A stretch of 64,000 bases of DNA. Source: Patescibacteria group bacterium (GTDB lineage Bacteria; Patescibacteriota; JABMPQ01; JAQVVF01). How positions within the stretch are numbered: the first letter of the stretch is position 1; every line of letters starts with the position of its first letter. The notes under the pieces were generated by a model. It did no database searches. It saw nothing but the letters and a program-made list of their open reading frames with translations, and was not told the origin of the DNA. A program made the position numbers and the translations under genes. The DNA lies in the NCBI GenBank assembly GCA_041662665.1, contig JBAZSC010000004.1, forward strand, positions 10,464 through 74,463. The letters run 5' to 3'. Shown one piece after another: positions 1 to 64,000 of the stretch.

Positions 1-367
1 ATATTCCAACTAAAAGATAAGTCAAAAAAACAGTCACAATGTAAATTCCGCCAATTTTAAGAATTTCTTTAAACTTTTTGCCATTATCTTTTTCTTCAGG
101 ATGAACAAAAATAATTAAATAGCCTAAAAGCAAAATTATCAATCCAATCGCGCATGGATTTATGCCATCAATCAATCCAGCAACTATCACAATAGGCAAA
201 GTTAATTGTTCGGCATTCAAATGCAACATTTGTCCGACATCACAACCAAAAATAACAATTTTTTGCGCTTTACAAGTCGCTTCCGCAGCCAAAACTTGGT
301 TAGTAACTAGCAAACAGTAACTAGTAATTAGCAAAATAAAAACACTGATTTTTCTAAAATATTTCAT
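1..367 (-). CDS. CcdA/DsbD-family thiol-disulfide / cytochrome c biogenesis-type membrane protein, N-terminal part (gene runs past the window start)
   Basis: Minus-strand ATG at 367. My translation gives MKYFRKISVFILLITSYCLLVTNQVLAAEATCK...GINPCAIGLIILLLGYL, with the INPC motif typical of CcdA/DsbD TM1. The ORF is open to position 1. Confidence 0.4.
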   Translation of the reverse strand, partial: MKYFRKISVFILLITSYCLLVTNQVLAAEATCKAQKIVIFGCDVGQMLHLNAEQLTLPIVIVAGLIDGINPCAIGLIILLLGYLIIFVHPEEKDNGKKFKEILKIGGIYIVTVFLTYLLVGI

Positions 368-568
368 AAACTAAATCTAACACAAAAATTTATTCGGAAC
401 AATATTTCACCCTTCGGGTGACCACCCGCAGGGTGGCAATATTCAATATTCAATTCTAGCATCCAATCTTCGTAACAATATCCAAATTTCCTAATTTCCG
501 AATATCTTAATATCCGAATATATTTCGAAATACTTTATAAACTTTAAGAACTTTATAGACTTTACAAA

Positions 569-2209
569 CTAGAGTATCTCTTCCCGTTTTTCCTTGATAT
601 ACACAATCCAATCTTCAATAATTTCAATCATTAATTGGAATGGCGCTTCAATCAAAAAATCCATAATAAAAATAAAAACATTAACTCTAGAAAAAGTATT
701 AGAGATCCATCTGCCAAATCTCAAAATTGGCAAAGTAAAAATATCAAAAATAAATGTGATTATATTCTCTTTTTCTGTTTGTAAAATCAATTCTCGAACA
801 CTTTGCCGTAAAGAAACGCCAAAGAAACAAACGATACTGAATAACACAATGAAAATACCACCAGAAACAACATTAAAATCAAGTTTATGTAAAGACCAAA
901 TAATAAAACCAAACGTCATTGAAAAAACTAACAGATACAATGCCGAAAAAATAAAATTAAAAATAAATTTTCTTTTTCTCAATAAAACTTTTTCTTTGAC
1001 AAAAATTTTTCTTTTTACATCATCGTAAACAATTTCTTTTATGCCAGAAATAATTTTGTCAGAATTTTTTTCACCTGGTACTCGAACAAGCAATGCTACC
1101 AAAAATATCAAAAATGGCGGAACTAAAATATTCACAATAAATGCTGGATAATTTATCAATGACAAAAAAATCAATTCATACGGCACTTCTATAACTAATG
1201 CCAATAATATTTTTGTTAGCAAAATGTAAATAACTGCTCTAACAGCTTTGCGTCTTAATTTTGTTTTAAATTCTGCATATTTTTCTGAACAAACAGAACG
1301 CAATTTATCTTCCAATGATAAAATATCTGGCGGTGCAAAAGGATCAAATTCCAACGATGGCTCTGGCGGATTGATAAATAATTCCTTAGCATTCTCTGGA
1401 CTCTGTTCAATAAAACTTTTTAAAATCACAAACGGCGCCACATATTTTCGAACTAGCTGGTACAACCGATTCGCCATTTTATGATTCAATTGCCGATCTA
1501 TTCCATCTTTAATTAAATCAATATCATTCGCAATTTTTTCAATTGTTTGATATGAAGGCGTAGCAAACCAATTTGGAAAATGCAATCTAAACAAATGGTA
1601 AGACAAAATATCATCATCTGACTTTATCAATGCTCGATGAATCGCAATATAAACTTGAATATCTTTCTCGCCTTCCTTAATTCCTTGCTGCTCTAAAGAA
1701 ATTTTCTTAGCCAGCATATCGTACATGCAATTTACTAATGCTGTTTCCACTATTTTCGGTTTTAATAAATTATCAATTTCACAAGCTGAAATTGCCAGCA
1801 ACCATTCAATTTTTTTCAATGAACCTGGCAATTGCCTTTTTGCCAATTGATTATTTAAAAAAATATATTTATTCAAAATCGCGCTGATTTCTTCAACTGT
1901 TTCTTCAGTCACGCTCATATTTTTCAAATGCCTTGATCTAATCAATTCTCGAACTAACGAATCAGCAATAATTTTTGCCTTATTTTTATGGACAAATCTT
2001 CTTTTCAGAATTCTCAAAATTGCGCTTTTTCGTAATAAATGCTCTTCGCGATAATCAACTGCTGTTCTAATTTTTTCATAAAAAAAAGACAAAGTGGAAA
2101 TAACTTCATTTACTTTTATTACGGATCCTTTTCTCTTCTTATCCAAAGTCGATGCTTCGAAGAAAGCATCAAACAAATCATTGGCTTTTTTAGATAATCT
2201 TTTTTGCAT
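569..2209 (-). CDS. Hypothetical large membrane-associated protein (soluble N-terminal about 300 aa plus multi-TM C-terminus)
   Basis: 546-aa ORF with AT-rich host-like codon usage. Hydrophobic C-terminal helices; no family recognised. Confidence 0.5.
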   Translation of the reverse strand: MQKRLSKKANDLFDAFFEASTLDKKRKGSVIKVNEVISTLSFFYEKIRTAVDYREEHLLRKSAILRILKRRFVHKNKAKIIADSLVRELIRSRHLKNMSVTEETVEEISAILNKYIFLNNQLAKRQLPGSLKKIEWLLAISACEIDNLLKPKIVETALVNCMYDMLAKKISLEQQGIKEGEKDIQVYIAIHRALIKSDDDILSYHLFRLHFPNWFATPSYQTIEKIANDIDLIKDGIDRQLNHKMANRLYQLVRKYVAPFVILKSFIEQSPENAKELFINPPEPSLEFDPFAPPDILSLEDKLRSVCSEKYAEFKTKLRRKAVRAVIYILLTKILLALVIEVPYELIFLSLINYPAFIVNILVPPFLIFLVALLVRVPGEKNSDKIISGIKEIVYDDVKRKIFVKEKVLLRKRKFIFNFIFSALYLLVFSMTFGFIIWSLHKLDFNVVSGGIFIVLFSIVCFFGVSLRQSVRELILQTEKENIITFIFDIFTLPILRFGRWISNTFSRVNVFIFIMDFLIEAPFQLMIEIIEDWIVYIKEKREEIL

Positions 2210-2357
2210 AACAAGCTATCTTAGCTAAATATGCAATTTTAGTCAACAAAAAACCCAAATAATTTTAGGTTTTTAGATATAAGATATCTGTGTTATCTGT
2301 ATAGAATCTGTGTTATCTGTATAGAATCTGTTTTAAATCTGTGTAAAATCTGTAGCA

Positions 2358-3602
2358 TTAGACTTCAATATATCCTTTTTCCCAATTATCAATAATCATT
2401 TTTTCCATCATTGTTTTACCGCCGACATATTCATAGAAAATCTTATTCCATAATGATTCTTGATGGTGATAAAGATATTTAATCATCTCTTTTCGCTTCG
2501 CCAAACCCATTTCATTATCAATCAAATTAAAACTAATCAGTTCATCATTCAAATCGCCTTTAAAAAAATCTCCGACAAAATTCAAACCTTCCCAAAAAGC
2601 AAATTCTAAACCTTTAAATTTAACATCGAGTTTTGATAATGATTCTTCTGCTTTTGACCAATGAATTGTTTCTGGATTTACATGCGGTTCAAATAACCTG
2701 AAGTCATTTTCATCATCTTTTGCTAAATATCTTTGTACAATTCTAAAAAAACCAAATGGCATTTTTTCACTCAACACATCGCCACGAATTAATGAATCTA
2801 AATTATTTGCAAATTTTCCATCTGTTTTATGTTTTTCAATTAATTTAGAATAAAAAGGAATTTCGTTCAAATAATGCAAAATCAAAGAAAACATTCTCAA
2901 GGTTTCACCTGCAATTCCAGATGAGATTGGAATAATAAAAATTATTCCTAATTCTTTTAAATGGCTTAAATTATGATATTTTTTCTTAATAAATCTTTGG
3001 GCAATTCTTAACCATTTTTCATTTAAAACAATTACTTCGATATCACGATACTCAAAATCTGATGGCTGTAACTTTAGATAAGCTTTACTAAAAACATTAT
3101 TCATCCAATCTCTTGATTCAACAAATCTAAGTGCCGCATATACTTCTCTCCAATCTTCTTTTTCTAACAATAATTCCATACTTTTGTACTTCAAAGCTGA
3201 CAAAATATTCGGCGGCGGATTTTTTAATAAAAATTCTTTTGCCTTGTCTTTTTTTATAAAAAAACCTCGCTTATTATCTGTAATCTCCAATGCTACTTGT
3301 ATTGCTTTAGAACAAGATTCTTTTTTTTCACAAATCGGTTGACCAAGCATTTCAAACAAAGCTCGATCATCTCTTTTTAATTTTAAAATAATTGCTTTAT
3401 GAATAGTCAACGCATGACTATTTTTCGGCAATTTCAAAATTCCAAGCAATTCCTTTATTCGAAAATTATTTTCCGAAACAATTTTATCCAATACTAAAGA
3501 TTTTTTAAACTTTTTTTCCATCAACTCCGCAGTTTTTAAAACAGTAACCTTGTCGGTTCTCAAAATTCTCGCAATTTTTTCCGCTGAAACATAGTTTGCC
3601 AT
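2358..3602 (-). CDS. Hypothetical protein
   Basis: 414-aa ORF with no recognisable motif. Confidence 0.45.
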   Translation of the reverse strand: MANYVSAEKIARILRTDKVTVLKTAELMEKKFKKSLVLDKIVSENNFRIKELLGILKLPKNSHALTIHKAIILKLKRDDRALFEMLGQPICEKKESCSKAIQVALEITDNKRGFFIKKDKAKEFLLKNPPPNILSALKYKSMELLLEKEDWREVYAALRFVESRDWMNNVFSKAYLKLQPSDFEYRDIEVIVLNEKWLRIAQRFIKKKYHNLSHLKELGIIFIIPISSGIAGETLRMFSLILHYLNEIPFYSKLIEKHKTDGKFANNLDSLIRGDVLSEKMPFGFFRIVQRYLAKDDENDFRLFEPHVNPETIHWSKAEESLSKLDVKFKGLEFAFWEGLNFVGDFFKGDLNDELISFNLIDNEMGLAKRKEMIKYLYHHQESLWNKIFYEYVGGKTMMEKMIIDNWEKGYIEV

Positions 3603-3671
3603 AAAATATAAGTTAATAGAAAACAGAAAACAGAAACAACGACGACGTTACTGTTTCCTATTTTCTGTTTT

Positions 3672-4619
3672 CTAGAGCAGATAATTCTCTACTTTCACTT
3701 TATCAAATTTATTTAATCCACTCTTCGTCATTAATCCATTCTTTGCTCCAATTTTTTTCACAACTGATGATGCATTAGCAGTTGCTAATTGAATTGCATA
3801 ATTAACATCATTTTTAAAAAATAGTCCAGAAACAAATCCAGATCCAAAAGCATCTCCAGCACCAGTACTTTCAACAGCCTTACCTCCCATTGCCTTTGCT
3901 TTATAACAAGTTTTTCCGCTACAAGCTTCAACACCTTCCATTCCATTTGTAATTACTACTATTCCATCAGTCAAACTGTCTAATTTTTCAAAAATTTCTT
4001 TTGCATTTTTTAAACCAGTCAATTCTTTTGCTTCATCAAGATTTAAAATCAACACGCCAACTTTTGCTAAAAAAGGTTTTAAAGAAGTCATGCCTAATTT
4101 TATTTCCGAATTTCCAGGATTCCACGCAATTCTTATTTTTTTATCATTTGCACAATCAAAAATAGTTTTCAGAACTTTTACATTACCAGACAAAGAAGTA
4201 ATGTAAAACCATTTTGCATTAATTTTATTACATGGAATATCAGACTCTTTAAAATATTCACTTGTCCCTCGATGCACCAAAGCAACTCTGCCATTTTCAG
4301 TTGAAATAATAATTGAATAAGCTGTATATAGGTCTTTAGTTTCAGTAATAAATTGTGAACTAATCCCAAATTTTTTTAAATCTTCTAACACTGCCATACC
4401 TCCTGGATCATTTCCAATTCTACTAATACAAGCAGTATTCAATCCAAAATTTGAAAAAGTTGCTGCTGCATTAGTTGCTCCTCCGCCAGTAAAAAAGAAA
4501 ATCTCATCAACATCATTTTTTGATCCCAAATCAAAAGATAATTTATCTTTAGTTATAGGAAATTTTCCTTTCAAAAAAACATCGCGAGTCGCTGATCCAA
4601 TTGTAATTACATCAAACAT
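3672..4619 (-). CDS. PfkB-family carbohydrate/nucleoside kinase (ribokinase-like)
   Basis: N-terminal VITIGSATRDVF plus GGGATNAA, and C-terminal GAGDAFGSGF anion-hole motif of the PfkB family. Confidence 0.8.
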   Translation of the reverse strand: MFDVITIGSATRDVFLKGKFPITKDKLSFDLGSKNDVDEIFFFTGGGATNAAATFSNFGLNTACISRIGNDPGGMAVLEDLKKFGISSQFITETKDLYTAYSIIISTENGRVALVHRGTSEYFKESDIPCNKINAKWFYITSLSGNVKVLKTIFDCANDKKIRIAWNPGNSEIKLGMTSLKPFLAKVGVLILNLDEAKELTGLKNAKEIFEKLDSLTDGIVVITNGMEGVEACSGKTCYKAKAMGGKAVESTGAGDAFGSGFVSGLFFKNDVNYAIQLATANASSVVKKIGAKNGLMTKSGLNKFDKVKVENYLL

Positions 4620-4644
4620 AAATAAAAATATTAATAAAAAATAT

Positions 4645-5001
4645 TTAAATTATTCTATTGCCTAATCCTTCTATCATTTTTTTCATCGCCTGTATCATTT
4701 CTTCTTTATCAGATGAGCCTTTGGTCAAAACAGAATTAGCATTAGTTGCTAAGAAAGTATGGACTTCTTTTAATGATGGAGTAACTTCGGATAATTTAAA
4801 AATATTACCAACCTTTTCTATATAAATTCCTTCACCCTTCACATTTCTAAAACCATTTTCATTTTGATGAAAAGTTTTTGATGCCAATTCTTGAATTTCT
4901 TGAAAAGCTCTTTCAAATTGTTCAAAATTAAGTTCCTGAAGATCTAAATTTTCGAAATTCTTAGGTCCCTCAACATCTAAAGCAGGATGTTCTCCTATCA
5001 T
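4645..5001 (-). CDS. Hypothetical small protein
   Basis: 118-aa ORF in an operon-like position between gap and the PfkB kinase. Confidence 0.4.
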   Translation of the reverse strand: MIGEHPALDVEGPKNFENLDLQELNFEQFERAFQEIQELASKTFHQNENGFRNVKGEGIYIEKVGNIFKLSEVTPSLKEVHTFLATNANSVLTKGSSDKEEMIQAMKKMIEGLGNRII

Positions 5002-5031
5002 AATTTTGTTATTTAGTTATTTATAATTTCG

Positions 5032-6048
5032 TTATTTTATTAATGCTCCAGATTTAACAACATGCTCTACTAAAGTAACAGCGTATCCCCATTCATTGTC
5101 ATACCATGCCATAACTTTAACCAAATTTCCGCCAACAACTTTTGTAAATTCTGAATCAACAATACTAGCATGAGAATTCTTAATAATATCATGTGAAACG
5201 ATTGGTTCCGTAGAAAATTCTAATAAATTTTTCCATCGATCTTCTTTGCTCGCATCTTCCAAAATTTTATTTACTTCGGAAACGTTTGTTTCTTTTTTTG
5301 AAATAAATGTCACATCAGCAATAGAGCCACAAACAACCGGAACTCTAACAGCAATGCCATCAAATTTATCTGCCAATTCAGTTATTGCTTCAGTAGTTGC
5401 TTTTGCAGCTCCAGTTGTTGATGGCACCAAATTTTGCCCTGCTGATCTTCCACGTCTCATATCTTTCAAATCAGCTGGACCATCAACCAAGCTTTGAGTT
5501 GCAGTATAAGCATGAGTTGTATTCAACAACGCTTTTTCAATTCCTAATTTTTCATTTAAAATCGCAACAACCGGTGAAATAGCATTTGTTGTACAAGATG
5601 CGTTTGAAGTAATCACATCATCTTTCATTTTTTCTTCATTAACTCCTAATAAAATAGTTGGCACGCCTCCTTTTGCTGGTGCAGAAATTACCACTCTTTT
5701 TGCGCCAACTGTTAAATGCATTTTTGCCTTTTCTTTTTCCGTAAACACGCCAGTACATTCAACACAAACATCAACATTCAATTCTTTCCATGGCAATTTG
5801 CTTGGATCTTTTTCTTGAGAAAAATTAACTTTCTTGCCTTCCACAACTAAATTTCCATCAACAACTTCAACTTTCTTATCATATTTTCCATAGACCGTAT
5901 CATACTTCAAAAGATAAGCTAAATTTTCTAAATCTCCCAAATCATTAATTCCTACAATTTCCATTTCATCTTGCCGATCAAACGCAATTTGAAAAAATTG
6001 TCTGCCGATCCTGCCAAATCCATTGATTGCTACTTTTATTTTGTTCAT
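5032..6048 (-). CDS. gap: Glyceraldehyde-3-phosphate dehydrogenase
   Basis: INGFGRIGR Rossmann motif and the SNASCTTN catalytic Cys signature. Full-length 338 aa. Confidence 0.95.
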   Translation of the reverse strand: MNKIKVAINGFGRIGRQFFQIAFDRQDEMEIVGINDLGDLENLAYLLKYDTVYGKYDKKVEVVDGNLVVEGKKVNFSQEKDPSKLPWKELNVDVCVECTGVFTEKEKAKMHLTVGAKRVVISAPAKGGVPTILLGVNEEKMKDDVITSNASCTTNAISPVVAILNEKLGIEKALLNTTHAYTATQSLVDGPADLKDMRRGRSAGQNLVPSTTGAAKATTEAITELADKFDGIAVRVPVVCGSIADVTFISKKETNVSEVNKILEDASKEDRWKNLLEFSTEPIVSHDIIKNSHASIVDSEFTKVVGGNLVKVMAWYDNEWGYAVTLVEHVVKSGALIK

Positions 6049-6129
6049 AAAAATTCTTTTTTAAATAATAAAAACACCTGCTTCCCCTCCTTATAAAACA
6101 ATTATAACAAATTTTAACAATTCAGCCAA

Positions 6130-6160
6130 ACCAAAAAAGGGCACGTGCCCTTTTCAAAAA
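6130..6160 (-). terminator. Rho-independent terminator for the 6233-8623 gene
   Basis: Hairpin aagggcacgtgccctt flanked by A/T runs. Confidence 0.5.
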
Positions 6161-6232
6161 AGTTATTAGCAAATTATGAGCAAGTTAAAAAAATTGAATA
6201 AATTTTTTTAACAGCAAAAGATTAACGATTCT

Positions 6233-8623
6233 TTATTCAAAAAAGAAATCTTGGCTATCCGATGTTTCTAAATTAGTTGAATTAGATAAGGCATTCTTCT
6301 CAGCAATCACGAATTTAATCTTTTTTAATGTTCTGAAGTAAAATGATGGAGCAAATGGTCTGTTCTTTGTCTTGATATCTAAAGGATTTGGAACAGGATT
6401 TTTAGGTATCTTTACAAGATAATTTCTAATCTTAAATTTCAAAGTATGAGTTGTTTTGTTTTGATAAATTCTGTATGGTCCTCGCCAAATTCCGTCTCTA
6501 TCTTTAATAAATAGTCTTAAATTCTTTTCTTTGATCTTTGTCTTGTTTAATTTAGATTTTGAATATCTAACAGAGACTCTGAAATTAATATGTTTATTAA
6601 CATTTTTCTGATAGGCTCTTTTGACTGTACCAATATTTGATAATAGCTTTAAGTATCCTGGATAGCTGTTTTTCTTTGTAAAACCATTTAGATGTTTCTT
6701 TTTGTTTCTAATTAATTTGATATATAGATCGTTGATTGATTTTTGTTTAGGAAGAAGATAGAAAAGAAGATCTGCATTATCTTGTTGACTTTGATAAGTT
6801 TGGTTTAAAATTACATTTTCTAAATTAAGTTTTTCAATGAAAGGAATAACTGGAGCTTCAGTATTAATAATATATTCTTCAGTTTTTACACTTTCTGAAT
6901 TTCCAACATTATCAACTGAAAAGAATTTTAGAGTTGTTGTTTCAGAAATTTCGATTGGCGAAGAATAGACTAATGATGAAGTAGTTGGTTCTGTGCCATC
7001 AGTTGTGTAATATGTTGTAGCGACGCCAGAATTATCATCAACTGCTGTCAAGGTAACAGATTGAACTGATGTGTAAGTTTCACCAATTGGAGAAGCAGTG
7101 GTTATTGGTGCTACTGTATCAATAACATAAATCTCTGTTTTCACAGCTTCTAAATTACCAATGGCATTTTCTGAAAAGAATTTTAAGGTTGTATTCGTTA
7201 AAATATCAATCGGACTAGAATATGTTGGTGAAGCTTCTGTTGGGTCTGAACCATCTGTTGTATAGTATGTTGTTGCTGTCTTATTTGGAGTCAAAGTAAT
7301 TGATTGAGCGCTATTGTATGTATCACCTACTGGAGAGGCAGTTGTAACTGGAATATCACTATCCAATACATCGACAATTGTTTGGGCAATTTCCGTATAC
7401 CCTGCTACATTTTCGTGTACTCCATCACCAGAATCATATATGGCCTGTATATCCCAGTAATTACCAGCGTCTCCACCAACTCTAAATTGCCCGATATGTG
7501 GTTTGCTGTCAACTACTATGGCGGACGAGTACGAAGTGGCTATCAGATTTACAAGGTGTGTTTCCCAATCACTTCTTATCTGCCAGTTAGCATTCGACCT
7601 TGCAGTGAATGGTGTCGATAGCAGAACTACAGGTATAATATTATTAGTTACACAGGCATCAAGCATTGAAGTCCAATTGGCAAGAAAGATTGCCTCGGCC
7701 CCTTCTGCACTTGTGTCATCATTTGCGCTGGCTTCTATTATTGCCATCCTGGGGTGTAAATTAACCACATCATTCGTAAATCTTGCAGCAATTTGGGTAG
7801 ATGTTTGACTTCCAATACCCATATTCTGATATGTTGCAGAATGCAAAAGAGAGAATTGGTAACTAATAGAACTACTAAGTGAATATGTCGTACTGTTTTC
7901 AATAAACGAATAGTTTGCTGGATGTCCAGCCACAATAGAATCTCCAATATATACTATTTGAGGAGCTTGCATATAAACTTTGACAGGAAGTATTGAAGTG
8001 TATGGAGATTGTGCCGACCAATTATAATTAGTCGCACTAGGAGTCGCATCGTAAGCAAAATAGGCTGAGTTAGCCGCTTGACCAATTAATACATTCCATT
8101 GGTTACTACCTGCTCCACTAATAACTATTCCACATGCGATATAGTCTCCCTCTTGCACTGTCCAGGTAGTAGAGGGTGTAATATTTTTAGTCGCAGGTAA
8201 ACCAGTTAATTGGGCTAATACGTCTTCTTGATAAATTCTATCAAAAGTTGCGCCATTCTTACGCCATATCTGTATATAATAATTAGTTATATTAGTAACA
8301 TTATTTACGTGAATAGACAAATGGTCTATGACTCCATTTTGTCTAATACGCGACCTGTTATTATTAAGTAACCGATATCCGCTTGTATGTAATGACCCAT
8401 CGACACCCGAGTTGCCACCAACAGTTAATATTGCATCATAGCCACCAGCTTCAACAATATTCGAATTTGGAGCCATATCCCATGCATATGTAGAAGTAGG
8501 TACAAGCAAAATAAGTATCGGGATTAACAAGACCGCAAGTAAAATTAAAAAAGAGTTAAAAATTTTTACTTTTCCATTAAGCCCCCCCCCTCGTACTTTT
8601 TTGTTTATATTTAAATTATCCAT
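6233..8623 (-). CDS. Secreted SGNH/GDSL-family hydrolase with two chitobiase/hexosaminidase-C-like (YYTTDG...) beta modules and a lysine-rich C-terminal domain
   Basis: N-terminal TM/signal peptide. SGNH block I VYIGDSIVAG and block V DSGDGVHEN. Two tandem copies of about 85 aa (TTYYTTDGSDPT...LKFFS). Basic C-terminal 200 aa resembling the C-termini of the 22030-33614 paralog family. Confidence 0.65.
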   Translation of the reverse strand: MDNLNINKKVRGGGLNGKVKIFNSFLILLAVLLIPILILLVPTSTYAWDMAPNSNIVEAGGYDAILTVGGNSGVDGSLHTSGYRLLNNNRSRIRQNGVIDHLSIHVNNVTNITNYYIQIWRKNGATFDRIYQEDVLAQLTGLPATKNITPSTTWTVQEGDYIACGIVISGAGSNQWNVLIGQAANSAYFAYDATPSATNYNWSAQSPYTSILPVKVYMQAPQIVYIGDSIVAGHPANYSFIENSTTYSLSSSISYQFSLLHSATYQNMGIGSQTSTQIAARFTNDVVNLHPRMAIIEASANDDTSAEGAEAIFLANWTSMLDACVTNNIIPVVLLSTPFTARSNANWQIRSDWETHLVNLIATSYSSAIVVDSKPHIGQFRVGGDAGNYWDIQAIYDSGDGVHENVAGYTEIAQTIVDVLDSDIPVTTASPVGDTYNSAQSITLTPNKTATTYYTTDGSDPTEASPTYSSPIDILTNTTLKFFSENAIGNLEAVKTEIYVIDTVAPITTASPIGETYTSVQSVTLTAVDDNSGVATTYYTTDGTEPTTSSLVYSSPIEISETTTLKFFSVDNVGNSESVKTEEYIINTEAPVIPFIEKLNLENVILNQTYQSQQDNADLLFYLLPKQKSINDLYIKLIRNKKKHLNGFTKKNSYPGYLKLLSNIGTVKRAYQKNVNKHINFRVSVRYSKSKLNKTKIKEKNLRLFIKDRDGIWRGPYRIYQNKTTHTLKFKIRNYLVKIPKNPVPNPLDIKTKNRPFAPSFYFRTLKKIKFVIAEKNALSNSTNLETSDSQDFFFE

Positions 8624-8725
8624 TTTGTTTTAATTAATTTGTATTTTTAATTCTAAAAAATACAAAACAACTCACAGAGTTTTATCAAAATTATTATAGC
8701 ACAAAATATTATTTTCTAAAAATCA

Positions 8726-9010
8726 TCACACAAAAAACTTATCCACATCTATTTTATTTTTCTTAATTTCAATTCCTTCTTGTCTTAACAATTTTATTTT
8801 CTTTTTTAATCCTTTATTATATCCTCCAACAAAACCATCACTTCTTATCACTCTATGACATGGCACTTCTTTATTAAAATTTTTATTCAAAATATTACCA
8901 ACAGCACGATAAGCTCTAGGTTTATTTATCTTCTTTGCAATTTTTTTATAAGTAATAATTTTACCTTTTGGAATTTGCTTACAAATTTTATAAACTTCTT
9001 CTTTAAACAT
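8726..9010 (-). CDS. MGMT-family (methylated-DNA-protein-cysteine methyltransferase) DNA-binding domain protein, stand-alone C-terminal domain
   Basis: 94 aa with the PCHRVI active-site Cys motif and a helix-turn-helix region. Confidence 0.6.
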   Translation of the reverse strand: MFKEEVYKICKQIPKGKIITYKKIAKKINKPRAYRAVGNILNKNFNKEVPCHRVIRSDGFVGGYNKGLKKKIKLLRQEGIEIKKNKIDVDKFFV

Positions 9011-9083
9011 AAATTTATTATATCAAAAAAGCCTACTAAAATTGAAGTAGACTTTTTTTAAATTTTTAAAAATGATATTTAAA

Positions 9084-9155
9084 TACCGCCTAGGGGAATC
9101 GAACCCCTGTTGTCAGGATGAAAACCTGATGTCCTAGCCACTAGACGAAGGCGGC
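9084..9155 (-). tRNA. tRNA-Glu (anticodon UUC)
   Basis: The reverse complement, GCCGCCTTCGTCTAGTGGCTAGGACATCAGGTTTTCATCCTGACAACAGGGGTTCGATTCCCCTAGGCGGTA, folds as a cloverleaf with a TTC anticodon and a GGTTCGATTCC T-arm. It resembles bacterial tRNA-Glu. Confidence 0.8.
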
Positions 9156-9223
9156 ACAATTATTCTATATACACAGAATAATACTAAAATTACTTAAAGT
9201 CAATACTCAAACAATATATTATT

Positions 9224-9232
9224 TGTTATAAT
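9224..9232 (+). promoter_or_regulatory. Extended -10 promoter element (TGtTATAAT) upstream of the M23 peptidase gene
   Basis: tgttataat sits 24 nt upstream of the ATG at 9256. Confidence 0.35.
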
Positions 9233-9255
9233 AAAATAAATATTACATAAAATTC

Positions 9256-10782
9256 ATGAAAATAAAAACAACAATTTTAATTTTGTTATGTTTTCTTTTT
9301 ACTCCTTTTTTAACATTAGCGGAAGGCTCATCTGCCATATCCTACAGTTTTACTTGGCCATTAGATAAATGGATCTTTGACATGGAAGGTCAAAAATTTG
9401 GCACTATCAGAGGATCTGGGATTTATCATCTTGGCGATGATATTGGAATACAAGCAAACTCACCAGTTTATGCAATTGCCACAGGAGTTGTAAAAAATAT
9501 TGGCGTTTATACTGATTTCGGCACTGTTATTTTAATTGAACACACATTAGCAAATCAAGAAAAAATTGTTTCATTATATGGTCATCTTGGACGAGACACT
9601 CAAGTTGAAAAAGGACAATTTGTTAATAAAAATCAAATTATTGGTTATATCGGTACTACAGATGTTAATGGAGGCTGGCCAGAACATCTTCATTTCGGAA
9701 TCAGAAAAGGCGCCTATGTTACAAATTGGGTCTATTGGGGCTTAGGGTCAAAGGACAAATTAAATGATTGGCATAATCCAACTGATTTTTTATGGTACAA
9801 AATTAATAATCCAGATGTTAATTCTGGAAAAATTGTAACCTCCCCAAATTATCCTGGACGATCACACATTAGAATTTTTGACGAACAAGGTCTTGCCATT
9901 CCAACTTTTGATTTCTTCGCTTACCCTCCAAAGAACAAACAAGGATCTCAAATTTCTCTTGGCGATATCAATAATGATCAAAAACAAGAATTAATAATTA
10001 GCTCAAATAGTTATAAACCACAAATAAAAATTTTTAACAAAAATTCACAAGACTTTATTGCCAAATTCAAACCATTCTCCAAAAAATATAATGGCCAAAT
10101 TAATCTTGCAACGACAGATTTAAATTTAGACGGTCAAGATGAAATTATTGCCACATCTAGTTCAAATCAATATCCAAAAATAAAAATATTTTCTTTATCC
10201 GCCGAAGTCCCGCAGGACGAAGGCGGACTATACAAAACAACAAACACTTTTATAGAATTAACAAAAATTCCAAGTCCATTTAGCCATAAAATAAAATGCG
10301 GAATTAATTTAACAACTATTGATCTAAATAATGATGGCAAGAAAGAGATTCTCGCTACACCAGCCAATAATAAAAAATCAGTTTTAAAATATTGGGACGG
10401 CACAACTTGGCAAATTTTAAAATCCAGGATTTTCAAAAAAACTACCGCAAAATTAACAACTGGCGATATTGATGCAGATGGCAATGAAGAAATAATTGCT
10501 GGCTCACAATCAAATACAAGATCAGTCATCAAAATTATTAATAAAAATGGACACATCAGAAAGAAAAAAATTAAACCATTTGCCAGATATAATCAAGACG
10601 GAATAAATATTTCAACAGTTGATTACAATAATGATGGCATTACTGAAATAATTACTTCAATTGCCAAAAATGGCTCGCCTAGAATTAAAGTTTTTCAATA
10701 TCCTCAAAATATTGCCATTGCCAATTTTTTAGCCTATAATGAAAATTTCACTGGTGGTGTAAATATAGTGGGAATAAAATAA
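9256..10782 (+). CDS. Secreted M23-family metallopeptidase fused to FG-GAP/VCBS-like repeats
   Basis: Signal peptide. M23 motifs HLGDDIG (HxxxD) and EHLHFGI (HxH). At least five DxNxDGxxE repeats (DINNDQKQE, DLNLDGQDE, DLNNDGKKE, DIDADGNEE, DYNNDGITE). Confidence 0.8.
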   Translation: MKIKTTILILLCFLFTPFLTLAEGSSAISYSFTWPLDKWIFDMEGQKFGTIRGSGIYHLGDDIGIQANSPVYAIATGVVKNIGVYTDFGTVILIEHTLANQEKIVSLYGHLGRDTQVEKGQFVNKNQIIGYIGTTDVNGGWPEHLHFGIRKGAYVTNWVYWGLGSKDKLNDWHNPTDFLWYKINNPDVNSGKIVTSPNYPGRSHIRIFDEQGLAIPTFDFFAYPPKNKQGSQISLGDINNDQKQELIISSNSYKPQIKIFNKNSQDFIAKFKPFSKKYNGQINLATTDLNLDGQDEIIATSSSNQYPKIKIFSLSAEVPQDEGGLYKTTNTFIELTKIPSPFSHKIKCGINLTTIDLNNDGKKEILATPANNKKSVLKYWDGTTWQILKSRIFKKTTAKLTTGDIDADGNEEIIAGSQSNTRSVIKIINKNGHIRKKKIKPFARYNQDGINISTVDYNNDGITEIITSIAKNGSPRIKVFQYPQNIAIANFLAYNENFTGGVNIVGIK

Positions 10783-10796
10783 CTGCACTAAAATTA

Positions 10797-10890
10797 CAAA
10801 TCCCAAATTCCAAACAAATTACAAACCACAAATTACAAATCGCTTTTTTGTGATTTGAAATTTGGGATTTGTTTGGAATTTGGAATTTGT
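10797..10890. repeat. Long imperfect inverted repeat of the caaattccaaa / tttggaattg oligo-repeat family
   Basis: The left arm (caaatcccaaattccaaacaaattacaaacc...) is the reverse complement of the right arm (...atttgggatttgtttggaatttggaatttg) around a ttttttg loop. Confidence 0.7.
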
Positions 10891-10904
10891 TATTTAAGAC
10901 ACGT

Positions 10905-11978
10905 ATGTTAATTTTAGGTATCGACACATCCTGCGACGACACATCAGCCGCCATAGTCAAAGACGGCTCTTTTGTTTTATCAAATATTGTTTCTTCTCAA
11001 ACAGAAATCCATAGACAATTCGGCGGAGTTGTTCCAGAAGTTGCAGCAAGATCTCACATTGAATTAATCATTCCTGTTATTAAACAAGCTTTGCAAGAAG
11101 CAAATATAAAAAAAGAAGAATTAGATTTAATTGCCGTCACCAATGGTCCAGGTCTAATTACATCTTTAATGGTCGGCATTGATACTGCCAAGTCATTAGC
11201 CTATTCTTTAAATAAAAAAATCATCGCTATCAATCACATCGAAGGCCATATTTACTCCAACTGGCTCGTTCAAAAAAATAATTTCCGAATTTCCGAATTT
11301 CCCCTGTCCGCCGAAGCCAAACAAAGTGAGGCGAAGGCGGAGAATTTCCAATTTCCAATATTATGTTTAATAGTTAGTGGTGGTCACACTGAATTAATTT
11401 ACATGAAAGATCATCTAAATTACAACGTCATCGGCCAAACCAGAGACGATGCTGCTGGCGAAGCCTTTGATAAAGTCGCTAAATTATTAGATATCGGCTA
11501 TCCAGGCGGACCAATTATTTCCAAATTAGCAGAATCTGGAGATGATCAAGCTTACAATTTTTCTCGGCCAATGATTAATTCTAAAGATTTTGATTTTAGT
11601 TTTTCTGGATTAAAAACAGAAGTCTTAAGATTAACAAAAGAAAATAATATTTTTTCAAAACAACAAATTAACGATATTTGCGCTTCCTTCCAAAAAGCAG
11701 TTGTTGATACTTTAATTTTTAAGACAATAAATGCCGCCAAAAAATATAATGTCAAAACAATTATGTTGGGTGGCGGAGTTTCTGCAAACAAATCTTTACG
11801 AAAAAACCTTGAACAAAAAATCCAACAAGAGATCCCAGACTCTCACTTCTCAATTCTCAATTCCCAATTCTCAAGCGATAATGGAGCGATGATCGCTAGC
11901 ACAGCCTATCAATACGCTAAAAATAACAAGTTTAGCGATTTCTCAAAAATCATTCCAGAAGCAAATCTTTCGCTATAA
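10905..11978 (+). CDS. tsaD: tRNA N6-adenosine threonylcarbamoyltransferase TsaD (Kae1/YgjD family)
   Basis: MLILGIDTSCDDTSAAIV N-terminus and the HIEGH metal-binding motif. The true start is probably the ATG at 10905, since the 12 codons upstream in the ORF track lie inside the inverted repeat. Carries a roughly 25-aa in-frame repeat-derived insert at 11283-11358. Confidence 0.9.
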   Translation: MLILGIDTSCDDTSAAIVKDGSFVLSNIVSSQTEIHRQFGGVVPEVAARSHIELIIPVIKQALQEANIKKEELDLIAVTNGPGLITSLMVGIDTAKSLAYSLNKKIIAINHIEGHIYSNWLVQKNNFRISEFPLSAEAKQSEAKAENFQFPILCLIVSGGHTELIYMKDHLNYNVIGQTRDDAAGEAFDKVAKLLDIGYPGGPIISKLAESGDDQAYNFSRPMINSKDFDFSFSGLKTEVLRLTKENNIFSKQQINDICASFQKAVVDTLIFKTINAAKKYNVKTIMLGGGVSANKSLRKNLEQKIQQEIPDSHFSILNSQFSSDNGAMIASTAYQYAKNNKFSDFSKIIPEANLSL

Positions 11979-12024
11979 ATCTTAAACTGCCAAAATATGA
12001 CAGTTTTTTTACAAAAAAAATCAG

Positions 12025-12501
12025 CTAACATCGTAGCTGAGAATCACAAAGTACATCATCATCAACAACATAATTTTCCAAATCAAATCTCAATTCACCA
12101 GATCTAAAAAGCATCAACACAAAATTAACAATTGCATTATTATGACAATTGTCCGTCAAAAAAATCCGCCGATAACTACCATCAGAATCATAATAGAAAT
12201 AGATATCTGGACTGAAATCACTAATTTCTGCAAGTGTTACTTCCTTTAGATCATCTCTTTGCACATAGCCACCTAGACAATGCTCATCATTAAAAGAATA
12301 TTTTTTCATCTCCACAACAAAATACCTTATTTTTGCAACACTATGATCATATCTTGAAATTGGCTTGATGATCAAAGCTCTTAGACTTTGTTCGATCAAC
12401 ATTGCCGGTTCCTCCTCTTGTAAAAGGGCATCTTTTCTGATAGAATTAATCTCGAAATCGGTAAAACAATTTATTTTAGTACTAAATTCATAAAATGTCA
12501 A
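12025..12501 (-). CDS. Hypothetical protein
   Basis: 158-aa ORF with no recognisable motif. Confidence 0.4.
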   Translation of the reverse strand: MTFYEFSTKINCFTDFEINSIRKDALLQEEEPAMLIEQSLRALIIKPISRYDHSVAKIRYFVVEMKKYSFNDEHCLGGYVQRDDLKEVTLAEISDFSPDIYFYYDSDGSYRRIFLTDNCHNNAIVNFVLMLFRSGELRFDLENYVVDDDVLCDSQLRC

Positions 12502-15044
12502 GTCTTTCCAAAAAATATAATATTTTAGAACAAGAACAAAAATGGCAGAATTTTTGGGATCAAAACAATATTTATAAGTTCAATTCTAGCTCAAAAAAGC
12601 CAATTTTCTCAGTTGACACTCCTCCGCCTTATGCTTCAGCAGCTCATCTTCATGTCGGCCATGCCATGTCTTATACTCAAGCCGAATTTATCATCCGTTT
12701 CAAAAGAATGCAAGGTTTTAATGTTTTTTATCCCATGGGTTTTGATGACAATGGCTTACCAACTGAAAGATATGTTGAACAAAAATACAAAATTGCTGAT
12801 AAATCAAAAATTTCTCGCGAAGAATTTATTCAATTATGTTTAAAAGAAACCAAAGAAGTTGCCAAAACTTATACTTCTCTTTGGAAATCTTTAGGCCTTT
12901 CAATTGACTGGTCTTTATTATACTCAACAATCAGCGAATCATCTCGTCGTATTTCTCAAAAATCATTTTTAGATTTATACAAAAAAGGCTTATTAGAACA
13001 TCGCGAAGAGCCAACAATTTGGTGTCCGCACGACCAAACAGCATTAGCTCAAGCAGATCTTGAAGATGCCGAAGAAAAATCTACACTAAACTATATATCG
13101 TTCGAACTTAAACACTCAAACACTGAAACACCGGAACACTCTGACGATCCGACGCTCCGACGTTCTGACGCTCTCATTATCGCCACTTCCAGACCAGAAT
13201 TATTACCTGCATGTGTAGCTCTCTATGTCAATCCAGACGATGTCCGTTACAAAAACTTAATAAACAAAACTGCCATTGTTCCATTGTTTAATTATGAAAT
13301 CAAAATAAAATCCGACCCCACTGTTGATCCAAAATTTGGGACTGGCTTAATGATGGTTTGTACTTGGGGCGACTCCGAAGATGTTGCCAAATGGAAAAAA
13401 GACAAACTAGACACTAGATTAATTTTTGATAAATCTGGCCATCTTAATGAATGGGCAAAAACTTATCAAGGCTTAGATATAAAAACAGCTCGCACAAAAA
13501 TTTTAGAAGATTTACAAAAACAAAATCTTTTAGTCAAACAAGAAGATATTACTCATGTTTTAAATGTTCATGAACGTTGTAAAACTCCTGTTGAATTTTA
13601 TTTAACTAAACAATGGTTCATTAAAATTTTAGACAATTTAGAGGATTTTAAAAAACAAGGAAACAAAATAAATTGGTTTCCGCTCTTCATGAAAAAGAAA
13701 TATGACACCTGGCTAGATGGCTTAAAATGGGATTGGAATATTTCAAGAGAGCGCTATTATGGCGTCCCATTTCCAGTTTGGTATTGCAAAAAATGTCATG
13801 AAATAATTTTACCTGACGAAAAAGATTTGCCAATTGATCCATTACAAGATCAACCAAAACATCCTTGCCCAAAATGCCAATCGGAAGAATTTGTTCCAGA
13901 AAAAGATGTAATGGACACATGGATGACATCATCATTGACTCCACAAATTAATTCTCATTGGCAAGAACAAGATGAAAACAAAAAACTTTATCCAATGTCT
14001 TTACGGATTCAAGCTTTTGAAATTATCAGAACTTGGCTTTTTTATACAGTTGTAAAATCTTGGTACCATGAAAAAAAATTACCATGGCAGGATGTTATGA
14101 TTTCAGGCCATGGCTTGGATGAACAAGGCCGAAAGATTTCTAAATCATTAGGCAATTATGAACCAGTTGCTAATATAATTAAACGCTATGGTTCTGATGC
14201 TCTGCGTTATTGGTCAGCTGGATCAAATTTAGGAAATAATTTGAGATATAAAGAAGAAGAAGTCAAAGATGGCAAAAAATTAATCACCAAATTATTCAAC
14301 GCTTCAAAATTTAGCTTAATGTTTTTGCAATCCGTCAATCCGTCCGACTTTAAGAACTTTATGAACTTTAAAAACTTTCAACTTCAACCTCTTGATCAAT
14401 GGATATTAAGTAAACTTCAAACAACAATTAAAAACGTTACTGAACATTTTAACACGTACGAGTATTCAAAAGCCAAAAAAGAAGTTTACAACTTTTTCTG
14501 GAAAAATTTTGCTGATAATTATATTGAGCTTGCAAAATCAAGACTTTACAATGATGAAAACAAAGTAGCTAAAACATCAGCTCAAGCAACATTATATATT
14601 TGTTTAATAAATATTTTAAAAATGTTCGCGCCAATCTTGCCTCACATCACTGAAGAGATTTGGCAAGCGTTGCGAGAATTAAACAACGAAACAAAAAAAC
14701 AAGAAAACAGTCCAACTATCGAACAATCAATTCATATTAGTGCTTGGCCAAAAGTTGATAAAAAATTAGTTAACGAAAAGCAAGAAAAACTTGGTGATCA
14801 GATTGTCGAAATTTTAGCCGAAGTCCGAAAAACAAAATCGAATACTAATCTTGCAATGAATAAAGAAATCAAAGAAATAATTATTGATTCTAAAGAAAAA
14901 GATTTAGAAAAATTCTTTCCAGATCTAGCCAATGCCACACATGCCGAACAAATTTCATTTGGCACTGGCGATCTTCACCCTACGAGTGACCACCCGAAGG
15001 GTGGGAAAATTTCTGAAAATCTTAAAATAAAAATTGTTTTGTAG
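12495..15044 (+). CDS. valS: Valyl-tRNA synthetase (class I aaRS; Val assignment from the PPPYAS...HVGHA motif)
   Basis: HIGH region PPPYASAAHLHVGHA and KMSKS region KISKSLGN; 849 aa. Contains in-frame repeat-derived inserts at 13137-13176, 14332-14386 and 14962-15003. Confidence 0.75.
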   Translation: MSSLSKKYNILEQEQKWQNFWDQNNIYKFNSSSKKPIFSVDTPPPYASAAHLHVGHAMSYTQAEFIIRFKRMQGFNVFYPMGFDDNGLPTERYVEQKYKIADKSKISREEFIQLCLKETKEVAKTYTSLWKSLGLSIDWSLLYSTISESSRRISQKSFLDLYKKGLLEHREEPTIWCPHDQTALAQADLEDAEEKSTLNYISFELKHSNTETPEHSDDPTLRRSDALIIATSRPELLPACVALYVNPDDVRYKNLINKTAIVPLFNYEIKIKSDPTVDPKFGTGLMMVCTWGDSEDVAKWKKDKLDTRLIFDKSGHLNEWAKTYQGLDIKTARTKILEDLQKQNLLVKQEDITHVLNVHERCKTPVEFYLTKQWFIKILDNLEDFKKQGNKINWFPLFMKKKYDTWLDGLKWDWNISRERYYGVPFPVWYCKKCHEIILPDEKDLPIDPLQDQPKHPCPKCQSEEFVPEKDVMDTWMTSSLTPQINSHWQEQDENKKLYPMSLRIQAFEIIRTWLFYTVVKSWYHEKKLPWQDVMISGHGLDEQGRKISKSLGNYEPVANIIKRYGSDALRYWSAGSNLGNNLRYKEEEVKDGKKLITKLFNASKFSLMFLQSVNPSDFKNFMNFKNFQLQPLDQWILSKLQTTIKNVTEHFNTYEYSKAKKEVYNFFWKNFADNYIELAKSRLYNDENKVAKTSAQATLYICLINILKMFAPILPHITEEIWQALRELNNETKKQENSPTIEQSIHISAWPKVDKKLVNEKQEKLGDQIVEILAEVRKTKSNTNLAMNKEIKEIIIDSKEKDLEKFFPDLANATHAEQISFGTGDLHPTSDHPKGGKISENLKIKIVL

Positions 15045-15046
15045 AA

Positions 15047-15148
15047 ATTCTACCTGGCTTTAGCCAAGGGTTGTAGGACTTTAGTCCTAGTTCGTCATAA
15101 ATAATACGAGAACTAAAGTTCTCCTAACCCCAGCTAAAGCTGGGTAGA
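15047..15148 (+). other. Closed array of four short hairpins (cTTTAg/cTAAAg palindromes) immediately 3' of valS
   Basis: Outer stem ttctacc/ggtagaa encloses the hairpins ggctttagcc, taggactttagtccta, gagaactaaagttctc and cccagctaaagctggg. Confidence 0.4.
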
Positions 15149-15159
15149 ATCACCAAAAT

Positions 15160-15190
15160 AAAAGACCGTTTTCACGGTCTTTTTAAATTA
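15160..15190. terminator. Bidirectional rho-independent terminator (valS / 15204-15452 ORF)
   Basis: Hairpin agaccgttttcacggtct flanked by A-runs and T-runs. Confidence 0.6.
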
Positions 15191-15203
15191 ACAATTTTTA
15201 TTT

Positions 15204-15452
15204 CTAAAGAAGATCCTTGCCAACATCCTCATTATCTACATTATCGCTTTTTAGACCCTTTTTAGACCACTTTTCTATTACTGCAATAAGATCCCCTTTT
15301 AACTCATTTAGCTCTTCATCACTCATTTTTTCCAAAACATCACTACTCAACGTATCAATGTACTGACAAGCAGTATTCAATTGTGCTTCAATTCTTTCTC
15401 TTTTAGTTTGCATTTCTCCTTCTAACGAACCTTCGACTTGTTCTATTGGCAT
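15204..15452 (-). CDS. Hypothetical small acidic helical protein
   Basis: 82-aa ORF immediately downstream of pilB on the same strand. Confidence 0.35.
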   Translation of the reverse strand: MPIEQVEGSLEGEMQTKRERIEAQLNTACQYIDTLSSDVLEKMSDEELNELKGDLIAVIEKWSKKGLKSDNVDNEDVGKDLL

Positions 15453-15482
15453 ATTATTTTTATATTAATTAATTAATAAAAT

Positions 15483-17135
15483 CTACACTACTCTTCCCAC
15501 TTCCTCAACCGTTGTAATTCCATCAACAGCTTTTAACAAACCATCCTGCTCCATAGTCATCATTCCTTGAGCAATTGCTGCCTTTTGAATTTCGATATTT
15601 GAAACTCGATATCCAATCGCCTCTTCAATTTTATTATCAACTTCAAACATTTCATAAATTCCAGTTCTACCTTTATAACCAATATTATCGCAAACTTTGC
15701 AACCTTTTGCTTTATATAATTTTTTAATTCCTGTTTTTGGATAAAATTTGCCTAATTTTTCTTTCAATTCTTTTTCTTCATCTGCATCTGGATTATATTC
15801 TTGTTTGCATTTATCGCAAATTCTTCTAACTAATCTTTGCGCAATCACTAATCTCAAAGCCGGCGCTAATTCTTCTGGGCGCAACCCCATACTAATTAGA
15901 CGTGGAATTGCACCTGCTGCATCATTAGTATGCAAAGTTGATAATACTAAATGACCAGTCAAAGAAGCTTGAACTGCAATTTCAGCTGTATCTTTATCCC
16001 TAATTTCACCAACCATTACTACATCTGGATCTTGTCGCAGTACTGATTTTAGGGCATTTGAAAAATCCAGTCCTTTTTTTGGATCAATTTCTGTTTGTGA
16101 AATTCCTTTTATTTTATATTCAATTGGATTTTCTAATGTAATAATATTTTTCGCTGGATCATTAACTTCAGTGATGCAAGCATACAAAGTTGTTGATTTT
16201 CCAGAACCAGTTGGACCAGTTGTTAATAGCAAACCAGATGTTTTTTTAATTGCTTTACTAACAAGATCATGTTCTCTTTTTCTCATTCCCAAATCTTCAA
16301 GTTTTAATCCAACAGTACCAGTTCCAAGAAGTCTCATAACTAATGTTTCGCCATAAGCTGTTGGCAATGTTGACACTCTCAAATCAATTTCCTTATTTTC
16401 CATATCAATCGAAAACCTACCATCTTGCGGTTGATCAATCACATTAATTTTTAATTTTGAAACCAGCTTTACTCTCGATAAAATTTTTAATGCCACTTCA
16501 TTTGGCAATTCCATAATATCTTGCAATACTCCGTCAATTCTATATCGTAATTTTGCCTTTTCTTTTTCTGGTTCAATATGAACATCAGAAGCATCAACGC
16601 TCAATGCGCCAGCCAAAATATAGTCAATCATTTCAGTTACTTTAACTTTTTTGATCGTCTCTTTCAAATCAGTTAAATTTTGAATCTGTTCTTTTGCGCT
16701 TAATATTTCTTCTTTGCCAACTTTTATTTCATCCTTTTGCGGAATAACAATTTTAACTTTTTTGTATATTTCTAATGCGCTTTCCAAACCTTCCAAAGAA
16801 ATTACATAAAATTGATATTTATAGCCCATCTTTGATAATTTTTCTATAACTAAATTTAAACTTGGATTATTTTTATCCACAATTCCAATTCTAACTTCAG
16901 AGTCTTTAATCAAAAAACAAACAGCTTGCGCTTTTCTTGCTAAATCTTCAGGAATCAAAGTTATTGCTTCCTTATCAAGAGGAAAAATCCTCAGATCAAT
17001 ATAAGGCAGATTAACTGTCAAAGAATAAGCCATCGCTTTCTTTTCTTTTATCTTTTTTTCGGAAGCTGTTAGTTTCTCTTTTAATTTTCTTTCACGTTCC
17101 TGCTCTAAAATTTTATCAGCATCAGTTTTTGCCAT
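15483..17135 (-). CDS. pilB: Type IV pilus assembly / type II secretion ATPase (PilB/GspE family)
   Basis: Walker A GPTGSGKSTT, the GspE/PilB N-terminal domain, a Walker B/Asp-box region and a C-terminal CxxC zinc motif. Confidence 0.9.
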   Translation of the reverse strand: MAKTDADKILEQERERKLKEKLTASEKKIKEKKAMAYSLTVNLPYIDLRIFPLDKEAITLIPEDLARKAQAVCFLIKDSEVRIGIVDKNNPSLNLVIEKLSKMGYKYQFYVISLEGLESALEIYKKVKIVIPQKDEIKVGKEEILSAKEQIQNLTDLKETIKKVKVTEMIDYILAGALSVDASDVHIEPEKEKAKLRYRIDGVLQDIMELPNEVALKILSRVKLVSKLKINVIDQPQDGRFSIDMENKEIDLRVSTLPTAYGETLVMRLLGTGTVGLKLEDLGMRKREHDLVSKAIKKTSGLLLTTGPTGSGKSTTLYACITEVNDPAKNIITLENPIEYKIKGISQTEIDPKKGLDFSNALKSVLRQDPDVVMVGEIRDKDTAEIAVQASLTGHLVLSTLHTNDAAGAIPRLISMGLRPEELAPALRLVIAQRLVRRICDKCKQEYNPDADEEKELKEKLGKFYPKTGIKKLYKAKGCKVCDNIGYKGRTGIYEMFEVDNKIEEAIGYRVSNIEIQKAAIAQGMMTMEQDGLLKAVDGITTVEEVGRVV

Positions 17136-17244
17136 ATGTTTTAAAAATATAAAAATATAAAAAAAATATTCTCACTTCAAGAATAGCAAATTTTAAATAT
17201 TTATACCAGATTCAAAAGTATTCAAAAAAATATCAATCAAAAAA

Positions 17245-17275
17245 CAAAAAAAGGGCAATTACCCTTTTTTTCAAA
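17245..17275. terminator. Bidirectional terminator downstream of the glutamate dehydrogenase gene
   Basis: Hairpin aaagggcaattacccttt with flanking T/A runs. Confidence 0.5.
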
Positions 17276-17280
17276 AAATA

Positions 17281-18585
17281 TTATTTCTTAATCTTTTTTG
17301 TTATTCTCTCAACTGCCAAAGCATCAGCGCCCATTCTCAAGTCAACTTTATATTTTTCCGCCATTTTCCAAACATCAGCAAAAGATTTTTTAATTATCTT
17401 ATTTAATTTTCCGTTCACTTCGTCTAACTTCCAATACTTTCCATCCATATTTTGCAACCATTCAAAATATGAAACAGTCACACCACCTGCATTTGCCAAG
17501 ATATCTGGAATCACCACTTTTTTCTTTTTAAACAAAATTTTATCAGCATCAGGAGTTGTTGGACCATTTGCCATTTCTAAAATTATATTTGCTTTAATTT
17601 TATCAGCATTATCGGATGTTACTTGATTTTCAATTGCTGCTGGCACTAAAACATCAACATCTAATTCCAATAATTCAGCATTTGTAATCTTTTTTGTATC
17701 AGCCAATCCACTAACACTTCCAGTTTTCTTTTTCTGATTCATTATTTTTTCCAAATCAATTCCTTCTTTTTTAAATACACCGCTTCTAGAATCAGAAACA
17801 GCAACAATTGTAAATCTATTATCAGCAGATAAAATCTTGGCAATATAGTAGCCCACATTTCCCACGCCCTGTACCGCAACAGTCAGTTTTGTTTTAGTGT
17901 TTAAGTGTTTCGGTGTTTTTTTCAACGCTTCACATAGCGTAAAATATCCGCCCAAAGCAGTTGCTTCTGTTCTTCCCAAAGATCCGCCTTTTTTAATTGG
18001 TTTGCCAGTAAAAGTTCCCAACCATTCATTATCTTTAATTTTAAAATTTTTGCGTTTTTGTCCGCTTTTGTGCTTTTGTGGTTGCAGTTTTTTTATTGTC
18101 AATTTCTTAAACTCATCTGACATCCAAGCCATAATTTCCGGAGTTGTATTAACATCAGGTGCTGGAATATCTTTGTTTGGCCCAATACAATCAAAAATTG
18201 CTCGCACATATCCTCTTGATAGATTCTCCAATTCTTTTTTAGATAATTTTTTTGGATCAACAATTACTCCACCTTTTCCACCACCCAAAGGAATATTTGC
18301 AACTGCACATTTCATTGCCATCCAAAAAGACAATGCTTTTACCTCATAATCAGAAACTTCTTGATGGAATCTTATTCCGCCTTTGTACGGCCCTCTTGCA
18401 GAATTATATTGCATTCTAAATCCTTGAAACATTTTAATTTTTCCGTCAGCCATTTTAACTGGAAAATTAACATTAATTTCTCGTTCTGGTTTTGATAAAA
18501 TTTCTAAATAAGTTTTATCTAGTTTTATCAATTCAGCTACTCGTCCAAGCTGAGTTAGAGCATTCTCGAATACATTTTCTGGCAT
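17281..18585 (-). CDS. gdhA: Glutamate dehydrogenase (Glu/Leu/Phe/Val dehydrogenase family)
   Basis: GPYKGGIRFH and LGGGKGG motifs and a C-terminal NAD(P) Rossmann fold. Carries an in-frame low-complexity insert (KKLQPQKHKSGQKRKNFKIK) encoded by cttttgt oligo repeats near 18050-18110. Confidence 0.9.
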   Translation of the reverse strand: MPENVFENALTQLGRVAELIKLDKTYLEILSKPEREINVNFPVKMADGKIKMFQGFRMQYNSARGPYKGGIRFHQEVSDYEVKALSFWMAMKCAVANIPLGGGKGGVIVDPKKLSKKELENLSRGYVRAIFDCIGPNKDIPAPDVNTTPEIMAWMSDEFKKLTIKKLQPQKHKSGQKRKNFKIKDNEWLGTFTGKPIKKGGSLGRTEATALGGYFTLCEALKKTPKHLNTKTKLTVAVQGVGNVGYYIAKILSADNRFTIVAVSDSRSGVFKKEGIDLEKIMNQKKKTGSVSGLADTKKITNAELLELDVDVLVPAAIENQVTSDNADKIKANIILEMANGPTTPDADKILFKKKKVVIPDILANAGGVTVSYFEWLQNMDGKYWKLDEVNGKLNKIIKKSFADVWKMAEKYKVDLRMGADALAVERITKKIKK

Positions 18586-18652
18586 AATTTTATTTTAGTT
18601 TATTAGTTGATTAGTTTATTAGCAATTAGTTAACAATTAACAATGAAACAAT

Positions 18653-18847
18653 TTACTTCTTGTTGATCTCATCGATTATTTCTTTTATTTTTTTATCGTC
18701 TAAACCATGAGCCATACAACCTTGTTCAATTGTTTCACCATGCGCCATCAAGCAACCAACGCAAGGCAAACCATGCTTAACCAAAACATCAACAGTTTCT
18801 GGTTTTTCCTCAACTGCTTTACTAATTAAAGTATCTTTTGTGATCAT
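18653..18847 (-). CDS. Small redox protein, DUF1858-like (CxxC-containing)
   Basis: 64 aa with GLPCVGCLMA...GCMAHG Cys pairs; adjacent to the ferredoxin gene. Confidence 0.45.
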   Translation of the reverse strand: MITKDTLISKAVEEKPETVDVLVKHGLPCVGCLMAHGETIEQGCMAHGLDDKKIKEIIDEINKK

Positions 18848-18855
18848 AAAATAAA

Positions 18856-19056
18856 TTATAATTTTGTAATTTTAATACATTGCACTGGACATGCATCAGC
18901 AGCCTCTTGGTTACAACTAATTTCATCTACTTCTGGATTTTTTGGAAATGATTTATTATTTTCACCCTTTAATTCAAAATTTTCCGGACAAATTGTTGTG
19001 CAAGCACCACAGCTAATACATTTTTCTTGATCAATTTCGATTTTAAATTTCGCCAT
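18856..19056 (-). CDS. 4Fe-4S ferredoxin (single-cluster type)
   Basis: 66 aa with CISCGACTTICP plus CP C-terminal cysteines. Confidence 0.75.
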   Translation of the reverse strand: MAKFKIEIDQEKCISCGACTTICPENFELKGENNKSFPKNPEVDEISCNQEAADACPVQCIKITKL

Positions 19057-19075
19057 ATTTTTTTATTAAATAATA

Positions 19076-19101
19076 TAATACAAATATACAAATTTATGCA
19101 A
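19076..19101 (-). promoter_or_regulatory. Conserved promoter-like block (TTGCATAAATTYGTATATTTGTATTA) upstream of ferredoxin
   Basis: The reverse complement matches the block upstream of hsp20 and ruvB and lies 19 nt from the ATG. Confidence 0.45.
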
Positions 19102-19185
19102 ATGATACAAATTGCGAATACGTCGATTCGTAATTCGCAACATTCGTATTATTCGTATTCGCATTCGTATTATATTTTATGTTTT

Positions 19186-20355
19186 TTAAAAAGACAATTG
19201 CTTTAATTTCTCTAGCACCACTTTTTCCACATCCAACAAACTAATATTATCAAAATCAACTAAAATTAAGCCGTTCACTTTCTTACCCATAAAAATATCT
19301 CTGATTTTTTCTTTTGCTGAATCTTTATTGGTTTTGAAAATTGCTTTAACTCGTCCTTGCTGAAATTCATAAAAAATTATCACAATTTCTGCTAAATTCA
19401 CTGACATTGAAATTTCTTCTTCAACTCCCAAAATATCATTTTCTTCCTTTGATCCAGTCTTTTCAAAATCTTGATAATTAACTAATGTCCAAGCAATCTT
19501 TTTCGCATCATCAAATTTTACTCGAGCCAAAGCTCTGCCCCATAATTTCAAAGTTGATAATGATTTATTCTTAAAAATTGATTTAATAATTTTTTGCTGA
19601 TCTGCACCAAGCGCAATTAATTGCGCTGCAATTGTAAAAGATCTTGGTGTTGTTGTTGATGTTTGAAAACTCTTTGTTGATGACACGATTCCTGTCAACA
19701 AACAATTTGCAATTTCCTCATCAACTATTTTTTCGCCAAAAGATTCTAACAAAGTATACACAACTTCGGAAGTTGAAGAAGCTGTTACATCAACTAAATT
19801 CACTTCTCCATATTGCTCATTTGATGAACTGCTATCAATATTTATAATTGGAGTTTCATAAAATAATTCTGTATTTTCTTCATATATTTTTCCAAGCTTT
19901 TCTAAATCTGGAACATCAATACAAATTATCAAATTATATTTAAAACCAGAAGGTTTTGTTATCACATTGCTTGCATCATAATTTCCTTTTTCTGGAGTAA
20001 TATAAATATTTAATTTATTTCCATCCTCATCAAAATCATAAGAAAATTGAGCGACTTTTGCTTTTGATGTGTCTAATGTAATCACAAAATTCTTAGAGCC
20101 ATCAATTGTTTTTCCTAATTTAGAAATATTAGGCAAAAATGATAATGTCGAAGATATCGGTGCAGAACAAACCATATCAACTTCATGTCCGCCCATTTTT
20201 TCCAAAACTAAACCCAAGGAAAGCAAACTTCCAATCGAATCTTCATCAAAATCGGCCTTTGTTACTAATAAAATATTCTTGCTCTTTTTTATTAATTCAA
20301 AAATCTGTTGCTTAGATGATAATTCCATAAAATTTAAAAAAATTACAATATACAA
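19186..20355 (-). CDS. DHH-family phosphoesterase-like protein (NrnA-like architecture with degenerate catalytic motifs)
   Basis: The NrnA-like N-terminal layout is present but DxD/DHH are replaced (DEDSIG; no DHH), and a DHHA1-like C-terminus follows. The first about 9 codons lie in the inverted repeat at 20344-20452, so the start is probably the downstream ATG near 20328. Confidence 0.45.
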   Translation of the reverse strand: MYIVIFLNFMELSSKQQIFELIKKSKNILLVTKADFDEDSIGSLLSLGLVLEKMGGHEVDMVCSAPISSTLSFLPNISKLGKTIDGSKNFVITLDTSKAKVAQFSYDFDEDGNKLNIYITPEKGNYDASNVITKPSGFKYNLIICIDVPDLEKLGKIYEENTELFYETPIINIDSSSSNEQYGEVNLVDVTASSTSEVVYTLLESFGEKIVDEEIANCLLTGIVSSTKSFQTSTTTPRSFTIAAQLIALGADQQKIIKSIFKNKSLSTLKLWGRALARVKFDDAKKIAWTLVNYQDFEKTGSKEENDILGVEEEISMSVNLAEIVIIFYEFQQGRVKAIFKTNKDSAKEKIRDIFMGKKVNGLILVDFDNISLLDVEKVVLEKLKQLSF

Positions 20356-20452
20356 ATCTCAAATTCCAAACAAATACCAAATCACAATACACAAAGATTT
20401 TTGGAATTTGGAATTTGGAATTTGTTTGGGATTTGGAATTTGGGATTTTAAT
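20344..20452. repeat. Long inverted repeat, caaattccaaa family
   Basis: tacaaatctcaaattccaaacaaatacc... pairs with ...ttggaatttggaatttggaatttgtttgggatttggaatttggg. Confidence 0.7.
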
Positions 20453-20564
20453 AAGTAATTCTATAACTCCAAAAATAATCTGTCAAATGTGGATTATTTT
20501 GTTAATTTTTGTTATCATAAATTTAGTTTAAATTATAATAAATATTAATTAACACAGTTACTGA

Positions 20565-21023
20565 TTGCTAGTTACTAGTTACTTCAAAATGGAAATTATT
20601 TCTAAATCATCGCAACAAACACAAGATATCGCTCACAAACTTGCTCAACAATTAAATGGTGGCGAAATTTTATGTTTCTCTGGTGAATTAGGTGCCGGAA
20701 AGACCACTTTTATTCAAGGCCTAGCCAAAGGATTAGAAATCAAAGAAAATCTAACTAGCCCAACTTTTGTCATCTTCAAAAAATATCCTGCCAAAAACAA
20801 TCTCGAATTTTATCATTTTGATTTATACAGAATTCATGATCCACAAGAAATTTTAGATTTGGGCTATACCGAAATCATTAATAACAAAAAAAATATATCA
20901 GCAATAGAATGGTCAGAAAAAATTAAGGATCAAATTCCACTCAAAAATGTAATTCATATTAACTTAGAATATCTCGACAAAGATCAAAGAAAAATAATAA
21001 TCAACGAGAATAATGAATTATGA
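20565..21023 (+). CDS. tsaE: tRNA threonylcarbamoyladenosine biosynthesis ATPase TsaE
   Basis: GELGAGKTT P-loop and SPTF motif; about 150 aa. An alternative start at 20589 is possible. Confidence 0.8.
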   Translation: MLVTSYFKMEIISKSSQQTQDIAHKLAQQLNGGEILCFSGELGAGKTTFIQGLAKGLEIKENLTSPTFVIFKKYPAKNNLEFYHFDLYRIHDPQEILDLGYTEIINNKKNISAIEWSEKIKDQIPLKNVIHINLEYLDKDQRKIIINENNEL

Positions 21024-21162
21024 ATCAAGAATTATGATTAGAATTATGAATTACTGAATAACGATTTTTTTAATTTTCATAATTCTCAATTCAATATTCA
21101 AATCATCATTCATAATTCATCATTCATAATTCATAATTCATAATTCATAATTCATAATTCAC
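21010..21162. repeat. Imperfect inverted oligo-repeat (gaattatga / tcataattc words)
   Basis: gaattatgaatcaagaattatgattagaattatgaatt lies opposite (cataattcat)n x about 6. Confidence 0.6.
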
Positions 21163-21166
21163 GTCT

Positions 21167-21862
21167 ATGATTTATCTTTGGTACATTTTTGTCGCCTTAT
21201 TGCCAGGTTTATTCTGGCTCTGGTTTTATCGTCGAAAAGACAGACAAAATCCAGAACCATTAAAACAAATTTTCAAAATCTTTGTTTGGGGCATGGCTGC
21301 AACAATTCCTGCTATTGCTTTGGAATTCTCCGCTGATTTTTTTATTCCTTATGCTTCGTCAACAAAATATTTAGCCATGGTTTTAAGCTCATTTTTAATC
21401 GTCGCTCCGATTGAAGAATTTTTTAAATATTTAGTTTTAAAGCACAAAGCAGCAGAAAGCAAAGAATTCAACGAACCAATTGATGGAATTATTTATGGCA
21501 TTGTTGTTGGCTTAGGCTTTGCGACATTAGAAAACTTTTTGGTAACTTTAAGCGATGGCGGAACAGTTATTATTTTACGCTTTGCAACTGCTACTTTAAT
21601 GCATGCGATTTGTTCTGGTATCGTTGGTTATTATCTTGCTCGTCAAAAATTCCATCCTCAAGGCAACAAATCAAGCGTCATGAAAGGACTTTTCCTTGCC
21701 ATTTTTTTGCATGGCTTATACAATTCCGTCGCCTCTTACAATTCATCATATTCAATCATTTTGCTCGCTATTTTAATCATTGTCATGTATCTGATGCTTT
21801 CTCAAGATATTAAAGCCATAAAAAGATTAAAAATTACTGCTCAACAAAATAATCAAGAATAA
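21167..21862 (+). CDS. PrsW-family intramembrane metalloprotease
   Basis: Multi-TM protein with the EEFFKYL (EExxK), FATATLMH and HGLYN motifs of the PrsW family. Confidence 0.65.
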   Translation: MIYLWYIFVALLPGLFWLWFYRRKDRQNPEPLKQIFKIFVWGMAATIPAIALEFSADFFIPYASSTKYLAMVLSSFLIVAPIEEFFKYLVLKHKAAESKEFNEPIDGIIYGIVVGLGFATLENFLVTLSDGGTVIILRFATATLMHAICSGIVGYYLARQKFHPQGNKSSVMKGLFLAIFLHGLYNSVASYNSSYSIILLAILIIVMYLMLSQDIKAIKRLKITAQQNNQE

Positions 21863-21947
21863 TTCATTAGTACACCATTCGCAAACACTTGTCCACCGAA
21901 GTCCCGCAGGACGCAGGTGGATTCGAAAATTAATTAGAGTGTACAAC

Positions 21948-21982
21948 CAAAACTCCAAGAAATTTCCTGGAGTTTTTTTTGC
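21948..21982 (+). terminator. Rho-independent terminator after the prsW-like gene
   Basis: actccaagaaatttcctggagt followed by a T8 run. Confidence 0.6.
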
Positions 21983-22029
21983 CTGCACATTGCCAAGTCT
22001 CTGTATTCAATCTTTTAATCTTGAGTAGA

Positions 22030-24078
22030 TTATCTACCTATGGCATAATATCTTTCTGAAAAATCAAATGGAGAATTCAAATAAATCGTAAAAGTATTTT
22101 CTTTGTTATTTTGTCTGGCGTCTAAATCAGACCATTCTCTTAGTTCAACATCATATAATTTTAAATGCAAGTCGCTTTCTTTTAAGCCAGTCATTTTCTT
22201 TTTTAAAACTTTAAATTCTTTTTTAGTATAATAAAAAATCACTTTAATTTTAAAGCTATCAGACAATTGATTTAAATCAGTTGTTATCAACCAATTTTTT
22301 TTCAACAACATATTTTCTGCATTAACATAAGTTATTGGATATTTTTTAAATCTTTGCACTTGCCAATAATAATTATATTTTTTAAGACTCTTAGAATATT
22401 TCTTAAAAACAAAATCAAAATCATTAGCAAAATAATTATGGTTTTTTCCTTTAATCTTGACTGTTTTATCGTTTGCTTTCTTAGTTACAAATTTAGCTTT
22501 TTTAATTACATACTTTTTACTGACAACAGAAGATTGATTGCCAGCATTATCAATTGCCATAAATTTCAAAGTCATGTCTTTGGAAACAACAATTTTCTTG
22601 CTGTAAACATCGGAAGTTGTTTTTGGCTTCTTGCCATTAGTTGTATAATAAATTTTATCCACGCCAGAAAGAGCATCAGTTGCTGACAAAGCAACTTTTT
22701 TAATATTTTTATAAGTGCCTTTTTTTACTGATGCCAAAACTTCTGGAGCTGTCGCATCATAAACAATGCTGGCTGACACTGCTGCTGTTTCTGCATACCA
22801 AGTATCTCGAAATTTTGCATAAACAGTTTTTGTCCCCTCGCTAGCTGATAAAGTAAAAGACTGCGAAGTTCCATATGTCGTCCATGCTGATCCAAAAGAA
22901 CTGCTGTTTTCTGTTGTTGCCATTTCTAATGTATCGCTTGAAGAAGACAAACCAAGCGTTAAACTTGAAGAATTAGTGTAAGTTGCTCCAGAATTAATTA
23001 TTAATGCTGCTAAAGACGGACCAGGAGTATAGGTATAAACCAAACCAGTAGCAATATCATAATTACACACTTGCGACCGATTATTAGAATCAACATCAAT
23101 AGAAGTATAATAGCCAGAACTAGAAGCACCTATAGTATATGTCGCCCAAGAGCCAGACACATTAGTCGCATATTTCAAACCATTGCCAGAATAAGTAATT
23201 CTAACTTTATCATTAGAATCAATTGCCAAAGAATTATTTGATCCCACAGTGCCAGAACTGTCTAAAATTTGTACTGTCCCCCAAAAGCTGGGCCTACCAG
23301 TAATATACTTCAAATCATAACTTACATTATCAAAATAACAAATATGAACATTATCGCCGGAATCAACGCCAAGATCCATATGCGTAGAAGTATAGTCACC
23401 CATATCAACATCATCCAAAGTTTCTCTCACCCAACTCCCAGAAGAATTTGTTACAAATCGCAGATGATTATTAGTATCATCATAATAACTTATCTGCGGA
23501 TAGTTATTGGAATCTAACTCAATTGCTGTATATTTTCCCATATCAGTACTTGTATCATCAACCACTTCTGTGCTCCAAGAACCATAATGGCCTTTGGCAT
23601 ATTTCAAATCTTGTCCTGTTGAATAATAATAAGAAATATGCGCTTCGCTGTCAGATCCAACCGCAATTGAAGTGTACCTGCCTACAACACCAGTTGCATC
23701 TACCTGTTCCGTCTGCCATGATCCAGAAACATTAGTTGCATATTTCAAAGAAGTATTATCTGTATCATAATAACTGATATGCGCTTTATTATTAGAATCC
23801 AATGCTAATGAAGAATATCTACCAACATCGGGACCGCCAAAACCATCTACTATCTCGCTTGTCCAAGAACCAGTTAAATTATTGACATATACCAAATCTT
23901 CATCACCTATAGCATAATAACAAATATGAATTTTATCATTCGTATCAACTTTTAATTCAGTGTCTGTAATATTTGCTAATATCGTAATTGTACTCGCTGA
24001 CCAGTCAGCCGCTTTTACATTTTGCCCAACAAAAATTACACTAATTAAAATTAAAAATAACCACAAAATTTTTCGCAT
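22030..24078 (-). CDS. Secreted repeat protein, paralog 1 of 6: signal peptide, YATN-type propeller-like repeats, chitobiase-C-like module and lysine-rich C-terminal domain ending YYAIGR
   Basis: Signal peptide MRKILWLFLILISVIFVGQNVKAADW; repeats of about 46 aa (SLALDSNNKAHISYYD.TN..LKYATNVSGSW); a KIYYTTNGKKP...KFMAIDNAGN module; lysine-rich tail. Confidence 0.8.
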   Translation of the reverse strand: MRKILWLFLILISVIFVGQNVKAADWSASTITILANITDTELKVDTNDKIHICYYAIGDEDLVYVNNLTGSWTSEIVDGFGGPDVGRYSSLALDSNNKAHISYYDTDNTSLKYATNVSGSWQTEQVDATGVVGRYTSIAVGSDSEAHISYYYSTGQDLKYAKGHYGSWSTEVVDDTSTDMGKYTAIELDSNNYPQISYYDDTNNHLRFVTNSSGSWVRETLDDVDMGDYTSTHMDLGVDSGDNVHICYFDNVSYDLKYITGRPSFWGTVQILDSSGTVGSNNSLAIDSNDKVRITYSGNGLKYATNVSGSWATYTIGASSSGYYTSIDVDSNNRSQVCNYDIATGLVYTYTPGPSLAALIINSGATYTNSSSLTLGLSSSSDTLEMATTENSSSFGSAWTTYGTSQSFTLSASEGTKTVYAKFRDTWYAETAAVSASIVYDATAPEVLASVKKGTYKNIKKVALSATDALSGVDKIYYTTNGKKPKTTSDVYSKKIVVSKDMTLKFMAIDNAGNQSSVVSKKYVIKKAKFVTKKANDKTVKIKGKNHNYFANDFDFVFKKYSKSLKKYNYYWQVQRFKKYPITYVNAENMLLKKNWLITTDLNQLSDSFKIKVIFYYTKKEFKVLKKKMTGLKESDLHLKLYDVELREWSDLDARQNNKENTFTIYLNSPFDFSERYYAIGR

Positions 24079-24152
24079 ACTTTTTTATTAATTAGTAGTG
24101 ATATTCCTGCCTGATAACAGTCAGGTATAACAAAATTTGCGTAAATTCACAA

Positions 24153-26000
24153 TTATCTTCCGATTGCATAATATCTTTCCGAATAATTAAATGGCGAACT
24201 TAAATAAATCATAAAAGTATTTTTTTTAGTATTCGGCTTGACTTGCAAATCCGCCCATTCTCTTGATTCAGAATTATATAATTTTAGATAAAGATTTTTC
24301 TCTTTCAAACCTTTTACCTTTTTCTTTAAAGCCTTAAATTCTTTATTAGTATAAGAAAATACTAATTTTAATTTTACTGGTTTGCTAGAATTATATTTTT
24401 GATAATCAGTTTTAATTTTCCAATATTTCTTTATCAAATTATGCTTTGCGTCAACAAAAAGTTTCGTATACTTTTTTTGCCTCTCAACCAAAAAATATCT
24501 TTTTGTCTTTTTAAAACTTTTTGGAAATTTTTTGAAAGTCAAATTTAATTCTCTTGCATAATATTTTTTATTTTTTTTCTTGATTTTAACTTCATTCTTT
24601 TTCTTGGATTTTTTTGTTGTAAATTTTGGATTGCCAACATATTTAACAATTTGTGAAACAACATCTGATTCAGCATGCCAAGCATCTCTATATTTTACAT
24701 AAACAGTTTTCTTGCCTTTTTTTGCTGGCATTTTAAATGTCTTATCAGCCAAATAACTTTGCCAAGTTTTGTTTGAAAAATCAGATTTTGTTGACACAAT
24801 CATTTCGACCGGACTTTCAGTCAAAGAAGATGTAATATGAATTTTTCTATAAGCAGAATATTTACGTCCATAATTTATTTCTGTTATTTGATTTGAAGGA
24901 CCAGGAGTATTAGCAAGTTTTAATTTCTCGCTTGTCTGATCATAATATGCGATATAGGCTCTGTTTTTTGAATCCACATCCAAAGATGGATAACCAACAA
25001 CATCGCTGTCATTCAAAGTATTTTTTACAAAAGAATCAGTTACATTGCTCATATAGCCTATCCAATTTCCTCCTCCAACTGTTCCGCCATAATAACTTAA
25101 ACGAACCTTATTATCAGAATCTAAAGCTAAAGAATTATTAAATGCTGTAAAATCAGGCAAGATTTCACTATCCATATCGCTTATCGTCCAATTACTGTCT
25201 GCCGTTGTTTTAGTCGCATATTTAAGCGTCGTATTAGGATTAGCTAAATACAAATAAGCCAAATGTGCTGTATTATTGCTATCAAACTTCAAAGAATTAA
25301 AATAACCAGTTCTATAAGTACTATCAATCGCGCTCAATACCCAACTGCCGGAAACATTAGTCGCATATTTCAAATAATCATTTGTCCCTTCAAAATAAGC
25401 AATATGAACTTTATTATTAGAATCAATAGCCAGAGAATTAAACGTTCCACTATTATCAACCGTATCCAAAGTCTCATAAACCCAATCACCAGTAACATTA
25501 GTCGCATATTTCAAATGATCATTAGTACCATCATAATAAGCAATATGCGCCTTATTATTTGAATCCAAGGCTAAAGACGGATATGAACCAGCTTCAATTG
25601 TCGGATCTAAAATTGTTACTTGCCAAGAACCAGAAGCATTAGTCGCATACCGCAATTGATCTTCAATCATAGCATAATAAGCCAAATAAAAATTATTATT
25701 AGAATCAACTGCCGAAGAAATAAATAATCCTGCATAAAGAGTATCATCAACAGTCTGTTGCTCCCAAGCCCCAGAAGCATTTGTAGCATACTTTATTTTA
25801 TGATCAGTATTATCAAAATAACCAATATAAATCTTATCATTACTGCCAACTTTTAAAGAAACAACAGCCGCACCTTCTGACACCATTGGCACGTTTCCCA
25901 TATCAGCCACATCGCTAAAAACCCAATCAGCAGCCTTAACATTTTGGCCAAAAATAAACAAAGTAAAAACAACAATCAAAATTAACAATCCTTTTTTCAT
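24153..26000 (-). CDS. Secreted repeat protein, paralog 2 of 6
   Basis: Same architecture: signal peptide, 7 repeats, beta module after the TPGPS linker, and a lysine-rich C-terminal domain ending RYYAIGR. Confidence 0.8.
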   Translation of the reverse strand: MKKGLLILIVVFTLFIFGQNVKAADWVFSDVADMGNVPMVSEGAAVVSLKVGSNDKIYIGYFDNTDHKIKYATNASGAWEQQTVDDTLYAGLFISSAVDSNNNFYLAYYAMIEDQLRYATNASGSWQVTILDPTIEAGSYPSLALDSNNKAHIAYYDGTNDHLKYATNVTGDWVYETLDTVDNSGTFNSLAIDSNNKVHIAYFEGTNDYLKYATNVSGSWVLSAIDSTYRTGYFNSLKFDSNNTAHLAYLYLANPNTTLKYATKTTADSNWTISDMDSEILPDFTAFNNSLALDSDNKVRLSYYGGTVGGGNWIGYMSNVTDSFVKNTLNDSDVVGYPSLDVDSKNRAYIAYYDQTSEKLKLANTPGPSNQITEINYGRKYSAYRKIHITSSLTESPVEMIVSTKSDFSNKTWQSYLADKTFKMPAKKGKKTVYVKYRDAWHAESDVVSQIVKYVGNPKFTTKKSKKKNEVKIKKKNKKYYARELNLTFKKFPKSFKKTKRYFLVERQKKYTKLFVDAKHNLIKKYWKIKTDYQKYNSSKPVKLKLVFSYTNKEFKALKKKVKGLKEKNLYLKLYNSESREWADLQVKPNTKKNTFMIYLSSPFNYSERYYAIGR

Positions 26001-26050
26001 TATTTTATTTTAATTAACTTTTAACTTTAGATTTTAGACTTTTAACTCAC

Positions 26051-27895
26051 CTATCTGCCGATAGCATAATATCTTTCCGAATAATTAAATGGCGAATTTA
26101 GATAAATAATAAAAGTATGATTAGTTGTATCAGGTTTAACTTGTAAATCAGCCCAACTATCAGATTCAGAAACATAATATTTCAGATGCAAATTCTTTTC
26201 TTTTAATCCTTTAACTTTCTTTTTCAAAACTTTGAATTCATCGCTAGTATACTGAAATACTAATTTTAATCTAACTTGCTTGCTTCCTGTATATTTATTA
26301 AAGTCAGTATTTACTTTCCAATATTTTTTTAACAAATTGTGCTTTGCATCTGCAAAAAGTTTTGTGTATTTTAATTGTCTTTCAATTAGAAAATATCGCT
26401 TTGTATTTTTGAATTTAGTTGGATATTTTTTGAATTTAAGCTTTAGATCTCTTGCGTAATAAGTTTTATTCTTTTCTTTAACTTTCACTTCATTAGATTT
26501 CCTTGCTTTTTTTGTTACAAACTTTATTGGATTGCCAGTATATTTTACTTCTTGAGAAACAACATTAGATTCAGCATGCCAAATATCTCTGAATTTCATA
26601 TAAACAGTATTTTCACCTTTTTCTGATGGCATTCTAAATGTTGTATCAGCTGAATATGTTTTCCAAGTTTTATCTGAAAAATCAGATTTTGTTGAAACGA
26701 TCATTTCTGTTGGAGTTCCTGCAACTGTTGATTTTATATTAATATTTCTTGTTGCTGAATAATTTCTACCATTATTTATTTCAGAAGAAGTGATACTTGG
26801 ACCAGGAGTGAAAGCATAATTCAAATCATTATCAGTAGTATTATAATATGAAATATGAATACGATTATTTGAATCTACGTCAAGTGAAATTTGATTATAG
26901 TATCCAAATAATACCACTATGTATGATCCAACATTATCAATCACATTATATGTCCATGACCCTGAAGTATTAGTTGCATACTTTAATTGTTGCTCAGTAA
27001 CATCATAATAACCAATATGTACACCATTATTGTTATCAACAGCTATCGAAGTATTATATCCTGCTTGATTTGCCGTATCCAAATTCGTTGCAACCCAAAC
27101 ACCAGTAGAATTAGTAATGTATTTCAAATCTAAATTTGTAGCATCTAAATAACTAATATGGATGCTATTGTTAGTCCCAATCGCCAAAGAAGAATACCAT
27201 CCAGCCTCAACTGAATTATCTAAAGTACTTGTTGACCAAACACCAGACAAACTATTCGTCGCATATTTTAGAGTACTATTAGTTTCATCACGATAACTAA
27301 TATGCGCAAACCCATTTGAATCAATACCAAGCGAATTAAAAATGCCCACATCACCAACTGAATCAACTGTTGTCAACACCCAAGAACCGGTTGCATTAGT
27401 TGCATATTTTAAATCACTATTAGTTGAATCATAATAGCTAATTTGAACCGCATTATTTGCATTCAATACTATTGATGTATTATTTATATCAAAAATACCT
27501 ACTGTAATAGTACCTGAATTATCAACAGTTGTAGCAACCCAAGAACCAGAAGCATTTGTGGCATATTTCAAATTACTATTAGTATCATCAATATAACTAA
27601 TATGAGATTTGTTATTACTATCAATTGCTATTGAAACACCTTCGCCTACGTTTCCTGCACTATCTACAGTTGTAATAGCCCACGAACCTGACTCATTTGT
27701 TATATATTTCAAATCATTAGTACCAACTTCAAAATAAGCAATATGCACAAAGCCATTATGATCAACAGCAATCGCATTATCAGCGCCAGTATTTACAGCA
27801 TCGATTGAAGATTTCTGCCAATCCGCAGCCTTCACATTTTGGCCAAAGATAAACAAACCAACAATGGCCAGACAAATTAATAAATACTTCCGCAT
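26051..27895 (-). CDS. Secreted repeat protein, paralog 3 of 6
   Basis: Same architecture; ends RYYAIGR. Confidence 0.8.
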   Translation of the reverse strand: MRKYLLICLAIVGLFIFGQNVKAADWQKSSIDAVNTGADNAIAVDHNGFVHIAYFEVGTNDLKYITNESGSWAITTVDSAGNVGEGVSIAIDSNNKSHISYIDDTNSNLKYATNASGSWVATTVDNSGTITVGIFDINNTSIVLNANNAVQISYYDSTNSDLKYATNATGSWVLTTVDSVGDVGIFNSLGIDSNGFAHISYRDETNSTLKYATNSLSGVWSTSTLDNSVEAGWYSSLAIGTNNSIHISYLDATNLDLKYITNSTGVWVATNLDTANQAGYNTSIAVDNNNGVHIGYYDVTEQQLKYATNTSGSWTYNVIDNVGSYIVVLFGYYNQISLDVDSNNRIHISYYNTTDNDLNYAFTPGPSITSSEINNGRNYSATRNINIKSTVAGTPTEMIVSTKSDFSDKTWKTYSADTTFRMPSEKGENTVYMKFRDIWHAESNVVSQEVKYTGNPIKFVTKKARKSNEVKVKEKNKTYYARDLKLKFKKYPTKFKNTKRYFLIERQLKYTKLFADAKHNLLKKYWKVNTDFNKYTGSKQVRLKLVFQYTSDEFKVLKKKVKGLKEKNLHLKYYVSESDSWADLQVKPDTTNHTFIIYLNSPFNYSERYYAIGR

Positions 27896-27951
27896 AATTT
27901 TTTTGTTTTAAATTTTTAAATTTCTGAAACTAAATTTATATAAATTATATA

Positions 27952-29802
27952 TTATTTACCAATTGCATAATATCTTTGCGAAAAATTAAACGGAGATTTC
28001 AAATAAACCGTAAAAGTATTTTTCTTTGTATTGCGTTTAGCTGACAAATTAGTCCACTTTTTTGATTTCAAATTATATGCTTTTAGATATAAATTCTTTT
28101 CTTTCAACCCTTTTACTTTTTTCTTTAATTTTTTAAATTCTTTTTTAGAATATGAAAATACTAATTTTAATTTAACATTCTTACTTAATTTATATTTTGA
28201 AAAATCAGTATTAATTTTCCAATATTTTTTTAACAAATTATGCTTTGCATCCACAAAAAGTTTTGTAAATTTCTTTTTTCTCACAACCAAAAAATATCTT
28301 TTTGTTTTTTTAAAAGCTTTTGGATATTTTTTGAAAGTCAAATTTAATTCTCTAGCATAATATTTTTTATTTTTCTTTTTAATCCTTACTTCATTTTTTT
28401 TCTTCGCTTTTTTTGTAACAAACTTTGGATTACCGACATATTTGACATTAAAAGATACAACAGCAGATTCAGCACTATAGACATCTCTAAATTTAACGTA
28501 AATTGTTTTTATGCCTTTTTTTGAAGGCATTTTAAAAATCGTATTAGCCAAATAACTGCTCCAAATCTTATTAGAAAAATCAGACTTTGTCGAAACAATC
28601 ATTTCAGTAGGACTGCCAGAAACTGAAGATGCAATATTAATTTTTCTATAAGCTGAATAATCCCTTCCATTATTTATTGTTATTGTTTGAACTGAAGGTC
28701 CAGGAGTATAAGTATAATTCAAACTAGTATTAACTAAACCAGCACTAGTTTTAAAATAAATAACATGTGTTCGATTCATTGAATCTATTCCTAACGATAT
28801 TGGACGATAATATGCATTAAAAGTTTCAAAAGAAAACAAAAGACTGTACGATCCAGTATCCTGTTGATTATAAATTGACCATTGTCCAGAAACATTTGTC
28901 GCGTATTTTAATCTGCCATTTAAAATATCATGATAAGCAACATGCAATTTATTATTATCATCAATTTTTAATGAAGGATAATAGCCCACTTGACCTGCAC
29001 TGTCATTATCAATAACACTTGCAACCCATGCTCCTGAAATATTAGTAATATATTTTAAATCAGAGTTAGTATAATCCAAATAAGCAATATGAATTTTATT
29101 ATTTGAATCAATCGCTATGGAAGACTGAAGACCTACCGATCCATTAGAATCTAAAACTACAGATAGCCAAGAACCACTATCATTAGTAATATATTTTAAA
29201 TCGGAATTAGTAGTATCACGATAAGAAATATGCACCTTATTATTTGAATCCAATGCCAAAGAAGAACTACCTCCAACATCAGTACTAGAATCTATTGTTT
29301 CATTTGCCCATGAACCAGACACGTTTGTCGCATATTTCAAATTGCTATTATCTGAATCATAATAGCTTACATATATTTTTTTATTTCCATCCAAAGCCAT
29401 TGATACTTGTCCCAAGCCAATAGTTCCACTATTATCAATTATCTCGAAAACCCATGTTCCATTAACATTATTCGCATATTTTAACCAATCATTCGTTCTA
29501 TCTTCATAAACAATATATACTTTTCCATTAACATCTATTCCCAAAGAAGAATTACCAACATTAACAGAGTTATCAACAATTTCTGCCATCCAAGTACCAG
29601 AAGAATTAGTCGCATATTTCAAATCAGAATTAGTATTATCAAAATAACTAATATGAACTTTGTTATTTTGATCAATTGCTAATGCATTAACACTTCCAGC
29701 AGATGCCTCCAATTCCTGCGACTGCCAATCAGCAGCCAAAACATTTTGGCCAAACAGAAACAGACCAACAATGGCCAGACAAATTAATAAATACCTCCGC
29801 AT
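27952..29802 (-). CDS. Secreted repeat protein, paralog 4 of 6
   Basis: Same architecture; the 7 repeats are counted explicitly; ends RYYAIGK. Confidence 0.8.
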   Translation of the reverse strand: MRRYLLICLAIVGLFLFGQNVLAADWQSQELEASAGSVNALAIDQNNKVHISYFDNTNSDLKYATNSSGTWMAEIVDNSVNVGNSSLGIDVNGKVYIVYEDRTNDWLKYANNVNGTWVFEIIDNSGTIGLGQVSMALDGNKKIYVSYYDSDNSNLKYATNVSGSWANETIDSSTDVGGSSSLALDSNNKVHISYRDTTNSDLKYITNDSGSWLSVVLDSNGSVGLQSSIAIDSNNKIHIAYLDYTNSDLKYITNISGAWVASVIDNDSAGQVGYYPSLKIDDNNKLHVAYHDILNGRLKYATNVSGQWSIYNQQDTGSYSLLFSFETFNAYYRPISLGIDSMNRTHVIYFKTSAGLVNTSLNYTYTPGPSVQTITINNGRDYSAYRKINIASSVSGSPTEMIVSTKSDFSNKIWSSYLANTIFKMPSKKGIKTIYVKFRDVYSAESAVVSFNVKYVGNPKFVTKKAKKKNEVRIKKKNKKYYARELNLTFKKYPKAFKKTKRYFLVVRKKKFTKLFVDAKHNLLKKYWKINTDFSKYKLSKNVKLKLVFSYSKKEFKKLKKKVKGLKEKNLYLKAYNLKSKKWTNLSAKRNTKKNTFTVYLKSPFNFSQRYYAIGK

Positions 29803-29874
29803 AATTTTTTTGTTTTTATTCCACCAAAGTTCCGCAGAACGTAGGTGGATTAATTTTTAAAAACTTAAAATAAA

Positions 29875-31686
29875 CTATTTTATTCCAATCCCAAAAGTCC
29901 TTTTGCTAAAAGAAATTGGAGAATCAATTATTAAAGTAAAAGTTCTCTTTTTTAAATTTAAAGTTGCAAATGAATTTTTCCACTTTTTCTTTAATTTATT
30001 GTAATATAATAATTTCAAATCACTTTGTTTTAATGTCTTATTATTCTTTTTTAATTTTTTGAATTCTTTTTTAGAATAATTAAAAGTCACTTTTAATCTG
30101 AAATTATTCTTGGCTTTTTTATAAGTATATTTATTTAAATCATCTGTCACTAGCCAATATTTTTTTAATAGCTTATTTTTGTCTATTTTCTTAAAATAGT
30201 TACTGAATAATTTTGATTGAACAAAATATTTTTCTTTTTTTAAATTTTTTGGATATTTTGTCATTACAAAATTCAAATCTCTCGCAGAATAAACCTTGCC
30301 TTGCTTTTTCAACAAAACTTCATTAACTTTTCTAGCCTTTTTTGTTACAAATTTTGGATTTTTAATGTATCTAATTGTCTTTGTTAAAGCACCTGATTCA
30401 GCAAACCATTGATCTCTGAAATTGACATAAACTGTTTTTGTTCCATCAACTTTTGATAAAGTAAAAATCTTTGATGTATCATAAGCTTCCCAATTTGCAT
30501 TTGCAAAATCAGCATTTTCAGAAATTATCATTTCAGTTGGACTGCCTGCTGAAGATAAAGACAATGCTACTGTTCTTAAGGCAGTATATGCTTTATTAGA
30601 ATTAATCTTTAAACTTGTATTTGTTGGTCCCATAGAAGCAGCGTATTTTAAATCGCCATTTGTATGATCCTGATAAGCAATATGAATTCTATTTAGATCA
30701 TCAACCTTAATTGAAGTTTGAAAACCTAAAATTAAAGTATCGCTTCCTTGATCAACAATATATTTCTGAAAGGTTCCTGAAATATTTGTCGCATATTTCA
30801 AAGAATAATTTGGATAACCATCATGATAACTAATATGAGCATAATTATTTTTATCCAAGCTCAAACTAGAAAACATTCCAGTCAATCCTCCTGCTAAAAC
30901 TGCAGTATCAATTGTTGTTTTCTGCCAACTTCCAGATAAATTTGTAATATATTTCAAAGCTTGCACTCCGCCATCATAATAGCTAACATGCACTTTATTA
31001 TTTGTATCAACAGCAATTGAAGAATATTGTCCAACTCCTCCATTATCAATTGCTGAGCTTAAAAAAGATCCTGATTCATTTGTTGCGTATTTTAACCATT
31101 GATTACTGCTATCATAATAGCTAATATGAGCTTTGCCATTTGAATCAACTGCAATTGATGTATTGCTTGTAGAAGATAATGTTTCTACATCGTAGAAAAA
31201 CCAAGTTCCAGATGACTTGATTGCATATCTAACTTTTGATCCATTATAATAGCTAATATTCAATCGATCACTTGAATCAATCGCCATATCCACAAAAGTC
31301 CCGCCCAAAGCATCTAAAACAGAATTTCCCCAATTTCCTCCAGCATTTGTGGCATATTTCAAATCATCATTTACAGCATCATAATAAGCAATATGAATTT
31401 TGTTCGCTGAATCAACCACTAAAGAAGGATAAAGCCCAACCATTACTGAACTCTCGTCAATTATCGTAATTTGAAAACTGCCAGAACTATTAGTCGCATA
31501 TTTTAATTTACCATCACCAAGATATGCAATATGAACATATCCTAACGAATCAACACTAATTGATGTTCCATCTCCAGCAAAACCAGTTGCATCAACTGTT
31601 GTTTTTTGCCAATCTGCTGCCAACACAGTATGACCAAACAACATCAGGCAAAACATTGCCACCAAAATTAATAATTTCTTTTTCAT
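29875..31686 (-). CDS. Secreted repeat protein, paralog 5 of 6 (more divergent)
   Basis: Signal peptide, LKYATN repeats, beta module and a lysine-rich tail ending FGIGIK. Confidence 0.75.
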   Translation of the reverse strand: MKKKLLILVAMFCLMLFGHTVLAADWQKTTVDATGFAGDGTSISVDSLGYVHIAYLGDGKLKYATNSSGSFQITIIDESSVMVGLYPSLVVDSANKIHIAYYDAVNDDLKYATNAGGNWGNSVLDALGGTFVDMAIDSSDRLNISYYNGSKVRYAIKSSGTWFFYDVETLSSTSNTSIAVDSNGKAHISYYDSSNQWLKYATNESGSFLSSAIDNGGVGQYSSIAVDTNNKVHVSYYDGGVQALKYITNLSGSWQKTTIDTAVLAGGLTGMFSSLSLDKNNYAHISYHDGYPNYSLKYATNISGTFQKYIVDQGSDTLILGFQTSIKVDDLNRIHIAYQDHTNGDLKYAASMGPTNTSLKINSNKAYTALRTVALSLSSAGSPTEMIISENADFANANWEAYDTSKIFTLSKVDGTKTVYVNFRDQWFAESGALTKTIRYIKNPKFVTKKARKVNEVLLKKQGKVYSARDLNFVMTKYPKNLKKEKYFVQSKLFSNYFKKIDKNKLLKKYWLVTDDLNKYTYKKAKNNFRLKVTFNYSKKEFKKLKKNNKTLKQSDLKLLYYNKLKKKWKNSFATLNLKKRTFTLIIDSPISFSKRTFGIGIK

Positions 31687-31763
31687 GATTTTCCCTCGTC
31701 CGCCATGCTTCTTCGCTTAAGCGAAGAGCGAAGGCGGATATTAAATAGTAATTATTTTAAAAT

Positions 31764-33614
31764 TTATTTTTTTCCTATTGCATAATAAATTTCATTCCAA
31801 GATATCGGCGAAATCAAAGTGATAGCAAATGTCCTATTTTTCACAGAATGTACGGCATTTAAATTATGCCATTTCTTTTCTTTAACATTATAATATTTTA
31901 AAACCAAACTACTTTCTGACAAACCTTTATTTCTATTTTTTAAAGTCTTGAATTGCTTTTTTGTATATTTAAAAACAAATTTAGTTTTAAAATTATCAGC
32001 TAATTTATATTTATTAAAATTACCTTTTATTTTCCAATATTCTTTAATCAAATTTTTCTTGGCTGCAATATAAGTTTTTGAATATTTTCTATATCTTTTT
32101 ACTTGCCAAGAATATTTTGCTTTTTTCAAACCTTTTGGCAATTTCAAAAATTTTAAATAAAATTTTTGAGCAGTATATTTTTTATTTTTCTTTTTTATTA
32201 AAATTTCTTTGCTTTTTGCATTTTTTGTTACAAAAGTTGGATTTGGCAAATATTTAATTGAATCAGAAACAGTTGCTGATTCCGCATACCATTGATCTCG
32301 AAATTTTACATAAATAGTCTTTTTGCCAACCCTAGAAGACATTTCAAAAACTTTATTCACATTATATGTTTCCCATTCTGCTCCAGCAAAAGTAGAATAT
32401 TCAGACAACATCATTTCTGTTGGATTGCTAGTTGCAGATAAAACCAAATCAACATCTTTAAAATTTGTATATTTTTTACCTGCTTCTATTACAACTTCTG
32501 GACTTATTGGACCAAGTACATCAGCAAATTTTACTTCACCATCCCAAGGAGAATAAGTATGCAGATAAAATAGACCAACGTAAAGTCTGTTTGAAGAATC
32601 CATAGCCAAAGAAATTGGCTGTTCAGCTGTATGAATTGCATCTCCAATATCACTAACAGCTACAGTTGAAAAACTTGTCCCAACATTATTTGCCAGCTTA
32701 AAATCAAAGTTATCCACATCATAATATCCAATTCTTACTCTTGAATTGCTATCAACTACTAGAGAAGAATATATTCCAACATCTCCAGCAGTATCAACTG
32801 TCGAATTTGACCAATAGCCCAACATATTATTTGCGTATTTCAAATCTCGATTCCCGCGATCATAATAACTAATATGAACGAAATCACTATCGTCAATTTT
32901 TATTGAACTAAACTCACCAACATTACCGCTATCAACGGTTTGAGCCACAAAATTTCCAGAAGAATTTGTAATATATTTTAAAGATAGATTTGCCGAATCA
33001 TAATAACTGATATGGACTTTATTGTAATCATCAACAGTTAATGAAGAAAATAGTCCGACAAAAGTACTACTGCTATCTATTGTTGATAATGTAAAACCAG
33101 TTCCATTAGAATTTGTTGCGTATTTTAAATCGTCATTTGTTAAATCATAATAACTAATATGCACATAACCTAATGAATCAACACCAATCGAATCATACAT
33201 ACCAACTTCGCCTGTTGTATCAATTGATGATGCTGCCCACACTCCAGAAGCATTAGTCGCATATTTCAAATCAGAATTAGCATAATCATAATAACTAACA
33301 TGCGCCTTATCATTATAATCTATTGCAATTGATGGATACTGTCCCAAACCAGAACCAAGATCAATTGTTTCACTCACAAAACTGCCAGATGCGTTTGTTG
33401 CATATTTTAGATAATAAGTTGCACCAGTTGTCTCTAAATAAACCAGATGCGCTTTGCTATTTGAATCCAAAGCAATTGCCACAATAGGACCAACACCTAC
33501 TCCTCTCGACAATGACTCAAATTGCCAATCCGATGCCTTTGCTTGACCAAAAAAACAAAAGACACAAGACAACGTTGCAAAAACCACTCCTAAAATTAGA
33601 GATTTTTTTCTCAT
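31764..33614 (-). CDS. Secreted repeat protein, paralog 6 of 6 (more divergent)
   Basis: Signal peptide, LKYATN repeats and a lysine-rich tail ending YYAIGKK. Confidence 0.75.
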   Translation of the reverse strand: MRKKSLILGVVFATLSCVFCFFGQAKASDWQFESLSRGVGVGPIVAIALDSNSKAHLVYLETTGATYYLKYATNASGSFVSETIDLGSGLGQYPSIAIDYNDKAHVSYYDYANSDLKYATNASGVWAASSIDTTGEVGMYDSIGVDSLGYVHISYYDLTNDDLKYATNSNGTGFTLSTIDSSSTFVGLFSSLTVDDYNKVHISYYDSANLSLKYITNSSGNFVAQTVDSGNVGEFSSIKIDDSDFVHISYYDRGNRDLKYANNMLGYWSNSTVDTAGDVGIYSSLVVDSNSRVRIGYYDVDNFDFKLANNVGTSFSTVAVSDIGDAIHTAEQPISLAMDSSNRLYVGLFYLHTYSPWDGEVKFADVLGPISPEVVIEAGKKYTNFKDVDLVLSATSNPTEMMLSEYSTFAGAEWETYNVNKVFEMSSRVGKKTIYVKFRDQWYAESATVSDSIKYLPNPTFVTKNAKSKEILIKKKNKKYTAQKFYLKFLKLPKGLKKAKYSWQVKRYRKYSKTYIAAKKNLIKEYWKIKGNFNKYKLADNFKTKFVFKYTKKQFKTLKNRNKGLSESSLVLKYYNVKEKKWHNLNAVHSVKNRTFAITLISPISWNEIYYAIGKK

Positions 33615-33796
33615 TATTTTTGTTTTTTATTTTAATAAATTTTAATTACTGATATCTTAACATTTTTTTACCTATTTAACAAAAAAGCTATCCACTGCCA
33701 AAATTTACATTATGCCAATAATAATGTATAATAAAATTAATCAAATATCATTTTTAAAAACAGAATTAAAATTAGAAAAAGTATTTGCATTATTTG

Positions 33797-33836
33797 CATA
33801 TTCGCAATATTTGCATAAATTCGTATATTTGTATTA
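33797..33836 (+). promoter_or_regulatory. Conserved about 40-nt promoter-like block ending at the hsp20 start codon (candidate leaderless promoter: TTCGCA-17-TATATT)
   Basis: catattcgcaatatttgcataaattcgtatatttgtatta is near-identical (1 mismatch) to the block upstream of ruvB and is related to the block upstream of ferredoxin. Confidence 0.5.
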
Positions 33837-34393
33837 TGCCTAAACAATCTTTTTTCGCAAGATTTTTACAATCAAAACAAGTTGCTGACAATCCTACGCC
33901 GCCAAAACCACCAGTTGGACATCTGCCAACTCCAAAGACTTCTCAGCCAGATCCAGCTCCAATCCAAGTTCAACAGCAACAACAACCACAACCTCAACAA
34001 AATTCTTCTCAATCTTCACAAGATAGTCAAGAAAATTACGAAGGCCAGCTTGCTATTGATGTTTATCAAACTCCTCAAGAAATAGTTATTAAATCAACAA
34101 TTGCTGGTGTTAATCCAGAAAACATTGACATCAATATCGATAATGACATGGTTACAATCAAAGGCGAAAGAAAAAATATCACTGAAGCAAAAGAAAATGA
34201 TTATTATTATCAAGAATGTTATTGGGGCTCTTTTTCAAGATCAATTATCTTGCCAGAAGAAGTCGTTGCTGATAATGCTGTTGCTGAATTAAAAAATGGA
34301 ATTCTGACAGTCAGATTACCAAAAGCAAATGCCGTTAAAACCAAAAAAATAGAAGTCAAAATGGCGAGCGATACAGTGACTAGTAATCAATAA
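33836..34393 (+). CDS. Hsp20/alpha-crystallin family small heat-shock protein with a Q/P-rich N-terminal extension
   Basis: Alpha-crystallin domain (LAIDVYQT...VTIKGER...AELKNGILTVRLPK). The start is assigned to the ATG at 33836 (MPKQSFF). Confidence 0.85.
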   Translation: MPKQSFFARFLQSKQVADNPTPPKPPVGHLPTPKTSQPDPAPIQVQQQQQPQPQQNSSQSSQDSQENYEGQLAIDVYQTPQEIVIKSTIAGVNPENIDINIDNDMVTIKGERKNITEAKENDYYYQECYWGSFSRSIILPEEVVADNAVAELKNGILTVRLPKANAVKTKKIEVKMASDTVTSNQ

Positions 34394-34466
34394 CTAGCAA
34401 CAAGAAATCCAATTGCCAATTACTAATTTTTCTAGTTACTTGTTACTTGTTAATACATTATATTTA

Positions 34467-34500
34467 CCCGAGCTACAGCTCGGGATTATTATTGTTTTTT
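34467..34500 (+). terminator. Rho-independent terminator after hsp20
   Basis: cccgagctacagctcggg followed by a T-rich tract. Confidence 0.65.
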
Positions 34501-34558
34501 ATTCTTTACAAATTAAAAAATAGCTGTTATATTATTTCATTAAGATTTCAATATTTTT

Positions 34559-34846
34559 TTGTTTATAATGCAAACGATAAAAGTAATTTTAGATCGATTT
34601 TTCGATGATTCCGTAATATTAATTACCGAATCTGGCAAACAAATTTTATGGCCAAAAGACAAGCTTCCAGAAGAAGCAGAACTTGGTCAAACTTTGAATT
34701 TGACTTTAAATATAAATTCGCCTGCAATAAATTTTGTTAAAAAAAATAAAGATAATGCAATTCAAATACCGCAAGATCATACCAAAATCGCCAAAGCAAT
34801 TTTAGAAGAAATCTTAAATAGCAACGAACAAGAAATCTTAAAATAG
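34559..34846 (+). CDS. Hypothetical small protein
   Basis: 95-aa ORF. Confidence 0.4.
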   Translation: MFIMQTIKVILDRFFDDSVILITESGKQILWPKDKLPEEAELGQTLNLTLNINSPAINFVKKNKDNAIQIPQDHTKIAKAILEEILNSNEQEILK

Positions 34847-34871
34847 TACCCTAAACAAAAGGAGAACCGAA

Positions 34872-35246
34872 GTGGAACAATCAGAAGGATACGCGATCTT
34901 TGATTTTAATTTAGATCCTTCAAAAAGAAGTAAATGGTCAACTGGTTCTTTTCTTGAACCAAATTCTCCATTCTTTTCAAAACATGTAGAAATCGGAATT
35001 AGCCAACGCAATTCACAATCGCGACCAGACTCTCAACATTTTCACCGCGAAACCAAAGAATTTTATTTGGTTATTTCTGGACAACTTGTTCTGCAAATCA
35101 ACAATAAAACAATTATCCTAAAACCTCTTGAAATGGTTGTTGTTTTACCTAATTCAATTCATGCAGTAATAAAAGCAGTTGATGACACAAAATTCATTGT
35201 CATCAAATCACCTTCGGGACTTAATGACAAAGTAATCGTTCCCTAA
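34872..35246 (+). CDS. Cupin-fold protein (GTG start, SD-bearing)
   Basis: G(X)5HXH-like HRETKEFYLVISGQLVL and PNSIHAV cupin motifs. aaggag sits 8 nt upstream of the GTG start. Confidence 0.5.
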   Translation: MEQSEGYAIFDFNLDPSKRSKWSTGSFLEPNSPFFSKHVEIGISQRNSQSRPDSQHFHRETKEFYLVISGQLVLQINNKTIILKPLEMVVVLPNSIHAVIKAVDDTKFIVIKSPSGLNDKVIVP

Positions 35247-35248
35247 AC

Positions 35249-35272
35249 ACCTACTCTCGTAGGTTTTTTTAT
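35249..35272 (+). terminator. Terminator after the cupin gene
   Basis: cctactctcgtagg followed by a T7 run. Confidence 0.55.
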
Positions 35273-35333
35273 TTCAATATTCAAATCATAATTCTTTATT
35301 CTTTATTCATAATTCTCATGCTAGAATAATTTA

Positions 35334-37073
35334 ATGCCTAAAAAAATATTTAAAACTTTTTTTATAATTTCAATCATTTTCTTAACCACGTTAAGCCTTT
35401 CTTTAATTGTCTTAAATTTTTATTACAAAGATAAATTTTATCCAGGTACAACAATTGCTAATTTTAATGTTTCTGGAAAAACAAAACAACAAGCAACTGA
35501 TTTTTTAAATAATAAATTAGAAGAATTTAATCAAGGAATTAGTTTTGTTAATAAAGATTATAACCAAAAAATAAAACCAGAACTTTTTGGCGTTGAAATT
35601 GATTTAGAAAAAACAATCAATCAAGCTTTTGATAAAACAAATTCTGGAAGCAAACATAATCGAAGTTTCAATATCATTAAAACTTTAATTTTAAAAGATC
35701 ATAATAATTTAATTTATTCGATCCAATCAAATAAATTAGAAAATTTTTACAATCAAGAATTATCCAAATTAGACCAGCAAAAAAAAGAGACCAACATCTC
35801 TTTTCAAAAAAATAATTTAAAAATAATTTCTGGAAATTCGGGCTTTTCTTTAAACAAGCAATTTTTAACAAGCTTAATAAATTCCAGAATTAAAAATTTA
35901 TCAGCTGACGAAATAAATGTTCCATTTCAAAAAATCAATCCTGAAAATAATAAAAAAATAATTTTTAAAACAAGTCTTGAAGCCAAAAATATTGTTTCAC
36001 AAAAAATTATTTTGCAATACGAAAAAGATAAGTGGATAATTGACCAAGATACGTTAAAATCCTGGGCTAATTTTGCTGTTCAAAAAACACCAATTACTAG
36101 TTATCCAAGTCTAAATAAAAATTATCCAGTACAAAATCTAATTTATAATTCTTTATCAACTAAACAAAAAAATAATTTTCAAGATCAACTAGTTGCCTAT
36201 TTTGACCGACAAAAAATCGGCGATTATTTATCAAAAGAAATTGCGCCAAAAATCAATCAAGCTCCTCAAAATATCCGCTTGCAAATGCAAAATAATGAAT
36301 TAACAATTTTTCAGCCTGCCAAAAAAGGCAAAGAATTATTAATCGAAGGCAATCTAAAAAATATTATTGATAATATCAAAAATCAAAATACCAAAATTAA
36401 ATTATTAACCAAATCTTTAGGCGCTGAAATTAACAAAAAAAATATCAAAGAACTTGGCATCAAAGAATTATTAGGCAAAGGCGAATCAAATTTTTCTGGA
36501 AGTCCTACCAATCGCATTCAAAATATTACTGTTGCCGCCCAAAAACTGAATGGTATTTTAGTAAAACCAAATGAAGAATATTCTTTAGTTAATAATTTAG
36601 GCGAGGTCAATGCTGAAGCAGGATACCTGCCAGAATTAGTTATTAAAGAAGACAAAACCATCCCAGAATATGGAGGAGGTTTATGCCAAATCGCCACCAC
36701 TAATTTTCGTGCTGCGCTAAATTCAGCCTTACCAATCACCGAACGCCAATCGCATTCTTATGCAGTCCAATATTATGATCCGCAAGGAACAGATGCTGCA
36801 ATTTACATTCCTCATCCAGATCTAAAATTTTATAACAATACTAAAAATTATATTTTAATTCAGACATCAATCTTTAATGATATTTTAACTTTTGAATTTT
36901 ATGGAACTAATGATGGCAGATCTGTCAGATTTGAGGGTCCAGAATATTGGGACCAAAAACCTGACAAATCATTCAAGGCAAAATATTCCCAAATTATTAC
37001 CTATCCCGACAAAACCGAAAAAAAATCAACCTTCTTTAGCTATTACGATAATCCTGATAAATACAAACACTAG
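35334..37073 (+). CDS. VanW-family protein with N-terminal TM anchor
   Basis: C-terminal VanW-like region (GGGLCQIATTNFRAALNS...YIPHPDLKF) and an N-terminal signal anchor. Confidence 0.6.
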   Translation: MPKKIFKTFFIISIIFLTTLSLSLIVLNFYYKDKFYPGTTIANFNVSGKTKQQATDFLNNKLEEFNQGISFVNKDYNQKIKPELFGVEIDLEKTINQAFDKTNSGSKHNRSFNIIKTLILKDHNNLIYSIQSNKLENFYNQELSKLDQQKKETNISFQKNNLKIISGNSGFSLNKQFLTSLINSRIKNLSADEINVPFQKINPENNKKIIFKTSLEAKNIVSQKIILQYEKDKWIIDQDTLKSWANFAVQKTPITSYPSLNKNYPVQNLIYNSLSTKQKNNFQDQLVAYFDRQKIGDYLSKEIAPKINQAPQNIRLQMQNNELTIFQPAKKGKELLIEGNLKNIIDNIKNQNTKIKLLTKSLGAEINKKNIKELGIKELLGKGESNFSGSPTNRIQNITVAAQKLNGILVKPNEEYSLVNNLGEVNAEAGYLPELVIKEDKTIPEYGGGLCQIATTNFRAALNSALPITERQSHSYAVQYYDPQGTDAAIYIPHPDLKFYNNTKNYILIQTSIFNDILTFEFYGTNDGRSVRFEGPEYWDQKPDKSFKAKYSQIITYPDKTEKKSTFFSYYDNPDKYKH

Positions 37074-37189
37074 ACAAGAATACAAATCTACAAATAACGC
37101 TAATCTACGAATATACGAATCGTCGTATTCGCATATTCGCTATATTGGCATTATTCGTATATTCGTATTTTACCCAACAAAAAACTGTA

Positions 37190-37330
37190 GGCTAATGTCC
37201 CGTGCTACCTTATGTGAACGCATATTTCACAGAAAATAGCGCGGGACGAAGTAACAATCCCAAGTGATTCAGTAGTAAAACACCGCCGAATCCTTTCTGA
37301 TTGTTCCTTATAAAATAGCTGCCTACAGAT
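37190..37330 (+). ncRNA. Candidate structured ncRNA (GC-rich nested-stem element in an AT-rich 436-nt intergenic region); strand uncertain
   Basis: Outer stem ctgtaggc (37194-37201) pairs with gcctacag (37319-37326). Inner stems include gtcccgtgc/gcgcgggac and tgtgaa/ttcaca. No match to the tRNA, tmRNA, SRP or RNase P signatures that I can recall. Confidence 0.25.
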
Positions 37331-37465
37331 TTTTGGCCACGAAAAACATTACTTTTTTTTCATGACTAAACAGCTTAGCATATTATATTTCGCCTGTCAA
37401 TACTTTTTGCTATAATATAATACGAATATGCAAATCTATGCAAATAATACGAATATACAAATTCG

Positions 37466-37505
37466 TATATTCGCAACATTTGCATAAATTCGTATATTTG
37501 TATTA
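37466..37505 (+). promoter_or_regulatory. Conserved about 40-nt promoter-like block upstream of ruvB
   Basis: gtatattcgcaacatttgcataaattcgtatatttgtatta ends 5 nt before the ATG at 37511. Confidence 0.5.
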
Positions 37506-37510
37506 CATAA

Positions 37511-38533
37511 ATGATAAAAAACACAACACCAAAAATCATCGCACCAGAAGAAAAATTAGAAGACAAAGCTCTTGATTTTACCTTAAGACCAAAAAAATTA
37601 GATGAATTTATTGGCCAAAACAAGCTAAAAGAAAACCTCAAGATCTTAATTCAAGCTGCAAACATGAGAAAAGAACAAATTGATCATTTGTTACTTTATG
37701 GCCCTCCTGGTACTGGAAAAACAACACTTGCCAACATTATTTCTTGTGAAACAAACGTCAATATCAGAGTCACTTCAGGACCAGCCTTAGAAAAAGCCGG
37801 AGATCTAGCTGCCATTTTAACAAACCTAAAAGATAATGATATTTTGTTTATTGATGAAATACACAGAATGAACAAAAACATTGAAGAAGTCCTTTATCCT
37901 GCCATGGAAGACTATTCTTTAGACATCGTTCTAGGCAAAGGTCCTTCTGCCAAAACAGTCAGATTAGATTTGCCAAAATTTACTCTTATCGGCGCAACTA
38001 CCAGAATTGGTTTATTATCATCACCTCTTCGCGATCGTTTTGGTGCAATTTATCATTTAGATTTTTATGAAGATCACGAATTAGAAAAAATTGTCACTAG
38101 ATCAGCCAATATTCTAAATATAAAAATTGAAGCTTCGGGTTCATCAGAAATCGCTAAAAGATCTAGAAAAACTCCTCGAATTGCCAACAGATTATTAAAA
38201 CGAGTTCGCGATTTTTCTCAAGTAAAATCAGATGGTACAATTACTCAAGCAACTGCTAAAAAAGCTTTAGATTTATTAGAGATTGATAGCTTAGGATTAG
38301 ATGCCGTTGACCGCAAAATTTTAATGACTATTATCCAAAAATTTAATGGCGGACCAGTAGGTATTAAAACAATTTCTCAATCAACTGCCGAAGAACAAGA
38401 TACATTAGAAGAAGTTGTTGAACCATTTTTATTGCAACTCGGTTTTATCAATCGTACAGCCAAAGGCCGAGAAACAACCAGTCTTGCTTATCAACATTTA
38501 GGCATTACTAACATCAAAGAATGGAAAAAATAG
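37511..38533 (+). CDS. ruvB: Holliday junction branch-migration helicase RuvB
   Basis: [11 protein letters not shown] Walker A, DEIHRMN Walker B and the RuvB C-terminal winged helix. Confidence 0.95.
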
Positions 38534-38573
38534 TTTTTTTACTTTTTAATTTTTCCTTTTTACTTTTTTTAAC

Positions 38574-38798
38574 ATGCCAATTTACATCATCTATATAATT
38601 TTTTATGCCCTTCTCGCAATCTACATCATTGCCAGTTTTTTAGTCATTAATTATATTTATAAATATAAACATTTAGGTCCAGCTGTAAAATATCTTATTC
38701 CGCTTTATATTGCCGTATCATTAATCATTATAATTATTGCTAATTTTTATATATTAAAGACCGGCTTTTCCGAAATTATCACTTTAAATATTTTTTAA
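38574..38798 (+). CDS. Hypothetical small membrane protein
   Basis: 74 aa with two hydrophobic helices. Confidence 0.35.
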   Translation: MPIYIIYIIFYALLAIYIIASFLVINYIYKYKHLGPAVKYLIPLYIAVSLIIIIIANFYILKTGFSEIITLNIF

Positions 38799-38830
38799 TT
38801 TTATTTACTTATTACTAGTTACTTTCGCTC

Positions 38831-39346
38831 ATGCTAAATTACACTCTTAATCCAGACGAAAAATTAATAATGCTTATTAGAAAACATAAGATCTACTATC
38901 TAAAACATGCTTTAGTAATATTATTTTTATCAATTTTACCAATTTTATTATATCTATTTTTAGCCTTAAATTTTGAAGATCTATTCAATCCAATAATTGA
39001 TACTTTATTTATAATCATAAGTTCTATCTATTATTTAGCTATTCTTTTTTTCTCACTTATCAGCTGGATGAATTATTATCTTGATGTTTGGTTGGTTACT
39101 AATGAAAGAATAATTGAATACGAACAGAAAAGCCCATTTCGTCGCGAAACTGGTGAATTAATGCTTGAATCAATTGAAGATGTCTCAGTTAAAGTTGAAG
39201 GCATTATTCCATCAATTATAAAATCTGGCAACATTTATGTTCAAACTGCAGGCCAAGCCGAAAGATTTATTTTTACAGATGCGCCAAGACCTGAAGAAAT
39301 TAAAGAAACAATTGTTAAACTAACACATCAATCACTGCATCAATAA
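38831..39346 (+). CDS. Hypothetical membrane protein (two TM helices plus a C-terminal bPH/YdbS-like region?)
   Basis: 171 aa; TM hairpin followed by a soluble domain. Confidence 0.4.
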   Translation: MLNYTLNPDEKLIMLIRKHKIYYLKHALVILFLSILPILLYLFLALNFEDLFNPIIDTLFIIISSIYYLAILFFSLISWMNYYLDVWLVTNERIIEYEQKSPFRRETGELMLESIEDVSVKVEGIIPSIIKSGNIYVQTAGQAERFIFTDAPRPEEIKETIVKLTHQSLHQ

Positions 39347-39361
39347 AATTATAAAAATAAA

Positions 39362-39392
39362 TTAAGCCTTGATAATCTTCAAGGCTTTTGTT
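39362..39392 (+). terminator. Rho-independent terminator
   Basis: aagccttgataatcttcaaggctttt followed by gttat. Confidence 0.6.
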
Positions 39393-39395
39393 ATA

Positions 39396-39518
39396 TTTGG
39401 CAGAAGAATCTTGAATCTAGAATTTGGAATCTAGAATGAATAATGAATTTAGAATACAGAATTCTCGATTCTAAATTCCAAATTCTATTCCAGATTCTAG
39501 ATTCCAGATTCTATATTC
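39396..39518. repeat. Inverted oligo-repeat element (gaatctagaat words)
   Basis: ttgaatctagaatttggaatctagaatg is paired with cagattctagattccagattctat. Confidence 0.6.
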
Positions 39519-39526
39519 TAATTTTT

Positions 39527-40570
39527 ATGTCCACAAAACTTTCAGACTACGACTACAATCTTCCACAAAAACTAATTGCCCAAACACCAGCTTCTCCAAG
39601 AGACAAAGCACGTCTTTTAGTTTTGAATCGAAAAAATGACAAGATTTTTCATCACAAATTTTTCGAAATTGACAAATTTTTGAAAAAGGGCGATGTCATA
39701 GTTTTAAATAATACCAAAGTCATTCCAGCCAGATTATATGGCAAAAAAGAAACCGGCGGTAAGGTCGAAATTTTATTATTAAATCCTGTAGCGACAGGGC
39801 ACTGCCCTGTCGCGGTCTGGTCGTGTCTCACCAAGCCAGGCTTAAAACCAAATACTAAAATAATTTTTAATAACAAAATTTCTGCCAAAATAATTTCTCG
39901 TGAAAATGAAAAAGCAACTATAGAATTTGATTTAAACAAAAAACAATTTAACCAATTTTTAAAAAAATCTGGCAATGTCCCATTACCTCCATACATCTCA
40001 CCAAAACAAAAAAACAATAAAACAAAAAAACAATACCAAACCGTTTTCGCAAAATTTGATGGTTCTGTCGCCGCTCCAACTGCTGGTCTTCATTTCACGA
40101 ACAGATTAATCAAAAAATTAAAAAATAAAGGTATTAAATTTGAATATATAACTTTACATGTCGGTTTAGGCACTTTTCAGCCAGTCAAAGAAAATGATAT
40201 TACTAAACACAAAATCCATTCAGAATACGCTGAAATTTCTGCACAAACCGCTAAAAACTTGAACAATGCAAAGAAAAAAGGCCATCGCATTATCGCTTGT
40301 GGAACAACAGTAGTTCGAACACTCGAAGCCGCAGCAATTAACAATTTAGCAATTAAACAATTTAGCAATAATACATCAATTTTTATCACGCCAGGCTATA
40401 AATTCAAATTCGTTGACGCGATGATCACGAATTTCCATTTACCAAAATCAACACTATTAATGTTAATTTCTGCTTTTTCTAATTTAAAACAAATTAAAAA
40501 AACTTATAAAGTCGCCATAAAAAACAAATACAAATTTTATTCTTTCGGTGACGCAATGTTAATATTGTAA
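39527..40570 (+). CDS. queA: S-adenosylmethionine:tRNA ribosyltransferase-isomerase QueA
   Basis: MSTKLSDYDYNLPQKLIAQTP N-terminus typical of QueA. The start is assigned to the ATG at 39527. Carries an in-frame GC-rich palindrome at 39786-39833. Confidence 0.85.
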   Translation: MSTKLSDYDYNLPQKLIAQTPASPRDKARLLVLNRKNDKIFHHKFFEIDKFLKKGDVIVLNNTKVIPARLYGKKETGGKVEILLLNPVATGHCPVAVWSCLTKPGLKPNTKIIFNNKISAKIISRENEKATIEFDLNKKQFNQFLKKSGNVPLPPYISPKQKNNKTKKQYQTVFAKFDGSVAAPTAGLHFTNRLIKKLKNKGIKFEYITLHVGLGTFQPVKENDITKHKIHSEYAEISAQTAKNLNNAKKKGHRIIACGTTVVRTLEAAAINNLAIKQFSNNTSIFITPGYKFKFVDAMITNFHLPKSTLLMLISAFSNLKQIKKTYKVAIKNKYKFYSFGDAMLIL

Positions 40571-40582
40571 AACAAATTTTAA

Positions 40583-40618
40583 ACTAATTTTCCGACGCTC
40601 TGACGTTCTGACGCTCTG
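40583..40618. repeat. 8-nt tandem microsatellite, about 4 units of CTCCGACG/GACGCTCT
   Basis: tccgacgctctgacgttctgacgctctg. Confidence 0.7.
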
Positions 40619-40620
40619 AT

Positions 40621-40648
40621 TTTCCGAAATAAAAAAGAGCCCATTAGG
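40621..40648 (-). terminator. Terminator of island gene A
   Basis: The minus-strand RNA forms agaguccuaaugggcucu followed by U6. The identical sequence recurs at 41431-41458. Confidence 0.65.
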
Positions 40649-40666
40649 ACTCTATAAAAAAGAGCT

Positions 40667-41203
40667 TCAGTTCATCTTCATCCTGTAAGCTTCACAAACC
40701 TTGAAAGTCAGACTTCCCCGAAAATCATAATAGTTGGTAGCACGCTTGCCATTTCCATTCACTGGCAAGTTTTCATAATCGTAAAAAGTTGAATCGTCAA
40801 TGTGACTCAACGAAATCTTTCGAGCCATTTTGCGATTCACATTGATTGCAGTCATCATTCGACCCTTGTATCGCTTCGGCCGATGTCCACCGATCAACCG
40901 CTCAGCGCGACGATTGTCTTCACCAACCTTCACGCCAACAGTCAACAGATGACGCCGCCTCAAGTTCGAATAAGGAGTGCCATTCCCACGTTCACCATGA
41001 TGTTTTCCAGTCCCGGCAACAGGCTTGCCCCGAACCGGATCTCTCATCCATTCCATCACATTCTTCTTCTCTTCACGCTTCCTTTCCACTTGCTTTCGCA
41101 CTTCTTCGTCATACGACATCCTGTTCTCAATTTCTCTTCTCTGATAGTCTCTGTCAGCAGTATTCTTGTTTGCAACACAAGCAGTATCTCGATGAATGCC
41201 CAT
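40667..41203 (-). CDS. Island protein A, hypothetical (AGTGKHHG-motif family)
   Basis: Start reassigned to the ATG at 41203, preceded by ggagggaaagag (SD). The ORF-track N-terminal extension (TTG start at 41311) contains the sigma70 promoter. The product is charged and R/K/E-rich. Confidence 0.6.
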   Translation of the reverse strand: MGIHRDTACVANKNTADRDYQRREIENRMSYDEEVRKQVERKREEKKNVMEWMRDPVRGKPVAGTGKHHGERGNGTPYSNLRRRHLLTVGVKVGEDNRRAERLIGGHRPKRYKGRMMTAINVNRKMARKISLSHIDDSTFYDYENLPVNGNGKRATNYYDFRGSLTFKVCEAYRMKMN

Positions 41204-41273
41204 CTCTTTCCCTCCACGCGCCTGTTTTTCCAGGCTGTTCGTCCCTCCACGACACCAGAAAACAGAATAAAAC

Positions 41274-41301
41274 ATTATATCACAACCATATAATTTGTCA
41301 A
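41274..41301 (-). promoter_or_regulatory. Canonical sigma70-type promoter of island gene A (TTGACA-N16/17-TATAAT)
   Basis: The minus strand reads ttgacaaattatatggttgtgatataat. Confidence 0.65.
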
Positions 41302-41378
41302 GATTTTTCAATATTTAAGCTTATTTAAAACAAAAAAACTACAAACATTTCCGAAAATCTGACAATCAGAAGCTCAGA

Positions 41379-41428
41379 AGTCTGACGCTCCGACGCTCCA
41401 ACGCTCCGACGTTCCCACGTTCCCAAAT
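41379..41428. repeat. 8-nt tandem microsatellite (CTCCGACG)n, about 6 units
   Basis: gtctgacgctccgacgctccaacgctccgacgttcccacgttccc. Confidence 0.7.
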
Positions 41429-41430
41429 AA

Positions 41431-41458
41431 AAAAGAGCCCATTAGGACTCTACAAAAA
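41431..41458 (-). terminator. Terminator of island gene B (identical to that at 40621-40648)
   Basis: aaataaaaaagagcccattaggactct. Confidence 0.65.
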
Positions 41459-41477
41459 GGTACAAATTACAAATAGT

Positions 41478-42248
41478 TCAATCGAATACAACTGGTACGA
41501 ACCCACCCTGATTGTGCCAAGGCATATGCTCTCCCATCGCAAATCCGAAAGGATCTTCAAACCGACGATCTTCCAGATCCTCAATCTTTGGAACCTTCCA
41601 ATTCGAACTCCGATCTGTAACAACTCGATTCAGCTTAGGATCGAACATTCTGAATTGAAGCCCATCTTGACTGAAAAGATCCGCATTGAAATGGATTCCT
41701 CCATTCCTATCTTCTGCATCTTCATCTTCATCATGTTCATCAAACTGCTCAAAACTCTTCCCATCAGAAGAATTGTCATCATCTTCACAATCGTCTTCAT
41801 CCTTATCATTCACATCATCAGCACAAATGTAAGCAACAGCCGGTTCAGGCACATCGTTGATAGTCTTTTTCTTTGAAATGGCCACAAGTTCCTCAATCGT
41901 AACCTGATGCTCTTCCCTGAATTGCCGATCGATCTCAGCTTCCCATTCCTGAATGGTCGAATCATCAGCTTCACTCAAAGTCATCTTCCTCAAAACCAGA
42001 TCACGATGTTCACTTTCCATATCATGCACACCCTTCGGCTGTTTCGTTCCAATCAACCTTGTTCCACACTTCAAACGAATTGTACAAGTTGATTCACCTT
42101 GTCCAGAATCACCATGATGCTTTCCAGTTCCAGCAATTGGAAAACCCCTTTCCGGAGCAATGTAAGTTCGCTTCTCCCCTTTCTCTGCAAGTTCGTTCAG
42201 CCTCATCGTATGATAAACACGCTTCTGATCCTTGGACAACCGAGCCAT
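41478..42248 (-). CDS. Island protein B, hypothetical paralog of A (AGTGKHHG motif) with a long poly-acidic tract
   Basis: Start reassigned to the ATG at 42248, preceded by gcggagggaaagagaa (SD). Shares RGFPIAGTGKHHGDSGQG and RLIG with protein A. Contains the acidic stretch DDVNDKDEDDCEDDDNSSD...DEHDEDEDAED. Confidence 0.6.
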   Translation of the reverse strand: MARLSKDQKRVYHTMRLNELAEKGEKRTYIAPERGFPIAGTGKHHGDSGQGESTCTIRLKCGTRLIGTKQPKGVHDMESEHRDLVLRKMTLSEADDSTIQEWEAEIDRQFREEHQVTIEELVAISKKKTINDVPEPAVAYICADDVNDKDEDDCEDDDNSSDGKSFEQFDEHDEDEDAEDRNGGIHFNADLFSQDGLQFRMFDPKLNRVVTDRSSNWKVPKIEDLEDRRFEDPFGFAMGEHMPWHNQGGFVPVVFD

Positions 42249-42372
42249 TTCTCTTTCCCTCCGCGCCACCAAAACTTCTTGTTTGGTGGTCGTTTTCCCG
42301 CTTTTTTCTCTTGCGGGTCCCATCGATCTCGTACCCAAAATAACATAGAACTAACCAGAAATATAGCATTTT

Positions 42373-42401
42373 ATTCTATCATTAAAAAATAAAAATGTCA
42401 A
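42373..42401 (-). promoter_or_regulatory. Sigma70-type promoter of island gene B (TTGACA-N17-TAGAAT)
   Basis: The minus strand reads ttgacatttttattttttaatgatagaat. Confidence 0.6.
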
Positions 42402-42467
42402 TAGAAATCAAAAATACCAACTTTTTGGCTTTAAAAAGACAAGAAAAATATCATAAATTTGAGTGGT

Positions 42468-42546
42468 GGCGTTCTGACGATCCAAAGCTCCCACGCTCCG
42501 ACGCTCCGAAAGTCCCACGCTCCGACGCTCCCACGTCCCACGTTCC
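42468..42546. repeat. 8-nt tandem microsatellite, about 9 units (CTCCGACG/CTCCCACG)
   Basis: gttctgacgatccaaagctcccacgctccgacgctccgaaagtcccacgctccgacgctcccacgtcccacgttccc. Confidence 0.7.
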
Positions 42547-42548
42547 CA

Positions 42549-42580
42549 AATAAAAAAATGGCATCAAAGCCATTAAATAA
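42549..42580 (-). terminator. Terminator of island gene C
   Basis: The minus strand forms aatggctttgatgccatt followed by T7. Confidence 0.6.
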
Positions 42581-42587
42581 AGAACAA

Positions 42588-42941
42588 CTACAACTTTTTT
42601 GCTTCTACTCTTCTTTCAATTTCTCGCCTTACAGCCGACAACACACCTTGAGGCATCAGCTTCGAATCAAAATTCGTCCAACGAAAAATTTCAAAACCTA
42701 CTTTGATTTCACCCAAAGCAATCACTTCTCTCGCAATTTCCAACCTTTTCTGCAAATAATCCAAATCTTCCTTTCTGCACCATCCTCTCCTTTCAAATCC
42801 AAATTCATCAAAACCCCAGTCTGCCAAAACATCATCTGGATGATCAAAAAAATCTGTTTTGTGATCACCCTCGAAAGGATAAAAAACAGTACCACGCCTA
42901 ACAAAAATATCATTCAATGCATACTTCCGACCCTTATCCAT
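42588..42941 (-). CDS. Island protein C, hypothetical 117 aa
   Basis: Strong SD aaaggagagg 5 nt from the ATG; a 7-bp GC hairpin in the leader. No recognisable domain. Confidence 0.55.
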   Translation of the reverse strand: MDKGRKYALNDIFVRRGTVFYPFEGDHKTDFFDHPDDVLADWGFDEFGFERRGWCRKEDLDYLQKRLEIAREVIALGEIKVGFEIFRWTNFDSKLMPQGVLSAVRREIERRVEAKKL

Positions 42942-42994
42942 TTCCTCTCCTTTGCCTGTCTCCCCCTTTTGACAGGCTTTTTTTGCACCTTAAA

Positions 42995-43022
42995 AGTATA
43001 TCAAAATTTTTCATAAAGTCAA
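42995..43022 (-). promoter_or_regulatory. Sigma70-type promoter of island gene C (TTGACT-N16-TATACT)
   Basis: The minus strand reads ttgactttatgaaaaattttgatatact. Confidence 0.55.
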
Positions 43023-43052
43023 TATTATATTATAATCATAATATCAAAACCC

Positions 43053-43081
43053 TTGACTTTAAATAAAAAAGATATTATAAT
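43053..43081 (+). promoter_or_regulatory. Sigma70-type promoter of island gene D (TTGACT-N17-TATAAT), divergent from the gene C promoter
   Basis: ttgactttaaataaaaaagatattataat, followed by the SD aagggggg 5 nt before the ATG at 43118. Confidence 0.6.
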
Positions 43082-43117
43082 CAACCGTTCGTTCTCTTGA
43101 CAACAAGGGGGGAAAAA

Positions 43118-43918
43118 ATGCCTCCATTCAGCCAAACAAGATTAAATATCAACAAAATGCTTTTTGAACGAAAATGGTTTCAAAATACTGATGCTAATAT
43201 CGTTCAAAAACTCTTCAATTTGCCTGAAGCTTGTAATGGTTTTTTGGAAGATCTAGCAATTCGTCCTGAACAAATTGGCAAATGGACACTTTCCAAAATC
43301 TCTGAAATCTTCATTCCATTCAATGAACGTGCCTGGAACATTTACATCGTTTTTGAAATCAAAAATCAGAATGATGAAATCAGTCATTTCCAATACCATT
43401 CTTGGCAAAAAGGACCTTCGTCTGGAGTCAAAGGCATTGTTTTGATCAAAGATAAGACTTCTGGAAAAATCTCACACTTTGTTTTATTACAAGGCTATAA
43501 ATTTGGAGCAGGAGTACTAACTTTCGATTGTATTGGTGGCTTTGCTGAAGATGGTGAAGAAAATGAAGCCGGAATGACACAACGATTCCGCACTGAAATG
43601 AAAGAGGAGCTGGGACTTCCAACCTTGCCTCCTCATCAAATTGTTTCTCTTGGCAGATTTAATCCAGATGCTGGGATTTCCAATAACAGACCTTTCTTGA
43701 TGGTTGCAATTGTTTCTTCTGAACATTTGCCATACATCGAAACATCAAATCTCCCTAATCCAAGCACATTTGAAAACGTTGCAAAAATCATTGTTCCAGT
43801 TTCCGAACTTGCAAGATTTGTTGACAATTGCGAAGACTCGTTCTTTCATGTCTGCATTACCAGACTTTTAGCCAAAGGCATTACTCTTTCCACCAGCCCC
43901 ATCTCAACTCACCCTTAA
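43118..43918 (+). CDS. Island protein D, hypothetical with a degenerate Nudix-like box in its C-terminal half
   Basis: GGFAEDGEENEAGMTQRFRTEMKEELGL approximates the Nudix box GX5EX7REUXEEXGU with a one-residue shift. Start at the ATG after the G-rich SD. Confidence 0.45.
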   Translation: MPPFSQTRLNINKMLFERKWFQNTDANIVQKLFNLPEACNGFLEDLAIRPEQIGKWTLSKISEIFIPFNERAWNIYIVFEIKNQNDEISHFQYHSWQKGPSSGVKGIVLIKDKTSGKISHFVLLQGYKFGAGVLTFDCIGGFAEDGEENEAGMTQRFRTEMKEELGLPTLPPHQIVSLGRFNPDAGISNNRPFLMVAIVSSEHLPYIETSNLPNPSTFENVAKIIVPVSELARFVDNCEDSFFHVCITRLLAKGITLSTSPISTHP

Positions 43919-43934
43919 GTGAGTTTTTTTATTC
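43903..43934 (+). terminator. Terminator of island gene D
   Basis: actcacccttaagtgagt followed by T7. Confidence 0.6.
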
Positions 43935-44101
43935 CTTGTCAACCGTAATGCCTTCAAAATTTAGTTTCAAAAATTAAGGGATTTAGAAAATAAGAAAATT
44001 AAAATAAATTCATATCATATTTTTAAGGCATGAAGGTTGAACAAAAAAATCGCAATAGCGATTTAATTTAGAGTTATTTAAATAAATAAAAGTTTATTTT
44101 T

Positions 44102-45469
44102 TCAATTTTCTTTTTCCGTTTTCAATTTTGTAATAATCATCAAAGCAATAATCAACCAAAATAAAATTGACAAATCATTTTTAAAATACGGCACATCAAC
44201 AATACCATGCATAATTATACAAACCATCGCACCCATCAAAGCAATTTCCAATTTCCAATTTCCAATTTCCAATTCTCCCATCCCAGTTTGTAATTTGTTG
44301 TTTGTAATTTGTTTGTTTTTTTGTTCTTTTGTTTTTTTGTTTTTTTCAAAACCTTGCCAAAAGAATAAAACTAAAATCCAAACAAAAGAAATTAATCCGA
44401 GCACCCCCGTCTCCACCCAAAAATTCAAAATAATATTATGCGGATAAACTAAAATTTCAGTATGCTTATTTAATTTATAATTTGGATAAGCTTTTTGAAA
44501 TCCAGCTAAACCAGCTCCAAAAATTGGATTTGCTTTTATTAAATTCCATGTTCCTTCCCAAAGAACAAGTCTCACATCGCCTGAAGTTTCTTGAAAAGTA
44601 ATAATTGGCACCACTTTTTTTGAAGTTACTGGAACTATCAAAATAGAAATTATCGAAACAATCGCCAGTCCAACCACCCACCATCTGAATTTCGTAAACA
44701 TCAGCATAAAAAACAATCCGATCAAAATTCCAAAAATCGCACCCTTAGACACAGCCAAGACAACTGCTATTACTCCTGCTAAAACAACCAAACAATAAAA
44801 CAATAAAACAAAAATCGACACAATTTGTTTTCTTGTTTTATTGTTTTCTTGTTTCATGCCGACAATCAACCCACTAAACAATACAACTATTGGTGCGACA
44901 TATAAACCGATCGCATTTGGATAATCAAACACGCTCGTTGCTCGTTTTAAATTTGGCAAATTATAATCTACTGGAATATTAATATTAAAAATGTATTGAA
45001 TAATCGCATAAACAGAAATAACTAATGATGACAAACCTAATGCCCACAAAATTAAATTTAATTGCTTTTTAGATCTTAAGACATCAAGCAAAATTAAAAA
45101 AACTAAAATTGGTTCTACAAAATATGCTCTAAATCTTCCCAAAGCATGTTTAAAATCAGCCGAAACAAAAACTGAAATTATCGCAGCCAGCAAAAATAAC
45201 AAAATTGGCAACCACCATTTTTTCAACAGTTCTCGCCAATTCGCAACAGTCTGCTTTATCTCTTTATTTAAAATCTTCTTAACAACAAAAATTAGAGTTA
45301 AAACTAATACCATCAATTCCAAAAATGTTGACGGCAATGGCCCAAGATTAAATCTCAACAAATACAATGGCATGGCAAAGACAACTAGACTTAATCCAAT
45401 ATCAACTCTTCGCCAACAAATAATGGCGTAAATAATCAATAGTGAAAATACAATAATTATGTTTAACAT
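44102..45469 (-). CDS. O-antigen ligase / Wzy-like polytopic membrane protein with an in-frame repeat insert
   Basis: 10-12 TM helices in Wzy_C-like topology. The repeat at 44243-44310 is translated in frame as KQITNNKLQTGMGELEIGNWKLEI. Confidence 0.55.
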   Translation of the reverse strand: MLNIIIVFSLLIIYAIICWRRVDIGLSLVVFAMPLYLLRFNLGPLPSTFLELMVLVLTLIFVVKKILNKEIKQTVANWRELLKKWWLPILLFLLAAIISVFVSADFKHALGRFRAYFVEPILVFLILLDVLRSKKQLNLILWALGLSSLVISVYAIIQYIFNINIPVDYNLPNLKRATSVFDYPNAIGLYVAPIVVLFSGLIVGMKQENNKTRKQIVSIFVLLFYCLVVLAGVIAVVLAVSKGAIFGILIGLFFMLMFTKFRWWVVGLAIVSIISILIVPVTSKKVVPIITFQETSGDVRLVLWEGTWNLIKANPIFGAGLAGFQKAYPNYKLNKHTEILVYPHNIILNFWVETGVLGLISFVWILVLFFWQGFEKNKKTKEQKNKQITNNKLQTGMGELEIGNWKLEIALMGAMVCIIMHGIVDVPYFKNDLSILFWLIIALMIITKLKTEKEN

Positions 45470-45518
45470 AAACTCAAAGCACTAATTTCGTTAAAAGCTT
45501 CTAAGGTCGCTTTTAACT

Positions 45519-45626
45519 CCTAAACAAATTCAAAACTCAAATTTCAAATTCCAAAACATTGACGACGAGTTTTGAAAATTTTGATTTTGAGCATTTAGAT
45601 TTGTTTAGAATTTAGGATTTAGGATT
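45519..45626. repeat. Long inverted repeat (caaattcaaaa / tttggaattt-type words)
   Basis: Left arm cctaaacaaattcaaaactcaaatttcaaattccaaaac pairs with right arm gagttttgaaaattttgattttgagcatttagatttgtttagaatttaggatttagg. Confidence 0.65.
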
Positions 45627-45634
45627 TTCTAAAA

Positions 45635-47515
45635 TTATTTTTCAGGTATATTATAAACCAAAATTGATCCGCCAATTATTGTTACTGGCTTATATTTTTC
45701 AAGCCAAGAATAATCTTTTTCTCCGTTAACTCTCGCATAATATTTTGAATTCTGATAATAAGTTGCTGAAACTGCCAGCCAACCAGTTGTTTCGCCAAAA
45801 CTCGATCGCCATAATTCTTGTTTATCACCCATATAATAAGATGGTACTGATCCGCCAAAATAATCAACTTTTATTTTTTCAATTTTATTATCATCAACAA
45901 ATTTTGCCAATCTCTTCAAATCCTGACCCCAATCAGTATTAGAATCAACTGAATATTTATAGCCATTTTTGTACCCACCAACTAACTCATTATAATACGC
46001 TAAATAATGAGGCCAAATTTCAAATTGAACAACAATATACCACAAAATTAACAAAGTACCAAAAATAATTCTCGGAATTTTAAATTTCATTGTCTTGTTC
46101 ACTTGATCTGTTCCTAGCTCCCGCATTCGAGACTCATTCGAAAAATCGATTCGAGTGAGCTTCGCAAAGCCCCATCCGCACAGCATTATCATAAATGGCC
46201 ACAAACCTAGAATATGCCTTAAACCAATATTTAAATTTCCTAATATACCAACCATCATAAACATTGTTATGCAAGTAATTGCAATAAAGAAAAATAAATA
46301 ATCATTCATTATTTTCACAAACTCATTCCAAAATCGATTCCATTTTCCATGAATATCAAGCTGTTCTTGATCTTTTTTTACTCGTTTATAAATACAATAG
46401 CCTAATACAATTAATGAAAATCCCAACAACATCTGCAAAACTAAAGTAGTTTTAATTAAAAATGACACTGGATAAAAATACCACCAAGATTGATTAGATG
46501 TCTGACCTAAAAAATAAGTCGTATTTCCACCAGCTACTCTAGCAAAAACCATTCTAAGTCCCAAACCATAATATGCGTATGGACGTAAAACTCGATTATC
46601 CGACATTTTATTCAGAACATTTTTAATCTGAATTGACAGATTATCAGTTTGCTCTAAAGAACCATTTATTGTTTGATGAATTTTGTCTACAGGCATTCTA
46701 CAAGTAAACAATGCATAAGTTGCTCCAACTATTGAAAATCCGATCGCACAAATTAAAATAAAAGAAATTGAGAACATCCATAATCTTCCAAACCATGCTC
46801 GTTTAAATTTATTATATCCCAAAAAAGTAGTCGGGCTAGTTGGTCTCCAAACAAACACTAAAACAAAAATTAATAAAATCATGTAGACAACTAACAGAAT
46901 ATTTGAAAATTTTGCTAATTGCGCGATTCCAAAAAATATTCCGCTTGCCCACAAATACCAGCCTTGCGGTTTTTTTATAAATTTATAAAAATAATAAATT
47001 GCAAAAAAGAAAGTTGCTGTCGCGCCCAAATCAGTTGTTACCAATCTAGAATGAGCCAAAATATTCGGCGATAAACAATAAAAAAATAAACAAACAAGTC
47101 CAACTTTCCAACCCCACAATTCTCGTGCAAAACGATAAATAAATAATCCAAAGATTAAGGCTAAAATCAAAACTGGAATTCTAGTCAGCAATAAAATTTG
47201 ATCTGCATTGTTACCCATTCTATAAATAAATTCCCAACCGCATTCCCATTGTCCATTTGTATCAGTTGTCCAACAAATTTTATCAACTGGAAATTTCAAA
47301 TTCTTAACAAATAATAATGGCAATGCATCCCAAACTTTAATCAATGGCGGATGTTCTGGATTTAACCTATAATCTAAATATTTTATATAAGAATAACCAG
47401 CTGGAATATGTGCCACTTCATCCGTTGTACCAGAATCGCCTTTCAAAGAATAAAGACCCAAAACAAACATGGTCCCTAGCATTAATAAAACAAATAGCCA
47501 TTGAAATTTTTTCAT
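45635..47515 (-). CDS. GT39/GT83-type (PMT/ArnT-like) membrane glycosyltransferase
   Basis: N-terminal TM, then DEVAHIPAGYSYIKYLDYRLNPEHPPL, which fits the dolichyl/undecaprenyl-phosphate-sugar-dependent family. Multi-TM, 626 aa. Confidence 0.65.
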   Translation of the reverse strand: MKKFQWLFVLLMLGTMFVLGLYSLKGDSGTTDEVAHIPAGYSYIKYLDYRLNPEHPPLIKVWDALPLLFVKNLKFPVDKICWTTDTNGQWECGWEFIYRMGNNADQILLLTRIPVLILALIFGLFIYRFARELWGWKVGLVCLFFYCLSPNILAHSRLVTTDLGATATFFFAIYYFYKFIKKPQGWYLWASGIFFGIAQLAKFSNILLVVYMILLIFVLVFVWRPTSPTTFLGYNKFKRAWFGRLWMFSISFILICAIGFSIVGATYALFTCRMPVDKIHQTINGSLEQTDNLSIQIKNVLNKMSDNRVLRPYAYYGLGLRMVFARVAGGNTTYFLGQTSNQSWWYFYPVSFLIKTTLVLQMLLGFSLIVLGYCIYKRVKKDQEQLDIHGKWNRFWNEFVKIMNDYLFFFIAITCITMFMMVGILGNLNIGLRHILGLWPFMIMLCGWGFAKLTRIDFSNESRMRELGTDQVNKTMKFKIPRIIFGTLLILWYIVVQFEIWPHYLAYYNELVGGYKNGYKYSVDSNTDWGQDLKRLAKFVDDNKIEKIKVDYFGGSVPSYYMGDKQELWRSSFGETTGWLAVSATYYQNSKYYARVNGEKDYSWLEKYKPVTIIGGSILVYNIPEK

Positions 47516-47533
47516 TTTTGTTTTTTTGATTAT

Positions 47534-48139
47534 TTATTTTGTTTCTTCTTCAACAACCTTGAATAATTGCTTCTTCAAATACATTACAATAAAAATTACA
47601 ATAACACCTACAACAACAATCAAGGTCACAAACAAAATACTATTTTGCACATATTGCCTTAAAACTTGCCAAGATTCTCCGAAAAAATAGCCTAAGAATG
47701 TCATAACAGTTGCCCAAACAAAACTGCCAACCGCATTCAACAATAAAAATTTTCCGAAATTAATTCTTAATGCTCCAGCCAAAATCAAAACCATTGCTCT
47801 GACTCCATAAACAAATCTTACCAACAAAATTGTTTTGCTAGCATGTTTTTTCAACAGTTGATCAAGACCAACAGCTTTTTCTTTTTTTCCAATTAATACT
47901 TTTTGTAATCTGTTTACCAAGGCCTTCTCTCCAAATCTTCCAATTACGTACCAAACAATATCAACTAATAATACTGCAATTGTTGCGAAAAAAATCACCC
48001 AAACAACATTAAAATAACCTTGGGCTGCCAAAAATCCAGCTGCTAAAAGTAAAATTTCTCCACCAACAATAACACCGGCAAAAATTCCAATGTAACCATA
48101 TTGTATTAAAATTGCCGAAAGCGCGGAAATTTCTAACAT
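47534..48139 (-). CDS. DedA/TVP38-family membrane protein
   Basis: YGYIGIFAGVIVGGE...G motif region and four TM helices. Confidence 0.75.
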   Translation of the reverse strand: MLEISALSAILIQYGYIGIFAGVIVGGEILLLAAGFLAAQGYFNVVWVIFFATIAVLLVDIVWYVIGRFGEKALVNRLQKVLIGKKEKAVGLDQLLKKHASKTILLVRFVYGVRAMVLILAGALRINFGKFLLLNAVGSFVWATVMTFLGYFFGESWQVLRQYVQNSILFVTLIVVVGVIVIFIVMYLKKQLFKVVEEETK

Positions 48140-48146
48140 AGTAATT

Positions 48147-48258
48147 AAATCTCAAATTACAAACAAATCTCAAATCACAAAGATACAAACTTTAAATCCT
48201 ATTTTGTAATTTGTCTTTTGTAATTTGTTTGGAATTTGGAATTTGGAATTTTCGTAAC
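48147..48258. repeat. Long inverted repeat, caaattccaaa family, overlapping the 3' end of the 48192-49766 gene
   Basis: Left arm ctcaaattacaaacaaatctcaaatcacaaag; right arm gtaatttgtcttttgtaatttgtttggaatttggaatttggaatt. Confidence 0.7.
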
Positions 48259-49766
48259 GCTAAATTCTGTCCAGCAATAATCAATCCAATCAAAAACCAA
48301 ATATGAATAATATATAAAGAAGAAAAAGTCATGTATTGAATTAAAATTCCAGCAAATGCAACTGTCAGTCCGACAACCAAAGTTTTATCCATAAAATCAT
48401 CGCTCTTAAACCAAACTTTCAGCGTTCTAAAAAAGATAAAAAATATCATTGCCAAAAAAATCAGCAATCCAAAAATTCCAGTCTCTGCCCAAATTTCTAA
48501 AAATTCATTATTTACAATTGCCCAACCATTCTTTGGAATGGAAATTGGACCTTGCGCTACCTCTGGTCCAAAACCTCCAATCCCAACTCCCAAAATCGGA
48601 TTCCTCTGAATCAAAAACCATGCCTGTTTATAAGTTGAATATCTTTCTTCAATTGATGCACCTTCTTCAAATTCTGTTGCTTGAGCTGTAAAATTTTTAA
48701 TATTTACATCTTTCCTTGTAAATTTTAATAAATATATTGTCGATACAATTGCAATTATCGCAATCGCCGCAATTATAATAATTCTTTTCGGCGAAAAAAA
48801 AGATTTAAAATAAAATAATGCAAACAAAACCAACATTCCAGCAAATCCCAAATAAGCACCGCGCGAGACCGTCAAAACCAAATTCAAAACCATCAAACCA
48901 AGTATTACAAATAACACAATTGGCGCACTCAAATTTAGAAGCCGGTTTGTTTTATTGTTTTTTTGTTTTTTTGTTTCTTGCCCTAAAATCAAACCATTGT
49001 CAATTTCATCTTGTTTGCCTCGTTTTCTACTCAATATCATCGCCAAACATATTCCCAAAGGAATTAACAAAAAGTTACCAAAATATAATGGCTCAGAAGA
49101 TGTCCCTTGAATTCTTGGAAAACCGAATACTTGTGATGTATATATATCTCTCAAACCTGTTATTTCTTTTGGAATACCAATCATATCTCCGACAAATTGA
49201 AAAAGTCCATAAATAGACACTACTAATCCAGACAGCAATATCACCCAAACAATTTTTTTAAATAATTCTTTTGAATTAATCAAGCTTGGAATAACTAATG
49301 CCACCAGCATTACAAAAAAATTAAAACCTAAAATTGTCAAACTTCTTGAAATATTTTGAGCATTAGCTAAAGATAAAACAGAAACGCCAGTAAACAAAAA
49401 AACAAAAATTATTAATGGATTTTTAACATAATTATTTTTTTTCTTTGCCAAACTAACCAAAAAAAATGCAATCAAAGTTATCAACGCAAAAACTTGTGAA
49501 ATTCTCACTGTCATACTTCCCATTTCAAACGATCCTAATCTTTCAAAAGGCAGAAAAAAAGCGACTAAAAATAAACCAAAATAAGGTTTTTTAAAAATTG
49601 CCAAAGAAAGCCCAATAAAAATCATCGCACCAACCAAAAACAGAAAAACAGATTTATACTGATCATTTACTAAAACTCCAGTAATAGCGCAAACAACTAA
49701 AACAACCAAAGTCTTAATTAAGTTTTCTTTGCTAAAAATATTCAGTTTTTCAATTGCTTCAGCCAT
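48192..49766 (-). CDS. O-antigen ligase / polymerase (Wzy)-like polytopic membrane protein; C-terminal tail encoded by a repeat element
   Basis: At least 10 TM helices. The last about 20 aa (KFQIPNSKQITKDKLQNRI) are encoded by the inverted repeat. Confidence 0.55.
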   Translation of the reverse strand: MAEAIEKLNIFSKENLIKTLVVLVVCAITGVLVNDQYKSVFLFLVGAMIFIGLSLAIFKKPYFGLFLVAFFLPFERLGSFEMGSMTVRISQVFALITLIAFFLVSLAKKKNNYVKNPLIIFVFLFTGVSVLSLANAQNISRSLTILGFNFFVMLVALVIPSLINSKELFKKIVWVILLSGLVVSIYGLFQFVGDMIGIPKEITGLRDIYTSQVFGFPRIQGTSSEPLYFGNFLLIPLGICLAMILSRKRGKQDEIDNGLILGQETKKQKNNKTNRLLNLSAPIVLFVILGLMVLNLVLTVSRGAYLGFAGMLVLFALFYFKSFFSPKRIIIIAAIAIIAIVSTIYLLKFTRKDVNIKNFTAQATEFEEGASIEERYSTYKQAWFLIQRNPILGVGIGGFGPEVAQGPISIPKNGWAIVNNEFLEIWAETGIFGLLIFLAMIFFIFFRTLKVWFKSDDFMDKTLVVGLTVAFAGILIQYMTFSSLYIIHIWFLIGLIIAGQNLALRKFQIPNSKQITKDKLQNRI

Positions 49767-49892
49767 ATATAAACTTATCCATATTTTATCCCATTTTTAA
49801 CATTTTAGCAATTCGAAAAAACATTCGCTTTATTCGCAAATTCATTCGAGTGAGCAACAAAAAAAGAGCACAAAATGCTCAAAAAAGTTCTA

Positions 49893-50261
49893 TCACTTTC
49901 TCATCGTAAGTTTCAAAACAATAACTCCTCTTTCTTCATCATTTTTCAGACCAAAATGATCATCCTCACAAAATGTAAACCCATCCTTTCTATAACTTTC
50001 AATTACGGGAAAAAGCAACAACAATGTTTCAATGGTTATGCATATTCCTGATTTTAAATCGTCTTTGTCTTCATGAGTTTTAGGCAAAAAACCAATTTTC
50101 ACAAATGGCACTTCTAGATCTACTGATGTCACTTCAGGTTTGCATTCTAAATGAACAGTTCTAACGATACCGCCACCCAAAGTATCCTTTTCCATAAGAC
50201 ATATTAATCCAGATTTTTCTTTCGATTTATCATCTGAACGAACAACTACTATTTCTCCCAT
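49893..50261 (-). CDS. Hypothetical protein (SD-bearing, GC-richer)
   Basis: Start assigned to the ATG at 50261, preceded by aaaaggaggagaaa. The ORF-track start at 50333 lacks an RBS. Confidence 0.4.
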   Translation of the reverse strand: MGEIVVVRSDDKSKEKSGLICLMEKDTLGGGIVRTVHLECKPEVTSVDLEVPFVKIGFLPKTHEDKDDLKSGICITIETLLLLFPVIESYRKDGFTFCEDDHFGLKNDEERGVIVLKLTMRK

Positions 50262-50378
50262 TTTCTCCTCCTTTTCGCCTAGGACATAAAAAAGTACAAT
50301 AAAATATTTTACTAAATTAAAATACAAAGTCAATATTTAATTTCGTAATTTTCAATTTCGATAATTTAATCTATCTAA

Positions 50379-51467
50379 CTAATCTATTATTTTTAACTCG
50401 TTATAAACTTCTAATGTTTCTTCAGCACATTTTTTCCAAGAAAATTTATCAGCTTGCTTTAATCCATCTGCTTTCATCATGATCTGTTTTTCAGGACTTT
50501 TCAAAACTTCTATAATATTTTTCACCCATACTTCTTTATTTTTTGGATCAATTAAAATTCCTGCATCACCGACAACTTCTGGCAACGATGAAGAATTTGA
50601 AGAAATAACTGGCACTCCACATTTCATTGCTTCTAATATCGGCAAACCAAAACCTTCATAAATTGACGGAAATGCAAACAGTTTCGCACCATTATATAAA
50701 TACGGCAAATCACCTTCTTCAACATAATCCGTAAAAATAACTTTATCTTGAAGATTTAGTTCTTTAATCAGTAAAAATATATTTTCATACCTCCACCCTT
50801 TTTTACCCGCAATAACAAGCTTCAAATCTCCAATATCCGAATATCTTAATTTCCGAATATCATTAAATACGTTTACCAAAAATTCTAAATTTTTTCTTGG
50901 CTCAAGTGTCCCAACATTCAAAATATAATTTCCACTAATTCCATATTTTTTCTTAACCTCTTCAATTCTATTCAAATCAGTTATCACTCTAAATTCTGAG
51001 CCCGCTGCCTCATAAATCACTTTTATTTTATTTTCATCTAATCCAAGTTTTTCCACTAAATCTTTTTTCGCACTTTCTGAAATTGTAATAATATAATCTG
51101 CAAACTTATACGACCAAGGCATTAATTTTGTAAAATAAAACCTTGAACTCATTGAAAAATTTTCTGGATAAAGAATTGGAATAATATCATGAATTGTCAC
51201 CACTTTTTTAAAATTTCCAAATTTCGGCACAGAAAAACAAGTTTTGTGAACAACATCTGGTTTTATTAATTTTACTTTTTTTACAAATTTTACCTGATCC
51301 CACCAAATTCTTTCATAAGTTCTCAAATCTTTATTTTTTCCTGAATCAATTAAAAAATACTCATTTTGAGTATCAATTTTTTTTAGATTTTCAACTAAAT
51401 TTTTAACATAAAAACCAAACCCGCTCTTCTTTCCCAACATTGTCTGTGTATCGATGACTATCCTCAT
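50379..51467 (-). CDS. GT4-family (GT-B, glycosyl transferase group 1) glycosyltransferase
   Basis: C-terminal EGFGLPILEAMKCGVPVISSNSSSLPEV signature. Confidence 0.85.
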   Translation of the reverse strand: MRIVIDTQTMLGKKSGFGFYVKNLVENLKKIDTQNEYFLIDSGKNKDLRTYERIWWDQVKFVKKVKLIKPDVVHKTCFSVPKFGNFKKVVTIHDIIPILYPENFSMSSRFYFTKLMPWSYKFADYIITISESAKKDLVEKLGLDENKIKVIYEAAGSEFRVITDLNRIEEVKKKYGISGNYILNVGTLEPRKNLEFLVNVFNDIRKLRYSDIGDLKLVIAGKKGWRYENIFLLIKELNLQDKVIFTDYVEEGDLPYLYNGAKLFAFPSIYEGFGLPILEAMKCGVPVISSNSSSLPEVVGDAGILIDPKNKEVWVKNIIEVLKSPEKQIMMKADGLKQADKFSWKKCAEETLEVYNELKIID

Positions 51468-51477
51468 TTATAAGCAC

Positions 51478-51700
51478 TGTCATCCTGAACCGCAGTGAAG
51501 GATCCCGTTGCTAAATAAATAATCACGGGATTCTTCGGCTTCGGCCTCAGAATGACAATATCTAAAAATATATTTTTCTAAAAAAATAAAAACAGATATT
51601 GGCAAAAATTATTTTTTTCTGAAGGCGAGGATTGTCTGAGCCCCGAACCGCAGTGAAGGGGCGAGTTCCGCAGCCTGAAGAAAAAAATAATTTTTGACAA
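51478..51700. other. Two GC-rich structured elements sharing gaaccgcagtgaagg, separated by an AT-rich spacer
   Basis: tgtcatcctgaaccgcagtgaaggatcccgt...acgggattcttcggcttcggcctcagaatgaca and ctgagccccgaaccgcagtgaaggggcgagttccgcagcctgaag. Confidence 0.4.
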
Positions 51701-51725
51701 TCAACACAAAACATCTTTTTCAACA

Positions 51726-53180
51726 TTATTTAACCTTAATGCCTTCTTTAACCAATTCCTCTTTTCTCAAAGAAATAATTTCTTTAACCTCGCCTATCAA
51801 AATTGCTTTAATTAAAAATGCAATCCCAAAATAAACAGCAACAGCAATCAATCCTCTGATCGCAAAATTCCAAGATTCAGGCATTATAAATAATGCTATT
51901 GCCATAAAAATTCCAGCGATCAAAGATTTGCCAGCAATTTTATAATTCAATCCAACTTTTTCCAGTTTCCAAATTATTAATGCTGTCAGAACTGCAACTG
52001 CAACTTCAGAAACAACTGTTGAAATTGCTGCACCATAATATGAATATTTTGGAATCAACCACAAACATAATACAACTGCCAAAATTGCCGTAAAAATATA
52101 AACCCACATTGTTTTATGCTGTTTATTTGCTGCAACTGCAGCATTTCCAAAAAGATGAGAGAAAAAGATCGCGCCAGTTGCGATAATCAATAATTTCAAA
52201 ACATTTCCAGAATCAGAAAAATCACTACCTCCAAAAAATGCCATTATTGGTTCTGCAAGAAACAACGTTCCTATAATTAACGGAATTACAAAAATAATCA
52301 AAATATCAAATCCTTTTTTATAAATTTCTTCAAACTTCTTTCTATCTTCTTCAAAAAACTTCGACATTACAGGCAACAATAATCCAGCAAAAATCGCTGC
52401 AAAAGTAATTAAGACTTCCAAAACTTTGTATGCCGCGCCGTATACACCGACATCGCTTTCTGATTTCATAATTGATAAAAACAAAGTATCAACTTTAAAA
52501 TAAATTAAATTAAAAACTACTGAAAAAGCCAAAGGCGCAGTCATGATCAAAATCTTTTTCCACAATGCAAAATCAAAAGCTAATTTAACTTTTACATATT
52601 TTCTGGAATAAAGGAACAGCACCAAAAAATTTACAAAATTGGACAACGCAATTCCAAAAATCATATACAAAATTGAAGCGTTTGCATTAATAACAAGTAT
52701 AACAGCAACCAACCAAACAATTCTGCCAGCAACTTCAGCAACTGCCACTTTATACATTGAAAAATATTTTTGAAAAACACCGATTAAAGTTTGATTTAAT
52801 AAAATAAATAAATAAGAAGCAGCTCCAACCACAACGCCCCATTTTACAATTGGATCATAAGGAAAAAGCCAAATTACCAAAGAACCAATCGTCAGAATTA
52901 ACAATCCTGACAATCCTTTTATTGTCATTGCATTACTGACAAATTTATCTTGATCAATATTTTTCTTTGATATTTCACGAGTTACAACCAAATACAAACC
53001 CAAATCAGCCATAATTGAAAAAACAGATAGATAAGCCATAATTGTCGTATATTGTCCAAATCCAGACTGGCCTAAATATCGAAGCATTAATGATACTGTC
53101 ACCAATGCCAAAACCATTCCAATTCCTTTGCCGACAAATTGTATCAGCGTATTATGCGCAACTTTTCTAGCTAAAGACAT
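51726..53180 (-). CDS. Polysaccharide/oligosaccharide flippase, Wzx (MOP superfamily)
   Basis: 14 TM helices with a PST-family N-terminus (LIQFVGKGIGMVLALVTVSLMLRYLG). Confidence 0.75.
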   Translation of the reverse strand: MSLARKVAHNTLIQFVGKGIGMVLALVTVSLMLRYLGQSGFGQYTTIMAYLSVFSIMADLGLYLVVTREISKKNIDQDKFVSNAMTIKGLSGLLILTIGSLVIWLFPYDPIVKWGVVVGAASYLFILLNQTLIGVFQKYFSMYKVAVAEVAGRIVWLVAVILVINANASILYMIFGIALSNFVNFLVLFLYSRKYVKVKLAFDFALWKKILIMTAPLAFSVVFNLIYFKVDTLFLSIMKSESDVGVYGAAYKVLEVLITFAAIFAGLLLPVMSKFFEEDRKKFEEIYKKGFDILIIFVIPLIIGTLFLAEPIMAFFGGSDFSDSGNVLKLLIIATGAIFFSHLFGNAAVAANKQHKTMWVYIFTAILAVVLCLWLIPKYSYYGAAISTVVSEVAVAVLTALIIWKLEKVGLNYKIAGKSLIAGIFMAIALFIMPESWNFAIRGLIAVAVYFGIAFLIKAILIGEVKEIISLRKEELVKEGIKVK

Positions 53181-53318
53181 TCGTTTAAAAAACTAAAAAT
53201 ATAAAAATCACTAACTCATATTATCATTTTTTCTATGCAACAGCAAACAAAAAAGAGCAGAATGCTCTTAATTTCTAATTTCCGAATTTTTATATTTTTA
53301 ATTTTTTATATCCGTACG

Positions 53319-53882
53319 CTATTCCGTATCTTTCATTACAACATCAGAAATCATCTCTTTTTGCTCAAGCTTTGCAGAAACAGGCTTACGTTGTTCTTCA
53401 CGTACTAAATCATCCTTCACAACAATAGCTTTTTTACTAATCGAAACAATTTTATCAAAAGAAATAATTAATTGGCCTTTAAACAATTTTCTTAAAAAAC
53501 CTGTTTTTACATACATTTTTTCAAGTCTATAAGAAATATCATCCATTTCAAAATCAACAACTTTGCCTAATTCTTCTCCACTCTCTGTTACAACATTATT
53601 ATCTTTGATTTTAATTTCTTTTTTCAAAAGTTCTTCAAACAAACCAAAATTATTTAATGGCTTTACTGACATCTCACTATCAACAAAAACATTTCCATCT
53701 CTAATTTCTTTTACATCTTCAATTCGTAAAATTCGCTGTTCTTTCAATAAACCTTCAGACAACTGAAAACCTAATAATTTTCCAGTTTCAAAATTAATTA
53801 TGAATTCATTTATTTTGCCAATTTCTTTATTGCTAGAAACAACCAAAATAGTCGCACCAATTGTCTCGTTGTAATCAATCAT
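53319..53882 (-). CDS. Hypothetical protein, possibly tandem PRC-barrel-like domains
   Basis: Two related halves of about 85 aa; weak PRC-barrel resemblance. Confidence 0.35.
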   Translation of the reverse strand: MIDYNETIGATILVVSSNKEIGKINEFIINFETGKLLGFQLSEGLLKEQRILRIEDVKEIRDGNVFVDSEMSVKPLNNFGLFEELLKKEIKIKDNNVVTESGEELGKVVDFEMDDISYRLEKMYVKTGFLRKLFKGQLIISFDKIVSISKKAIVVKDDLVREEQRKPVSAKLEQKEMISDVVMKDTE

Positions 53883-53884
53883 AA

Positions 53885-53962
53885 ACGTGAATTAAGAATC
53901 ATGAATTAAGAATTATGAATTTTATCATAATTCTTGATTCTTTATTCATGATTCTCGTGGCT
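53885..53962. repeat. Inverted oligo-repeat (gaattaagaatcatgaatt / aattcttgattctttattcatgattc)
   Basis: Related to the words at 21010-21162 and 35270-35330. Confidence 0.55.
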
Positions 53963-54446
53963 TAATTACTATTTTTCTATTCGGATCTTCGCCAATACTT
54001 TCTGTACAAACTAGCTCATTATTTGCCAAACACATATGAACAACTCTCCGCTCATAAGCAGTCATTGGTCTTAATACGATTTCTTTGTTAATTCGAACTA
54101 CTTTTTCCGCAGTATCCAAAGCTATCTTTTTTAAATATTCTTCTTTTTCTTGGCGATAATTATTCACATCAATGTAGAATGGAATTTCAGAAACGCTATT
54201 TTTTCTTTTTAAAAATACTTTTGCTAAATGTTGAATTGCAAATAAATTGCAGCCTCGCTGTCCAATCAAATAATTTGCATCATCAGCCTCAATATTCAAA
54301 CAAACAATTTCCTTTCCTTCTTTTTCGTCAATTCGAGCATTTGTCTTTCCATTGATTCCCATTTTCAGAATTAAATCTTCAACTACTCCTTTTACCTCCT
54401 CGATACTTGTTGCATTGATTTCATTCATATGTTTTAAAATAATCAA
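53946..54446 (-). CDS. jag: Jag/KhpB-type R3H RNA-binding protein
   Basis: KH-like domain plus R3H (LIGQRGCNL...; YERRVVH). Located downstream of yidC. Confidence 0.75.
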   Translation of the reverse strand: MIILKHMNEINATSIEEVKGVVEDLILKMGINGKTNARIDEKEGKEIVCLNIEADDANYLIGQRGCNLFAIQHLAKVFLKRKNSVSEIPFYIDVNNYRQEKEEYLKKIALDTAEKVVRINKEIVLRPMTAYERRVVHMCLANNELVCTESIGEDPNRKIVIKPRES

Positions 54447-54585
54447 TAATCAATTACCAATAATCAATAAATAATCAATTTCCAATAACTAAATAATCAA
54501 TAAAATCGTCGCAATTTTGATTATTAAATTATTGGTTATTGGTTTTTTACTGATTATTGAAATTTGATTATTGGTTATTTAAGCC
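54440..54585. repeat. Inverted oligo-repeat (aataatcaat / attgattatt words)
   Basis: aataatcaataatcaattaccaataatcaataaataatcaatttcc... lies opposite ...ttgattattaaattattggttattgg. Confidence 0.6.
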
Positions 54586-55286
54586 GCTGTTACTCCCGAA
54601 ACTCCAGTTTTCTTAGTCATTATATATTGTTGCGCAATTGCAAATAAAGTTGTTGTAATCCAATAAATTGCTAAACCTGCTGGCAAACTCATCGCAATAA
54701 AAACTGTCATTACTGGCATAAAATATGTCATTTGTTTTCCTAACATTCCTGCCATTTTATCGCTTGTTTTCTTTTGTTTTGAAAATACCATCCATGATTG
54801 CACAAATTGTAAAAGCCCAGCAATAATTGCCAAAATCAAATTTGGAGTTGTCATACTAACTAATCCAAACAACATTGGATTAATGCTTTCTGGTTTTGAA
54901 ACAAAAGAATATAGCAAATCCATGCTAGAATTTTGTAAACCTTTTTGAAATACTCCATACAAAGCAAAAATAATTGGCAATTGAACTAATAAAGGTAAAC
55001 AAGAAGACATTGGATTAATTTTGTTTTCTTTATAAAATTTCATCAATTCTTCGCTTTGTTTTTGCTTGTCGTCTTTAAATTTATTTTTAATCTCATCCAT
55101 TTTTGGTTGCAATCCTTGCAAAGATTGTTGCGATTTCATTGACTTTAATGACAAAGGCAACAAAACAAAACGAATCAAAATCGTTACAATAATAATTGCA
55201 ACACCAATATCACCAATCATGTTATACAGCCAAACTAATAAATTTAATAATGGCTGAAATAAAATTATATTATATAGTTGAATCAT
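54579..55286 (-). CDS. yidC: Membrane protein insertase YidC (short form)
   Basis: GVAIIIVTILIRFVLLPLSLKS and NPMSSCLPLLVQLPIIFALY motifs of the YidC/Oxa1 family. Confidence 0.85.
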   Translation of the reverse strand: MIQLYNIILFQPLLNLLVWLYNMIGDIGVAIIIVTILIRFVLLPLSLKSMKSQQSLQGLQPKMDEIKNKFKDDKQKQSEELMKFYKENKINPMSSCLPLLVQLPIIFALYGVFQKGLQNSSMDLLYSFVSKPESINPMLFGLVSMTTPNLILAIIAGLLQFVQSWMVFSKQKKTSDKMAGMLGKQMTYFMPVMTVFIAMSLPAGLAIYWITTTLFAIAQQYIMTKKTGVSGVTAA

Positions 55287-55302
55287 AGTTTTAAAAATTT
55301 AT

Positions 55303-55416
55303 AAATTACAAATCCCAAAATCCAAACAAATCCCAAATAACAAATTACAAAATATCTTTTGTGGTTTGTAATTTGGAATTTGTAATTTGTTTGGTATTTG
55401 AAATTTGGAATTTCAC
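55303..55416. repeat. Long inverted repeat, caaattccaaa family, overlapping the 3' end of yidD
   Basis: Left arm aaattacaaatcccaaaatccaaacaaatcccaaataacaaattacaaa; right arm tggtttgtaatttggaatttgtaatttgtttggtatttgaaatttggaatttc. Confidence 0.7.
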
Positions 55417-55671
55417 AGGTACGTTATCCACTCCGCCATGACTCCACGGATTACATCTTAACACACGCCAGCCAGCCAACAAAGAGCCTTTAAAAATTCC
55501 ATGTTTTTCAATTGCTTGATATCCATATTCTGAACAAGTCGGATGATATTTGCAAACACCATAAGGAAGATAATTAGATATTAAGCCATGATCAGGAGAA
55601 ATGGTTTTCTGATAAACTTTAATCAAAAGCAATAATGGCAATCTAAATATATACATAAATACAATTATCAA
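55345..55671 (-). CDS. yidD: Membrane protein insertion efficiency factor YidD, with a repeat-encoded C-terminal tail
   Basis: ISPDHGLI...[17 protein letters not shown]...RCNPWSHGG core. The C-terminal 23 aa ([23 protein letters not shown]) lie within the inverted repeat. Confidence 0.75.
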
Positions 55672-55790
55672 TTCACAATTACCAATTTACAATCAATTAA
55701 TCAATGATCAATAATCAATTTTCGACGAAGTTTTGTAAATTGTAAATTAGTAAATTTATTGAAAATTGATAATTGGTAATTGAAAATTAA
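55655..55790. repeat. Inverted oligo-repeat (caattatcaat / attgataattg words)
   Basis: caattatcaattcacaattaccaatttacaatcaattaatcaatgatcaataatcaatt lies opposite aaattgataattggtaattgaaaatt. Confidence 0.55.
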
Positions 55791-56131
55791 ACTATTCCCG
55801 CCATACTCAAAACTCTATCCAAAGCCTGATTAACTTCGGTATAGCTTTTTCCAATAATTTCCGGCCTCACCAGTACAATTATATCAAATCCTTTTTTCAA
55901 TTTACAATTTTTTATTTTTAATCTAAATACTTCTCTTAGAATTCTTTTAATTTTGTTCCGAATTACAGCCTTTTTTGAGATTTTTAATCCAACTAAAAAA
56001 CCAACGCGCGTTACATCTAATCCGTTTGGTAAAAATCTTATTGCTAGAAACTCGTCGCCACAGAATCTGCCTCTTTTATGAATTCTGCCAAAATCATCTT
56101 TCTTTGTCAGCCTGTTTTCTTTTTGAAGCAT
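55787..56131 (-). CDS. rnpA: RNase P protein component
   Basis: Conserved RNR-like basic motif (KAVIRNKIKRILRE); 114 aa; between rpmH and yidD. Confidence 0.85.
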   Translation of the reverse strand: MLQKENRLTKKDDFGRIHKRGRFCGDEFLAIRFLPNGLDVTRVGFLVGLKISKKAVIRNKIKRILREVFRLKIKNCKLKKGFDIIVLVRPEIIGKSYTEVNQALDRVLSMAGIV

Positions 56132-56225
56132 TATCTTAGTTCTAAAAGTTATAAAGTTATAAAGTTCGTAAAGTCCGTAACTTTATAAACTTTATAACTT
56201 TATGAACAGCACGAACTAACGCAAA

Positions 56226-56366
56226 CTAAACAGTCAGTTTTTTTCGGCCTTTTGCTCTTCTTCTTTTCAGCACATTTCTTCCGCCTTTTGTGCTCATTTT
56301 CTGCAAAAAACCATGAGTTCTAGCTCTTTTTCTCTTTTTCGGTTGATATGTTCTTTTTGTTGCCAT
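56226..56366 (-). CDS. rpmH: 50S ribosomal protein L34
   Basis: [46 protein letters not shown]. The ORF-track N-terminal extension is discarded. Confidence 0.9.
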
Positions 56367-56499
56367 ATGTCTCAATTTACCAGAAAAAAACTGATTAGTC
56401 AATCCAATTACGATATTGAGAAAACAATAAAATCTTGTTAATATAAAAATATACTGAGGCAAAAAATAATATTTTTGGCTCTAATTTACCTAAAAAAGT

Positions 56500-57582
56500 A
56501 TGCCAGAACAAAAAACAAATACGCAAAAAATTCAACCAGTAAAAAAATATCAAAAAAATAAAAAAATAATCGTTGCCTGTTGTTCAATTTTTGCTGGATT
56601 TTTTATTATTTTATTTTTTACATTTATCGCAATTTGGTTTTTTGTTTTGCCAAAAAGTTCTAATCCTCCAAAAAATCTCCCCAACATTTCCCAAAATATT
56701 GCTTTAAATTCACCAGCAGAATCTAACTCCCAAAATTATTTAATTTCCGAAAATATCATCCTACAAAATATTGGCCTGCAAGATTCTTATATGCAAACTG
56801 TCTATATTGCTAAATTCCATGATCTTGCTCCTTATCAAGATGTTTTAGAAGAAACAATCTCACCAACAAATTATGAAATTATTAAAGATGAAAATAATAA
56901 TGAATATCTAAAATATACTTTTTATAACTTGTCTGCAAATGAATCAAGAAATTTTAATCTTCAATACAAAATAAAAATAAATGCAGTTAATTATGATTTA
57001 AAAAATTGCCAAGGAAATTCTACGAATCAATTTTTATTGCCAGAAAAATCAGTTGAATCAGACAATCCAGAAATAATTGATTTAGCAAAAAGTATCACCA
57101 AAAATTCTCAAAATCAATGCCAGGCTTCGAAAGACATTTACAATTGGATTGGTGACAATATTAGCTATCCAGGCTATATTCCAGATGCCAAAGGCGCATT
57201 ATGGGCATTAGAAAATAAACAAGGAGATTGCACAGAATTTGCTGACCTAAATATTGCTTTAAATCGCGCTGATAATATTCCTGCTCGTTTTGTTGAAGGT
57301 TTAGTTTATCAATCCGATCAAGAAACAGATCCATCACAAATGAAACATGATTGGTCGCAAGTTTATTTGCCAAGCACAGGATGGGTGCCAGTTGATCCAA
57401 CTTTTGGCAGACTATCAACAAATCGCAAAGATTATTTTGCCGAAATTCCAGATAATCATGCCATTTTAACAATTGGGCAGAATTTAGAAATATTGCATGG
57501 CTTTTATTTTTATTATTATGAATATAATGGATCAACCATAGAAACAACTCAAGAAAATTGGCGAATGCAAAAGACAAATTAA
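56500..57582 (+). CDS. Transglutaminase-like (Cys-His-Asp papain-fold) domain protein with an N-terminal TM anchor
   Basis: KQGDCTEFADL (Cys), HDWSQVYLP (His) and WVPVDPT (Asp). Confidence 0.75.
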   Translation: MPEQKTNTQKIQPVKKYQKNKKIIVACCSIFAGFFIILFFTFIAIWFFVLPKSSNPPKNLPNISQNIALNSPAESNSQNYLISENIILQNIGLQDSYMQTVYIAKFHDLAPYQDVLEETISPTNYEIIKDENNNEYLKYTFYNLSANESRNFNLQYKIKINAVNYDLKNCQGNSTNQFLLPEKSVESDNPEIIDLAKSITKNSQNQCQASKDIYNWIGDNISYPGYIPDAKGALWALENKQGDCTEFADLNIALNRADNIPARFVEGLVYQSDQETDPSQMKHDWSQVYLPSTGWVPVDPTFGRLSTNRKDYFAEIPDNHAILTIGQNLEILHGFYFYYYEYNGSTIETTQENWRMQKTN

Positions 57583-57589
57583 AAATTTT

Positions 57590-57660
57590 TCAAAATACCT
57601 TATCTTAAAGGTATTTTTTTGACACAAAAAAAGCTAGATAAATCTAGCTAACAAGGTACT
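57590..57660. terminator. Bidirectional terminators (aataccttatcttaaaggtatt-T7 for the + strand; agctagatttatctagct-T7 for the minus-strand operon)
   Basis: Two hairpins, each followed by a T-run on the appropriate strand. Confidence 0.55.
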
Positions 57661-57671
57661 ATTCACAACTC

Positions 57672-57941
57672 TTATGCCGACAAAGCTTGATCAATCAAGA
57701 CTCGCAAACCTTGATCAGTAATCCTATACAATCTTCTTCGAGGTCTTCTCAAACTAACATGTTCCTCTCTGCGACTTGCAATATCATTTCTATCTTCCAA
57801 TTGATCCAGCCAAACATATACAGTTCCACGCTTCAATTTTCCTGAAGATCTTTCGATAATATCCAATCCATACATCTCATTTCCATTTTCTTGCAAAATT
57901 TCCAAAATCAATATTTCCAATCCAGAATAATCATTCATCAC
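57672..57941 (-). CDS. Winged-helix transcriptional regulator, PadR-like
   Basis: LEILILEILQENGNEMYGLDII...GTVYVWLDQLEDRNDI resembles the PadR wHTH. The SD aggaagaggagg precedes the ATG. Confidence 0.45.
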   Translation of the reverse strand: MMNDYSGLEILILEILQENGNEMYGLDIIERSSGKLKRGTVYVWLDQLEDRNDIASRREEHVSLRRPRRRLYRITDQGLRVLIDQALSA

Positions 57942-57960
57942 AGCCTCCTCTTCCTAAAAT

Positions 57961-58452
57961 TCAGGAAATCGCCGAACTGATTGTGTTAGCAAGATAACTA
58001 AAACGCATAGGCAACAAATAACTTCCTCTCGGATTTTTCGCAAGATGCTCTTTCGCCTCCATAATATGTAGAGTCCACACTGCAACACTCGGAACATTCA
58101 AGGGCTTTATCCATTCAATTAGCTCCTCAACGGAAATTGCATACTTCTTCCTCTCGCAAAAATAATTCGATAAATTAGGCAAAAATCGCCTATGACTATT
58201 ATGATTATCACGATCACTTGCGACAGCAAAATAAATGTTTCTCGAAGATTGCACATTTCTCACAATACCAAAACCGATCAATCCACAAGGTGACTTCACT
58301 GCATTTGTCCACTCAATAACCAGAATAGTTCCAGAACTAACAATTTCATTAACCGTATCATCAGTCAATAATCTTTCTAAAAATCCACGAACCGGCATTT
58401 CTTCTAAATGCAACATTACTTGTTCTGTTCCACCTTTAAACATCGTCACCAT
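57961..58452 (-). CDS. Hypothetical protein, paralog A2 (tandem paralog of 58490-58954)
   Basis: Start at the MVTMFKGG ATG at 58452, preceded by aaaaaggaggaagaca. Shares about 45% identity by eye with the upstream paralog. Confidence 0.55.
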   Translation of the reverse strand: MVTMFKGGTEQVMLHLEEMPVRGFLERLLTDDTVNEIVSSGTILVIEWTNAVKSPCGLIGFGIVRNVQSSRNIYFAVASDRDNHNSHRRFLPNLSNYFCERKKYAISVEELIEWIKPLNVPSVAVWTLHIMEAKEHLAKNPRGSYLLPMRFSYLANTISSAIS

Positions 58453-58489
58453 TGTCTTCCTCCTTTTTCCTATGAAAAGCAATCAAGAA

Positions 58490-58954
58490 TTATAATGCCG
58501 AATTAATTGGATAAATACAAAAACGCAATGGAAGAAAGCTATCACTACGACCAGAAGAAGATTGTTCTTTTGCTTCCATAATATGATACGCCCATATATC
58601 AGCTGCAGGAATATTCAATGGCTTTATCCAATCCATTAATTCATCAACAGAAATTCCGGTCATTTTCCTATCGCAACAAACTTTATTAATTGCAAAAAAC
58701 TTACCTTCTCCTTGATCCTTTGCACCAGCAAAAAATACATTTTTTGAAGTTTCCATATCTCGTAAAATTCCAAACCCAATCATTCGACAAGGCCTTTTTA
58801 CTGCACTCGTCCATTCCAAAACCAAGATAGTTCCATCACTAACAATTTGATCAACTACGTCATCTCTCAATAATTTCTCCAAAAATTCACGAACTGGCAT
58901 CTCTTCAAAACGTCTTTCCAATTCTTCTTCAGTCCCTTCAAACATTGTTACCAT
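58490..58954 (-). CDS. Hypothetical protein, paralog A1
   Basis: Start at the MVTMFEG ATG at 58954, preceded by aaaaggaggagaaaagaca. Conserved blocks EEMPVR.FLE.LL.DD, GTILV.EWT.AVK.PC..IGFGI and HIMEAKE. Confidence 0.55.
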   Translation of the reverse strand: MVTMFEGTEEELERRFEEMPVREFLEKLLRDDVVDQIVSDGTILVLEWTSAVKRPCRMIGFGILRDMETSKNVFFAGAKDQGEGKFFAINKVCCDRKMTGISVDELMDWIKPLNIPAADIWAYHIMEAKEQSSSGRSDSFLPLRFCIYPINSAL

Positions 58955-59110
58955 TGTCTTTTCTCCTCCTTTTCTGCGAACGATAATTTTTAAAGAGCAT
59001 TTTTCAATATATAATAAACTGAACAAAAAAACAAGACTAAAACCTTGTCTTTGTGTAACTACAAATTTTAGATTGCCAAAAGGCTTAAGTAAGATTAAAA
59101 TAACAATATT

Positions 59111-59198
59111 GGAGAGGTGCCAGAGAGGCCGAATGGGCTGGTCTCGAAAACCGGTATGCCCGAAAGGGCATCGTGGGTTCGACTCCCACCCTCTCCGC
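59111..59198 (+). tRNA. tRNA-Ser (anticodon CGA)
   Basis: GGAGAGG acceptor stem; anticodon loop CTCGAAA; long variable arm GTATGCCCGAAAGGGCATC; T-arm GTGGGTTCGACTCCCAC; discriminator G. Confidence 0.85.
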
Positions 59199-59310
59199 CT
59201 TCGCCCGCCGAAGCTTTAGCAAAAGCGAAGGCGGGATAGTCAAATACACGAATCAATGTTTCTGTTTTTTCTAATTCACGGGCGGGCTTCGGCGGACAAA
59301 GTCCGTTAAG
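59196..59310. repeat. GC-rich palindromic elements (CCGCC-GAAG...GAAG-GGCGG family) abutting the tRNA-Ser 3' end
   Basis: cccgccgaagctttagcaaaagcgaaggcggg and cgggcgggcttcggcggacaaagtccg. Confidence 0.6.
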
Positions 59311-59385
59311 AAATATTAATTTTAACTTAAATAAAAAATTATCCATACAAATCCGCGTGTAATCCGCATTAATCCGCGCGTAAAA

Positions 59386-60837
59386 CTAGAGTTTTCCTAA
59401 ATCCAATTCTTCATCAAATCTTATTTGTTTTACAAAATCAGGCATGTGACTGACCATGATCATCGCTCCTTCGTAGTCATTAATTGCTTTAGCAATAATT
59501 GGCAAATGACGAAAATTAATATGATTAGTTGGTTCATCCAAAATTAATAAACCTGGCTTCATTAAAGTTAATCTTGCAAAATTCAATAATCCTTTTTGCC
59601 CTTCTGACAAATCTCCAACTTTATGGCTCATCATGCTGCCATCAATCAAAAAACCAGATGCAACTGAACGCATGTTATGTTCATCTAGTCCTTCAGCTAA
59701 AATGCTTGAAAGAGAATCATAAACAGTTTGATCAAAATCTAAATTAGAAAAATCTTGGCTATAATATCCAACTTTAACATCTTCTAAAATTTTAGCATTT
59801 TCATCTTTATTGTTTACTAGAGTTCGAAGCAATGTACTCTTGCCTATTCCATTTGGTCCAACAACTAAAAGATGCATTCTTTTTCGAATCACTTTTTCAG
59901 TTTCTTTCAAAACTGGCTCGTGATTTTTAATCACTTTAACTGCTTTAATTTTTACAATTTCTCCAGAAATATCTTGAACTGGAATTTCAAATTCTCTAAT
60001 CGTCTTATCTTCTTTTCTAACATCAACCATATTTTCTTCCATTTCTTGAGCTTCCAATTTTAATTTTCTTGCCAATTGACGCATCTTTCCGCCTTTGTTT
60101 GCAAAAAAATTAACTTTTTCTTTGCGATCAATAATTGATTTTTTTAACTGAGCATTTTTTCTTTGCTCTCTAAGAACTCTACTTTTTATTTCCTCTACTA
60201 CTGAAAAATAATCGCCGACATAAGTTTCAATCTTATGTGTAAAAACATCAAGATAAATAACGCCTTCAGTAAAACAATTCAAAAAATCAGCATCGTGCGA
60301 AATCACAATTACTGTCTTATCATACATCACTAAAAATTCAATCAAGTGTTCAATGCCGGCTTGATCAAGATTATTAGTCGGCTCATCCAATAACAAAATA
60401 TCTGAATTTTGAATCAACGCATTTGCCAACAATAATCTTGCTTGTTGTCCGCCAGATAAATCTCCGACTTTTCGATCAGTTGGCACATCTAAATTTACTG
60501 CTTGTAAAACCTTGAATATTTTACTTGCCATATCAGGCTGTTCTACTTCAAAAGCTTTCTCAAAATACTCGCTAACCTTCAAAGAAAAATCTTCTCGCTT
60601 CATCACTTGGCGAGCAGTTGCAATTGTTGCTCCATTTGAAATATGAATTTGACCAGATGTTGGCTGTAATTCTCCCATAATTAAAGCAAATAACGAACTT
60701 TTTCCAGCGCCATTTTGACCCATCAATGTTATTTTAGCTCCTTTTCGAACACTAAAACTGACCTCGTCCAAAACAGGCTTATCATGATCATATTCAAAAT
60801 TTACTTCATCAAATCTTAAAATTACTTCTTCAGCCAT
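59386..60837 (-). CDS. ABC-F family ATPase (tandem ABC domains, no TMD; EttA/Uup-like translation factor)
   Basis: Two Walker A motifs (GQNGAGKSS; GPNGIGKST), two signatures (LSGGQQ; LSEGQK) and two Walker B motifs (LLLDEPTN; LILDEPTN). Confidence 0.9.
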   Translation of the reverse strand: MAEEVILRFDEVNFEYDHDKPVLDEVSFSVRKGAKITLMGQNGAGKSSLFALIMGELQPTSGQIHISNGATIATARQVMKREDFSLKVSEYFEKAFEVEQPDMASKIFKVLQAVNLDVPTDRKVGDLSGGQQARLLLANALIQNSDILLLDEPTNNLDQAGIEHLIEFLVMYDKTVIVISHDADFLNCFTEGVIYLDVFTHKIETYVGDYFSVVEEIKSRVLREQRKNAQLKKSIIDRKEKVNFFANKGGKMRQLARKLKLEAQEMEENMVDVRKEDKTIREFEIPVQDISGEIVKIKAVKVIKNHEPVLKETEKVIRKRMHLLVVGPNGIGKSTLLRTLVNNKDENAKILEDVKVGYYSQDFSNLDFDQTVYDSLSSILAEGLDEHNMRSVASGFLIDGSMMSHKVGDLSEGQKGLLNFARLTLMKPGLLILDEPTNHINFRHLPIIAKAINDYEGAMIMVSHMPDFVKQIRFDEELDLGKL

Positions 60838-60948
60838 AAAAATAAAATAAAAATGCGCCTTTCACGCAAGTGGAATTAATATAACATATTATCCAAAAAT
60901 GTACAGACTATTTGATTTAAAAAAATAAATAAAAAATAACACAAAAAT

Positions 60949-61626
60949 ATGTTCGAAAATCTCACCTTTACTATTATTATTTCTATTGCCAGTTTAGCTA
61001 TCCTTGACAGCATCAATCCGCTTGAACTATTAGCTGCCTTATTCATTTTTTCTATTAAAAAACCGATCAGCCGTTTTCTACCTTATGTTATTGGTATCTT
61101 TTTCTTTCACTTTTTAGTAGGATTCATTCTTTATTACACTCTTCATTTTATCCTAAATCTTAACATCTTTAATTCGCCTATCTTTGACCGCTCTCTTGAA
61201 ATCATTGCAGGCATTCTTTTAATCATTGTTGGACTAAAAATGAAAAAACATAATAAATCAACAATTAAAACAATTCTTAATCCAAAACCGCTCTATACTT
61301 TTCTGCTAGGTCTAGGCATTACAGCTTCTGCTCTCCCAAGCTCTGCCGTCTATTTTTCTGCTTTAGGAATTATTGCTAATGATGATCTAAAATTTGCAAG
61401 TCTTGCCCTGCTTTTGCTTATCTATAATATTATCTTTGTTTTACCGCTCTTTATTTTGCTGGCGATTTATTTATTATTTCAAAAACGTTCAGAAAAAGTA
61501 TTTTCCAAAATCAGAAATTTTATTCAGCATCGTTTAAATTCAATTTTAAAAGTAATTATAATACTAGTCGGATCATTTTTAATTTTAGACTTTATTCTTT
61601 ATCTTTTTCACACGCCAATTCTCTAA
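60949..61626 (+). CDS. Hypothetical polytopic membrane protein (DsbD_2/LysE-like topology, no Cys pair)
   Basis: Six TM helices with an N-terminal LAILDSINPLELL motif. Confidence 0.4.
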   Translation: MFENLTFTIIISIASLAILDSINPLELLAALFIFSIKKPISRFLPYVIGIFFFHFLVGFILYYTLHFILNLNIFNSPIFDRSLEIIAGILLIIVGLKMKKHNKSTIKTILNPKPLYTFLLGLGITASALPSSAVYFSALGIIANDDLKFASLALLLLIYNIIFVLPLFILLAIYLLFQKRSEKVFSKIRNFIQHRLNSILKVIIILVGSFLILDFILYLFHTPIL

Positions 61627-61660
61627 AAAAATAAAAAAGACCAAATCAATTGGTCAAAAC
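61627..61660. terminator. Bidirectional terminator
   Basis: gaccaaatcaattggtc flanked by A-runs and T-runs. Confidence 0.5.
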
Positions 61661-62349
61661 GCACTATGGGTGCATTCACAAGGATCTTTATGACAATTAT
61701 GACAGCCATTGCCATAATATTTCAAAACAACTGCCTCCAAATCAATATTCAATAAATTTGCAATTGCAATCGTCCAAGCTAATGTATCAGCTAATTCCAA
61801 TGCAAATTCTTTTTCCATCTCATCTAAAGTTAAACTTCTTTCAGGAATTCTCATCAACAGTTGCAACAACTCGCTAATCTCTTTAAACAAACGATTCAAA
61901 CAGTTTTCTAAACCTTTCTGCTCATTCCTTTTTCCATAAATCTCTTTCATTGAAGCACACCATTCTTTTAAAGTCCATTCCATCTGAACCACAAAATCTA
62001 TAACAGCATCAGGATCGTAAGACAATTTTGGATCCAATCTCCTTTCCGAACATTTGCATGATTTTTGCAAACAATAACTGCAAACACCTCTTGGATATTT
62101 TCTTGCCATATATTCCACCAACGGCAATTTCCAAAAATGGTTAGCAACGCAGAAAATCCTTGCTACTACACTTGCCAATTCTTTTTCAACATCACCATTT
62201 TTTCGAATTGCATCCTGCAAATTTCCGATTCCAACATTCAAAAAATTAATTCGCGCAGACAAACTTGGCAAAAATATTCTGTTGCGCCTTTCATAAAGTC
62301 CCCAAAAATGAATCATCAAATCCTGCAAACTTCTCTCTTCTTTTTCCAT
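61654..62349 (-). CDS. MazG-like nucleotide pyrophosphohydrolase with Cys-rich (CxxC) insertions (SD-bearing)
   Basis: Two MazG-like EExxE/D helices (EFALELADTLAWTIAIANLLNIDLE) plus CSYCLQKSCKC and CHNCHKDPCEC. The SD gaaaaggaggagaaaggg precedes the ATG. Confidence 0.45.
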   Translation of the reverse strand: MEKEERSLQDLMIHFWGLYERRNRIFLPSLSARINFLNVGIGNLQDAIRKNGDVEKELASVVARIFCVANHFWKLPLVEYMARKYPRGVCSYCLQKSCKCSERRLDPKLSYDPDAVIDFVVQMEWTLKEWCASMKEIYGKRNEQKGLENCLNRLFKEISELLQLLMRIPERSLTLDEMEKEFALELADTLAWTIAIANLLNIDLEAVVLKYYGNGCHNCHKDPCECTHSAF

Positions 62350-62441
62350 CCCTTTCTCCTCCTTTTCGAAGTTCTAAATATTTTGTTGTAACAAAGAACG
62401 AATTATTATAAGATAATATGAATATTAATTAAAGTCAAATC

Positions 62442-63170
62442 ATGACCATCTTAAAACAAATAGACCGAGAATTAAAACAACATATTGATCAAGGATACAA
62501 AGCAGGATCAATTAGATATTTCAAAGAAAAAATAAAAGTAATTGGCGTAAGAAGTAAGATTGTCAACAAGATTTCCCAAAAATATTGGAAAAATTTATCC
62601 ACCGAAGTCTCGCAAGACGGAGGTGGATCAAAATTAGAAATCTTTAATCTTTGCGAACAACTATTAAAAACTGGTTATAGTGAAAAAATCAGCATTGCCT
62701 TAGATTGGACATTTAGACTTAAAAAAGATTTTGAAAAATCAGATTTTAAAATTTTTACGTCTTGGCTTTCAAAGTATATTAGCAATTGGGCATCTGATGA
62801 CGATTTATGCACTCACCCATTAGGCTATCTTATTTATAAATTTCCAGAATTTTTACCGCAATTGCAAAAATTAACCAAATCAAAAAATAGATGGGAACGA
62901 CGTGCTTCAGCAGTCACATTTATTTATCCAATCCGCTATGATAAAAAATTTCTGCCACATGTTTTTAAAACTGCCAAAATCTTATTGCAAGATCAAGATG
63001 ATCTAGTCCAAAAAGGTTATGGCTGGATGTTAAAAGTTGCCAGCCAAAAATTTCCAGCAGATGTTTTAAAATTTATCAATCAACACAAATCCAAAATGCC
63101 ACGCACAGCTTTAAGATATGCCATTGAAAAATATCCACAAAGGATAAGAAGAGAAATCTTGAAAAATTAG
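62442..63170 (+). CDS. DNA alkylation repair protein, AlkD/AlkC-like HEAT-repeat family
   Basis: Helical repeat protein of matching size (242 aa) with a conserved Trp/Tyr layout. Carries an in-frame GC-rich hairpin insert at 62597-62630. Confidence 0.45.
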   Translation: MTILKQIDRELKQHIDQGYKAGSIRYFKEKIKVIGVRSKIVNKISQKYWKNLSTEVSQDGGGSKLEIFNLCEQLLKTGYSEKISIALDWTFRLKKDFEKSDFKIFTSWLSKYISNWASDDDLCTHPLGYLIYKFPEFLPQLQKLTKSKNRWERRASAVTFIYPIRYDKKFLPHVFKTAKILLQDQDDLVQKGYGWMLKVASQKFPADVLKFINQHKSKMPRTALRYAIEKYPQRIRREILKN

Positions 63171-63296
63171 CTTCTACCCTGCCCACGGCAGGAGTTAATC
63201 AACGCACAAAATAAAGACTTTTTCGCAAAACACGAACCCTTGCCACGCCTGCCCACCGTAGCATGTGCGAAGGTGGGGGCAAGGTAGAAAACTAAA
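63171..63296. other. GC-rich multi-hairpin structured element (candidate small RNA or REP cluster)
   Basis: Outer pairing ttctaccctgcc/ggcaaggtagaa; inner hairpins cctgcccacggcagg and cccaccgtagcatgtgcgaaggtggg. Confidence 0.4.
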
Positions 63297-63367
63297 AAAA
63301 TATCCGCAAAAAATCAAAAAACAAATTCTAGCAAAGACTTTATAAACTTTATAACTTTACAAACTTT

Positions 63368-64000
63368 ATGAACTTGTCTAACCGCGCATCAAACACGCCC
63401 GCTTCTCCTATTCGAAAATTGTTCCCCAAAGCATCAGAAGCCGAAAAAAAAGGCATCAAAATTTACAAATTGAATATCGGCCAGCCAGATTTAAAAACTC
63501 CTAACTGCATTAAAAAACGTTGCCAAAATTATCCAAAAGATTTAGTCTATGAACCTTCACCTGGAATTCCTGAATTAATTTCAACTTGGGCAAAATATTT
63601 TGCCAAAGATAATTTGCCAGTCACAGATAAAGACTTAATTATTACAACTGGCGGCAGCGAAGCTATTGTTTTTTCACTTCTTGCCACTTGCGATCCAAAT
63701 GATGAAGTTATTGTTTTCGAACCTTTTTATGCCAATTACAAATCTTACGCTATTCAAACTAGCGTCAAATTAGTTCCAGTTACTTTAAAAATTGAAGATA
63801 ATTTTCATCTTCCAAATGCTGAAGAAATTGAAAAAAAGATAACTTCAAAAACCAAAGCAATTTTAATCAATAATCCAAGCAATCCAACTGGAGCAGTTTA
63901 CAAAAAAAATGAATTGCAGATGATTACTGATTTAGCTATCAAGCACAATTTATTTATCATTTCTGATGAAGTCTATAATGAATTTGTTTTAGACAAAAAA
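63368..64000 (+). CDS. Class I/II pyridoxal-phosphate aminotransferase (aspartate aminotransferase-like), 5' part; gene runs past the window end
   Basis: ATG at 63368. My translation is MNLSNRASNTPASPIRKLF...IYKLNIGQPDLKTP...ITTGGSEAI...FEPFYANY...LINNPSNPTGAVY, typical of AspC-family enzymes. Open to position 64000. Confidence 0.8.
   Translation, partial: MNLSNRASNTPASPIRKLFPKASEAEKKGIKIYKLNIGQPDLKTPNCIKKRCQNYPKDLVYEPSPGIPELISTWAKYFAKDNLPVTDKDLIITTGGSEAIVFSLLATCDPNDEVIVFEPFYANYKSYAIQTSVKLVPVTLKIEDNFHLPNAEEIEKKITSKTKAILINNPSNPTGAVYKKNELQMITDLAIKHNLFIISDEVYNEFVLDKK

Follow-up and report, generated by a model that had tools for sequence, protein, structure and literature searches.

The locus described here, a three-gene operon of an ultra-small Patescibacteria/Saccharibacteria-like bacterium that adjoins a tRNA-Ser(CGA) gene, raises the question of whether its genes arrived as a recent mobile insertion or occupy a position inherited with the chromosome. 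Patescibacteria have tiny genomes that encode few regulators, and many of their proteins have no known function. An initial annotation of the window (the whole stretch of 64,000 nucleotides that was analyzed) had treated the operon as an acquired module. The reading favored here, with a probability of roughly 0.65, is that of a clade-restricted accessory operon, probably autoregulated by a PadR-family protein and located in a fixed but fast-changing slot of Saccharibacteria-like Patescibacteria, and not that of a fresh mobile insertion.

The operon consists of three co-oriented, tightly packed open reading frames (ORFs), and both their coordinates and the intergenic gaps of 37 nt and 22 nt agree with the close spacing initially described:

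58490..58954, minus strand: gene A, 154 aa, the operon's first gene (ORF and Shine-Dalgarno site)
57961..58452, minus strand: gene B, 163 aa, a paralog of gene A (52% identity)
57672..57938, minus strand: minimal PadR-family winged-helix regulator, 88 aa, the operon's last gene

The product of gene A, an acidic (pI 4.8), cytoplasmic protein, is identical to NCBI protein WC663_05915. Genes A and B had been proposed to be tandem paralogs on the basis of the shared blocks EEMPVR.FLE.LL.DD, GTILV.EWT.AVK.PC..IGFGI, and HIMEAKE; all of these were found in the A/B comparison, and the alignment (52% identity over 151 aa, E=3e-58) establishes true paralogy. The lengths of 173 and 178 aa first assigned to the two proteins correspond to maximal ORFs from upstream TTG codons, and 154 and 163 aa are preferred because the ATGs preceded by Shine-Dalgarno (SD) sites are kept as M-[VA]-T-M-F in all homologs. 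Likewise, the distance of about 85 nt reported between the operon start and the tRNA is true only for the over-long ORF, and the first ATG of gene A lies 156 nt from tRNA-Ser. The third gene does have an ORF at 57941-57672, as annotated, but as its start the ATG at 57938 (SD spacing 5 nt; 88 aa) is favored over the GTG at 57941 (89 aa).

Base composition is less unusual than the value of about 40% GC given initially, as region 57672-58954 measures 36.4% (gene A 35.1%, gene B 38.0%, the PadR gene 35.6%) against 31.4% for the window, which is the 92nd percentile among same-size stretches of the window. Translation signals are more distinctive. All three genes carry strong SD sites, as claimed, with a best SD:anti-SD duplex energy of about -11.8 kcal/mol, compared with a window median of -4.1 even when the best start is chosen for each ORF:

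58960..58973, minus strand: extended SD of gene A, AAAAGGAGGAGAAA (sequence and duplex energy)
58464-58459, minus strand: SD of gene B, AGGAGG (sequence)
57950-57944, minus strand: SD of the PadR gene, GAGGAGG (sequence)

Because the median duplex is so weak and few ORFs (9/52) reach -8 or below, the SD sites of the operon are a real anomaly in an SD-poor genome. The remaining strong-SD genes of the window are mostly orphans as well; two such orphans, of 122 aa and 125 aa, were considered as relatives of A and B and proved unrelated to the family. A wider pattern may thus exist in this genome, with strong SD sites flagging lineage-specific accessory genes and not housekeeping ones. When the regions upstream of all strong-SD genes were aligned, the SD was the only motif that they had in common, which gives no indication that these genes form a PadR regulon. 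The elevated GC content, together with the membership of all three genes in the small and largely orphan strong-SD set, would be expected if the operon were a recently acquired islet integrated at tRNA-Ser(CGA) and these features were leftovers of the donor. The GC3 of gene A, however, is not raised (0.23, under the gene mean of 0.24), and the synteny data discussed below make such an origin very unlikely.

Signals for transcription were identified at both ends of the operon, and include the following:

59006..59034, minus strand: candidate operon promoter, TTGTTT (59034-59029), a 17-nt spacer, and TATATT (59011-59006), from a seven-sequence alignment
59025..59051, minus strand: hairpin AAGAC/GTCTT with T-tract, directly upstream of the -35 element and overlapping it
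58992..59000, minus strand: conserved box ATGYTCTTT (ATGCTCTTT), in 5/7 aligned promoter cassettes
57622..57649, minus strand: intrinsic operon terminator, a 7-bp stem AGCTAGA/TCTAGCT followed by a T-run (scan and sequence)
57590..57619, plus strand: convergent hairpin and T-run (AAATACCTT...AAGGTATTTTTTT), putative terminator of the transglutaminase-like gene, from reading of the sequence

The shared terminator that had been proposed downstream of the operon is present on the minus strand as a hairpin and T-run at 57649-57632. The convergent hairpin, which was missed by the terminator scan, forms the downstream edge of the slot. A consensus scan also returned an alternative, overlapping promoter at 59007-58980. 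Seven genes in four genomes have homologous promoter cassettes, which precede each small gene of the module in the relatives, and the terminator-promoter arrangement is kept as well, appearing as an AAGG..TTGGCCTTG-T7 block in the seven-sequence alignment. The conserved box, 6 nt 3' of the -10 element, falls roughly at the transcription start and is a candidate operator or initial transcribed sequence; it may serve as a PadR-binding site. The PadR palindrome ATGT-N8-ACAT has no match in 58955-59110 with up to one mismatch allowed, and an Rfam scan of the region returned the tRNA as its sole match.

The third gene was correctly recognized as PadR-like, its product matching Pfam PF03551 at 43.6 bits (cutoff 27, E=2.9e-11) over profile positions 1-73 of 75. 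Among solved structures the best match is 5dym, a PadR-family protein (E=3.5e-5), with LmrR-type entries next, and there is also a match to phrog_4278, a phage protein family without an assigned function (E=3.3e-7). PadR proteins dimerize through a C-terminal helix (subfamily 2) or a C-terminal domain (subfamily 1). The regulator ends about 13 residues past the wing (…YRITDQGLRVLIDQALSA), and since most of the C-terminal dimerization helix is missing, its dimerization and mode of DNA binding are uncertain. A search of the literature on PadR in Saccharibacteria found nothing relevant.

The family to which A and B belong is extremely rare, being represented by five protein clusters in a set of 5.8 billion proteins. 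A search of 1.84 billion representatives returned four matches, one of which, a 1087-aa repeat protein (P0005) from the exhaustive search, is a spurious low-complexity match. All five sequences have M-[VA]-T-M-F at the N-terminus and LPxRF as a C-terminal motif, with invariant motifs and conservation over the full length. The earlier statement that the paralogs match no recognized family holds: nothing meaningful was found in Pfam, NCBIfam, PHROGs, or PADLOC (the sole PADLOC match, to E1-E2, is not significant at E=0.016 and 12 bits), and searching PDB sequences with either the single sequence or a profile gave no match. AlphaFold gave an unusable model from a single sequence (pLDDT 38) and a moderate one from the five-sequence alignment (pLDDT 66.6, pTM 0.67); comparison of the latter with PDB folds gave no match, which at this model quality is a weak negative. 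The suggestion that the paralogs might adopt HEPN, PIN, or nucleotidyltransferase-like folds gained no support from Pfam, NCBIfam, PADLOC, or PDB searches by sequence or (with the same moderate model) by fold, and the invariant residues of A and B do not form the corresponding catalytic motifs (Rx4-6H, the acidic quartet, GS-DxD). Tblastn of gene A against phage and plasmid collections, plus a scan of viral contigs, likewise gave no match. By these searches the family appears to be confined to one clade, with no donor lineage. Whether shorter neighbors in the relatives are also homologs is only suggestive. Genes of 120, 123, and 133 aa have the N-terminal motif and a homologous promoter cassette in common with the A/B family, and hhalign gave a probability of 51% with one sequence and 3.7% profile-to-profile; a 118-aa gene aligned over just 26 residues.

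Such rarity, and the lack of an assigned function, might be taken to mean that the ORFs are pseudogenes in decay, or arose by chance in an intergenic region that varies. This is scarcely credible for a family with full-length conservation and invariant motifs in five sequences, conserved SD sites and promoters, ratios of nonsynonymous to synonymous change (omega) of 0.3-0.5, and a predicted model with a pTM of 0.67.

The genomic position of the operon bears on its origin. The slot lies between tRNA-Ser(CGA) and a transglutaminase-rpmH-rnpA-yidD-yidC cluster, and is bounded as follows:

59111..59199, plus strand: tRNA-Ser(CGA), divergent from the operon, conserved upstream boundary of the slot
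59073-59101, plus strand: promoter of tRNA-Ser(CGA), TTGCCA-17-TAAAAT (promoter scan)
56500-57582, plus strand: transglutaminase-like gene, downstream flank of the slot

Neighbors of the operon include ABC-F, SfLAP, MazG-like, DNA_alkylation, transglutaminase, RnpA, YidD, YidC, Jag, and PRC genes. Synteny could be compared across only about six related genomes. By blastn, window positions 47228-64000 are collinear with L004 and L007 at 72-85% nucleotide identity (about 80%), and the tRNA itself is kept in L004, L005, L007, L011, and L013. In L004 the slot holds, after the tRNA, genes of 117, 120, 118, and 157 aa, a 99-aa PadR-like gene, and the transglutaminase gene; gene B is the positional ortholog of the single 157-aa gene (blastn matches L004 9981-12193 to window 58471-56226). 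The L007 slot runs from tRNA-Ser through genes of 130, 133, and 157 aa to a 93-aa PadR-like gene and the transglutaminase gene. L011 has kept the 130-aa, 123-aa, and PadR genes, and carries a spermidine-synthase-like gene in place of the 157-aa gene. In L016, the family promoter, the SD, and the first 12 or so codons (MKRTMFEGSEEEV) are fused in frame to PadR; the promoter that precedes gene A in the window thus drives PadR directly in L016, as autoregulation would lead one to expect. A solitary family member, 3.6 kb away from this tRNA, is present in the distant L005. L013 possesses neither PadR nor a recognized family gene, its 162-aa orphan having been judged unrelated by eye only.

These comparisons bear directly on integration at the tRNA. 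The tRNA does adjoin the module, as the initial annotation had pointed out, and slot content differs among relatives. However, the operon flanks the 5' end of the tRNA and is transcribed away from it, and the variable insertions (a radical-SAM gene in L004, RsgA and NUDIX in L007) are found on the 3' side. No integrase or recombinase is present among the neighboring genes, and the 23-nt 3' end of the tRNA has no second copy in the window with up to three mismatches allowed, in keeping with the earlier report that neither an integrase nor a direct repeat of that end was found. Homologous modules sit in the same place in L004, L007, L011, and L016. Conserved presence at this tRNA, which the initial annotation had named as counterevidence to its reading, thus largely holds, though not for all relatives: PadR and a recognized family gene are lacking in L013, and the 157-aa gene in L011. 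The absence of the family outside the clade, and from phage, plasmid, and viral collections, also speaks against an incoming islet. On synteny, the tRNA-integration reading is largely refuted.

Evolutionary rates point in the same direction. Among the window, L004, and L007, dS is 0.8-1.6 for the module and 0.8-1.2 for the flanks, which suggests co-divergence of the module with the chromosome, approximately so because these values are near saturation. What survives of the initial claim of an acquired module is its accessory character, with atypical composition and translation signals and content that varies between close relatives; recent tRNA integration finds no support in synteny or in the flank-like dS. 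Protein identity falls from 72-93% for the flanking genes to 46-54% for the A/B family and 36-50% for the PadR orthologs, which Pfam detects barely or not at all. Amino-acid change in the module is 2-4x faster than in flanking genes, with purifying selection still detectable: omega values of 0.32-0.51 (family) and 0.35-0.54 (PadR) compare with 0.12-0.24 for the transglutaminase and RnpA genes. Descent may not have been purely vertical. In the near-identical pair L007/L011, the flanking genes have a dS of 0.17-0.45, and the PadR and small-protein genes one of 0.83-0.88; this excess would fit hypermutation of the locus or an exchange of alleles, and points to some horizontal exchange.

Rapid divergence and tandem paralogy of this kind could also be the product of an arms race, with phages or with the host bacterium as the opponent. 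In that case the locus would be a conflict module (a toxin-antitoxin system, an anti-phage defense, or an immunity array) in which A and B act as effectors or confer immunity and the winged-helix protein is the antitoxin or regulator. Several features are consistent with such a role, including tandem paralogs with promoter cassettes of their own, turnover of genes and copy number between close relatives, dN and omega above those of the flanks, and the phage-family match of the PadR gene. The order of effector and then helix-turn-helix gene also recalls higBA and mqsRA, which are reverse-order toxin-antitoxin pairs. Set against these are omega values well under 1, the lack of any significant PADLOC match or Pfam toxin or immunity family, and the lack of an invariant Cys or His able to form a catalytic dyad in the family alignment; A and B fall in no recognized toxin fold or family, as a type II toxin would. 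The partners are also separable, with a lone family gene in L005, PadR without an intact family gene in L016, and PadR in L011 with no recognized full-length family member (the 123-aa gene being of uncertain relation). Because family gene and PadR occur without each other, the operon is unlikely to be an obligate toxin-antitoxin pair, and a conflict function is considered unlikely.

Under the preferred reading of an inherited accessory operon, one sigma-70-type promoter, just 3' of a terminator hairpin, would drive A, B, and then PadR, and one intrinsic terminator would close the transcript of three genes. PadR would repress the operon promoter and thereby control its own gene along with A and B, which would serve as inducible cargo, efficiently translated through the unusually strong SD sites. 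The slot would have been inherited with the chromosome and subject to rapid turnover, its promoter-plus-gene cassettes being duplicated, lost, fused, and probably exchanged among related lineages. It is tempting, if rather doubtful, to go further and suggest that A and B (perhaps with the 118-133-aa neighbors) represent a new superfamily with a new fold, diversifying as self-contained terminator-promoter-SD-gene cassettes in a dedicated hypervariable slot while a minimal PadR repressor co-evolves with them, and that the whole is a contingency or conflict locus, peculiar to episymbiotic Saccharibacteria, that serves phage defense, immunity, or interaction with the host. A cassette locus that is fixed in position, quick to diversify, and equipped with a regulator of its own would be a candidate for where these episymbionts adapt to hosts or phages. 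As it stands, the finding is of a well-delimited orphan operon, useful for annotation and for structure and function work, that will hold no surprise for specialists.

The locus can be compared with several known systems. Like tRNA-linked islands, it is adjacent to a tRNA, mildly atypical in composition, and variable between relatives; unlike them, it lies on the 5' side, lacks an integrase or recombinase and an attachment-site repeat, and holds a position conserved in the clade. No toxin gene is nearby, and no SUKH, Imm, or similar match was found in Pfam or PADLOC, in contrast to the tandem arrays of immunity or accessory genes in polymorphic-toxin and defense loci, with which the operon nevertheless shares small, soluble tandem paralogs that vary in copy number and diverge rapidly, and a cassette-like duplication of the promoter together with its gene. 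The likeness to immunity-protein arrays is organizational only. Relative to characterized single-domain PadR proteins (108-132 aa, also the range of its solved relatives), the regulator is shorter at 88 aa, is almost without the C-terminal dimerization helix, and is encoded by the last gene and not the first, while the classical ATGT-N8-ACAT operator is missing from the operon promoter. It nonetheless resembles the single-domain regulators of subfamily 2 (LmrR of Lactococcus lactis, 5dym) in its winged helix-turn-helix and in a Pfam match above the gathering score. Finally, many PadR genes are co-transcribed with the genes that they control, and the regulator of this operon is likewise predicted to be co-transcribed with the genes that it presumably controls.

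Three minus-strand ORFs of the AT-rich window (GC 31.4%), here called gene A, gene B and the PadR gene, are arranged head to tail beside a tRNA gene:

Features of the operon and its surroundings in the window
58954-58490, minus strand: gene A, 154 aa
58452-57961, minus strand: gene B, 163 aa
57938-57672, minus strand: PadR gene, 88 aa from ATG (89 aa if GTG at 57941)
57649-57632, minus strand: operon terminator, hairpin and T-run, found by scan
59111-59199, plus strand: tRNA-Ser(CGA)
59073-59101, plus strand: the tRNA's own good promoter
59051-59025, minus strand: hairpin and T-tract (cassette alignment)
59034-59006, minus strand: TTG(T/C)TT, 17-nt spacer, TAT(A/C)TT (cassette alignment)
59000-58992, minus strand: box ATGYTCTTT at about the transcription start, in 5 of 7 aligned regions
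50262-50275: AAAAGGAGGAGAAA before a 122-aa orphan starting at 50261
58960-58973: AAAAGGAGGAGAAA before gene A
62353-62366: AAAAGGAGGAGAAA before a MazG-like/CxxC 231-aa gene starting at 62349

The initial annotation proved largely correct, with some figures amended. The genes are co-oriented and tightly spaced as it had described, share the terminator it had proposed, and are almost certainly co-transcribed, since the gaps between them (37 and 22 nt) hold only Shine-Dalgarno (SD) sequences. The tRNA is encoded on the plus strand and has a promoter of its own; it is therefore divergent from the operon. Paralogy of A and B was evident (52% identity, E=3e-58, with every quoted block found), and the third protein scores 43.6 bits against Pfam PadR (threshold 27), its nearest solved structures being single-domain PadR and LmrR-type proteins. 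Operon GC, put at about 40%, was measured at 36.4% (A 35.1%, B 38.0%, PadR 35.6%), the 92nd percentile of same-size windows, with GC3 raised for B only. Lengths of 173 and 178 aa result only when each ORF is extended maximally, to a TTG codon upstream; starting at the ATG that follows each SD shortens the paralogs to 154 and 163 aa, and every homologue retains the M-[VA]-T-M-F N-terminus, in DNA as in protein. Finally, the distance between the first ATG and the 5' end of the tRNA is 156 nt rather than about 85 nt. NCBI protein WC663_05915 of "Patescibacteria group bacterium" (MAG source) has the same sequence as gene A, and the closest related genome carries the label Candidatus Saccharibacteria.

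The paralogs had been reported to match nothing recognisable, and Pfam, NCBIfam, PHROGs, PADLOC and PDB sequence or profile searches indeed gave no match. A word-indexed search of 5.8 billion proteins returned only A itself and one relative; when 1.84 billion cluster representatives were scanned exhaustively with HMMER, four matched, one of them a spurious repeat protein. Profile searching recovered exactly five clusters: A, B and the relatives P0002, P0003 and P0004. An AlphaFold model of moderate confidence, built from the five-sequence alignment (pLDDT 66.6, pTM 0.67), predicts three short N-terminal helices, a small sheet, a variable loop, two helices and a final strand. The suggested HEPN, PIN and nucleotidyltransferase folds are therefore unsupported; the alignment also contains no invariant Cys/His pair. 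No signal peptide was apparent by eye in A (acidic, pI 4.8) or B (pI 7.8), and the cargo is best described as a new, unclassified family of soluble proteins.

Related loci were found with the family profile, exact-protein look-ups and relatives of the flanking transglutaminase-like gene. Two of them, L004 and L007, are collinear with window positions 47228-64000 (72-85% nucleotide identity) and carry a homologous module between the tRNA-Ser(CGA) 5' end and the transglutaminase gene. In L004 this slot holds genes of 117, 120, 118 and 157 aa, the last being P0002, the positional orthologue of gene B, then a 99-aa PadR-like gene; in L007, genes of 130, 133 and 157 aa (P0003) precede a 93-aa PadR-like gene. 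Locus L011, with flanks nearly identical to those of L007, keeps the 130-aa, 123-aa and PadR genes and has a spermidine-synthase-like gene in the 157-aa position. In L016, the family promoter, UTR, SD and first ~12 codons (MKRTMFEGSEEEV) are joined in frame to the PadR gene (2295-2690, minus strand), an arrangement that indicates an in-frame deletion of the family gene. A more distant genome, L005, lacks PadR and has a single family member (P0004), located 3.6 kb from this tRNA. Presence at this tRNA is thus not uniform, and L013 (transglutaminase 56% identical) has neither PadR nor a recognised family gene; its 162-aa orphan looked unrelated, by eye only. A conserved 117-135-aa orphan (EYKEASLINE...QTLFETLQNL...SF.DWQFF), absent from the window, comes first after tRNA-Ser in four of the relatives (L004 8519-8872; L007 8968-9360; L011 11581-11973; L016 2729-3127); the one copy scanned, of 117 aa from L004, had no Pfam match.

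The locus is accessory, atypical and variable, which partly supports the label "acquired module"; the specific form of a recent, tRNA-mediated acquisition found no support. Such integration is improbable: the operon lies on the tRNA 5' side, whereas integrative elements usually land at the 3' end, and, as already noted by the initial annotation, there is no integrase among the neighbouring genes and no repeat of the tRNA 3' end in the window. Insertions on the 3' side do vary between relatives (a radical-SAM gene in L004; RsgA and NUDIX genes in L007). For this reason such turnover may have left the GC-rich spacer at 59200-59385 (186 nt, GC ~45%) as a scar between the tRNA 3' end and the stop codon of the ABC-F gene; inverted repeats pair 59194-59224 with 59266-59296, a 21-nt tandem repeat spans 59341-59382, and the spacer has no Rfam match.

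Among the window, L004 and L007, protein identity is 72-93% for flanks, 46-54% for the family and 36-40% for PadR. Module dS (0.8-1.6) is comparable to that of the flanks (0.8-1.2), which argues that the module's divergence is about as old as that of the chromosome, an approximate estimate with dS near 1 close to saturation. With dS 1.14, the A-B duplication dates to roughly the time at which these genomes split. Module dN is 2-4 times above the flanks and omega is 0.32-0.54 versus 0.12-0.24, suggesting relaxed or diversifying but still purifying selection; conservation and omega below 1 rule out spurious ORFs. Between L007 and L011, flanks are 95-99% identical (dS 0.17-0.45), while PadR (68% identical) and the 133/123-aa gene reach dS 0.83-0.88, and the window PadR is nearer that of L016 (50%) than the PadR of genomes whose flanks resemble the window more closely. 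Combined with the gene-content differences, these values point to a locally hypervariable slot, probably with allelic or cassette exchange among related lineages. Turnover and rates of this kind would also fit a conflict-type role (toxin-antitoxin, defence or immunity), but L005 and L016, each with only one partner, contradict obligate toxin-antitoxin pairing, and we consider such a role unlikely, if somewhat less so than recent integration.

The regions upstream of seven genes in four genomes (window A, L016 PadR, the L004 and L007 157-aa genes, and the 120-, 133- and 123-aa genes) align as one homologous cassette ending in a strong SD. Among the relatives, every small gene has a copy to itself; in the window it precedes A only, and B and PadR are read from the A transcript. 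In L016 it drives PadR directly, the best available argument that PadR probably autoregulates the operon: it would act on the operon's promoter, and thereby on itself and the A/B cargo. No classical PadR palindrome was found in the promoter, so the ATGYTCTTT box is only a candidate operator.

Strong SD sites had also been claimed, and rightly so. Across 52 long ORFs, each free to take the candidate start with the best anti-SD pairing, median duplex energy was still only -4.1 kcal/mol; B and PadR reach about -11.8, and 9 of the 52 reach -8 kcal/mol or lower. Gene A is preceded by the exact 14-mer AAAAGGAGGAGAAA, whose three copies in the window each lie directly 5' of a gene start; no dinucleotide shuffle reached the observed number of near-matches, and beyond the SD the three genes have nothing in common further upstream. 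Strong-SD genes here are almost all lineage-specific orphans; housekeeping genes, rnpA and yidC among them, and the true ABC-F start have no SD at all. These sites are probably functional, since the anti-SD is generally kept in the candidate phyla radiation, except in a Parcubacteria subgroup (PMC9297842).

Several other features of the window were recorded. The MazG-like gene (61654-62349, minus strand; Pfam MazG E=1.6e-5; several CxxC motifs; strong SD) lies near tRNA-Ser in all relatives examined (L005 4165-4887, adjoining; L007 4569-5279, 75% identical). The real compositional outlier of the window, 40667-43918 (38-45% GC), is a block of orphan genes, each with a strong SD: 178 aa (start 41203, minus), 256 aa (start 42248, minus) and 266 aa (start 43118, plus). 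The 178- and 256-aa genes have in common an upstream motif, GCGCG-GGAGGGAAAGAGA, and the peptide motif P[IV]AGTGKHHG[DE]; neither these nor the 273-aa ORF from 43097 (the third gene) matched Pfam. A second variable orphan slot separates a GT4 glycosyltransferase gene (50379-51467) from the conserved gene next downstream (48192-49766), which corresponds by collinearity to the Wzy_C gene of L007 and L011. It holds the SD-bearing 122-aa orphan in the window (49893-50261, minus), a different 138-aa orphan in L007 (17799-18215; no significant BLASTP similarity to the former), a 163-aa orphan in L011 (1875-2366) and only 174 nt in L004 (17858-18031). Finally, a dispersed ~49-nt repeat with 7-nt periodicity (AAATTCCAAATTCCAAATTCCAAACAAATTACAAAT.ACAAATTACAAA; copies 82-90% identical) occurs at 10791-10839 (plus), 20400-20448 (minus), 48203-48251 (minus), 55303-55351 (plus) and 55365-55413 (minus); two inverted copies flank the yidD/yidC junction, one overlapping the 3' end of the yidD ORF.

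Taken as a whole, the locus is best read, with a probability of roughly 0.65, as a clade-restricted accessory operon, probably PadR-autoregulated, in a hypervariable slot whose position is conserved. Patescibacteria commonly carry orphan families; what merits following up here is how the cassettes are organised, the minimal PadR that co-evolves, and the association of strong SD sites with accessory genes.
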